Positions 1 through 33,905 of a DNA stretch of 33,905 nt are shown here, in pieces. How positions within the stretch are numbered: the stretch's first letter is position 1; each line of letters starts with the position of its first letter. The notes under the pieces are model-generated. The model did no database searches and had not been told where the DNA came from. It was given only the letters and a program-made list of their open reading frames with translations. The DNA is from an uncultured bacterium. GTDB taxonomy: Bacteria > Hydrothermota > UBA3073. The position numbers and the translations under genes were made by a program. The stretch covers positions 1 to 33,905 of the forward strand of contig CAZRTU010000001.1 in the NCBI GenBank assembly GCA_964603075.1. The letters run 5' to 3'.

Positions 1-254
1 AGATGAGTGCGGATGGATACGAGAAGATAGGCAAGCTGGTGCTGGTGAGATAGTATCGTATGGCGACAGGAGGATATAAGTAGGGCAGACAGGCTTCACA
101 AGCTGTGCAAAAAATCCAGCTTCGGTAGGCGCAGGCTTTAGCCTGCGGATAATACTCGTTTTGCGCAACTTAAAAGTTGCGGCTACCATCGCGAAATTTG
201 AGTTTCTGCACTAACTGTTCGGCCTTGTTTTAATAGAGATTGTAATTACGTCTC

Positions 255-292
255 AAAGAGGGGGCTTTAAGCCCCCTCTTTATTGTGTTTTT
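255..292 (+). terminator. Rho-independent terminator-like hairpin
   Basis: Perfect 11-bp stem AAAGAGGGGGC / GCCCCCTCTTT (255-265 / 271-281) with loop TTTAA, followed by ATTGTGTTTTT. It is symmetric and could act in both directions. Confidence 0.6.
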
Positions 293-328
293 AGGGGCAA
301 AATGGGGTTCAGATGTGCCAAAAAGTGC

Positions 329-357
329 TTGACTTTTGGATATTTTTATGATATAAT
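329..357 (+). promoter_or_regulatory. Consensus sigma70-type promoter upstream of tRNA-Phe
   Basis: TTGACT (329-334), a 17-nt spacer, then TATAAT (352-357). It sits in a ~75-nt module that is nearly identical to the one at 1985-2058. Confidence 0.7.
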
Positions 358-540
358 TCAGTTTGCACAGCGAAAGAGACATATAGGACGCAGATAGGTA
401 GGAATGACCTAATAACCAATGACTGATGACCAAAGACCAGAGACCAAGGACTGAAGAAAGAAGGGAAAAAAGACGCCAAGACGAAATGACTATCAGTTAC
501 TGCTTAGTGCTTACTGCCAATTGCATAGTTTTCTTAATAA

Positions 541-560
541 CCCAATAAACCGAGCAAACT
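541..560 (+). repeat. Dispersed intergenic repeat word (20-mer, copy 1)
   Basis: CCCAATAAACCGAGCAAACT is identical to 6458-6477. Confidence 0.8.
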
Positions 561-614
561 CAACAAACCCAATAAACTGCGTAAACTAAGTAGACTCTAA
601 ATGTGTCCAATATT

Positions 615-687
615 GCCGAGGTAGCTCAGTCGGTAGAGCACTGGACTGAAAATCCAGGTGTCGACGGTTCGATTCCGCCCCTCGGCA
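615..687 (+). tRNA. tRNA-Phe (anticodon GAA)
   Basis: Cloverleaf read by eye. Acceptor GCCGAGG/CCTCGGC, D arm GCTC-AGTCGGTA-GAGC, anticodon stem CTGGA/TCCAG with loop CTGAAAA, T loop TTCGATT. One A-C mismatch in the T stem. No encoded CCA. Confidence 0.9.
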
Positions 688-854
688 TAAAGATTTTATA
701 GGCCGCTGAAAAAAGAGACTGGAGACCAAAGACTGGAGACAAGTGACTAACTACTAAACGACTCTAAACACATCAGCATTTAATAAATAATGGGAAGGTA
801 TCTTGCGGTCTCGATGCTGAATAATTACTTGGCTCTGCGCAAGGGAGGTACTAT

Positions 855-1592
855 ATGAAAAAAATTAAGTATCTGTTGGCACCTATAGTTTTAATTATAG
901 GAGCGCTTGTAGGATGTTACATAAATATAACAGCACCAGGGACCATCGAAGGTTCAGGGAATGTAGTTACGATAGAGAAATTTTTTGCCGATTTTAATAA
1001 AATCGATATAGCTAATGCATTTAAGGTTACTATCACCCGGGGTGATAGCTTCAGTATTGTAATTAGAATCGATGATAATATTGTAACCTACCTCAACGCT
1101 GTTAAGCTGGGAAATACATTCAAAATATATCTTGATAGCGGATATTCTTATCGGAATGTAACTCTGGAAGCAGATATTACACTCCCTGATCTGGAAGGAC
1201 TAAATCTAAGCGGAGCATCTCAGGCTACTATTCCGGGATTTGACTTCGACCATGCTTTCCATGCTGTATTATCAGGTGCCAGTATTGTTATAGCTACCAT
1301 GAACACGGGGAATGTAGATATAAGCTTATCTGGTGCAAGTCGCATTACCTTAGAAGGGTATGGTGAGGACCTGGGCATCAATGCAAGTGGTGCCAGCATG
1401 GTGGAATTAGGCGATTTCGAAGCTGTTGATGCGGATGTGGTTCTAAGCGGTGCGAGTTCGGCAACGATTAACATAAGTGGAACATTGAATGCGAACTTAA
1501 GTGGTGCATCGAGGCTCTACTACTACGGTAACCCGACGATGGAAAACATTGTTACCACTGGAAGCTCGACAATACAAAGATTGGGTCCTTAA
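855..1592 (+). CDS. DUF2807 / head-GIN-domain lipoprotein (putative adhesin-like beta-helix)
   Basis: SD AAGGGAGG lies upstream of the ATG. The signal peptide has lipobox LVGC. The N-terminal GSGNVVT...F..I......V.I..GD motif is typical of DUF2807. There are six ~22-aa repeats carrying (L/A)SGAS. Confidence 0.7.
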   Translation: MKKIKYLLAPIVLIIGALVGCYINITAPGTIEGSGNVVTIEKFFADFNKIDIANAFKVTITRGDSFSIVIRIDDNIVTYLNAVKLGNTFKIYLDSGYSYRNVTLEADITLPDLEGLNLSGASQATIPGFDFDHAFHAVLSGASIVIATMNTGNVDISLSGASRITLEGYGEDLGINASGASMVELGDFEAVDADVVLSGASSATINISGTLNANLSGASRLYYYGNPTMENIVTTGSSTIQRLGP

Positions 1593-1769
1593 ATATAAAG
1601 TGATCAGTTTATCCTATTTATTCGCTAATTCGAAAAAATGAATGACATTGGGCTACTTTTAGAAACTCCTATCCTGACAGAAAGATTCCCTGAAATACTC
1701 TCTCAACTAACACCTCTGATCTCCTTTGCACCTTGACTCTGATAGAAACTCAAATACTAGATTTTTTGG

Positions 1770-1807
1770 TTCGGGGTCGCTATATTTACCCCGAATTTTG
1801 CATTTTT
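1770..1807 (+). terminator. Possible intrinsic terminator
   Basis: Stem TTCGGGG / CCCCGAA (1770-1776 / 1789-1795) with a 12-nt loop, followed by TTTTGCATTTTT. It lies ~180 nt downstream of the DUF2807 stop codon. Confidence 0.45.
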
Positions 1808-1990
1808 AAGCCCGTAGCGAAGCAAGAAAGATTTAAGTAGTGTAAAAGATATATGAATGTCTGTTAATACTGTAAAAAGTGGTTCTATTGTTGAATTGGG
1901 TTTATAGCACCAAGATGCTTTGTTCTCAAGCCATCCTCTTTTAACTATCCTCACCATAAGATTCATAGAAGACCAAACATCAAAATATGC

Positions 1991-2019
1991 TTGACTTTTA
2001 TCTATTTTTATGATATAAT
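1991..2019 (+). promoter_or_regulatory. Consensus sigma70-type promoter upstream of tRNA-Thr
   Basis: TTGACT (1991-1996), a 17-nt spacer, then TATAAT (2014-2019). It is a paralogous copy of the 329-357 module. Confidence 0.7.
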
Positions 2020-2047
2020 TCAGTTTGAACAACGTAAAAGATATAGG

Positions 2048-2135
2048 ACGCAGATAAACGCAGATTTCACAGATTAGGATAAAACAAAAGAAGATTTTTC
2101 TTCAAAAATCAGCGTCCATCAGCGTAAATCTGTGT
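2048..2135 (+). repeat. Long imperfect inverted repeat built from 8-mer words at 10-nt spacing (tRNA-Thr leader)
   Basis: Forward words are ACGCAGAT at 2048 and 2058 and (T)CACAGAT at 2067. Inverted words are ATCAGCGT at 2108 and 2118 and ATCTGTGT at 2128. The outer words pair 8/8 (one G-U) and the middle words 7/8. Confidence 0.6.
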
Positions 2136-2143
2136 CAAAAAAT

Positions 2144-2216
2144 GCCGATGTAGCTCAGCTGGTAGAGCAGCGCATTCGTAATGCGCAGGTCAGCGGTTCG
2201 ATCCCGCTCATCGGCT
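2144..2216 (+). tRNA. tRNA-Thr (anticodon CGU)
   Basis: Acceptor GCCGATG/CATCGGC, D arm GCTC-AGCTGGTA-GAGC, anticodon stem GCGCA/TGCGC with loop TTCGTAA, T arm AGCGG-TTCGATC-CCGCT. Confidence 0.9.
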
Positions 2217-2280
2217 TACCTGAAGAGTCTATCCATACAGATAATTTTGATATTTGCTATTTGATTTTTGATATACTTTT

Positions 2281-3585
2281 ATGTCGGGTCTGATTTTTGG
2301 TGTCTCAGGTGTAAGAGGGATTGTCAATTCATCTTTCTTCTCACAAGACTCTCTTGCTATAGGTAATTCGTTTGGAAGTTTTATATCAGGAAATATAGTT
2401 TTAGGCAGAGATACCCGCAGAACCGGTGACTTAATAATAAACGCATTCATCAGTGGATTCCTATCTTCTGGACACTCTATCGTAAATCTTGGCATAGTAC
2501 CAACACCTACAGTCCTCCTTAACACATCTCTACTTGGAATGGATGGTGGTGCGGTTGTCACTGCATCCCACAACCCATACGAATGGAATGGGCTGAAGTT
2601 TAACGGCAGAGAAGGGACATTCCTTTCAGAAGATGATGTGGTAGAGCTTTATGATATCTATAATAAAGGGGACTTTCATGCGGTAGGATGGGACAAGGTG
2701 GGCGTATGTGAGCGTGATGAAGAGGGGGTAAGCAGGCATATAGATAGGATTCTCGGCCTGGTTGATGTAGGAAAGATAAGAGACAGGTGCTTCAGGGTAA
2801 TATTTGATGGATGCGGCGGTGCACTTTCCAATCCAGCCAAGAGGCTTCTTAAATCCCTGGGATGTGAGGTTAGACTAATTTATCCAGACAGAGACCCTGA
2901 GCCTCTCTCTTCGAATCTGAATGAGATTAGTGAAGCCTGCAAAAGCGGAGATTTTGATGTAGGGTTTGCCTCTGATCTGGATGGTGACAGAATAGCAGTC
3001 GTAACAGATGAGGGAAAAGTTCCCGGGGAAGAATATACCCTTCCCCTTGCTCTTTCACAGGTTCTAAAGAGCAAAAAAGGTAAGGTAGTTACCAATCTTT
3101 CGACCTCAAAGATGGTGGAGTACGTTGCTGGTGATAGTGTTGAGCGAACCAAGGTGGGGGAGACAAATGTGGTAAAGAGAATGAAGGATGTAGATGCTGT
3201 ATTCGGTGGCGAGGGTAATGGTGGCGTGATATGGCCGGATATGCACATGACAAGGGATGGGCTTTCTGCAATTTCGCTCATCCTCGAATATATGGTTTAC
3301 GAGAAGCAGACTATTTCTGAGCTCATTGGTAGGCTCCCCTCCCTTCATATTAAAAAGGAGAAGGTTGAGGAACCGGGCGAGGTTGACCTGGAGAGATTGG
3401 CAGAATATCTACCCGCGGGCAGGCTTAATTACGATGATGGTCTGAGGGTAGATTTTGAGGAAGGTTTCATCCACATTCGAAGATCAAACACAGAGCATAT
3501 TATAAGGATTATATGTGAGACCGATAAAGAAGAGACCTGCGACATACTAATTAAGAAGGCAAGGACGTTGCTTATAAAAGATTGA
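2281..3585 (+). CDS. glmM: Phosphohexomutase (phosphoglucosamine mutase / phosphomannomutase family)
   Basis: Active-site loop TASHNPYEWNGLKF, metal loop FASDLDGDRIAV, sugar loop GGEGNGG and phosphate loop RRSNTEHIIRI. It lies immediately upstream of glmS. The motifs look more PGM/PMM-like than canonical bacterial GlmM, so the substrate assignment rests on context. Confidence 0.65.
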   Translation: MSGLIFGVSGVRGIVNSSFFSQDSLAIGNSFGSFISGNIVLGRDTRRTGDLIINAFISGFLSSGHSIVNLGIVPTPTVLLNTSLLGMDGGAVVTASHNPYEWNGLKFNGREGTFLSEDDVVELYDIYNKGDFHAVGWDKVGVCERDEEGVSRHIDRILGLVDVGKIRDRCFRVIFDGCGGALSNPAKRLLKSLGCEVRLIYPDRDPEPLSSNLNEISEACKSGDFDVGFASDLDGDRIAVVTDEGKVPGEEYTLPLALSQVLKSKKGKVVTNLSTSKMVEYVAGDSVERTKVGETNVVKRMKDVDAVFGGEGNGGVIWPDMHMTRDGLSAISLILEYMVYEKQTISELIGRLPSLHIKKEKVEEPGEVDLERLAEYLPAGRLNYDDGLRVDFEEGFIHIRRSNTEHIIRIICETDKEETCDILIKKARTLLIKD

Positions 3586-3646
3586 CAAAGGTAAGGACGG
3601 TTTGTTATTTGATATTTGGTATTTGTGTATTTCTTATATTATTATC

Positions 3647-5470
3647 ATGTGTGGCATAGTAGGTTATATAGGAAAGAGAGATGCGATTCCAATTTTGATT
3701 GACGGGCTTAAGCAACTTGAATATCGAGGTTATGATTCGGCAGGAATCGCAGCGGTTGTAGACGGCAAGCTGATAGTGCAGAAGAAGGCTGGAAGGATAA
3801 GTGAACTTGAGAAGAGCCTCTCTGGAGAGAATATCCACTCCACTATTGGGATATCCCATACCAGATGGGCAACCCATGGTGAACCCACTGATGTCAACGC
3901 ACATCCCCATGTGGACTGCACGGGCGAAATTGCCGTTGTCCATAACGGTATAATAGAGAACTGCAATGCTCTAAGCGAGTTTCTAAAACAAAAAGGGCAT
4001 AAGCTACGTACAGATACCGACACAGAGGTGATTGCTCACCTTGTTGAAGAGTATTATAATGGAGACCTCCTGCAGGCTGTGAGATTTGCTCTCGCTAAGG
4101 TTGAAGGGACATATGGCATTGCGGTTTTGAACAAAAGGAAGAGAGAGATTGTCGTTGCGAGGAAGGGTTCTCCTCTGATAGTGGGTCAGGGGAAGGATGA
4201 ATATTTTGTTGCCTCAGATGTTTCTGCTATCATCCGGCATACGAGGGAAGTAGTCTATCTTAAAGATGGGGAACTGGCGAGTATTACCGACGAAGGGTTC
4301 TCGGTTACTAATCTAAAAGAAGACGAGATAATCCCCAAGATAAGTGAGGTAACCTGGAAACTTGATAAGATTGAGAAAGGTGATTTTCCTCATTACATGT
4401 TGAAGGAGATATTTGAACAACCTATTACATTGGGAAATGCAATGAGGGGAAGGTTGAATTTCGCTGAGGGCACTTCGAGACTTGACGGGCTTGACACCAA
4501 TCTGGAAACCCTGCACGAGGCAGAACGAATCATTCTTACGGCTTGTGGGACAGCCTGGCACGCCGGACTTGTGGGGGAGTATATGATAGAAAACTTGGCA
4601 GGAATACCATGCGAGGTTGAGTATGCCTCCGAATTCAGGTACAGAAGCCCAGTAATTGACGATAGATGCGTGGTATTCGCCATAAGTCAATCTGGTGAGA
4701 CAGCAGATACCCTGGCGGCAATAAAGGAGGCAAAGAGGAAGGGTGCCCTTGCACTGGGAATCTGTAACGTGGTGGGGAGCTCCATTGCAAGGGGTACGGA
4801 TGGTGGTGTATATATACATGCTGGCCCGGAAATTGGGGTTGCTTCTACTAAGGCGTTCACATCGCAGCTTGTGGTTCTTGCAATGGTTTCGCTCCTGCTG
4901 GGTAGGTTGAGATACCTTTCATATGAGGAGGGCAGGGAGATAGCCGAGGCAATCTCAATGCTTCCTTCCAAGATTGGCAAGGTTCTTAAACTTAACGATG
5001 ACATCAGGTGTATAGCAGAGAAATTTTATAACAGCCCCAACTTTCTATTTTTAGGAAGGAGTTATAACTATCCTGTCGCACTCGAGGGCGCACTCAAATT
5101 GAAGGAGATATCCTATATCCATGCAGAGGGATACCCTGCAGCAGAGATGAAGCATGGGCCTATAGCCCTTATAGACGACAAGATGCCCGTGGTATTTATA
5201 GCTACCAAAAGCATGGTCTATGACAAAGTTGTTTCAAACATTCAGGAGGTGAAATGCAGGAAAGGCATTGTTATTGCCGTGGTGTCTGAGGGAGACGAGG
5301 AGATTAAAAATTACGTAGACTATGCGGTTGAGATCCCACAAACCATGGACATTCTTTCACCAATTCTTACAGTTATACCGCTGCAGCTTCTCGCTTATCA
5401 TATAGCGGTAATTAGAGGCCTGGATGTTGATAAACCAAGGAATCTCGCAAAGAGCGTAACGGTGGAATAG
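3647..5470 (+). CDS. glmS: Glutamine--fructose-6-phosphate aminotransferase
   Basis: Starts MCGIVGY, giving the obligatory N-terminal Cys. There are two SIS domains, and the C-terminus reads KPRNLAKSVTVE. The TTG start at 3602 in the ORF track is rejected in favour of ATG 3647. Confidence 0.95.
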   Translation: MCGIVGYIGKRDAIPILIDGLKQLEYRGYDSAGIAAVVDGKLIVQKKAGRISELEKSLSGENIHSTIGISHTRWATHGEPTDVNAHPHVDCTGEIAVVHNGIIENCNALSEFLKQKGHKLRTDTDTEVIAHLVEEYYNGDLLQAVRFALAKVEGTYGIAVLNKRKREIVVARKGSPLIVGQGKDEYFVASDVSAIIRHTREVVYLKDGELASITDEGFSVTNLKEDEIIPKISEVTWKLDKIEKGDFPHYMLKEIFEQPITLGNAMRGRLNFAEGTSRLDGLDTNLETLHEAERIILTACGTAWHAGLVGEYMIENLAGIPCEVEYASEFRYRSPVIDDRCVVFAISQSGETADTLAAIKEAKRKGALALGICNVVGSSIARGTDGGVYIHAGPEIGVASTKAFTSQLVVLAMVSLLLGRLRYLSYEEGREIAEAISMLPSKIGKVLKLNDDIRCIAEKFYNSPNFLFLGRSYNYPVALEGALKLKEISYIHAEGYPAAEMKHGPIALIDDKMPVVFIATKSMVYDKVVSNIQEVKCRKGIVIAVVSEGDEEIKNYVDYAVEIPQTMDILSPILTVIPLQLLAYHIAVIRGLDVDKPRNLAKSVTVE

Positions 5471-5570
5471 TGAGTAGAATTACAAAAACCGAGTTCCTAA
5501 TTCCCAATAAAAGTCCAAAGGTCAAATGATTTGAGAACTCAGGAAATTGATGTCCATTGGATATTGTTAA

Positions 5571-6209
5571 TTGGAGAGTTGGTATTTTATTGTGCAATAC
5601 TTCCTAGCGATAACTATAGGATATATCTTCGGCTCTATTTCGTTCGGATACATCGCTGGCAAGATTACGGGAAGAGACATAAGAAAAGAGGGTTACCAAC
5701 GTATAGGCGCGTCCAATGTATATGAAACCCTTGGGTTTGTGCCTGCCGTAGTCGTCTTCTTTGCGGATTTTTTGAAAGGCATAGCCCCAATATTTATACT
5801 CACCAAACTCGGGTTTTTAGAGCCAGTAGCGAGTATTGCCGGTATTTCTGCCATAATAGGACATAACTTCCCGGTGTTCCTTGGGTTTAAGGGGGAGGGA
5901 AGGGGAGTCGCAACCTCGGGAGGTGTTCTATTTTATATCCTTCCCCTTGAGACGATGTGCGGGGTTGCAGTGCTGACATTCCTCACTATAGTACTCAAGA
6001 ATTCTGCCCTGCCTACGTTCATTTTCATCTGTATGATGCCTGTTCTGACGCTCATCTTTCCGGAGCCAATATGGACATTTGGTATTTCACTCTCGATTTC
6101 TGCTCTCCTGCTTGCCACCAGGCTTTTAGGAGGATTGAGTCAGATCAGGGGGAGAGCAGTTGACGGGAAGACAGTCTTCAGGTTAATCTTATTTGACAGT
6201 CTGCAATAG
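5571..6209 (+). CDS. plsY: Glycerol-3-phosphate acyltransferase PlsY
   Basis: A multi-pass membrane protein with PlsY-like motifs: IGASN..ETLG, FADFLKG and GHNFPVFLGFKGGxGVAT-like (GHNFPVFLGFKGEGRGVATSGG). The start is uncertain, either TTG 5571 or in-frame GTG 5592. Confidence 0.8.
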   Translation: MESWYFIVQYFLAITIGYIFGSISFGYIAGKITGRDIRKEGYQRIGASNVYETLGFVPAVVVFFADFLKGIAPIFILTKLGFLEPVASIAGISAIIGHNFPVFLGFKGEGRGVATSGGVLFYILPLETMCGVAVLTFLTIVLKNSALPTFIFICMMPVLTLIFPEPIWTFGISLSISALLLATRLLGGLSQIRGRAVDGKTVFRLILFDSLQ

Positions 6210-6457
6210 TTCATTAGGCGATTATACAATTTTGAGATCAGGGATTATATATAGGACGCTGATTAACGCAGATTCTCACAGATTGAAGAGAAACTAGGCA
6301 CTAAGCACTTCCAAAGGATAAAAAAAGACTTAAGACTAGAGACCGAAGACCTACTGACTCATACTATGGACTAGGCACTATGCACTACGGACTACAAGGA
6401 TAAAGGAAATGACTAAGCGACTCGAAGACACAGCGACCCAATGACCGTCTTTATTGA

Positions 6458-6477
6458 CCCAATAAACCGAGCAAACT
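6458..6477 (+). repeat. Dispersed intergenic repeat word (20-mer, copy 2)
   Basis: CCCAATAAACCGAGCAAACT is identical to 541-560. It lies in the 370-nt recA upstream region. Confidence 0.8.
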
Positions 6478-6580
6478 AAGTTGAACCAATGACTACTCTT
6501 CCGCCTAAGGAACATAGTGTTTACTGCTGTTGGTTAGCGCCTTATCTTGGCATCAAAAAATTTTAAATTAGGAGGACATT

Positions 6581-7624
6581 ATGGATGATGAAAGAAAAAA
6601 GAGCTTAGAACATGCCATTCAACACATAGAGAAGGCATTTGGAAAGGGCAGTATAATGAGACTTGGAGAGAAAGAAGTCAGATGGGAGGAGGATGCAATA
6701 TCAACCGGTTCAATCTCTCTTGACCTTGCTCTGGGTATAGGAGGCATACCAAGGGGCAGGGTAATGGAGGTATTCGGGCCTGAGGGATCTGGCAAGACCA
6801 CTCTCGCCCTCCATATGATTGCCGAGGCACAGAAAAAGGGAGGCATTGCGGCATTCATCGATGCAGAGCATGCCATGGATCCAATCTACGCAAGAAGGGT
6901 TGGTGTTGACGTGGACAACCTCCTGATATCCCAGCCTGATACCGGAGAGCAGGCGCTTGAGATTGCCGAGACACTTGCCAGAAGTGGGGCAACCGATATA
7001 ATAGTTGTGGACTCGGTTGCAGCACTTGTACCAAGGGCTGAGATAGAGGGTGAAATGGGAGATGCCCATGTGGGATTACAGGCAAGACTTATGTCACAGG
7101 CTTTAAGAAAATTGACCTCTGTTTTATCCAAGTCAAAGACCACAGCCGTTTTCATCAACCAGCAGAGGATGAAGATAGGTGTAATGTTCGGTAATCCAAT
7201 GACTACACCGGGAGGGCTTGCATTAAAGTTTCATGCGTCTGTAAGACTTGAGATAAGGCGGGTCTCTACTATCAAGAAAGGGGATCAGAAAATAGGAAAC
7301 CACCTTCTGGTAAGGGTGGTAAAGAATAAACTTGCACCTCCTTTTCGTGATGCTGAGTTCGATATAATTTTCGGCGAGGGTATTTCAAGAGAAGGAGAAC
7401 TGATTGACCTGGGCATAAAGCACGGTATTGTAACCAAATCAGGAACGTGGTTTTCCTATGGCAACGATAGACTGGGTCAGGGAAGAGAGAATTCGGTTGA
7501 GTATCTCGCATCGAACGAGGAGCTCAGAGAGGAGATAGAGAGTAAGGTAAAGGCGGAGGTAGGTCTAAAAAAGGGCGAGCAGCCATCTAAGAAGAGTAAA
7601 GAGGATTCCTCTAATGACAAATAG
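6581..7624 (+). CDS. recA: Recombinase RecA
   Basis: SD AGGAGG at 6570-6575. Walker [14 protein letters not shown]. Full-length RecA similarity is evident by eye ([38 protein letters not shown]). Confidence 0.97.
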
Positions 7625-7687
7625 TGGAAGAGGTCGTGTATTTGGGACTAAGAAATTTCTGTATTCATCGAGTTTTCTGTCCTTTTT

Positions 7688-9445
7688 ATGAAGAGTTTAT
7701 GGGCTCTGCTCCTGCTTATTACTGCCGTTATTTCTGCGCAAGAATTTGAGACAGATATCGAGGGAGAGACATCAGAAGAGTTTATTGAACTTCTGGAGAG
7801 GCTCGAGGAGAATCCACTTGACGTGAATTCGGCTGCCAGAGATGAATTACTTTCGATCCCCTATATAGACGAAAAGATTGTAGATGATATAATAATAGAA
7901 AGGGAAAAGAGAGGTGGCTTTGTCAATAAAGAATCTTTGAAGAATCTAATCCCCGATATCCTCTTTACGAAGATTGAGCGATACATAAGGGTAGAAGCTC
8001 CTCGGGTTGTAGGAGAGGTATTGCCGGCACCCCAGACGAGATTGAGAGTGAGGATGGAGAGGAAGAGACCTTTTGATGAGGATGCTCCAGGCAACCCACT
8101 AAAGTTTTACACAAGGACGCTTATAGACCATGGAAGATTCAGGGGGTGTTTTCTTACAGAGAAGGATGCCGGAGAGAAATATTATACCGATTTTATTGTA
8201 CTTGGGCTCGAGTTCAAGAAGATAGGATTATTAGAGAATCTTATATTGGGATACTACGGACTTGATTTTGGAGAGAGGCTCGTTTTGGGCTCGCCAGTAC
8301 TTACATTCAAGGGTTATCCATACTCTACAAGAAGGAAAGGGATTTTTCTATACACAATTACAGGGGAGAATACCTACAAGAGGGGAGTGGCATTACAAAG
8401 TAGAAACTTTGGCCCCTTCTCTCTTTCCCTTTTCTACTCCTACGCGACTTTGGATGCCGGCGACGGTGATTCTATATACTATACATATTCAGCAGACCAT
8501 ACTACATCAGCCAGCGTAGAGAAGAAAGACAGAGCTAAAGAGATGCTTTACGGCGGTCACCTGAGCTTTTCAAGAGATTTTGGGTACCTGGGTCTGACAT
8601 ATTATCGGTCGTCAGACTATGATAAAGAAGGCGAAGAGGTAAGAAGTTATTCACCATTATCTGCAAACCTTTGTCTAAAGAGTAATAGATTGGCCCTCTT
8701 CGGGGAGATTGCATATTCGACTGATATAGCAGCATTGTGTGGTGTTAAAGTGAAGAGCGATAGATTTATCTGGGATGTAGTCTACAGGTATCTCCCTATG
8801 AGTTTTTTTTCGCCGCACTCATCACCTTTCTCTGACAAAAGGATATCATCATACGGTGTCTTGAACGACAAGGGAGTCTATTCCTCGATTACTTACAGAC
8901 CACTGCCCAAGACTGAATTGATCATATACGGTGACCATATGGAATGGGAGGATGATCCCCTTCCGGGCAAGGGGAATGAGTACAGGATAATAGCAAAGAG
9001 GCGGATAAGAAATGAGTTCGAGGCATTGGCGAGTTACAAATATAAGTCCAAACAGGATGATATTGCAAGATTTTTCAGATTCGACCTTGACATAGATCCC
9101 CTTAAAGAGATAGGATTAAGGCTCAGGGCAGAGTGGGCAATGGAGAATGACTCTTTATGTGGGCAGCTCGTTTTTGGTGATTTATCTATAAGACCATTTG
9201 CTGAGTTATCTTTGAATTTCAGATATATAATATTTGATAGCGACCTATCGAGATTTAGATTTACGGAATACGAGGCGGGTCTTCCAGGGGTTATGGGAAA
9301 CACATTCATTACAGGTCATGGGAAGAGGGGGTATTTTGTGATAAGATACAGACCAATTCGAGCACTACAGTTGTCTTTAAAGTATGAAGAGACCCTGGAT
9401 ACCTCGGCAAAGTTTTCAGGGCAAGTGGACATGAATTTCAGGTGA
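7688..9445 (+). CDS. Secreted helix-hairpin-helix (ComEA-like) domain protein with a large C-terminal beta-barrel-like domain
   Basis: Has a signal peptide (LLLITAVISAQE). The HhH segment is NPLDVNSAARDELLSIPYIDEKIVDDIIIEREKRGGFVNKESLKNL. The remaining ~480 aa are rich in alternating aromatic/hydrophobic beta-strand patterns. Confidence 0.6.
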   Translation: MKSLWALLLLITAVISAQEFETDIEGETSEEFIELLERLEENPLDVNSAARDELLSIPYIDEKIVDDIIIEREKRGGFVNKESLKNLIPDILFTKIERYIRVEAPRVVGEVLPAPQTRLRVRMERKRPFDEDAPGNPLKFYTRTLIDHGRFRGCFLTEKDAGEKYYTDFIVLGLEFKKIGLLENLILGYYGLDFGERLVLGSPVLTFKGYPYSTRRKGIFLYTITGENTYKRGVALQSRNFGPFSLSLFYSYATLDAGDGDSIYYTYSADHTTSASVEKKDRAKEMLYGGHLSFSRDFGYLGLTYYRSSDYDKEGEEVRSYSPLSANLCLKSNRLALFGEIAYSTDIAALCGVKVKSDRFIWDVVYRYLPMSFFSPHSSPFSDKRISSYGVLNDKGVYSSITYRPLPKTELIIYGDHMEWEDDPLPGKGNEYRIIAKRRIRNEFEALASYKYKSKQDDIARFFRFDLDIDPLKEIGLRLRAEWAMENDSLCGQLVFGDLSIRPFAELSLNFRYIIFDSDLSRFRFTEYEAGLPGVMGNTFITGHGKRGYFVIRYRPIRALQLSLKYEETLDTSAKFSGQVDMNFR

Positions 9446-9490
9446 TAGATACAATAATAATCGGTTGCTCTTTATATCTTTACTTTTTAA

Positions 9491-9505
9491 TATTTGATTT
9501 TTGAT
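9491..9505 (+). repeat. TATTTGATTTTTGAT 15-mer (one of three exact copies)
   Basis: Exact copies lie at 2258-2272 (9 nt before the glmM-like ATG), 9491-9505 (19 nt before the ugd ATG) and 13823-13837 (intergenic). A degenerate version sits at 3603-3630, upstream of glmS. Confidence 0.75.
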
Positions 9506-9523
9506 TTATATTTGGGGGTTTGT

Positions 9524-10804
9524 ATGGAAATTGGAGTTATTGGATGTGGCTATGTAGGATTGGTAACAGGTGTATGCCTCGCCGAACTCGGTCATTCTGT
9601 TACCTGTGTTGATAGTGACGAGGAGAAGATAAAGAAGCTTAAATCACTCAAACCACCGATTTATGAACCGGGTCTGTCTTCACTCTTACAGAAGAATGAA
9701 GATAGGCTAATATTTTCGACTCAAGTAGAGGATGCGGTAAAAAATGCATCCGTTATATTCATAGCAGTCGGTACCCCCCCCAAGGCTTCAGGCGATGCAG
9801 ACCTATCACAGATTGAGAAGGTGGTTTTAGAGATTGCAAAATCTATGGAGTCATACAAGCTAATCGTCGAAAAATCTACCGTACCTGTACATACAGGAAT
9901 TAAGATAAAGAGCGTTATGGAGATGCAATGCAAAGAAATCCCGTTCGACGTTGCCTCTAATCCAGAATTTTTAAGAGAAGGGACGGCCATAGACGATTTT
10001 TTACATCCCGATAGAGTGGTCATAGGCATTGAGTCCGAGAGGGCAAAAAAGATCTTTGAGAAGATATACGAACCCCTTGATGCACCGATAATATATACAG
10101 ACATCAATTCGGCAGAGTTAATAAAGCATGCCTCCAACTCTTTTTTGGCCATGAAGATATCTTTTATAAATGCAGTCTCCATTATTTGTGAACTTTCGGA
10201 TGCGAACATAAAAGAGGTCGCTAAGGGGATGGGACTTGATCGCCGTATAGGAAATAAGTTTTTAAATGCAGGAGTGGGTTTCGGCGGCTCCTGCTTCCCT
10301 AAAGATTTAAGTGCCTTTAGAAGGATATCTGAGAAACTGGGCTACAAGTTCAATCTGCTAAAGGAAACTGAGAAGGTAAATGAGATTGCGAAGAAGAGGT
10401 TTGTCGAAAAGATGGAGGAGGCGATGTGGAGTTTCGCAAGGAAAAGGATTGGAATCCTGGGACTTGCATTCAAGCCAAACACAGATGATATGAGATGTGC
10501 ACCCTCAATAGATATAATAAGGAGTCTCTTAGAAGACGGTGCCAGAATAGCTGCCTATGACCCTGTCGCCAACGAAAAGGCAAAAAAGGTCTTGCCAGAT
10601 ATAGAATACAAGGATGATCCGTATGATGTCGCTAAGGGTGCCGATTGTGTTGTATTCCTTACAGAGTGGGACGAGTTCAAGAGTATAGACCTGAAGAAGA
10701 TAAAGAGACTTCTTAAGACACCCATAATTTTCGATGGTAGGAATATATTCGAGAGGGACAAGGTTGAGGAGCTCGGTTTTATCTACAGAGGAGTTGGTGT
10801 ATGA
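9524..10804 (+). CDS. ugd: UDP-glucose 6-dehydrogenase
   Basis: Starts [13 protein letters not shown] (Rossmann GxGxxG) and has the catalytic [11 protein letters not shown] 9524 is preceded by GGGGG. The ORF-track start at 9494 falls in the conserved AT-rich 15-mer. Confidence 0.9.
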
Positions 10805-11742
10805 CCTCTAAACTGAATATCGTCGTTACAGGCGGTTGTGGGTTTATAGGTTCACATCTATGTGAATTCCTTATAGAGAAGAAAAACAGGGTAATATGTA
10901 TAGACAATCTGATAACTGGGACCCTCGAGAATGTGAAATCCATGATGGAGCATCCACAATTCAAATTTATAGAACAGGATGTTTCCAAATATATCACCGT
11001 CGATCTTGATGTAGACTGGGTATTACATTTCGCCTCGCCCGCGTCTCCCGTTGATTACCTCAAGTATCCAATACAGACACTCAAGGTGGGTGCACTTGGG
11101 ACACACAATGCGCTTGGACTTGCCCTTGCAAAGAAGGCGAAGTTTCTGCTTGCATCAACCTCAGAGATCTATGGAGACCCTCTTGTCAATCCACAGAGAG
11201 AGGATTACTGGGGGAATGTTAATCCAATCGGACCGAGGGGTGTATATGACGAAGCGAAGAGGTTCGCTGAGGCAATAACAATGGCGTATCATAGGTATCA
11301 TGGAGTCGAAATAAGGATAGTCAGGATATTCAACACATATGGCGAAAGGATGAGGATGGATGACGGTAGAGTTGTCCCGAATTTTATATGTGAGGCTCTA
11401 CGTGGTGAACCGCTAACAGTATATGGTGACGGGAAGCAGACAAGGAGTTTTTGTTATATCTCGGATATGATAAGGGGTATCTGGCGGATTATGCAGGAGG
11501 ATTACCAGGAACCTATTAACCTCGGCAACCCCGAGGAGATGACCATTATTCAATTTACCCGACTTGTTAACGAGGTAGTCGGTAACGAATCGGAGATAGT
11601 ATTCAAGTCCTTACCTGAAGATGACCCGAAGGTTAGGAGACCGGATATTACCAAGGCAAAGGATATCTTGTCTTGGCAACCAGAGGTAAGTCTTAAAGAA
11701 GGATTGAGAAAGACTATAGAATACTTTAGAGGAAGGGTCTGA
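10801..11742 (+). CDS. UDP-glucuronate decarboxylase (UDP-xylose synthase-like SDR)
   Basis: Motifs [21 protein letters not shown] and YDEAKR, plus the UXS-type sequence [10 protein letters not shown]. The ATG overlaps the ugd stop (ATGA), which suggests translational coupling. Confidence 0.85.
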
Positions 11743-11778
11743 AGTTGCAGGAAATCACTAAAAAATAGGCTTTTTTTA

Positions 11779-13143
11779 CTAGAGCCTTGTCAGAAGAGAA
11801 ACTTTGAAGCCCTCGAAAGGCTCTTGATACCTGCATATACCACCAGAGCATGTCAGCCCACCCTTCTGGCTACCATAACTTAATATGATATTGTGGTTGT
11901 TTCCAATGTTACCCGATACCTTGAAGAGTTGCCAATTTTTTCCCTCATCGTATTTATTAATCGTCCTCGTTTCTCCAAGCACTGTAAATGTTAAGTTACT
12001 TCTGTATGTATATGATAGAGACAGCTTGATTTCACGATACTTCTGAGTGTCCTCTTTTATGAACTTCTCCGTCCCTTCGAGCTCAAAATCTCCAAAGGTG
12101 AGCACTACCTCTGGGACATACTCCTCTTTCCGTGATATCCCGGGCTCTACCTCTTTTAGAAGCAGATGATCAAACGTAAATACTCCCGAGAATACATCTC
12201 CCATATAATCAGCAGAAAGGAAATGCTCAGCGACCTCTCTATCTTCCTTGTGGGTTACAGACTTAGAAATACAGCCGTTAAAATTTAGATAATATCTGGG
12301 TGAGTAAGATAGGGATATACCAAGTCCCTTTTCATCATCTCCTCTGTTTATCGAAATCCCCTGTCTGTTTATTGCTGGGGGTTCGTTGTATCTCACGCCA
12401 TTCCTACCAAGGGCAAGAGAGTCATAATCTATATACTGGATAAGACACCCTAAGCCCTCAAACGAAAAACTTGCTGTTGCATACGTGCCCCATCCCGCGA
12501 TTCTTTCGCCCGAATATTGTTTGTATGCAATCTTTTGAACGAGCTCAACATATGTATCAAACCAATCCCATGTAAATCCGAAATCAACCCCATATATCTC
12601 AGAAAACGCAGATGGAGCAGGGTCTTCTTCTGAAGAGAGCCTGACGTATCTTGCACCCAGACTTATCTTTCCTTGGAGATTGATATCGATGCCCCGAAGA
12701 ATATCTGTTGTGTCATTGGATATGTAATAGTGTCTACCGTCAAAAAGGAGGTTCTTTGGATGTCCTGATATTGCTTGTATTGATAGGTCCTTTATATAAG
12801 CGTTGATCAAGATTCCGCCTATCCCTTTGTCTATTCTGAAATCCTCGTCAAGATATTCTCTGAGTATAAGTCCCCTGCCAAATACCGGGTAGAGTCTGCC
12901 GTATGATATCTCGAGATAATCTGTCCTGAAACCTATATTGAAATTAGAAGCCGAGATTGCCTTTGAAGCGTCGGATGGGATCTCCCTCAACAGGTAGTAT
13001 CCGACCTCCAAACCCTCATAGAAAATACTCAAATGCAGCCTGTCATAGAAGTATTCCTCGAGGCTATCAAGTTCGACCCAGTAGTCGGCTACATTCACGA
13101 GATTATATTGAATAGATGATAATATAATAAGAAAAAGTATCAT
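11779..13143 (-). CDS. Putative outer-membrane beta-barrel protein (possibly DUF6029-type)
   Basis: Hydrophobic N-terminus and an aromatic-rich alternating pattern throughout. The motif YGRLYPVFGRGLILREY..DFRID resembles what I recall of DUF6029, but this is unverified. The start overlaps the tlpA-like stop by 4 nt. Confidence 0.5.
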   Translation of the reverse strand: MILFLIILSSIQYNLVNVADYWVELDSLEEYFYDRLHLSIFYEGLEVGYYLLREIPSDASKAISASNFNIGFRTDYLEISYGRLYPVFGRGLILREYLDEDFRIDKGIGGILINAYIKDLSIQAISGHPKNLLFDGRHYYISNDTTDILRGIDINLQGKISLGARYVRLSSEEDPAPSAFSEIYGVDFGFTWDWFDTYVELVQKIAYKQYSGERIAGWGTYATASFSFEGLGCLIQYIDYDSLALGRNGVRYNEPPAINRQGISINRGDDEKGLGISLSYSPRYYLNFNGCISKSVTHKEDREVAEHFLSADYMGDVFSGVFTFDHLLLKEVEPGISRKEEYVPEVVLTFGDFELEGTEKFIKEDTQKYREIKLSLSYTYRSNLTFTVLGETRTINKYDEGKNWQLFKVSGNIGNNHNIILSYGSQKGGLTCSGGICRYQEPFEGFKVSLLTRL

Positions 13144-13631
13144 TCCAACAATGCATTAATCAGGACATCCTGAATCTGGTTTTCCTTACCATCCTTGAAG
13201 CCAACACTGTAAAATAGTATATCTCCAGACTTGTCTACTATGATGGTGGTCGGCAGGACGAAGACCTTAAGGAGATTTCTAATATGAGCATCTTCATCAA
13301 TTAACACCCTGTATTTCCACTTCCTTGCCTCCACAAATGGTTTTACCTGTGCCTGTTGTCTCGGACTATCTTCGTTTATTGCCAGCACTTCAAATCCCTG
13401 TTCGTGGTAACCATCATAGATCGGTTCCAATTTTGTGAGCTCCTTTATACAGCTTTTGCAGTTTATCGCCCAGAAAGATATCATGATGACATCAAACTCA
13501 GAAAGAATGGAATCCAGGACAACTTCCTCCCTATATATATCCTTAAGTGAGAAACTCGGAATCTTATTCTCACTCTCTGCAAGTAGAGCAAGGGGTATTA
13601 AAAAAACGATCGCATATATGAACCTTCGCAT
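13140..13631 (-). CDS. TlpA/ResA-like periplasmic thiol:disulfide oxidoreductase
   Basis: Has a signal peptide (MRRFIYAIVFLIPLALLA) and a thioredoxin-fold CxxC (FWAINCKSCIKEL). ATG 13631 is preceded by GGAGG. The longer ORF-track start at 13676 is rejected. Confidence 0.8.
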   Translation of the reverse strand: MRRFIYAIVFLIPLALLAESENKIPSFSLKDIYREEVVLDSILSEFDVIMISFWAINCKSCIKELTKLEPIYDGYHEQGFEVLAINEDSPRQQAQVKPFVEARKWKYRVLIDEDAHIRNLLKVFVLPTTIIVDKSGDILFYSVGFKDGKENQIQDVLINALLE

Positions 13632-13837
13632 TCTGCCTCCGGGTATTAATAAAAGTATTGTCAAAAATTTAACCACAGACCAATTTGCGAAAAGCGAAGA
13701 GGGAAGAGCGAAGGGCGAAAAATCATCTCTCCTCTCTTTTTAAACCACAGATTCACCCTGTACCTATATATGGTGCAGGGGAACCGCAGAGTGCTCAGAG
13801 CATTTTTGAATTTTGATTTGTATATTTGATTTTTGAT

Positions 13838-13905
13838 ACCTGCCTACCGCAGGCAGGTTTAATATTTGATATTCAATATTGCCTCCCTGCCTGCCGGCAG
13901 GCAGG
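13838..13905. repeat. Two related GC-rich palindromes (REP-like / terminator-like)
   Basis: ACCTGCCT-ACCGC-AGGCAGGT at 13838-13858 and CCTGCCTGCC/GGCAGGCAGG at 13886-13905. They are separated by the AT palindrome AATATTTGATATTCAATATT and lie just downstream of the 13946 stop. Confidence 0.6.
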
Positions 13906-13945
13906 TGTGGTTTGTCATATTCTGTTTGACTATACCTTAATAAAC

Positions 13946-15028
13946 TCACTGTGCAATGGTGTGAGTCCTTATGGTCTTAGATGTTAGAATGTCACTAACG
14001 GTAAAACCTACGATAAGTTCACCCGACTCATTCCCGGAGAATATATCAATGGTAAATGTGGTGTCCTTCTCTCCAGGAAGGAGACTTATGTCCCCGTTGT
14101 AGGGCAACACATAGCAGCCTCCCTGGAAACAGAGCCCAACGCCCCAGTCGGCAGGGGGGTCACCTGATACACTTACAGAAATATCGTAATCGTATTCGTT
14201 TTCTCCCCTGTTCTGGAGGTGAAAATGATAACTGACTGCATCGTTCAGTGCAACACTCTGGATTGTATCCTCTACGCAGTAGAAATTGAAACTGGAAATA
14301 GGGCTTATTCTGTTAATCGTGCGAGAATTCAAGATCTCCTTGGTGCGGATATTCTGGACGAAGGCCACCAGGCCTATCATTTTTGGATCCCATCTGTTTA
14401 CGAAAGATAAGGTCGTGTCGATTTCTGAATTACATGTAATTCCTTCTGCATCAGGCAGCACGGCTCTGACTACATGGTTGAATATGGAATCGTGTGCCCC
14501 AGATTGGATGAAATCTACACTATCTTCGTACAGGATTGTAAGTATCCTTAGGGTATCTTCTGTTAGTGGTTCAACAACCGCGGTAGAGAGATGAATCTCT
14601 CCGACTGTGCCGATAACAGAGGATTCAAGGCATATCTCGATCGGAGATGGATTTATTCTTATGCCTGTAAACATACTTTGATATTCACCATCGCCGGGTG
14701 CCCCAAAAACCTTTGATACACCATCGAAGAAGGCTGTGGGTGCCTCATGTACTCCGTACCATTCTGCCCGGTCATCGGTAAAGGGTTGGGGAGAAAGCGT
14801 GTCATCCAGGATGCTCTGATGATATATGAGCACAGAGATACTTTCCGGGTAGGTAGAGGAGAGTTCAAACGCCTCCTGTTCAGCTGCAGGACAATTCAAA
14901 CACCTTGCGTATCCAAAGATCTCGAGCAGAACAATCCTGTTAGTTGAACCCATCGGAAGGGTGGGCATCCATGAACAACCAAAACAGGTAATCAAGACGC
15001 AGGCAATAAGCCACTTAAAGGAATTCAT
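13946..15028 (-). CDS. Omp28-like thioredoxin-fold lipoprotein with a C-terminal Ig-like domain
   Basis: The signal peptide ends in cysteines (LITCFGC). The motif VLLEIFGYARCLNCPAAE resembles the Omp28-family 'EEFTG.WC..CP' signature. The C-terminal ~110 aa look like a beta-sandwich. Confidence 0.55.
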   Translation of the reverse strand: MNSFKWLIACVLITCFGCSWMPTLPMGSTNRIVLLEIFGYARCLNCPAAEQEAFELSSTYPESISVLIYHQSILDDTLSPQPFTDDRAEWYGVHEAPTAFFDGVSKVFGAPGDGEYQSMFTGIRINPSPIEICLESSVIGTVGEIHLSTAVVEPLTEDTLRILTILYEDSVDFIQSGAHDSIFNHVVRAVLPDAEGITCNSEIDTTLSFVNRWDPKMIGLVAFVQNIRTKEILNSRTINRISPISSFNFYCVEDTIQSVALNDAVSYHFHLQNRGENEYDYDISVSVSGDPPADWGVGLCFQGGCYVLPYNGDISLLPGEKDTTFTIDIFSGNESGELIVGFTVSDILTSKTIRTHTIAQ

Positions 15029-15264
15029 AGGAATTTATAGATTCTATTATTTATAATTTTTGGTAGTTCGTAGGGCAAGGCTTCCTAACTGCCCTAAAGC
15101 GACGATAAATTAGTTCGTAAGGCAAGCGGTAAAGCTCATTGCCTAGTATTAGAATCATTGAGCCAATAAAAAACAGTCGTAGAGTCATGGTGTCATTGGG
15201 TTCTTTGTTCTTTATTCTTCTCCCTTTCTCCTTCTCTACTCAATTCCCCTGTGGTCATATGATA

Positions 15265-17049
15265 CTATCTTAACAACACAAGATTCTCTGTCTGGCAGTC
15301 TCTGTCAGATAAAATTTTCACGAAATATACACCTCCAGGCAAGCGATTCCCACTGCCGTCAGTGCAATCCCATTTTGTCTTTCCGCCATCCGGTTTAAGT
15401 TTTCTTACAATCCGCCCTGATACATCATATATGGCGATCTCACACCCTGGGTTTGTGGACTGGTACCATATGGATACGTGCGACTTCACCAGCGTGGGAA
15501 TTATGGAGAGGTTCGATGCAGGAAGTATCTCGTCCTCATCGATAGAAAATATCTTAACAGGTACAGTTATGTCATCAATGTACCATCCTTCATCAGTGAC
15601 ACTATAACCACTTATAAATCTGTATCTCAGTCTCGCTGTCTGTAGTGCAAATTCATCGAGTGGATAACTGAAATCTTCCCATGAGTTGTCTCCTCCCGTG
15701 ATAATCTCGAGTATCTTCCACCAACCAGAACCGTTATCGATCTCGATGAAACCATAGTCCGAATTATATTGCATTCTGTATTTATGCTTGAACGTAAGAT
15801 GCGTGTCGGGCGTCGCAACAAAATAAGGGGTGACCAGGGAGGCATCATTCTCATTTGTGTACTGCCAGCTACCTTCTATGCCACAGTACCACGAGTGGGT
15901 TGGCGAATAGCTGGCATGCTCGGTTATATGCCAGTGGTCGTTTATACCGTAGTGATCCCACCCCGCGCTCCCCGATTCGACCTCATCTGATAAACCGAAC
16001 TGCGTTGAAACGAGTATCGGGAGGGTATCCTCAGATGTTCTGAAATCAACTATTAATTCTGTTTGATGTGGGTCGGGACATACGGCTTCGGCATAGGCGG
16101 TGAATGTACACACAGTATCGACATCACCAGGCAGGATCCTGTTGCCAGTCGGGTCGAGTTGTGTAATCTTCAGAAGAGAATCCTCGCTTCTTATGATTAT
16201 GCGCTCATTGTAGACACCTGTGCCAAAGTTTTTCGCAAGCACCTTGGCGGTCAAAAAATCTCCTGGTCTGAATATATCATACTGTTCGTCGGGGATCACA
16301 GCCATCCCGTAATATTGCATCTTAGCCTTCTCTGTAACCCCTGTCCATGCGCCCTGATAGATCTCTCTTGCGGAGGACTGTACAAAGACCACGATCCTAC
16401 AGTTATCCTCAACCCATGAGGGATTTATTTCGAATTCGCGGGATCTTGTTATAAAACCGCCAGAAGGAATTGACACAGCCTCACCATTTGCGTTTGGAAG
16501 CATATCCCTCTCTACGAAATGCAGCCTGTTCATGCCCTGCCAGTAGTACTCGATGTCACTCTCTACGATAACGAAGTGAAGGGTTCCATCGATGCCAACC
16601 GCAGAGGTATTTAATACAGTTGCCTCCACGACTCCACTGTCCTTGTCTGCTCCATATGTACACTCAAGCTCTATCTCAAGAGGACTACCTATACCTATCC
16701 TCTGATAATAGTTTTTTCGGTAGGTCGGAAATACCGTACCAGTATGAAGCCCTCCGACCGTCTGTATTATGCCATCGAAGCGGACGTGTGGAATGCCGCT
16801 TATCCCGTAATAGCTCGACCTGGTCGCCGCATCCGTTGTGTAAAAGGGATCAGAACCCCAGACATGATAAGCGATAATCATAACAGAGTCATATACTCTA
16901 TCATATAACTCCTCGAGTCCTCTTGCTGCCCCAGGACAGTAGCCACAACCAGTAGCCGTGAATTGCTCTATAACTACAGTCCTCTGGCTGCCATATGCCG
17001 TGCCAAATAAGGTGACCACGCACAGTAACAAAATCATATTCTTGGACAT
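15265..17049 (-). CDS. Omp28-like thioredoxin-fold protein with MAM/choice-of-anchor-J-like domain and T9SS C-terminal sorting domain
   Basis: ATG 17049 is preceded by GGGAGG. It has a signal peptide, and VVIEQFTATGCGYCPGAARGLEELY is the Omp28-type CxxC. The central region (GWDHYG...HSWYCG...GWYIDDITV) is lectin/MAM-like. The C-terminus IAIYDVSGRIVRKL...GVYFVKI...LVLLR is typical of a T9SS CTD. Confidence 0.65.
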   Translation of the reverse strand: MSKNMILLLCVVTLFGTAYGSQRTVVIEQFTATGCGYCPGAARGLEELYDRVYDSVMIIAYHVWGSDPFYTTDAATRSSYYGISGIPHVRFDGIIQTVGGLHTGTVFPTYRKNYYQRIGIGSPLEIELECTYGADKDSGVVEATVLNTSAVGIDGTLHFVIVESDIEYYWQGMNRLHFVERDMLPNANGEAVSIPSGGFITRSREFEINPSWVEDNCRIVVFVQSSAREIYQGAWTGVTEKAKMQYYGMAVIPDEQYDIFRPGDFLTAKVLAKNFGTGVYNERIIIRSEDSLLKITQLDPTGNRILPGDVDTVCTFTAYAEAVCPDPHQTELIVDFRTSEDTLPILVSTQFGLSDEVESGSAGWDHYGINDHWHITEHASYSPTHSWYCGIEGSWQYTNENDASLVTPYFVATPDTHLTFKHKYRMQYNSDYGFIEIDNGSGWWKILEIITGGDNSWEDFSYPLDEFALQTARLRYRFISGYSVTDEGWYIDDITVPVKIFSIDEDEILPASNLSIIPTLVKSHVSIWYQSTNPGCEIAIYDVSGRIVRKLKPDGGKTKWDCTDGSGNRLPGGVYFVKILSDRDCQTENLVLLR

Positions 17050-17104
17050 ATATCCTCCCACGTTGAAATTAGATCCATTTTCTTTAACAGAAACGAATAA
17101 ACTC

Positions 17105-17524
17105 CTACGAATCTATAATCTCATAGGTGTATCTAATATCGCATGTCTTGGTAAGTATTGCAGAGACCGAACAATATTTGTTTTTGGAGAGATCAATCGC
17201 CCTCCTCACCTTCGCCTGGGAGACGTCTTTACCCTTTATGGTGTAATTTATATCTATTTTTCGAAAGACCATGGGAGGTTTATCATCTCTTTCGCCGTGC
17301 AATTCCATCTCCAGATTGCTTAACTCTACCCCCATCCTCCCCAGGATATTTACGATGTCCATTCCAGTACATCCTCCAAGTGCCGTTAGCACGAGTTCCA
17401 TAGGAGTCGGACCCTTACCACGACCACCATGTTGTATGCTGGAGTCCATCAAGATGGTATGTCCTGTTGCTGGAGTGGCTGAGAAAGCCATTCCATCGAC
17501 CCAATTGACCTTTGTCTTACACAT
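17105..17524 (-). CDS. OsmC/Ohr-family peroxiredoxin-like protein
   Basis: SD GGAGG. OsmC-fold signature GPTPMELVLTALGGCTGMDIV plus a second Cys in KNKYCSVSAIL. Confidence 0.8.
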   Translation of the reverse strand: MCKTKVNWVDGMAFSATPATGHTILMDSSIQHGGRGKGPTPMELVLTALGGCTGMDIVNILGRMGVELSNLEMELHGERDDKPPMVFRKIDINYTIKGKDVSQAKVRRAIDLSKNKYCSVSAILTKTCDIRYTYEIIDS

Positions 17525-17666
17525 ATAATCGCCTCCTGATTATTGGTGTAACCAACACCTCAAGTAAATAATCAATCCTTAACAAGGCTCCAGCCCTTTT
17601 TCTTCCATGCATCTATACCAAAGAATAGAGACAAAGAGTATTCTACAGGTTGTCTTCGCATTTTAC

Positions 17667-17693
17667 TATAATCTACTAAAATGGTAGACTATA
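17667..17693. promoter_or_regulatory. 27-bp AT-rich inverted repeat, candidate Rrf2 operator
   Basis: TATAATCTAC-TAAAATG-GTAGACTATA, with 9/10 arm matches. It lies in the 179-bp gap between the Rrf2 stop and the osmC start. Confidence 0.4.
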
Positions 17694-17703
17694 TGCGTAA
17701 AAT

Positions 17704-18141
17704 TTAAGGGCTCTCTGTAGCCTTGCTATCGAAATTATCTTTAGACAGTTCAAGCAGTGTGATTGAATCAAGAAAGGAGGCTATGTGGTTTTCAAGTCTT
17801 TCCCAGTATATGTGGCAGGTGCATTTATCCAATCTGCTACACCTCCTATTGGTGCTGCTCTCTACACAACGGACAGTTGTTATGGGACCTTCTGCCGCGC
17901 GAATGATGTCCCCAATCTTGATTTCAGCAGGGCTTTTCCCCAGCATATAACCACCACTTCTGCCTCTTTCACTCGTTAATAATCCCGATTTTTTTAACTC
18001 GCTGAATAATCTTCCAAGGTATTTTTTCGACATATCCTGCTTCTCTGATATGTATTTTAGCGAAACCGGACTATTCTTTTCATGTCTCGTCACCTCCAGC
18101 ATCGCCCTGAGTGCGTATCTGCCCCTTGTAGATATTCTCAT
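17704..18141 (-). CDS. Rrf2-family transcriptional regulator (probable Fe-S cluster type)
   Basis: Starts MRISTRGRYALRAMLEV with a winged HTH. Cys cluster CVESSTNRRCSRLDKCTCH. The start is moved to ATG 18141 because the ORF-track start at 18222 lies inside a perfect promoter. Confidence 0.85.
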   Translation of the reverse strand: MRISTRGRYALRAMLEVTRHEKNSPVSLKYISEKQDMSKKYLGRLFSELKKSGLLTSERGRSGGYMLGKSPAEIKIGDIIRAAEGPITTVRCVESSTNRRCSRLDKCTCHIYWERLENHIASFLDSITLLELSKDNFDSKATESP

Positions 18142-18193
18142 TGTTGAAGTAAGGTCTTGACTTGGGATGATATTTAGGATTAATTGTTCCGTA

Positions 18194-18222
18194 ATTATAA
18201 CATAATAAATGTCGTTTGTCAA
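18194..18222 (-). promoter_or_regulatory. Consensus sigma70-type promoter of the Rrf2 gene
   Basis: The minus strand reads TTGACA, then a 17-nt spacer (AACGACATTTATTATGT), then TATAAT. Confidence 0.7.
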
Positions 18223-18299
18223 TCAAAAACTGACTGGAGAGGTGGCTAATTGCAAAGATAGCATAATATACCAGATTAACTGAAAAGAGAAAAGGGAGG

Positions 18300-18316
18300 A
18301 GAGAAGGAGAAAGGGA
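18300..18316 (+). repeat. Polypurine repeat word (17-mer) with an inverted copy at 15221-15237
   Basis: AGAGAAGGAGAAAGGGA is the exact reverse complement of 15221-15237 (TCCCTTTCTCCTTCTCT). Both copies lie in intergenic gaps of the minus-strand cluster. Confidence 0.75.
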
Positions 18317-18464
18317 AAAGGAAAGGATAAAGGATTTTAAGATTCATGACTCAATGCCCCCAAGACTCACAATAGACACTCCCTGTGGAATAGCACTGCA
18401 TTCCACGGGATAAATAAGAACTATGGACTGAGAACTTCCAAAGGATAAGGTTTGCTACGGCGCT

Positions 18465-19772
18465 TTATCGCACGATGGTCAGTCTCTCCCTAAAGGCAGA
18501 TGAGCCATAAATTATCCAGAGCAAATAAACACCGCTTGAGAGTTCTCTGCCCATCATGTCTGTACCATCCCAGGATACAGTGTGGGTATAAGATGGGTAG
18601 GTATTGTTGTTAAAATGCCAGATAAGTCTGCCTGACAGGTCATAGATGGCTACCATGAAAGACAATTCCTTATGTACTGAGCGGCAAGTGTCTCTTTTTG
18701 ACTCCAAGATTATGTGAGTCTCTTTACAGAATGGATTGGGCGATACAGAGAATTTCAGGTAGGGATAGGGTATCTCGAGTATTCCCTGTGGTGGCTCATA
18801 GATGGCTATGCTCTGTGGTCCGTCACCCACATTGAATACCCCTATATTATTGCCATCTGGAGAGAGTTTTGTCACAACATCTTCCATAAAGCTACACACG
18901 TAACAATTCCCATCACTGTCACAGTCAACGCCCATTACACCTGTTCCTAAGAGGATCGGGTTGGAGTTTCCATGAATGATCCTCTCGGTTTGGGTGTCTA
19001 TCATATAAACATGTCCGTAGTCTATCCAACCGCCAGCACCTATCCAGGCTTTTCGGTCTTGGGATATTGAGATAGAGATCGGTGTCCCTCCTATTGGCAG
19101 TGTGTCAATAACCTCATGCGTCTTAGAATTTATCCTGTGGACGCTACCGGCTGTTGTAGAATAATTGCCCGTGCAGACAGCATATAGTTCACCTTCATAA
19201 TCAACGGCTAAATTTTGGGGATTCTTACCAACCTGTACGGAATCCAAGACAGAGTTGGTTTTTGTATCAATAACGTAAACCATCCCGTTGCCCCATGTCC
19301 AGGTGCTCGGGTCGAATGAGGAGATGGCTACAAATAATTTGTAATCCGAGATACATAAACCCTCAGGTGATAATCCCACCCCGATTGTATCTACGATCTC
19401 TCCTGTATTTACATTTATACAAAAGACAGAGTTCACACACAGGGCGCTTACGTATGCTATCGAGTCATTAAGGAACTCCATAGCGTAGGGATTGCTACCA
19501 TCTGGTAGTATGATTATGTCCAAGATATTGTCGTTCGATATGTCGATTTTATAGATATCGTCGGAGGTTGAATTAACTATATATATCTTATCTTTATTTA
19601 TACAGATCCAGTTCGGTGCGAGACCGAGGGTGGCGATATCGTTTTCTACCTGGCTGGTTTCTAAGTCTATGCTGGAGAGGGTCTCACCGATACCATTGAC
19701 AACGAAAGCGGTTCTGGGCATAGGGTCACAAAGAAAGATTGACATTGTTATATTGAAGATAACGGCATACAT
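18465..19772 (-). CDS. YVTN/YncE-like beta-propeller protein with T9SS C-terminal sorting domain
   Basis: ATG 19772 is preceded by AGGGGGA. It has a hydrophobic N-terminus. Blade motifs recur (G..P..I.......YIVN; GLSPEGLCISDYKLFVA; VGKNPQNLAVDYEGELYAV; IGGTPISISIS). The C-terminus SPNPF...IYDLSGRLI...GVYLL...LTIVR is T9SS-CTD-like. It lies 62 nt downstream of the TonB receptor. Confidence 0.7.
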   Translation of the reverse strand: MYAVIFNITMSIFLCDPMPRTAFVVNGIGETLSSIDLETSQVENDIATLGLAPNWICINKDKIYIVNSTSDDIYKIDISNDNILDIIILPDGSNPYAMEFLNDSIAYVSALCVNSVFCINVNTGEIVDTIGVGLSPEGLCISDYKLFVAISSFDPSTWTWGNGMVYVIDTKTNSVLDSVQVGKNPQNLAVDYEGELYAVCTGNYSTTAGSVHRINSKTHEVIDTLPIGGTPISISISQDRKAWIGAGGWIDYGHVYMIDTQTERIIHGNSNPILLGTGVMGVDCDSDGNCYVCSFMEDVVTKLSPDGNNIGVFNVGDGPQSIAIYEPPQGILEIPYPYLKFSVSPNPFCKETHIILESKRDTCRSVHKELSFMVAIYDLSGRLIWHFNNNTYPSYTHTVSWDGTDMMGRELSSGVYLLWIIYGSSAFRERLTIVR

Positions 19773-19834
19773 AGAAATCCCCCTTATTAATCCGGCTGTT
19801 TGGTGAGGCACGCGAAATATTTATACCTGGTGCC

Positions 19835-21871
19835 TTATAGGGATAGTCTAATGCTCAATGACCATGACCTCATCGGCATTGGATATCTCTCGAGAATCTC
19901 GTATTGTTGGTTTGTTAGATTATCTATCTCTACCCTTATCTCTGTATTCTTTCTCAAGATAGAGGTATTGAGACCCAAATTGAGGGCTATAACACTATAT
20001 GCAGATAGCCATTTTGTATTGGCTTCACGGATTGCTCTTTTGTCTACCCACCTCCACTCAAAGTTTAAAAAAAAGGGTTCGTATCTTGTCGAGGCTCTCA
20101 GGGTTATCGTGTGTTTTGGTCTTAAAACAAGATAGTTGCCGTAGTAGTCCTCACCGTGGTTCTTGGCGTTTAGATATGTATGATTGGCCTCGAATTCCGC
20201 ATGCCCACACTCCCATGAGAGCTTTTCCTCTATCCCACTTATTATTGCATGACTTACATTCTGAGGGACATATCTATCGTAGAGACTCCTTCTCCATACT
20301 ATTATATTTCTAATATCCGTACGAAAAAAGGTGATATCGGCATTAACTATCCCCTGGAAAGGAACGGATAACCCGAATCCCGTCTCGAGGTTAGTACCCG
20401 TCTCTGGCAGAAGATCAGGATTCCCCATTGCAAAGATATCCGGCACCCAAAAGAGTTCATGGAATGAAGGCACTCTGTACGTTTTTCCCCAGTTCACATG
20501 AATAACGAATATATAATTTTCTCCGCTAGATAAGGCGATTCCCATCTTTGGTGTTACTATCGGCTCAAGGTTTTCCACCATGTCGCATCTCAGACCGAAG
20601 ATAGCCACACCCCTCACTTGGGAGCCAAATCTTGTTGTATTCTTACACCACAAAGATCCTCTCTCTCTTTCTCTTATCATATCGTTTTGAGGTCTAATTC
20701 TGTCTTCTGTGTCTAGAAGTGTGTATAAGTAAGAGCAACCGTATGATATGCTACCCTTCGCCCAGATACTTTCAGATTTCAGTATCTGCCCATAGGAGAT
20801 ATTATGGAAACCTGTGTTTATCTTTGACCAGGAAGATGGATCTCGGTATTCCCATAGGTCACCCGTGAAGTAAGTCTTAGAAGTAAGAAAGGGGAGAGTG
20901 ATGTCCGTCTGTAAGAAGGTCCTTGAGTCTGTTGAGCTTGCATCCTGGGTTGTTTGCTCTAAGGCACCCGGAAGTCTATTCTTAAGGAGAGAATGATGGA
21001 TTTTTACAGAAGCCTCGATATCTCTGTATTTAAACGGTATCTTAAAGAGCATATTGTATGAGGTAGACGATGAATTCTCCCTTATGTGTTCCTCGCCGGA
21101 TTCGTCTTTGTATATGAAATCATCAGTTTTTGAATACTGTAAGGAGAGAAAAGGATTGCAGATAATGCTGTAGTAATTTTTACCGAAACTGCCAAGTTCT
21201 AATTTTACTTTCGGTCCCTCCCTTTTCCGAGTTGTCAGGATGTTAATTATACCCCCTATTGCCTCCATCCCGTAGATTATTGAGCCACCCTTGATTACCT
21301 CTATTCGTTCAGTTATTTCAGCAGGAATAGATGAGATATCAAAAATACGTCCACCAAGTTCATTCATTAAAATGCCATCCATCAATATTAATACCTTATT
21401 TGGGTCACAACCCCTGATGGTTATAAATTTGCTCCCTCCCGTTTCTCTTATAAAGACACCAGGAAGAGAGCTCAAGATACCACCAAGGTCTTCTTGGTTC
21501 GACTCTTCAATATAATCTCTTTCCACTACAAAATAGTCTGGTGCCCTCGCATTAACGAGGATTTCTTCCATCGGTATAGGGGATGGGGCAAGGTAGAAGT
21601 CGACCCTCGCGGTCTTATCAATCTCCACATCAACCTGTTTGCTTTTTTTTTCGAATCCCATTAAACTTACAGAAAGTAGATATTTAGATGGTTGTATATC
21701 CATTATGGCATAACGACCGACTTCGTCGGTATAAGTTAAATACCCACTCTCTTCAATACATAGGCAGGCATTGGGAAGAGGGAGACCCGTCTCTCTATCT
21801 CTCACATAGCCCTTGACCTTAACGTCAGGATCGTTAGGGAGAATAGATAGGATGCACAAAAGGAGGAACAT
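19835..21871 (-). CDS. TonB-dependent receptor (BtuB-like by context) with CarboxypepD_reg-like N-terminal domain
   Basis: Signal peptide followed by VKGYVRDRETGLPLPNA...GRYAI (carboxypeptidase-regulatory fold). The plug region is LSSLPGVFIRETGG..FITIRGCDPNKVLILMDGILMN. A long beta-barrel follows. It is directly preceded by a cobalamin riboswitch. Confidence 0.8.
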   Translation of the reverse strand: MFLLLCILSILPNDPDVKVKGYVRDRETGLPLPNACLCIEESGYLTYTDEVGRYAIMDIQPSKYLLSVSLMGFEKKSKQVDVEIDKTARVDFYLAPSPIPMEEILVNARAPDYFVVERDYIEESNQEDLGGILSSLPGVFIRETGGSKFITIRGCDPNKVLILMDGILMNELGGRIFDISSIPAEITERIEVIKGGSIIYGMEAIGGIINILTTRKREGPKVKLELGSFGKNYYSIICNPFLSLQYSKTDDFIYKDESGEEHIRENSSSTSYNMLFKIPFKYRDIEASVKIHHSLLKNRLPGALEQTTQDASSTDSRTFLQTDITLPFLTSKTYFTGDLWEYRDPSSWSKINTGFHNISYGQILKSESIWAKGSISYGCSYLYTLLDTEDRIRPQNDMIRERERGSLWCKNTTRFGSQVRGVAIFGLRCDMVENLEPIVTPKMGIALSSGENYIFVIHVNWGKTYRVPSFHELFWVPDIFAMGNPDLLPETGTNLETGFGLSVPFQGIVNADITFFRTDIRNIIVWRRSLYDRYVPQNVSHAIISGIEEKLSWECGHAEFEANHTYLNAKNHGEDYYGNYLVLRPKHTITLRASTRYEPFFLNFEWRWVDKRAIREANTKWLSAYSVIALNLGLNTSILRKNTEIRVEIDNLTNQQYEILERYPMPMRSWSLSIRLSL

Positions 21872-21890
21872 AACGTTAGTGTGAAAGAAT

Positions 21891-22036
21891 AAAAAAAACC
21901 GAGCTTTACACTCGGTGGTATTACATTGACTCCACCCTCGAGAGTCATGTGTCTATTTGTACCAGGTATTCCGAGTGTAACGGCAGCGGGGCTCTGTCGG
22001 ATTTTCACCGTACTTTCCCTGCTATTTGACCTATTC
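21891..22036 (-). promoter_or_regulatory. Cobalamin (B12) riboswitch with terminator expression platform
   Basis: The minus-strand RNA reads AGGGAAAGUACGGUGAAAAUCCGACAGAGCCCCGCUGCCGUUACACUCGGAAUACCUGGU. This carries the conserved core and a B12-box-like element. It is followed by the terminator ACCGAG-UGUAAAG-CUCGGU plus U8 (21891-21916). The 5' boundary is approximate. Confidence 0.75.
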
Positions 22037-22405
22037 TATTTCGAGCTTATGGATATATTCTTTTGCAACACTTGCTATATCCACGATGTCTGAAAATTCT
22101 CGTATGACCTTGGCAAGGTGCCACTTGGCCTCTTTCTTCTCTCCGTTTGTGAATGACTTTAATCCTGCCTCCAGTAATTCAATGGCCTGTTTTCTTAACC
22201 TTGCCTCCTGTGCAGCCGACAATTTCTTTCTCGTTTCCACCCTATGTCTGGGCAGTCTATCGCCTCTTTTCAGACTCATCCTGCGTAATTTTGTTTCTAT
22301 GGATTTCCTCGTCACTCCGAAGTGCTTGGCGAGTTCACCATTACTCATATAGAGAAAATTACCTCTTATAAATTCCATATCTTCTTCAGACCATTTTTTC
22401 GCCAT
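22031..22405 (-). CDS. Small helix-turn-helix (Myb/SANT-like) protein, function unknown
   Basis: ATG 22405 is preceded by AAGGAGG. The N-terminus WSEEDMEFIRGNFLYMSNGELAKHFGVTRKSIETKLRRM looks like an HTH. The C-terminal half is helical and Lys/Glu-rich. Confidence 0.55.
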   Translation of the reverse strand: MAKKWSEEDMEFIRGNFLYMSNGELAKHFGVTRKSIETKLRRMSLKRGDRLPRHRVETRKKLSAAQEARLRKQAIELLEAGLKSFTNGEKKEAKWHLAKVIREFSDIVDIASVAKEYIHKLEIE

Positions 22406-22444
22406 CCACACCTCCTTTCATAATATGTTTGTCAAAGCCTGAAG

Positions 22445-22473
22445 ATTATACCATAGAATTTCTTAAAAGTCAA
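22445..22473 (-). promoter_or_regulatory. Consensus sigma70-type promoter of the HTH gene
   Basis: The minus strand reads TTGACT, then a 17-nt spacer (TTTAAGAAATTCTATGG), then TATAAT. Confidence 0.7.
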
Positions 22474-22553
22474 GTTTTTTCCCTTATTTTAGAACTATAT
22501 TCTCTTAATTAGCTGGAATCCTTTAGGGAGTTGGATTCTTGTTTCTTTTTCTC

Positions 22554-22582
22554 TTGACTTAACTTTTGTTTTGTGTTATAAT
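22554..22582 (+). promoter_or_regulatory. Consensus sigma70-type promoter of the DUF58 gene (implies a leaderless mRNA)
   Basis: TTGACT, a 17-nt spacer ending TGT (extended -10), then TATAAT. The ATG at 22589 lies only 6 nt after the -10 hexamer. Confidence 0.65.
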
Positions 22583-22588
22583 TGGCAT

Positions 22589-23470
22589 ATGAAAAAATAC
22601 ATAGATCCCCATATAATAGCACATATGAGATCTCTTGAGTTGAAGGCAAAGACGGTGGTGGATGGGTTTTTGGTTGGTTTACACAAGAGTCCTTACCATG
22701 GGTTCTCACAGGAATTTGTTGAACACAGGCAATACGATCCCGGCGATGACCCACGCCATATAGATTGGAAGCTGTATGGAAGGACGGATAGGTATTACCT
22801 AAAGCAGTTTGAGGAGGAGAGAAATCTTAGAGGTTATATAATCCTGGATGGTTCAAGGTCAATGGCTTATCGTAACCATGGTTCTATGAGCAAGTGGGAG
22901 TACGGTGTAGTAGTTGCTGCCTCCTTCGCTTATCTACTAGTCCTTAATAAGGATGCAATGTCTCTATCTATATTCGATACCTCCACGAGAGACTATACCC
23001 CACCTTCTACAACCAGGGCAGGTTTGAGCAGAGTTTTTGATACACTCGAGGAGTCCTCTCCAAAGGGCAAGACAGCGATAGGGAAGGCAGTAGAAGAACT
23101 GTCTGGCAAGGCGAGGAGGAGAGCCTTCGTTCTTGTTCTATCGGATCTATTCGCTAAAGGGGATTCCACGCTAAAGGCACTTATAAATCTGCACGCGAGG
23201 GGCAATGAGGTTGTGGTTGTTCAGATACTGGATAAGGCGGAGAGAGAATTCCCCTTTAGGGGCTCGGTGAGGTTTAAGGATATGGAAACGAGAGACGAGC
23301 TACTCGTTGATGCGAGTTCAATTAGAGACAGGTATAGAGAGATGATGGAAAGCTTTATCTCGAACACAAAGAATGAGTTGAGGAAGAATAACATAGACTA
23401 CATAGAAGTATATACTGACTCGCCGATCGAAAAAGTACTCTATTTCATATTGGAGAGAAAGGTGGTCTGA
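22589..23470 (+). CDS. DUF58 domain protein (vWA-like, MoxR/Bat-system associated)
   Basis: Hallmark motif GLHKSPYHGFSQEFVEHRQYDPGDDPRHIDWKLYGRTDRYYLKQFEEE. The start is set at ATG 22589 because the ORF-track TTG at 22571 lies inside the promoter spacer. Confidence 0.8.
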   Translation: MKKYIDPHIIAHMRSLELKAKTVVDGFLVGLHKSPYHGFSQEFVEHRQYDPGDDPRHIDWKLYGRTDRYYLKQFEEERNLRGYIILDGSRSMAYRNHGSMSKWEYGVVVAASFAYLLVLNKDAMSLSIFDTSTRDYTPPSTTRAGLSRVFDTLEESSPKGKTAIGKAVEELSGKARRRAFVLVLSDLFAKGDSTLKALINLHARGNEVVVVQILDKAEREFPFRGSVRFKDMETRDELLVDASSIRDRYREMMESFISNTKNELRKNNIDYIEVYTDSPIEKVLYFILERKVV

Positions 23471-23545
23471 GCAAATAAGTGTGTCTGCTCTAATTTTCTC
23501 TCTCTTAAATACCAGTGGACTCGTTTATAAAAGAATTATAAACCC

Positions 23546-25192
23546 ATGTTCTTCTCAGCACCCTTATATCTTTTAGGTCTTTTGGCCCTACCCATTCCTT
23601 TCATTATCCATCTCTTTGAGAGAAGAAGGGTAAAAAGGATTGATTTCCCCTGGCTTCGGCTGGTGGAGGAGTCAATAAAGGGAGGAAATCTATTTCTCAG
23701 GTTAAAAGAATGGATCCTTTTGGCCATGAGAACACTTGCATTGTTACTACTTATTATGGCTTTCGCAAACCCCACCTTGAGCAGGGAGAGAGGGATAATC
23801 GTAATAGATGACTCCTATGATATGTACACAAAGAGTGGGGAGGGTATACTTTTCGACGAGGCTAAAGATATTGCAGAGAGGACTGCTTCAGACAAGGGCT
23901 ATAATATTGTTTTGTCCTCAGGCAGGGGCTATGATAAAAATATAGAGCCATCTTTCAAGATGTACCACCCCCCTCAGGATGAAGAAGGAGATGTCATATT
24001 CATAACTGCGAAAATGATCCCACAGAAAGAGGGTATCATCATCCTCGAAGGAGAAAAAAACCTGCTATCGATAGATACTGTGTATCTAAAGGACCCACTA
24101 CCACAGACAGGAACAAGTAATACAATCAACGTTGGGGTGAGCAACCCCGGCGAGAACGAGGTAAGGAGAAATGTATTACTCCAGTGGCAGGGAGATAGAA
24201 GCTACATAGAGTTTTCCTTTCCTCCTGGACAGACATATTTCTCCCTCCCGATTGAATTTAATGGCCCAGGCAGTTATTCCGGATATGTTGATATCGGGGA
24301 AGATGCACTCTTTATTGATAATATTTACTATCTATCTTTTGAGGTTCCAAAGAAGATCACGGTGGGTGTCGTGGAAGGAGATGAAGGGTCATCCTTCTAT
24401 GTTGAAAGGGCTTTGAACCCAGAGGGGGTGAAAACAGAGTTCGAGTTGAGCAAGATAAGTCATCCGGGATTGATCAACAAAGATGTCCTGATATTCGTGG
24501 ACGCGCCATATGCGGAAAACGGAATCCCATCTCTGATATTTAGAGAGGGAGCGTCTGGGTACATCTCCAGGGATTTTTACTTTTCTTTAGGGGATATAGA
24601 CAGGGTTCACCCTATATTTTCTATTTTTGATGAGGAATGTATTGAAGAGATAGCCTCCCATAAGATATTCAAGAGAGCTGAGGCGGGTTTAGAAGGGAAG
24701 GTACTCGCCTACTTTTCTGATGGTCAGCAGGCTATTTTGCAGAGGGACAGTAATATGTTCTTTCAGTTTTTACCTACAGTAGAAAGTACGGATCTGGTTC
24801 TCTCACCAAACTTTCCACCTATTCTATATCGTACTATAAGGTATCTAAAGAAGGGTTTTGACTATCCCGCCATGACGTACTGCGGTAAAGATGTGAGGAT
24901 GAATGTGGACGAGAATCGTGTTTACGACGTGATTGACCTCACAGAAGAAGCGCGCTGGAAGGTTGCCCCCCTAAATGAAACAGAGGGTCTTTTTCTATCC
25001 TTTAGACCACCCCACCCTGGTATATACAGTATAGGTAGTGTAGGGAAGATCGCAGCAAACATAGAGAGAGGCTTCTTTAGAGCTAAGTGGTCGGATATGG
25101 ACAGGAGGTTTTCTTCATTGAAAAGGTGGTTCTTGCTTTTCTGTTTAGTCTTTTTAATATGTGAAATGTTGGTAAGAAACCTGAGGTCTTAA
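23546..25192 (+). CDS. BatA_N (aerotolerance-regulator N-terminal) domain membrane protein
   Basis: The N-terminal double-TM signature PLYLLGLLALPIPFIIHLFERRRVKRIDFPWLRLV is BatA_N/TIGR02226-like. There is a C-terminal TM segment (WFLLFCLVFLICEML). No obvious vWA MIDAS motif was seen. Confidence 0.65.
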   Translation: MFFSAPLYLLGLLALPIPFIIHLFERRRVKRIDFPWLRLVEESIKGGNLFLRLKEWILLAMRTLALLLLIMAFANPTLSRERGIIVIDDSYDMYTKSGEGILFDEAKDIAERTASDKGYNIVLSSGRGYDKNIEPSFKMYHPPQDEEGDVIFITAKMIPQKEGIIILEGEKNLLSIDTVYLKDPLPQTGTSNTINVGVSNPGENEVRRNVLLQWQGDRSYIEFSFPPGQTYFSLPIEFNGPGSYSGYVDIGEDALFIDNIYYLSFEVPKKITVGVVEGDEGSSFYVERALNPEGVKTEFELSKISHPGLINKDVLIFVDAPYAENGIPSLIFREGASGYISRDFYFSLGDIDRVHPIFSIFDEECIEEIASHKIFKRAEAGLEGKVLAYFSDGQQAILQRDSNMFFQFLPTVESTDLVLSPNFPPILYRTIRYLKKGFDYPAMTYCGKDVRMNVDENRVYDVIDLTEEARWKVAPLNETEGLFLSFRPPHPGIYSIGSVGKIAANIERGFFRAKWSDMDRRFSSLKRWFLLFCLVFLICEMLVRNLRS

Positions 25193-25196
25193 TAAT

Positions 25197-27086
25197 ATGC
25201 TTCTTCTGTATATCTTCCTCTTAAGTAATACAGTTTTTTACTCCGCAGGGAGACTTGTCTATGATTTTGGGGAAGGGATGATAACGCTTAAAGAGAAAGC
25301 TGTGGTAGATTACAGAGAGACAAAAGTCCTTTCCGATAGTATCGTCTACGATACCAGGACAAAGGATGTCTGGGCTTATAGAGAACCTATATTATGTGTA
25401 GATAGCGATACTATCTACGGCAGGTCCATGGCATACAACCTGGACTCCAAAAAGGGTGTCGCAATCGATGGCAGGAGTAGGGTGGAGAAAGGATGGTTCG
25501 AAGGGAGGACGGTGAGAATGGTAGCGCCGAAGATACTCAATGTAGATGATGGGAAGTTTACGACCTGTGACCTAGATCCACCTCACTACTATTTCTGGGC
25601 TAAATCTCTGAAGGTATACGCAAACGATATGGTTTATGCAAGACCCCTTGTTCTGGTAGTTCAGGATATCCCTGTCTTTTTCCTCCCGTTCTGGTTCTTT
25701 CCCATAAAGAATAAGAGGTCTTCTGGTTTGCTATTTCCAAAGGTTGGCAGGAGTTCGACCCTTGGAAGATATGTTAGAAATATGGCATACTACTGGGTTG
25801 TGTCTGATTATATGGATATTACGTTTAACCTCGATTATATGGAGAGAAAGGGGGTTGCACTGGGTATTTCTTCTGTGTGGCTATACAAACCCAGTTTATC
25901 AGGGAATATTGAAGCCCAATATGTAGACGAAAATCGCATAAGGAGAAGATGGAAGGTCAAGTTATCACATAGCCATAACTTACGAGATGGCACCGTGATA
26001 AAGGCAAGGGGTGATTTTGTAAGCGACCTCTCTTTCAATATGGATTACGAGGATAATGTTGTGAAAGAGCTGGACCAGGTGATTTATTCTTATATATCAA
26101 TCTCCAGGAAGCTCGGGCCCATCTCGGCGGGACTCGTCGTAAGAGAGACGAGAGATCTAAAGACCGAAGACAAGTGGGGAAACTATCCTCGGATAACCCT
26201 ATCAGCACCATCTATTGGATTACTTGGTGGGCATTTCTCATACTCGGGTGTTATATTGAATTCCATGGTCAACGGTGATGTAGAGAGAAGCAGCGATAAC
26301 AACATGAGATTCACAATCCCCGGAAAGGTGTGGCATTTTAATATCTCACCGAGTGTTGGCGGCAGATTCTTGGTATCCTATGCAGACAGTGGAGTAACCT
26401 TGGAGAGGTTTTACAACGGTGCTTTAGGTATCGGCACAGTGCTATACGGCAGGACCATTTTTAGAGAGCCCGAGTTAAGGCACACAATAAAACCCTATGT
26501 ATACTATAAGTTCACAAAGTCTGACGACTCGCATACCGAAAATTTAGGCATCTCTATAGAGAATGATTTTAAGATAATATCCTGGAAGGGGAACGAGATT
26601 GACCTGGGCAGTGTAGATCTCAGTTCGACCTGGGATTATGAAACCAGCCGCTGGGTGCCATATGTTTTTACACTAAGGACTGCCGATGTGTTTGGATTTT
26701 CTTTTAGGGGAGGATTAAACTGGGATATTTACTCCGACAGTCTTTACGGAAAGTATCTAATGGCAGATTACTCGTTTAGAAGGGGTGGCTTCCTGGCAAA
26801 GATAAACTATAATATAAGAGAGGGTGGAGATGAGAGTGTCTGGGGAGACGTTGCTCTTAGCCCGACCAGGGGGTGGAGGATAGAGGGCGGCATAAGATAT
26901 GACCTGAGGGAAGGGAGTCTCATAAACGAGCGCCTCTCTCTGGTTAGAGACCTGCATTGCTGGGAACTTCAATTCAACTATCAGAGATACGGTGACAGGT
27001 GGAACTACGATTTCAGATTATCTATAAAGGCGATTCCCGAGGTAAAGGTCGGAAAAGATATCATGCGTATGTTACTCGAGGGCTAA
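25197..27086 (+). CDS. lptD: LPS-assembly protein LptD (OstA family)
   Basis: The motif TTCDLDPPHYYFWAKSLKVY....VYARPLVLVVQDIPVFFLPFWFFPIKNKRSSGLLFP.VG.S...G......YYW matches the conserved LptD/OstA_C core as I recall it. The rest looks like a beta-barrel. Confidence 0.7.
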   Translation: MLLLYIFLLSNTVFYSAGRLVYDFGEGMITLKEKAVVDYRETKVLSDSIVYDTRTKDVWAYREPILCVDSDTIYGRSMAYNLDSKKGVAIDGRSRVEKGWFEGRTVRMVAPKILNVDDGKFTTCDLDPPHYYFWAKSLKVYANDMVYARPLVLVVQDIPVFFLPFWFFPIKNKRSSGLLFPKVGRSSTLGRYVRNMAYYWVVSDYMDITFNLDYMERKGVALGISSVWLYKPSLSGNIEAQYVDENRIRRRWKVKLSHSHNLRDGTVIKARGDFVSDLSFNMDYEDNVVKELDQVIYSYISISRKLGPISAGLVVRETRDLKTEDKWGNYPRITLSAPSIGLLGGHFSYSGVILNSMVNGDVERSSDNNMRFTIPGKVWHFNISPSVGGRFLVSYADSGVTLERFYNGALGIGTVLYGRTIFREPELRHTIKPYVYYKFTKSDDSHTENLGISIENDFKIISWKGNEIDLGSVDLSSTWDYETSRWVPYVFTLRTADVFGFSFRGGLNWDIYSDSLYGKYLMADYSFRRGGFLAKINYNIREGGDESVWGDVALSPTRGWRIEGGIRYDLREGSLINERLSLVRDLHCWELQFNYQRYGDRWNYDFRLSIKAIPEVKVGKDIMRMLLEG

Positions 27087-27104
27087 AAAATAAAAAAAAA
27101 AGAC

Positions 27105-27133
27105 TTGACATATTTGAATTTCTGTGTTATAAT
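27105..27133 (+). promoter_or_regulatory. Consensus sigma70-type promoter of tuf
   Basis: TTGACA (27105-27110), a 17-nt spacer ending TGT (extended -10), then TATAAT (27128-27133). Confidence 0.7.
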
Positions 27134-27219
27134 TACAAATTTGTAGGGTAATTTGATTGGACATAACTTATTAAACTGCCTCGATTATAATTCAGAGGTT
27201 ACGTGAGAAGGAGGTATAT

Positions 27220-28413
27220 ATGGCAAAACAGAAGTTTGAGCGTACTAAACCGCACCTCAACATTGGTACTATAGGACACGTGGACCATGGAAAGACCACC
27301 CTAACATCTGCTATAACCAAAGTGCTTCAGCCTAAGGGCTTTGCAGAGTTTACTGCTTATGACGAGATTGACAAGGCGCCGGAGGAAAAGGCAAGGGGAC
27401 TCACCATTCAGCTGTTCCATGGTGAGTATCAAACTGATACTCGCCACTATGCACACATTGACTGTCCAGGTCACGCAGACTACATCAAAAACATGATAAC
27501 CGGTGCTGCGCAGATGGATGGAGCCATACTGGTGGTTTCCGCACCTGATGGCACACAACCACAGACCAGAGAGCATATAATCCTTGCAAGGCAGGTGAAT
27601 GTACCAGCGATAGTGGTTTTCATGAACAAGACCGATCAGGTGGATGATCCCGAGATTCTCGAGATTGTAGAACTTGAAATAAGGGAGTTGCTTACTAAAT
27701 ATAATTTTCCAGGAGATGACATTCCCATAGTGAAAGGGAGCGCTCTCAAGTGCCTGGATTGCCCATCGCCGGATTGTGATGACTGTAAGCCCGTAGTAGA
27801 ACTAATGGAAGAGATAGATAAGTATATACCAGAACCACAGAGGGATGTTGACAAACCTTTTCTTATGTCTGTTGAAGACGTTTTTACCATAACTGGTAGA
27901 GGAACAGTTGCCACAGGAAGAGTAGAAAGAGGGAAGCTACTACCTGGTGAGGCTGTCGAAATCGTGGGGTTCAAACCTACGAGGAAGACCGTAGCCACCT
28001 CTCTCGAGATGTTTAGAAAGACGCTGGATGAAACGGTTGCTGGTGACAACGTTGGTGTACTTCTAAGAGGAATTGAGAAGGATCAGGTTGAGAGAGGTAT
28101 GGTTATTGCTAAACCAGGTACCATAACACCTCATACAAAGTTTACAGGCAAGATATACGTGTTGACAAGAGAAGAAGGTGGTAGACACACCCCGTTCTTC
28201 AAGGGATATTCACCACAGTTCTATTTCAGCACAATGGATGTTACGGGGCATGTTGATCTACCACAGGGAGTCGAAATGGTTATGCCCGGCGACAATGTAG
28301 AGCTGGCAGGTACTCTGATATCACCGGTTGCTATGGAAGAAGGTATGAGATTCGCCGTTAGAGAAGGGGGCAGAACCGTTGGTGCAGGTGTTGTGACCAA
28401 GATTTTAGAGTAG
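27220..28413 (+). CDS. tuf: Elongation factor Tu
   Basis: SD GAAGGAGG. Motifs [36 protein letters not shown] and NK.D. Carries an unusual [12 protein letters not shown] insert. Confidence 0.97.
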
Positions 28414-28487
28414 GGGAAGAGTTGGTGGAATACCCCACCAAAGGGGGAATAAAAAGAGGTATTTAACATAGTTACGATTATTGCTCT

Positions 28488-28526
28488 TCACCGCCTGTGG
28501 TTTTTTGAGAAAGCCAGAGGCGGTGA
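28488..28526 (+). promoter_or_regulatory. Stem-loop in the tuf-rpsJ spacer (possible tuf terminator/attenuator or S10-leader element)
   Basis: TCACCGCCTGTGG / CCAGAGGCGGTGA forms a 13-bp stem with one mismatch and a 13-nt loop (TTTTTTGAGAAAG). It lies 34 nt upstream of the rpsJ ATG. Confidence 0.4.
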
Positions 28527-28559
28527 TGTTTGAAAAATCGGTAATATTGCTTAAAGATT

Positions 28560-28865
28560 ATGACAGAGAAGATACGTATAAGGCTGAAGGCTTACGATCA
28601 CACACTACTGGATCGTTCATGCAGAGAGATAGTCGAAAACGTTAAGAGGACCGGTGCCAAGGTATCAGGTCCTGTGCCACTGCCTGTAGACCGTAGTCTA
28701 TACACGGTATTGAAATCACCGAATATAGACAAGAAGTCTCGCGAACAGTTCGAACTACGAATACACAAAAGATTGCTCGATATATACGAGCCGACAGAGA
28801 AGACAATGGAAGCCCTACGGAAGCTCAGCTTGCCTGCAGGTGTGGATGTCGAAATAAAGGTTTAG
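28560..28865 (+). CDS. rpsJ: 30S ribosomal protein S10
   Basis: [12 protein letters not shown] and ...GPVPLP...[23 protein letters not shown]. Confidence 0.95.
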
Positions 28866-28945
28866 GATATTTACCTTCTTTATCCTCGGAATTAACCTGT
28901 TAGGGTCAATGACCGTGATGGGTGGATAATTTATTGAAGAAAGGA

Positions 28946-29554
28946 ATGAAGGCAATAATTGGCGAAAAGGCAGAAATGACTCAGATATTTGATGAGAGTG
29001 GTAATATAATACCCACAACCATTGTGAAATGCAGGGGTACTACTGTTCTGGGAAAACGCACTATGGATAGCGATGGCTATAATTCGCTGATGCTGGGTTA
29101 CGGCACTCGAAATGATCCAAATCGCCCCTTGAGAGGTTTCTTTAAGAAGACAGGTATAAGGCCTACCAGAGTGGTGAGAGAGGTAAGAACGGCTGATTTG
29201 GACAGCATGAAGATTGGTGATGTGATTGGTGTTACTCAATTTGAGGTGGGAGACAGGGTAAGGGTTAGGGGTATATCCAAAGGAAAGGGTTTACAGGGAC
29301 CTATAAAACGCTGGGGGTTTCATCGGGGACCCATGACCCACGGCTCAAAATCCCATCGTGTGCAGGGTTCAATAGGATCAAGTGCATCTCCAAGTAGAGT
29401 ATGGAAGGGCAAGAAAATGGCCGGGAAGATGGGTGCTCGAAGAACGACCGTTAAAAATCTCTCTATAGTAAAAATTGACGAAGAACAGAACCTTCTATAT
29501 ATTAAGGGAGCACTCCCTGGGGTAAGAGGCGGTCTTCTCGTAATAAGGGCTTAG
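28946..29554 (+). CDS. rplC: 50S ribosomal protein L3
   Basis: Starts MKAIIGEKAEMTQIF, the typical L3 N-terminus. The GTG at 28922 in the ORF track is rejected. Confidence 0.9.
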   Translation: MKAIIGEKAEMTQIFDESGNIIPTTIVKCRGTTVLGKRTMDSDGYNSLMLGYGTRNDPNRPLRGFFKKTGIRPTRVVREVRTADLDSMKIGDVIGVTQFEVGDRVRVRGISKGKGLQGPIKRWGFHRGPMTHGSKSHRVQGSIGSSASPSRVWKGKKMAGKMGARRTTVKNLSIVKIDEEQNLLYIKGALPGVRGGLLVIRA

Positions 29555-29629
29555 ATGTTTAGTTGATCTTAGCCACATATCGAGACGATTTTCATGTTCT
29601 GTGGCTTTAAATGTCCTTTTAGAAAAGAC

Positions 29630-30256
29630 ATGAAACTAAATGTATATTCAAAAGAGGGTGATATAGTAGGGAATAGGAAACTCCCAGCCTATATATTTGA
29701 ACAGGATGTAAACCAAACCTTGCTGTCTGAGGTAGTCAGATCATACAGGGAAAATTCAAGACAGCGAACTGCGTCGACGAAGACCAGAAGTGAGGTTAGG
29801 GGTGGTGGCAGAAAACCCAGGCGCCAGAAACATACTGGCTTAGCAAGAGCTGGGTCAATAAGGTCTCCGATATGGAAAGGTGGCGGGGTAACCTTTGGTC
29901 CAAGACCAGGGCACCATAGTCTGTTTATAACCAAGAAGAAAAAGAGACTTGCTCTTCTCTCATCCTTATCACTCTTGGCAAAGAACGGGAAGATCTTGAT
30001 AATTGATGATGTTAGTATGGAGTACCCAAAGACAGGGTTGTTTTATCAGATGATAAAAAAATTGGGTTTCCGTGAGCACTCAAAGTTGCTTTTTGTCTTG
30101 TATAAGAGTGACGATAACGTATTTATGTCTGGGAGAAACATTCCTGGTGTAGGATTTAAAAATGTACACGAGCTTAATGCCTTAGATGTCTTATCTGCCA
30201 ATACGGTTATTTTTTCTATGAAGGGGCTTACCAAACTGGAGGAGAGGCTTGGATAA
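29630..30256 (+). CDS. rplD: 50S ribosomal protein L4
   Basis: Starts MKLNVYSKEG. Motif RGGGRKPRRQKHTGLARAGSIRSPIWKGGGVTFGP. The upstream ATG at 29594 is rejected. Confidence 0.9.
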   Translation: MKLNVYSKEGDIVGNRKLPAYIFEQDVNQTLLSEVVRSYRENSRQRTASTKTRSEVRGGGRKPRRQKHTGLARAGSIRSPIWKGGGVTFGPRPGHHSLFITKKKKRLALLSSLSLLAKNGKILIIDDVSMEYPKTGLFYQMIKKLGFREHSKLLFVLYKSDDNVFMSGRNIPGVGFKNVHELNALDVLSANTVIFSMKGLTKLEERLG

Positions 30257-30542
30257 AGACCCAAGGGAGATAATAATAGCACCCGTTCTCACAGAGAAGG
30301 CTGTAAAGATAAAGGCTGAATCAAACAATTATACATTCTGGGTTGATGTTAATGCCAACAAAATTGAGATTGGCAGAGCCATTGAAGAGCTTTTCAAGGT
30401 GATTCCTGTATCTGTGAGGACATATAATCTAAAGGGCAAGCCTAAGAGACTCGGTCGTTGGACAGGAAGAAGAGCCAGAAGGAAGAAGGCAATTGTAAAG
30501 CTCAAAGAGGGTGATACAATAAGCGCATTTGAGGGAATTTAA
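30249..30542 (+). CDS. rplW: 50S ribosomal protein L23
   Basis: The TTG start overlaps the rplD stop, with SD GGAGAGG upstream. Motif [11 protein letters not shown]...FWVD..ANK.EI..A.E.LF.V. Confidence 0.85.
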
Positions 30543-30544
30543 CA

Positions 30545-31363
30545 ATGTTAAAAAAGACAAAACCGACCACTCCACCCAGGAGGCACATGAGTTTTGAGGA
30601 CTTCTCTTCTTTGTCGAAGGAAAAGTCCTTAAAGAGATTAACTCGCCCCCTGAAGTCAAGAGCTGGTAGGGATGCTAAGGGACGCATAACCGTTAGACAC
30701 AGGGGTGGTGGAGCAAAGAGGTCATTGCGCCTCATTGATTTCAAGAGAGATAAACATGGGATAGAAGCAAAGGTTACCCACGTCGAATATGACCCCAATA
30801 GGGGAGCAAGGATCGCAAGGCTTTCTTATGTTGATGGTGAAAAAAGATATATTATATGCCCGAGAGGTCTGTCGGTAGGGGACAAGACTGTATCAGGAAC
30901 AGACGTGCCAATTAAGATAGGAAATGCACTTCCGTTGAGGAACATCCCACCCGGGATGGGCATCCATAATATAGAGCTGGAGCCGGGACGGGGAGGCAGA
31001 CTCGTAAGGGCAGCGGGCACATCTGCAAAAATACTTGCAAAAGAAGGTAATTACGCCCACGTTGCCCTTTCATCTGGAGAGATAAGACTCATACACTTAG
31101 ATTGTTATGCCACACTCGGTCAGGTGTCTAATCCAGATCACAGGGCTGTTGTAATAGGCAAGGCGGGAAGGACTAGGCATATGGGAAGGAGGCCAAAGGT
31201 CAGAGGAACTGCAATGAATCCCGTGGATCACCCAATGGGTGGAGGAGAAGGCAGGAGCAAGGGGCATATTCCGAGGTCCCCAACGGGTGTGCCTGCAAAG
31301 GGCAAGAAGACAAGAAAACGCAGGAAGCCATCGAATAAATTTATCGTGAAGAGAAGAAAGTGA
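30545..31363 (+). CDS. rplB: 50S ribosomal protein L2
   Basis: [35 protein letters not shown] and [15 protein letters not shown]. Confidence 0.97.
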
Positions 31364-31392
31364 TATCTATCTTCTTAGAGCTGGGGGAGGCG

Positions 31393-31668
31393 ATGTCAAG
31401 ATCGTTGAAGAAAGGGCCGTGTGTGGATGAAAAATTATTGAAGAAGATAAGAACGGGAGGCAATAAGCCGATAAGGACATGGTCTAGAGGGTCCATGATT
31501 ACTCCTGAATTTGTTGGACACACCATACAGATTCACAATGGAAACAGGTTCATCCCGGTATACATAACAGAGAACATGGTAGGTCATAAACTAGGAGAAT
31601 TCGCGCCAACCAAACTTTTCAGACAACATGGAGGAAAGAAGGCGAAAGAGGCAAGGAGAAAGCCATAA
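31393..31668 (+). CDS. rpsS: 30S ribosomal protein S19
   Basis: Starts [18 protein letters not shown] after SD GGGGGAGG. Motif [29 protein letters not shown]. Confidence 0.93.
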
Positions 31669-32021
31669 TGGAGGCAATTACTTTTCAGAAATACCTAAGG
31701 TTTTCGCCCAGGAAGCTTGCCAAGCTGGCTTCACCGCTCTCTAATATGAGTGTTGAAGGTGCTCTTGAAATGATGCGGCAGCTTCCTTCACCGCGCACAA
31801 GGTTTCTCGAGAAGGCTATAAAGTCAGCGTTTGCTAATCTTAGGGTTAAGAAAGAGGGCGAGTTAAATGAGTCAGAAGCCTTTATAAAGTCTATCGTAGT
31901 AGAACAGAGCTACAGGTTGAAGAGGCTCAAACCAAGAGCCAGAGGCAGGGCAGACATAATTCAGAGGAGATTCAGCCATTTGAAATGTGTAGTAACAGAT
32001 GAACCAGGATATGTTGATTAA
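31668..32021 (+). CDS. rplV: 50S ribosomal protein L22
   Basis: The ATG overlaps the rpsS stop (TAATG). Motifs SPRK.......I and ...RLKR..PRARGRA..I.RR.SH are L22-like. Confidence 0.9.
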   Translation: MEAITFQKYLRFSPRKLAKLASPLSNMSVEGALEMMRQLPSPRTRFLEKAIKSAFANLRVKKEGELNESEAFIKSIVVEQSYRLKRLKPRARGRADIIQRRFSHLKCVVTDEPGYVD

Positions 32022-32031
32022 AGGAGGTTAG

Positions 32032-32664
32032 GTGGGGCAAAAAACACACCCATACGGTTTTAGATTGGGTATAACCAAGGATTGGAGTTCGCGCTGGATA
32101 ACAAAGAATAAGTATAAGACCTATATTTCAGAGGATATCACAATAAGAAAGTACATAATGGAGAGGTTTATACGTGCTGCCATATCGAAGATAGAGATAG
32201 AGCGGACAGAGGAAAGACTGACAGTCGCAATTCACAGTGCAAGGCCAGGTATAATAATAGGAAGAAGGGGAGTTGAGGTTGAGAGACTGAGAAATGAGCT
32301 TTCTCTCTTGACAAAGGGTAAGGATGTTTATATAAATATTGAAGAAGTAAAGTCCCCCGAGGCTGATGCGAGGATTGTTGCTCAGAATATAGCAAGGCAG
32401 ATAGAGGAAAGGGTTTCCTATAGAAGAGCGATGAAACACGCAGTACAGCAAGCGCTACGTATGGGGGCATTGGGGATTAAGGTAATGTGTAAAGGAAGAC
32501 TTGGTGGAGCGGAGATCGCAAGAACTGAGTGGTATAGAGAAGGCAGGGTTCCACTGCAGACCTTGAGAGCAGACATAGATTATTCCTATGTACCGGCTAA
32601 GACGGTTTCTGGGGTGATAGGCGTCAAGGTCTGGATATATAAGGGAAACGTAGAGATATCCTAA
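32032..32664 (+). CDS. rpsC: 30S ribosomal protein S3
   Basis: GTG start after AAGGAGG. Motifs [13 protein letters not shown]....W.S.W and a KH domain IERT.....[13 protein letters not shown]. Confidence 0.95.
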
Positions 32665-32697
32665 CCTCTTTTATTTAAGGTACCCAAGCGTTTTAGT

Positions 32698-33126
32698 ATG
32701 CTACAGCCATCTAGAACAAAATATAGAAAACAACACAGAGGCAGGAGGAAGGGTATAGCCTCCAGGGGAAACCTGATAGTGTTCGGTGAATATGGTCTAA
32801 AGACACTCGAGCCCGCATGGGTTACTCAGCGACAGATAGAGGCTGCGAGAATTGCAATATCGAGGTACCTAAAGCGCTCGGGAAAGTTGTGGATCAGGAT
32901 CTTCCCGGACAAGCCCGTAACAAAAAAGCCCGCCGAGACGAGAATGGGTAAGGGGAAGGGTTCTCCTGAGTACTGGGTTGCGGTTGTGAAACCGGGCAGG
33001 ATACTCTTTGAACTTGGTGGCATACCAGAGAATCAAGCCAGGGAGGCGCTGAGACTCGGGGCCTCTAAACTCCCGATAAAGAGCAGGGTGGTGAAGAGAA
33101 TAGGAGGTGTAGGTGAAGCCCTTTGA
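32698..33126 (+). CDS. rplP: 50S ribosomal protein L16
   Basis: [17 protein letters not shown], ...G.YGL and ...[26 protein letters not shown]. Confidence 0.95.
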
Positions 33127-33313
33127 ACTTCGCGAGTACTCAGACGATGAATTAGATCAGAAATTGCACGAATTGCAAGAGCAATTGATGGGATTGAGAT
33201 TCAAAAAGCACAGCGAAACACCCAAACCGTCTGATATAAGAAAAATTAAGTTAGAGATAGCAAGGGTAAAGACTATCCTCAGAGAGAGGGAGATTTCGGG
33301 AGAAAAAAAATAG
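33113..33313 (+). CDS. rpmC: 50S ribosomal protein L29
   Basis: GTG start after GGAGG, overlapping the rplP 3' end. Motif LRE.SD.EL...L.EL...L..LRF is L29-like. Confidence 0.85.
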
Positions 33314-33392
33314 CACCTACAGTGCTGGCTAATCAGTTTAATACATACTCTTTGGCATCCGAAAGGGCATTTGATAGAGAGGGAGAAATATT

Positions 33393-33626
33393 ATGAGAAA
33401 GAGATTTCTTGGCGAGGTCATTTCTGACAAGATGGACAAATCGCGCCTGGTAAAGGTATCGCTTACCAGGAGGCATCCATTTGTGGGGAAAGTAGTCAAA
33501 AAAAATATAAGGCTTGTGAGTCACGACGAGGAAAACAAGACCAAGGTAGGAGATAAGGTTGTTGTTGAGGAGACGAGACCCCTATCCAAAAGGAAGCATT
33601 ACAGGATTATTGAGGTAAAGAAATGA
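33393..33626 (+). CDS. rpsQ: 30S ribosomal protein S17
   Basis: Motif GEVISDKMDKSRLVKV....HP.VGKVVKK......HDE.N....GD.V...ETRPLSK.K. Confidence 0.9.
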   Translation: MRKRFLGEVISDKMDKSRLVKVSLTRRHPFVGKVVKKNIRLVSHDEENKTKVGDKVVVEETRPLSKRKHYRIIEVKK

Positions 33627-33905
33627 TAAAGTTTCGGACGAGATTGGAGATAACGGATAACTCGGGAGCAAAGGTCGGGATGTGTATAGGTATCCCGGGC
33701 TTCTCCCGTATTAGATACGCAAGCCCAGGAGATATTATCGTGGTAACTGTTAAGGAGGCAGTGCCAAGAAGTCAGATAAAGAGAGGGAGTATTCAGAAGG
33801 CAGTAATTGTACGCACGCGAAAGGAGACCAGAAGAAAGGATGGTAGTTACGTGAGATTCGACGATAACGCATGCGTTTTAATAAATAACCAGCTTGAGCC
33901 AATAG
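33623..33905 (+). CDS. rplN: 50S ribosomal protein L14 (3' end truncated by the window edge)
   Basis: Not in the ORF track because no stop codon falls in the window. ATG 33623 overlaps the rpsQ stop (ATGA). It translates as MIKFRTRLEITDNSGAKVGMCIGI...GDIIVVTVKEA.P, the classic L14 N-terminus. Confidence 0.85.
   Translation, partial: MIKFRTRLEITDNSGAKVGMCIGIPGFSRIRYASPGDIIVVTVKEAVPRSQIKRGSIQKAVIVRTRKETRRKDGSYVRFDDNACVLINNQLEPI

Follow-up and report, generated by a model that had tools for sequence, protein, structure and literature searches.

The closest described counterparts of the locus considered here are BtuG1, BtuG2 and BtuG3 of Bacteroides thetaiotaomicron, which are surface B12-binding propeller lipoproteins of the DUF5074 type (PDB 3DSM, 8BMX, 8OKV, 8BLW and 8PTD), and the BtuB receptors (E. 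coli, 1NQE; B. thetaiotaomicron BtuB1-3, 8BLW_A, 8BMX_C and 8P98_A). In BtuB2G2, an N-terminal linker forms a hinge (PMC10404256). A wider parallel is found in the SusD/RagB lids on SusC-like TonB transporters ('pedal bin'), where a neighbour-encoded surface protein captures the substrate and caps the barrel, as proposed below for this locus, although SusD/RagB proteins are all-helical, TPR-like, lipid-anchored and dedicated to glycan or peptide substrates, whereas the protein described here is a propeller. BtuG has been regarded as exclusive to Bacteroidetes (PMC6143338), and capped TonB transporters as apparently so (PMC10404256). Here we describe a locus in a 33,905-nt stretch of DNA (hereafter, the window) from an uncultured bacterium of the WOR-3 group, which does not belong to Bacteroidota, and we consider it probable that this locus is a B12-repressed module for corrinoid capture and import of the BtuB-BtuG type. 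Since a distant but true relative of BtuG lies beside a B12-regulated transporter in WOR-3, the two-part BtuB-BtuG uptake system is not limited to Bacteroidetes, contrary to the published statements.

On the minus strand, the locus reads as a short cobalamin-riboswitch-like aptamer, an intrinsic terminator, a receptor gene and a propeller gene. The receptor ORF (19835..21871) encodes 678 aa and the propeller ORF (18465..19772) 435 aa counted from an ATG at 19772, which is preceded by the Shine-Dalgarno-like motif AAGGGGGA; a GTG at 19811 is an alternative start. Both ORFs and the 62-nt gap between them agree with the first-pass annotation, as does the nature of their products, a receptor with a CarboxypepD_reg-type N-terminal domain and a propeller (see below). 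Neither T9SS machinery, nor btuFCD, nor a B12-dependent enzyme was found in the window, which weighs against the proposed module. The arrangement was compared with 27 related loci from WOR-3, Zixibacteria, Cloacimonadota, "Ignavibacteria", Eisenbacteria and spirochaetes, 24 of them with enough upstream DNA. The propeller gene lies directly downstream of the receptor gene in all 24 informative loci, frequently with a 4-nt overlap between the two; the genes that follow the pair in relatives are housekeeping genes, a further point against. The conserved synteny, with the propeller gene right after a B12-regulated receptor gene as for BtuG, lends strong support to the proposed role of a BtuG-like corrinoid-capture partner.

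The receptor comprises a CarboxypepD_reg-like domain (aa 19-106), a plug (aa 115-208) and a beta-barrel, and carries the TonB-box-like motif EEILVNA at aa 102-108. The corresponding Pfam models all pass their cut-offs (CarbopepD_reg_2, 55.6 bits; Plug, 69.4 bits; TonB_dep_Rec_b-barrel, 94.5 bits). The best PDB match of the receptor alone is E. coli BtuB (1.3e-22), and a family profile built from 20 orthologues matches E. coli BtuB (1e-64) and B. thetaiotaomicron BtuB1, BtuB2 and BtuB3 (2.5e-60, 5.6e-57 and 4e-54) over their full length, whereas siderophore receptors are matched at 1e-37 or weaker. The BtuB proteins are thus the best and full-length profile matches of this family, with which they also share the plug, the barrel, the TonB-box-like motif and cobalamin riboswitch control. 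The receptor differs from BtuB in its additional N-terminal CarboxypepD_reg-like domain, a domain typical of the FCB group that is also present in SusC-like transporters. Furthermore, its best NCBIfam model, TonB-B12 (TIGR01779), is matched at 146.9 bits, far under the equivalog cut-off of 599.7. Cobalamin is its candidate substrate, and the first gene encodes a BtuB-like TonB-dependent outer-membrane transporter.

The second gene product is a detectable, distant homologue of BtuG. Its residues 20-326 (18795..19715) form a predicted seven-bladed propeller of the YVTN/YncE/DUF5074 type, which passes the Pfam models YNCE (31.2 bits; cut-off, 27.1) and, just, DUF5074 (28.5 bits; cut-off, 27.2), as well as the YVTN repeat model TIGR02276 (70.2); for comparison, the known BtuG3 and BtuG1 score 72.3 and 49.6 bits with DUF5074. 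In a phmmer search with the propeller sequence alone, 13 solved BtuG1/2/3 chains were matched (E 3e-9 to 1.7e-7), these PDB entries being identified as BtuG in PMC10404256 and bioRxiv 10.1101/2024.02.16.580637. A profile of 32 propeller orthologues matches BtuG1 (8blw_B) at 5.4e-23 in a single colinear stretch (profile positions 45-362), and hhalign aligns the family with BtuG at a probability of 100% over 322 columns, even though the identity is only ~20%. In agreement with these results, the AF2 model (mean pLDDT 88.8, with values exceeding 90 for most propeller residues) retrieves BtuG structures at Foldseek ranks 2-17 (E 1e-19 to 4e-17), with target-normalised TM-scores of 0.76-0.83 and an rmsd of 2.2-3.4 Å, except for the 626-residue two-domain BtuG1 chain 8blw_B (TM 0.44). 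Below BtuG, the matches drop to 1e-13 and a TM-score of 0.65 for hydrazine synthase, Lp49 and YncE. E. coli YncE (3VGZ), although likewise a seven-bladed YVTN-type propeller, is therefore a much weaker structural match (rmsd ~12 Å), and it is a periplasmic protein that binds DNA in vitro and has no receptor partner.

These data bear differently on the separate claims of the first-pass annotation. The assignment to the fold class of BtuG holds, whereas the statement that no similarity to BtuG could be recognised does not, and a merely analogous fold is ruled out by the significant homology in sequence, profile and structure. Correspondingly, of the proposed "analogous, undescribed" corrinoid-scavenging partner, the BtuG-like capture role agrees with the synteny, the riboswitches and the BtuB-like receptor, but the protein is a homologue of BtuG rather than an analogue. 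Nor is the locus a new functional system, since it is a homologous module of the BtuB-BtuG type. What is new is the surface route, with a T9SS C-terminal domain (CTD) in place of a lipobox and lipoprotein export signal, the occurrence beyond Bacteroidota and an only partly conserved pocket. The second gene product is a distant BtuG homologue that appears to lack a lipid anchor and would bind the corrin ring in the central cavity of its seven-bladed propeller.

Read by eye, the signal sequence at the N-terminus of this protein (19716..19772; MYAVIFNITMSIFLCDPMP...) is hydrophobic and contains no canonical lipobox, the residue ahead of the Cys (position -1) being L; by the same reading, plain signal-peptidase-I-type signals are found in most orthologues. 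Its residues 339-435 (18468..18758) correspond to a T9SS type A sorting domain, separated from the propeller by a low-confidence linker of ~12 aa (aa 327-338) and bearing the motifs SPNPF, IYDLSGRLI, WDGTD..G..LSSGVYLL and a terminal RLTIVR. This domain falls just under the curated thresholds in the window protein (PF18962, 19.8 vs 27; TIGR04183, 22.7 vs 23) but exceeds the threshold in the orthologues from loci L001 (28.1) and L014 (35.6), AF2 predicts a beta-sandwich for residues 339-433, the propeller family profile matches the PorU CTD in 6za2 (1.8e-5), and NCBI names the orthologues 'T9SS type A sorting domain-containing protein'. The CTD and the missing canonical lipobox fit the earlier proposal that T9SS sorting replaces lipidation, although the CTD scores of the window protein are under threshold, and surface display by this route is likely. 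Following the T9SS mechanism in PMC12398890, the protein would leave the cytoplasm via Sec, the type IX system would recognise the CTD and carry the propeller over the outer membrane, and, as for other type A cargo, the CTD would then be replaced by an anionic LPS linkage. The C-terminal strand of the propeller (aa 319-325) completes one blade together with the three N-terminal strands, and the C-terminal tether should thus exit beside the exit point of BtuG's N-terminal lipid tether. Across the family, some members carry a T9SS CTD as anchor and others a pair of dockerins, while others again have a lipobox Cys and no C-terminal domain (e.g., P0031, '...FFSC-SEDD'); judging from these sequences, such variation may reflect a need for surface attachment, which we count in favor of a capture and import module. 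In such a module, the surface propeller, most likely sitting on the transporter as a cap, would catch scarce corrinoids and deliver them to it, with TonB-driven import as the last step.

The same parts and the same ligand could also serve a diffusible or long-tethered corrinoid carrier ('corrinophore', cf. the haemophore HasA) instead of a fixed lid, with T9SS releasing or loosely tethering the propeller, B12 being caught at a distance and docking to the receptor being transient. Such a carrier would be compatible with the two fates of type A T9SS cargo, which is either released or anchored (PMC12398890), and with the lack of overlap between the window genes, and the dockerin-bearing paralogues suggest attachment to a partner other than the receptor. 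Moreover, unlike BtuG, the propeller has no N-terminal hinge linker, its mature N-terminus beginning ~5 residues before the first strand, so that a stable lid is not assured. However, the strict adjacency of the two genes and their frequent 4-nt overlaps in relatives suggest a 1:1 complex, the lipoprotein members of the family are unable to diffuse, and the propeller resembles BtuG, a receptor cap, in its fold as well as in its cavity face. We therefore regard a free carrier as unlikely and a lid-like geometry as the better-fitting arrangement.

In the cavity itself, the likeness to BtuG is only partial. In the hhalign alignment, the BtuG2 contacts Gln93, Ser131, Trp194, Ser195 and Gln219 correspond to N54, N94, W158, T159 and N184, i.e., ~5 of 13 ligand contacts are kept, and several corrin-amide-binding positions are thus retained as Asn, Ser/Thr or aromatic residues. 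Among 181 family members these positions hold Asn (171), Asn (167), an aromatic residue, Ser/Thr and Asn (179), respectively, and the pocket-facing positions are the most conserved of all. In contrast, most of the aromatic 'cage' is missing, Arg133, Trp149, Trp272, Tyr316 and Tyr335 of BtuG2 have no equivalent, and the blade-1 Glu-Gly-x-Phe loop, in which Glu55, Gly56 and Phe58 lie, has lost 5 residues relative to BtuG2; the family has instead a signature of its own (C200-T201-G202 and N184-P-Q). These losses would suit a surface protein of generic YVTN/YncE type (such as an adhesin, a structural or S-layer-like cap, or a protein that binds another ligand) that is merely genetically coupled to a BtuB-like receptor importing B12 alone, as in E. 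coli. In this regard, the best single PDB match of the propeller, by sequence and by Foldseek, is not BtuG but the Methanosarcina mazei S-layer protein 1L0Q, which shares the YVTN repeats and the order of a propeller followed by an Ig-like (PKD) domain, indicating that part of the similarity to BtuG is generic to YVTN repeats. Likewise, Asn/Ser ahead of the blade Pro is common in such repeats, as the 1L0Q alignment illustrates, which makes the conserved Asn residues weak evidence. Nevertheless, the 1L0Q match consists of two overlapping, out-of-register stretches of repeats, whereas BtuG is matched colinearly across every blade; BtuG outranks every propeller except 1L0Q, whose rank derives partly from the second domain (rmsd 16 Å over the two-domain alignment); and 1L0Q is archaeal, with neither a receptor partner nor a B12 context. 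Furthermore, at least five phylum-level groups retain the propeller gene beside that of a BtuB-like receptor under cobalamin riboswitch control, at only 24-55% identity, which is hard to explain without a shared process. Together with the conservation centered on the pocket, this makes a propeller that does not bind corrinoids quite improbable, and corrinoid binding by the propeller is the reading we favor.

The riboswitch-like element ahead of the two genes (21956..22033, minus strand) is an AdoCbl-II-like short aptamer (RF01689, 31.5 bits, E 3.2e-5), with the core GGGAAA...GGUGAAAAUCC...GCCCCGCUGCCG and a B12-box-like ACUCGGAAUACCUG. No riboswitch reached the Rfam gathering score in the scan of the whole window, the match appearing in a local scan and falling short of the RF01689 score of 36.5; the riboswitch that had been placed ahead of the two-gene unit is thus present, albeit as a short, sub-threshold variant. 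The same sub-threshold element occupies the same position in the WOR-3 relatives L001 (34.7 bits) and L028 (32.1 bits), which argues that the element in the window is real. In 18 of the 27 loci, a canonical Cobalamin riboswitch (RF00174, 55-115 bits) lies just upstream of the receptor on the same strand. Downstream of the aptamer, an intrinsic terminator (21888..21916, minus strand; ACCGAG-UGUAA-AGCUCGGU followed by U8; -10.2 kcal/mol), recovered by a terminator scan (hairpin and T8, 21916..21898), provides a putative expression platform. Its 5' arm CCGAGUGU (21915-21908) can pair instead with ACACUCGG of the aptamer (21978-21971) to form an antiterminator, and this alternative pairing appears in the minimum-free-energy fold. 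Thus, readthrough from upstream would reach the aptamer, which, when bound by a corrinoid, would retain its 3' segment ACACUCGG and let the hairpin and U8 form, ending transcription; without a corrinoid, ACACUCGG would pair with the hairpin 5' arm and both genes would be transcribed. The switch would in this way turn the module off in response to B12. A reading in which the element does not function as a B12 switch in this organism and the pair imports a non-corrinoid, such as another tetrapyrrole or a metal chelate, would agree with the sub-threshold aptamer, the receptor score, the location of the aptamer behind a coding ORF instead of a promoter and two loci (L002 and L030) in which no riboswitch was found. 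It is very improbable, however, given an aptamer core that the window and L001 share at ~95% identity despite diverging flanks and terminator sequence, the recurrence of the element in L028, the full RF00174 elements of orthologous loci, the intact terminator/antiterminator logic (hairpin and T-run are kept in L001 with a different sequence) and the BtuB proteins being the best solved relatives of the receptor family.

The ORF preceding the riboswitch (22031..22411, minus strand) encodes 126 aa with an HTH-like character (a weak GcrA match of 20.6 bits, below the cut-off), and its end coincides exactly with the start of the aptamer. Its positional counterpart in L001 is 83% identical to it, and in L028 a 124-aa gene occupies this place. 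Upstream of it lies a sigma-70-like promoter (22445..22473, minus strand; TTGACT, a 17-nt spacer and TG-TATAAT), which is a consensus match only (11 of 12 positions) in a region where the total of promoter-like sites is not above that of shuffled sequences. The small ORF may be cotranscribed with the riboswitch or may contain an internal promoter.

The two-gene unit consists of a 678-aa TonB-dependent receptor ORF (19835..21871, minus strand) and, 62 nt downstream, a 435-aa beta-propeller ORF (18465..19772, minus strand), preceded by a short aptamer, which bears out the arrangement of riboswitch, receptor and propeller described in the first-pass annotation. A AAGGGGGA motif lies upstream of the propeller ATG at 19772, an in-frame GTG at 19811 offers an alternative start, and NCBI's protein (P0001) is 435 aa long. 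The remaining genes of the window are those of an ordinary chromosome (tRNAs, recA, glmS, EF-Tu and the S10 ribosomal operon), and the named relatives of the propeller belong to candidate division WOR-3.

The propeller is a homologue of BtuG, and the profile evidence for this is strong. At the level of domain models, it passes Pfam YNCE (31.2 bits, cut-off 27.1) and the YVTN repeat model TIGR02276, and it also passes, marginally and over aa 162-224 only, DUF5074 (PF16819; 28.5 bits against a cut-off of 27.2), the family to which BtuG belongs (72.3 bits for BtuG3 and 49.6 bits for BtuG1). When the propeller was searched against all PDB chains with phmmer, the top match was 1L0Q, a Methanosarcina S-layer YVTN propeller, and the next matches (E 3e-9 to 1.7e-7) were 3DSM, 8BAI, 8BMY, 8BAZ, 8BMX, 8BN0, 8PTF, 8PTD, 8BLW_B, 8PUJ, 8OKV and 8P97, all of them BtuG1, BtuG2 or BtuG3 of B. 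thetaiotaomicron (PMC10404256; bioRxiv 10.1101/2024.02.16.580637). A profile built from 32 propeller orthologues matches BtuG1 at 5.4e-23 in a single colinear stretch covering the whole propeller, and 1L0Q in two repeat stretches that are out of register. The same alignment was compared by hhalign with one of BtuG1, BtuG3 and three Bacteroidales relatives, giving a probability of 100% over 322 columns; for this purpose the BtuG1 and BtuG3 sequences were rebuilt from printed alignments and verified against all published contact residues. In an AlphaFold2 model (mean pLDDT 88.8), aa 20-326 form a propeller of seven blades and aa 339-433 a beta-sandwich. Foldseek against the PDB ranks 1L0Q first, as a two-domain match with an rmsd of 16 Å, and ranks 2-17 are all BtuG1, BtuG2 or BtuG3 with target-normalised TM scores of 0.76-0.83 and rmsd values of 2.2-3.4 Å, except for 8blw_B, a 626-residue two-domain BtuG1 chain (TM 0.44, rmsd 14 Å). 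Below these the scores fall markedly, with hydrazine synthase beta, Lp49 and YncE coming next. The first-pass annotation had proposed a BtuG-like capture protein that was merely analogous to BtuG, with no similarity recognisable by eye; the BtuG-like function is retained, and the denial of similarity is overturned by phmmer, the profile, hhalign and Foldseek alike. Identification of the propeller as an enzyme (SGL/lactonase, Vgb lyase or NHL) was dropped, its support being sub-threshold, repeat-level Pfam matches alone.

The receptor passes the Pfam models CarbopepD_reg_2, Plug and TonB_dep_Rec_b-barrel and carries a TonB-box-like EEILVNA at residues 102-108. Searched as a single sequence, it finds the plug of E. 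coli BtuB as its best match (1.3e-22), and its two best NCBIfam matches are the BtuB equivalogs TIGR01779 and NF007926, despite scores far below their cut-offs (146.9 against 599.7 bits and 128.3 against 836, respectively). A profile of 20 orthologous receptors gives full-length matches to E. coli BtuB (1e-64) and to B. thetaiotaomicron BtuB1 (2.5e-60), BtuB2 (5.6e-57) and BtuB3 (4e-54), compared with 7e-57 for CirA and 1e-37 or weaker for siderophore and haem receptors. Judged by these sequence comparisons, the receptor is BtuB-like, with the solved BtuB proteins as its closest relatives.

In a scan of the whole window at Rfam gathering thresholds, two tRNAs were the only hits and no riboswitch was reported. 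A permissive local scan places an AdoCbl-II element (RF01689, a cobalamin riboswitch model of Rfam clan CL00101, as is RF00174) at 21956..22033 on the minus strand, with 31.5 bits (E 3.2e-5) against a gathering score of 36.5. On its 3' side lies an intrinsic terminator (21916..21898; hairpin plus U8, -10.2 kcal/mol). The aptamer segment ACACUCGG (21978-21971) is complementary to the 5' arm of the terminator, CCGAGUGU (21915-21908), and this alternative ACACUCGG/CCGAGUGU pairing appears when the full leader is folded to its free-energy minimum. The layout is that of a classic transcriptional OFF switch, and switching would probably run in that direction. Sub-threshold AdoCbl-II-like elements occupy the equivalent position in two WOR-3 loci (L001, 34.7 bits; L028, 32.1 bits); L001 shares with the window an almost identical aptamer core and a hairpin plus T-run, and differs from it in the flanks and in the sequence of the terminator. 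The leader has both a conserved core and an expression platform, at the site where known B12 switches sit. The core is almost unchanged in L001 and L028 even though the flanks diverge, RF00174 occupies the same position in orthologous loci, and the element is treated as a real, short riboswitch variant. RNAalifold on the four short-variant aptamers gave no usable covariation, three of them being almost identical and the fourth poorly aligned.

Immediately upstream of the aptamer lies a small ORF (22031-22411, minus strand; 126 aa, HTH-like, weak GcrA match) that ends exactly at the aptamer start and is itself preceded by a promoter-like site with a near-consensus sigma-70 sequence (22445-22473, minus strand). 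The riboswitch therefore has a cistron on either side and does not directly follow a promoter. The small ORF is 83% identical in L001, above the values for the receptor (52%) and the propeller (55%), and a 124-aa gene takes its position in L028.

How the propeller reaches and remains at the surface is suggested by its termini. The last 95 residues of the window protein score just under the cut-offs for a T9SS C-terminal sorting domain (CTD; PF18962, 19.8 against 27; TIGR04183, 22.7 against 23), and the CTDs of orthologues pass Pfam (28.1 in L001, 35.6 in the related locus L014). The profile of the 32 orthologues matches the PorU CTD at 1.8e-5, the motifs PNPF, IYD..GR, WDG and SGVY are visible in the C-terminal region of the window protein, and NCBI labels some orthologues 'T9SS type A sorting domain-containing protein'. 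A domain scan of the 34-kb window found no T9SS components. At the other end, the N-terminus reads MYAVIFNITMSIFLC-DPMP, with Leu at -1 and the first strand beginning six residues past the Cys. The reading of '...SIFLC' as a lipobox was rejected on account of this Leu, the lack of an equivalent lipobox in the closest relatives and the presence of a CTD. The combination that marks BtuG lipoproteins, namely a lipobox cysteine, a Bacteroidota export signal and an N-terminal hinge linker, is not found in the window propeller.

Among relatives of the propeller, three types of anchor can be distinguished from N- and C-termini read by hand; an automated pattern-based classification of 150 representative matches was set aside as crude. 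The first, a plain signal peptide without Cys plus a T9SS CTD, is present in most close relatives. In the second, found in Zixibacteria and MAGs labelled 'Ignavibacteria', a pair of dockerin type I repeats in the C-terminal ~70 aa stands instead of the CTD (L004 5983-7179, L005, L013, L018 and L021-L024; Dockerin_1 passes Pfam in L004 and L022), an ending that would imply attachment to a cohesin-bearing partner. The third is a lipobox cysteine without any C-terminal domain, often followed by acidic residues, as in P0031 ('...LAFFSC-SEDD'), P0032, L002a, L026, L027 and many representatives of 335-356 aa. That the anchor changes and the propeller does not argues for surface attachment as the feature of importance. 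In the AlphaFold2 model, the last strand (aa 319-325) forms one blade with the first three strands, so a C-terminal tether would exit beside the point where the N-terminal lipid linker of BtuG does. Type A CTDs are cut by PorU, and the cargo is linked to anionic LPS (A-LPS) or released (PMC12398890). The main competing explanation keeps the same function and makes the propeller a carrier that is set free or only loosely tethered; the lack of the N-terminal linker that serves as hinge in BtuB2G2 makes this plausible. The reading preferred here is that of a surface-tethered propeller.

The corrinoid pocket of BtuG appears to be kept only in part in the propeller. The BtuG2 contacts considered were Glu55, Gly56, Phe58, Gln93, Asn107, Ser131, Arg133, Trp149, Trp194, Ser195, Gln219, Trp272, Tyr316 and Tyr335, mapped onto the propeller by profile alignment rather than structural superposition; residue frequencies at the mapped positions were tallied over 181 members of the family. 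By this mapping, five contacts have conservative counterparts: Gln93 corresponds to N54 (N in 171/181), Ser131 to N94 (N in 167/181), Gln219 to N184 (N in 179/181), Trp194 to W158 (a mostly aromatic position) and Ser195 to T159 (mostly S or T). The blade-1 loop that carries Glu55, Gly56 and Phe58 is five residues shorter, with a mostly conserved E30 nearby, and the profile alignment yields no equivalents of Asn107, Arg133, Trp149, Trp272, Tyr316 or Tyr335. YVTN repeats in general often have Asn or Ser just ahead of the blade proline, and for this reason the conserved Asn residues are supportive of corrinoid binding, not decisive. The main elements of the propeller-family signature are N184-P-Q and C200-T201-G202, the three residues of the latter occurring in 173, 167 and 181 of 181 members, respectively. 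Cys200 (codon 19173-19175, minus strand) is a lone near-invariant cysteine with no conserved partner cysteine, and T201 aligns with Arg244, a ligand contact in BtuG1. Cys200 could face the ligand, possibly toward the cobalt.

A scan of one genome per species recovered relatives of the propeller at 27 loci (24-55% identity) from WOR-3, Cloacimonadota, Zixibacteria, MAGs labelled Ignavibacteria, Eisenbacteria and spirochaetes. A homologue of the window receptor lies directly upstream of the propeller in all 24 loci with enough upstream DNA, often with a 4-nt overlap, and RF00174 (55-115 bits) stands just before the receptor on the same strand in 18 loci, its place being taken in the WOR-3 group by the short riboswitch variant. 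The predicted co-occurrence of riboswitch, receptor and propeller in relatives is therefore found. Six genes downstream in Zixibacteria (334, 359, 267, 481, 442 and 207 aa) had been considered as btuFCD plus cobamide salvage and were discarded, as Pfam assigns DUF1385, release factor 1 and TldD/PmbA. Since the downstream neighbours are unrelated housekeeping genes with no B12 genes among them, the conserved unit comprises the riboswitch, the receptor and the propeller only. That the propeller is a structural element that binds no corrinoid, or serves a substrate other than B12, is less likely given its linkage to cobalamin riboswitches across phyla. When the propeller-family profile was run against 1.84 billion cluster representatives, 1,662 proteins matched at E ≤ 1e-30, including some large YVTN proteins with many repeats.

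Longer versions of the locus also occur. A four-gene module is present in Cloacimonadota-like and unclassified MAGs (L002 3546-5862, L003 3678-5922, L030 3621-5919 and L032 3627-5913), in the order receptor without CarboxypepD_reg, ~420-aa protein, 349-353-aa propeller paralogue and CTD-bearing propeller. A T9SS CTD is the sole recognisable part of the ~420-aa protein, which might act at the surface as another binder of corrinoids, as BtuH, BtuJ or BtuK do, and in L002 the propeller paralogue bears a lipobox cysteine. Scans of L002 and L030 found no riboswitch even at E ≤ 0.5; the L030 receptor is abutted by another gene, and its contig ends 650 nt further upstream. Outside the FCB group, an uncultured Spirochaetales genome (L026 1268-7720) has a longer operon in which a cobalamin riboswitch is followed by genes for a Big_2-domain protein, a 392-aa protein, the receptor, a lipoprotein-type propeller and TonB.

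For the surface-tethered propeller, a working model can be proposed. The genes themselves, their relationship to BtuB and BtuG, the predicted fold, the conserved gene order and the linkage to cobalamin riboswitches are shown by the comparisons above; corrinoid binding, the export route, the attachment and the geometry of a lid are inferred. When corrinoids are scarce, RNAP would read through the leader, and the receptor and propeller would be made. The propeller would be exported by Sec across the inner membrane and by the T9SS across the outer membrane, and would be tethered by its C-terminus, with corrinoids presumably bound in its central cavity. From there they would be handed to the BtuB-like barrel, with the propeller probably acting as a cap, and TonB-driven import would follow. 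Once corrinoids suffice, the aptamer would fold, the terminator would form and transcription would be shut off.

Compared with BtuB-BtuG of Bacteroides, the system is the same, and the window module differs in lineage, in anchoring and in part of the pocket. BtuG homologues have been described only in Bacteroidetes, as lipoproteins with a lipobox and export signal (Wexler et al., 2018, PMC6143338), and lipoprotein-capped TonB transporters have been regarded as seemingly exclusive to Bacteroidetes and credited for their success in the gut (Abellon-Ruiz et al., 2023, PMC10404256). A 2026 review treats BtuH and BtuJ, and not BtuG, beyond Bacteroidota, and full-text literature searches returned no paper tying BtuG to the T9SS or to these phyla. 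Here, the two-protein module is present in WOR-3, Zixibacteria, Cloacimonadota and other uncultured lineages from the environment, and its putative cap appears to be attached in three ways. A more far-reaching proposal, tentative and on balance doubtful, is that the capped BtuB-BtuG transporter is not an invention of Bacteroidota, being instead an old and widespread module of FCB-related candidate phyla and some spirochaetes; that attachment of the cap is interchangeable (N-terminal lipid, C-terminal T9SS/A-LPS or dockerin); and that the pocket chemistry of this clade is unlike that of BtuG, maybe with the C-T-G cysteine (173/181) as a cobalt or upper-axial ligand. If the presence of the module outside Bacteroidetes is confirmed, the origin of capped transporters would shift well outside gut Bacteroides, and the anchor types would amount to a natural experiment on the need for an N-terminal lipid hinge in the 'pedal-bin' mechanism. 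Nutrient capture would also join the known roles of T9SS cargo, and candidate-phyla genomes would gain a marker of corrinoid scavenging (B12 auxotrophy). Specialists in B12 uptake and in the T9SS should find the result of use and to some degree unexpected; it does not amount to a new kind of system.

Several neighbouring genes also merit description. After a 243-nt gap, the propeller gene is followed by an Rrf2/IscR-like regulator (17704-18222, minus strand) and an OsmC-like protein (17105-17524, minus strand). An Rrf2 gene follows the propeller in the WOR-3 relative L028 as well (5466-5897), with no evident link to B12. Further along the same strand lies a cluster of envelope and redox genes (11779-17061) encoding DUF6029 (11779-13143), an AhpC/TSA thioredoxin-like protein (13140-13676) and two Omp28-like proteins (13946-15028 and 15265-17061), the second of which has a MAM-like region and a T9SS-type CTD; for both, the best NCBIfam match is 'Omp28-related selenoprotein', well below its cut-off. 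On the plus strand, diverging from the small ORF, the genes at 22571-27086 resemble a Bat aerotolerance-type cluster, with a DUF58/VWA protein (22571-23470) and a BatA-type double-transmembrane protein (23546-25192) beside an LPS-assembly gene encoding an LptD-like protein (25197-27086).

Follow-up and report, generated by a model that had tools for sequence, protein, structure and literature searches.

A B12 riboswitch placed before btuB is the commonest arrangement known. Cobalamin riboswitches of the Cbl-II architecture are defined by the absence of a P2 arm and by a short P6 (PMC7367189). Within Cbl-II, the subclass Cbl-IIa, selective for hydroxo- and methyl-cobalamin, has a bulged T-loop, J1/3, which lies between P1 and P3 and touches both J6/3 and the ligand (PMC6158498, PMC7367189), and the Enterococcus faecalis-type subclass, Cbl-IIb, binds AdoCbl (PMC7367189); accepted Cbl-II members without a J1/3 also exist (PMC6158498). 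A bulged base in L13 has been reported for env8HyCbl (PMC10327014). In the corrinoid riboswitch of Priestia megaterium metE, a kissing loop between L5 and L13 stabilizes P13, and a terminator and an antiterminator compete downstream; this chain from the kissing loop through P13 to the terminator was demonstrated experimentally, and other platforms have been proposed to employ aptamer bases instead (PMC10327014). No paper in which "WOR-3" and "riboswitch" occur together was returned by a full-text search of the literature.

We analyzed a 33,905-nucleotide stretch of DNA (hereafter, the window; GenBank assembly GCA_964603075.1, contig CAZRTU010000001.1) from an uncultured bacterium of the WOR-3/Stahlbacteria lineage. 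Between a small helix-turn-helix (HTH) gene and a btuB-like/btuG-like operon, the minus strand carries what is very probably a working corrinoid riboswitch that would act as a B12-dependent transcriptional OFF switch.

The candidate cobalamin aptamer and its relatives

The minus strand from 22024 to 21960 can be read as a compact four-way-junction cobalamin aptamer, with about 65 nt from P3 to P3'. Its core strings had been picked out in a sequence-only reading of the window, and the minus-strand string quoted there, AGGGAAAGUACGGUGAAAAUCCGACAGAGCCCCGCUGCCGUUACACUCGGAAUACCUGGU, is indeed found at 22020-21961. Comparison of the whole window with Rfam at gathering score returned two tRNAs only and no riboswitch. 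With permissive filters, RF01689 (AdoCbl-II) matched the element end to end (22033-21956, minus strand; model positions 1-81) at 31.5 bits, with an E-value of 1.1e-5 locally and 1.6e-5 against the whole assembly (2.1 Mb, 83% complete), in which this is the sole match. The score lies 5 bits under the RF01689 gathering cut-off of 36.5 bits, which is a curation threshold and no biological feature, and is significant by E-value. RF00174 (Cobalamin, Cbl-I) aligned over model positions 45-169 only and gave 12.9 bits (E 0.55), below its cut-off of 31.5 bits; a second weak RF00174 match in the genome (C163, 14.2 bits, E 0.23) is probably due to chance. Of the two covariance models that the sequence-only reading had proposed for a search, RF00174 gave no significant hit, and the AdoCbl-II model gave one by E-value and none by gathering cut-off. 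The parts of the aptamer, with the hairpin that follows it, are as follows.

22018-22024, minus strand: P3 5' strand UAGCAGG, pairing with 21960-21966 with one G.G mismatch (RF01689 alignment, covariation)
21996-22017, minus strand: J3/4 GAAA, then the hairpin P4, GUACGG-UGAAAAU-CCGAC, whose L4 is T-loop-like (phylum-wide covariation of P4)
21985-21993, minus strand: P5/L5, AGC-CCC-GCU (RF01689 alignment)
21971-21983, minus strand: P6 hairpin CCG-UUACACU-CGG, a 3-bp stem with a 7-nt loop (RF01689 alignment)
21960-21970, minus strand: J6/3 AAUA (21970-21967) and P3 3' strand CCUGGUA, B12-box-like
21927-21947, minus strand: P13 hairpin UGACUC-UCGAGGGUG-GAGUCA (stem covariation, near-invariant loop)

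The Cbl-II core is present, with a GGGAA J3/4, the L4 T-loop, a C-rich L5, and a B12-box-like J6/3-P3', and the architecture is that of Cbl-II: the aptamer lacks a P2 arm, and its P6 is short, without the P7-P11 extension. Together with the higher score for RF01689 than for RF00174, this bears out the resemblance to compact class II members that had been noted from the letters alone. The hairpin at 21947-21927, which had gone unrecognized, is P13, judging from its covarying stem and near-invariant loop. It starts twelve nt 3' of P3, and its loop L13, CG(A)GGG, is complementary to the L5 cytosines CCCCG at 21991-21987, its predicted kissing-loop partner, with the A bulged.

A search among 40 relatives found the element, as exactly one match per genome, in all but one of the eight members of its WOR-3/Stahlbacteria family. 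Two of these copies exceed the RF01689 cut-off (G004, 51.7 bits; G002, 38.3 bits), and the other five of the seven score 31.5 to 35.5 bits. A pattern scan of metagenomes returned three loci, two of them duplicates of known genomes, and a search of genome contigs for related loci with the receptor protein found none. The eight loci compared below are the window, six relatives, and one metagenome contig. Identity per column among the eight copies is 89%, and nearly all core nucleotides are invariant over these loci, which come from three genera; the flanks and the terminator diverge.

Covariation within the eight family sequences alone was not significant because the sequences are too similar, and RNAalifold on the same eight did not recover P3 and P5, pairing GCAGGG with CCCCGC instead. 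Single pairs do change among the copies: at two positions of P13 the window has U-A where its relatives have G-C and C-G, respectively, a double change each time, and P3 shows G-C to A-U and G-C to G-U. We also considered a 17-sequence WOR-3 alignment (A2), in which 93.4% of cells are paired and compensatory changes occur in 16 of 23 pairs, spread over P3, P4, P5, P6, and P13, figures that are biased upward in favor of the structure since the alignment was fitted to R1, a custom covariance model built from the eight family copies. This level was reached in 0 of 500 shuffles, and in slid controls pairing did not exceed 45%; all six pairs of P13 covary in this alignment.

When R1 was searched over 272 WOR-3 genomes, no confirmed compact copy was found outside the family (f1). 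Nine weaker matches (E 2e-4 to 7e-3) were mostly long-form cobalamin riboswitches of other families; three of the R1 matches (L034, L035, and L039; about 103-117 nt) are without the family's P13/L13 motif. The L13 loop is otherwise nearly invariant, long-form WOR-3 riboswitches included. The predicted kissing loop shows one compensatory event: L5 CCCCG faces L13 CG(A)GGG in the window's family, and L5 UCCCG faces L13 CG(A)GGA in L037 and L040, of another WOR-3 family.

The P1 closing helix of the model is not formed, as four of its six pairs are non-canonical in the window, and P3 is the outermost helix. By eye, no P1 that would join the final codons of the HTH gene to the linker 3' of P3 is conserved in the eight sequences, the P1-like exceptions being AGGAGAA:UUCUCCU in G003 and a helix with four of six pairs in G004, where the HTH stop codon lies inside this residual P1. 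Without a P1 the element has no defined J1/3, and the J1/3 T-loop of Cbl-IIa is absent. The label "aquo/methyl-cobalamin type" used in the sequence-only reading is not supported, as the P1 helix and J1/3 T-loop of Cbl-IIa are missing and no tested feature justifies it. Its structure places the element in the class of cobalamin riboswitches, with the Cbl-II architecture. The class II reading draws on the covariance-model match, on the orthologous copies, and on the BtuB-like and BtuG-like genes that follow, and these genes also lend indirect support to the predicted corrinoid binding.

The terminator and its competing pairings

Between the aptamer and the receptor gene lie two overlapping features of the putative expression platform.

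21891-21916, minus strand: intrinsic terminator ACCGAGU-GUAAA-GCUCGGU followed by U8 (consensus scan, folding energy)
21906-21920, minus strand: UACCA and CCGAGUGUAA, the terminator 5' half and loop, with alternative pairing to 21960-21964 and 21971-21980

The terminator, a 7-bp stem with a 5-nt loop (stem -10.2 kcal/mol), was the one terminator-like site in the consensus scan, which recovered at 21916-21891 the same hairpin and U8 tract that had been named from the sequence. Its 5' half and loop (21915-21906) form a perfect 10-nt inverted repeat with 21980-21971, that is, L6 and the P6 3' strand; when the region was shuffled by dinucleotides, 0.8% of the shuffles had a perfect 10-mer of this kind. 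The P6/L6 bases 21971-21980 (UUACACUCGG) would thus double as the 5' arm of an antiterminator, with UGGUA at 21960-21964 as a second arm that extends the pairing through UACCA (21920-21916). The resulting candidate antiterminator, UUACACUCGG:CCGAGUGUAA with UGGUA:UACCA, has a predicted energy of -15.3 kcal/mol. The duplex between the 3' part of the aptamer and the 5' part of the terminator reaches -19.2 kcal/mol (shuffle mean, -5.4 kcal/mol; reached in 0 of 1,000 shuffles). Folded without constraint, the leader has the antiterminated form as its minimum free energy (MFE) structure at -41.5 kcal/mol, and the form with aptamer, P13, and terminator has -29.5 kcal/mol.

The sequence-only reading had placed the antiterminator elsewhere, in a helix of CUCGAGGGUGG with CCACCGAG that pairs CUC/GGUGG with CCACC/GAG. 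Folding of the alternatives, which it had suggested, shows that this complementarity exists and that it is the weaker of the two candidates: this metE-type helix has -7.2 kcal/mol, against -6.1 kcal/mol for P13 alone, -10.2 kcal/mol for the terminator, and -15.3 kcal/mol for the aptamer-based pairing. It nevertheless defines a rival version of the same riboswitch, in which the antiterminator is P13/L13-based, as in the P. megaterium metE model, and the 3' half of the aptamer has no direct part: without the kissing loop, L13 and the 3' side of P13 (GGUGG, CUC) would pair with CCACC..GAG and block the terminator. P13-based antitermination has been demonstrated experimentally elsewhere (PMC10327014). 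P13 and the terminator 5' segment form a predicted duplex of -13.3 kcal/mol in the window (p 0.009), the CACC motif in the terminator region is kept in all eight sequences, and in G003 and the metagenome variant the platform MFE is a long alternative hairpin in which P13/L13 is joined to both terminator halves. However, the P13 × terminator duplex is no better than shuffles in most relatives (p 0.08-0.7), and the position of CACC relative to the terminator differs between the window and its relatives. For this locus we regard a P13/L13-based antiterminator as rather unlikely.

The aptamer-based pairing that we prefer for the window is itself not common to all copies. G004 shows comparable complementarity between the aptamer 3' part and the terminator 5' part (p 0.009), as does the g2 genus (p about 0.04); such complementarity is not significant in the same-genus relatives G001 and G002 (p 0.2-0.4), so the antiterminator design is not uniform in the family. 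What the family would share is the logic: the terminator appears to compete with an alternative pairing that the folded, ligand-bound aptamer and P13 would prevent, with the partner varying by lineage.

Flanking genes, transcription, and proposed mechanism

The element is flanked by the following features.

22445-22473, minus strand: sigma-70-type promoter TTGACT-17-TATAAT, TG-extended (consensus scan, 11/12 matches)
22031-22405, minus strand: HTH gene, small and Myb/SANT-like, 124 aa; ATG at 22405, stop codon TAG at 22033-22031
19835-21871, minus strand: TonB-dependent receptor closest to BtuB, first putatively regulated gene (CarboxypepD_reg, Plug, and barrel domains)
18465-19811, minus strand: YncE/BtuG-like beta-propeller with an FlgD_ig-like C-terminal domain, second putatively regulated gene

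The order of small HTH gene, aptamer, and TonB receptor is kept in all eight loci. The HTH protein has a weak GcrA match, below cut-off; its open reading frame (ORF) is conserved in 8/8 loci and, among the family genomes, occurs in the same seven of eight as the riboswitch. As had been noticed from the sequence, the 5' side of the aptamer reaches the HTH stop codon: the TAG at 22033-22031 ends 6 nt before P3, and this distance is 6-11 nt in all eight loci. An intercistronic riboswitch directly behind an ORF is a mildly unusual trait. A functional tie between the HTH protein and B12 was considered and rejected. Its homologues in two other families adjoin tRNA genes and have no riboswitch, and the link between HTH gene and riboswitch is therefore positional, not functional.

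The promoter at 22473-22445 was the one minus-strand site in the consensus scan, in agreement with the sequence-only reading, and its sequence is conserved upstream of the relatives' HTH gene. In seven of the eight loci, the sole sigma-70-like site of at least 9/12 matches within 700 nt upstream of the aptamer precedes the HTH gene, with 11-12 of 12 matches, and no site with at least 9/12 matches lies between HTH start and aptamer in any of the eight. This bears out the earlier impression that no good promoter separates the HTH gene from the aptamer, and the suggestion that transcription comes from the promoter at 22445-22473 fits the comparative data. Because the only promoter in 7/8 loci lies upstream of the HTH gene and none lies inside it, co-transcription of the HTH gene and the riboswitch appears the most economical reading.

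Alternatively, the riboswitch could have a promoter of its own in the 3' end of the HTH gene, which would then be a mere neighbor whose mRNA 3' end is B12 independent. By eye, the last ~60 nt of the HTH gene contain a weak -35/-10-like pair in the window (TGGATA-17-GAATAT), five relatives have TTGATA-17-GAATA(T/C) at the same end, and, in two other families, more distant homologues of the HTH gene have no riboswitch behind them. Yet this pair falls outside the 9/12 threshold that no internal site reached, within the window's genus its -35-like hexamer shows synonymous variation (GTG/GTA GAT ATA), and the HTH stop codon keeps its short distance from P3 at every locus. An own promoter therefore seems unlikely to us, and we retain co-transcription from the promoter at 22473-22445.

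Downstream, the receptor ATG at 21871 lies 159 nt from the HTH stop codon and has no Shine-Dalgarno sequence. The best PDB matches of the receptor are E. coli BtuB (E 1e-22), and its best NCBIfam match is TIGR01779, the B12 receptor family, below the cut-off of that model; TIGR01779 is also the top NCBIfam match of the TonB receptor downstream of the aptamer in 8/8 loci. Among the matches of the propeller are 8blw_B, the chain paired with BtuB1 in this entry, and related chains of the YncE family; its top match, 1l0q, is a generic surface-layer beta-propeller, and the homologous propeller in G001 matches a T9SS sorting-tail model. Proteins with B12-binding domains are encoded in all eight family genomes. 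PduO-type adenosyltransferases were found in none of these incomplete metagenome-assembled genomes (MAGs), and CobA/BtuR-type enzymes in three of the eight, none of them in the window's genus. For a search that covered these two types of enzyme, the pattern hints, weakly, that the sensed form may be other than AdoCbl.

We also considered that the aptamer might be a decayed relic and the hairpin with U8 a terminator that constitutively ends the HTH transcripts, with the receptor expressed from elsewhere or hardly at all. The sub-threshold Rfam score, the missing P1, and the G.G mismatch in P3 would fit decay, as would the mere 21 nt between U8 and a receptor ATG without a Shine-Dalgarno sequence. 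A relic, however, would hardly keep a near-invariant core over eight loci and three genera while flanks and terminator diverge, nor show compensatory changes in P13 and P3; the antiterminator complementarity has been re-created with a different terminator sequence, and there is no space for a further promoter between U8 and the ATG. We therefore consider a relic highly improbable.

For a functional OFF switch, we propose the following mechanism. The transcript would most likely start from the strong promoter that precedes the HTH gene, and the riboswitch would serve as an intercistronic conditional terminator. With B12 bound, the four-way junction P3-P6 would fold and L5 CCCCG would kiss L13 CG(A)GGG of P13, clamping the corrinoid between them; with the 3' half of the aptamer locked in this way, the ACCGAGU/GCUCGGU terminator would form and RNA polymerase would halt at U8, 21 nt before the receptor ATG. 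Without B12, UUACACUCGG of P6/L6 and UGGUA of the P3 3' strand would pair with CCGAGUGUAA and UACCA, and this antiterminator would use up the 5' half of the terminator and permit read-through into the receptor and propeller genes.

Origin, significance, and comparison with known systems

A broader reading joins several of these points, and we offer it tentatively, considering it rather unlikely as a whole. In it, the compact, P1-less aptamer would derive from a long-form WOR-3 btuB riboswitch by loss of P7-P11 and would act as an intercistronic conditional terminator. It may not descend from marine Cbl-II riboswitches; its L5 and P13/L13 are those typical of the phylum. Joined directly to an unrelated HTH gene, it may let B12 determine the 3' terminus of the HTH mRNA, and a ribosome terminating 6 nt from P3 could influence aptamer folding. 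If this were true, the class II architecture would have arisen independently within WOR-3.

The element is of an ordinary kind and leaves the current understanding of the cobalamin riboswitch class unchanged. It would explain the regulation of BtuB/BtuG-type B12 uptake genes in an uncultured WOR-3/Stahlbacteria lineage, and it illustrates how the Rfam gathering threshold overlooks a family-specific riboswitch variant. A very small P1-less cobalamin aptamer on a terminator is also a possible minimal part for riboswitch engineering, and the element could help test corrinoid selectivity without a J1/3.

Among the closest described systems is Cbl-II (RF01689; env8HyCbl, PDB 4FRN), with which the element shares the P3-P6 four-way junction, the GGGAA J3/4, a T-loop-like L4 (GUGAAAAUC), a C-rich L5, a short P6 without P7-P11, the absence of a P2 arm, a P13 loop that pairs with L5 (predicted here) and has a bulged base in L13, and a position upstream of a B12 transporter gene. 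Unlike those riboswitches, the window's element has no P1 or recognizable J1/3 T-loop, its 5' side running into an ORF stop codon instead, and its output would be an intrinsic terminator, not occlusion of a ribosome-binding site (RBS). Its P5/L5 (AGCCCCGCU) also departs from the RF01689 consensus and resembles the classical Cbl-I consensus. The E. faecalis-type members of Cbl-II, likened here by description only, are similarly compact and have no identifiable J1/3 (PMC6158498).

In its proposed output, the element resembles the P. megaterium metE corrinoid riboswitch (Kennedy et al. 2023, PMC10327014), which is likewise repressing and transcriptional, although the metE aptamer is not described as compact. 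The two differ in the antiterminator, which in metE is formed by the P13 3' side and the terminator 5' side, whereas the strongest candidate in the window uses the L6/P6 and P3 3' strands of the aptamer. Long-form (Cbl-I-like) riboswitches of other WOR-3 families are also close: L032, L033, L037, L038, and L040 have the same L5 (AGCCCCGCU) and nearly the same P13/L13, with 16 identical nt (CCCUCGAGGGUGGGGU) in L033, and L032, at least, lies ahead of a TonB receptor. An apparent derivation of the compact element from such long forms would be its second mildly unusual trait. These long forms differ from the window's element in having 60-88 extra nt, a P6 extension, in place of the 7-nt L6, and in having no HTH gene upstream.

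Receptor types downstream of the riboswitch module

Comparison of the receptor genes at eight loci (L016, L018, L020 and L024 against window 19835-21871, L017, L019 and L021) revealed two receptor types downstream of one and the same HTH-riboswitch module. Receptors of 678-715 aa with a CarboxypepD_reg domain are found in the window and in relatives G001, G003 and G004; at the three of these loci that were checked (window, G001 and G003), the next gene is a BtuG-like propeller. The other type, found in G002, G006, G007 and a metagenome contig, is BtuB-like, 627-632 aa long, with a full-length match to TIGR01779, the NCBIfam B12 receptor family. This split does not follow genera, as the riboswitch and terminator sequences of G001 and G002 are nearly identical; this points to cargo exchange or differential loss downstream of the terminator.

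The P13 region and a possible tandem terminator

The P13 hairpin, which follows the aptamer, is extended in several relatives (L025/L026 of G006/G007, L029 of G001 and L027 of G003), for example UCCUUUGGACCC...GGGUCCGGGAGGA, and at the same loci a run of 4-6 U lies 20-40 nt past P13, ahead of the CCCGGG terminator. The extended P13 and the U run could together act as a first terminator, stabilised by the kissing loop, with the CCCGGG terminator as the second of a tandem pair. In the window copy this U run is missing. Window 21934-21945, in L13 and the 5' strand of P13, holds a palindrome, CUCGAG, inside an overlapping 9-nt near-palindrome, which could form a small alternative hairpin or allow loop-loop self-pairing.

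Receptor start and leader reading frame

At the receptor start (window 21869-21895), no Shine-Dalgarno sequence for the ATG (21871) was found in the 21 nt that follow the U8 tract, whereas a strong GGAGG precedes the HTH gene. For the receptor, a short signal peptide without charged residues is predicted (MFLLLCILSILP...). G001 and G003 conserve the start position, and in these two relatives AGGUG motifs lie upstream of it. An almost certainly spurious ORF of 68 aa with a GTG start (21802-22008, minus strand) shares sequence with the aptamer, with P13 and with the terminator.

B12-related genes and other cobalamin signals

All eight genomes of family f1 contain ORFs with a B12-binding domain, in two size ranges (about 215-240 and about 420-460 aa). 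PduO-type adenosyltransferase was found in none of the eight, and the CobA/BtuR type in only three, none of them of the window's genus. Distant homologues of the HTH protein (40-43% identity) occur in two other WOR-3 families (L048-L050, in G017, G014 and G018), where one or two tRNA genes lie a short way upstream and no cobalamin riboswitch is nearby. The sole further cobalamin-clan signal in the window's own genome, at C163:1641-1861 (plus strand; locus L002), scores 14.2 bits against RF00174, the Rfam Cobalamin model (E 0.23); this match is probably due to chance, and the btuB leader would thus be the only B12 riboswitch of this 83%-complete MAG.
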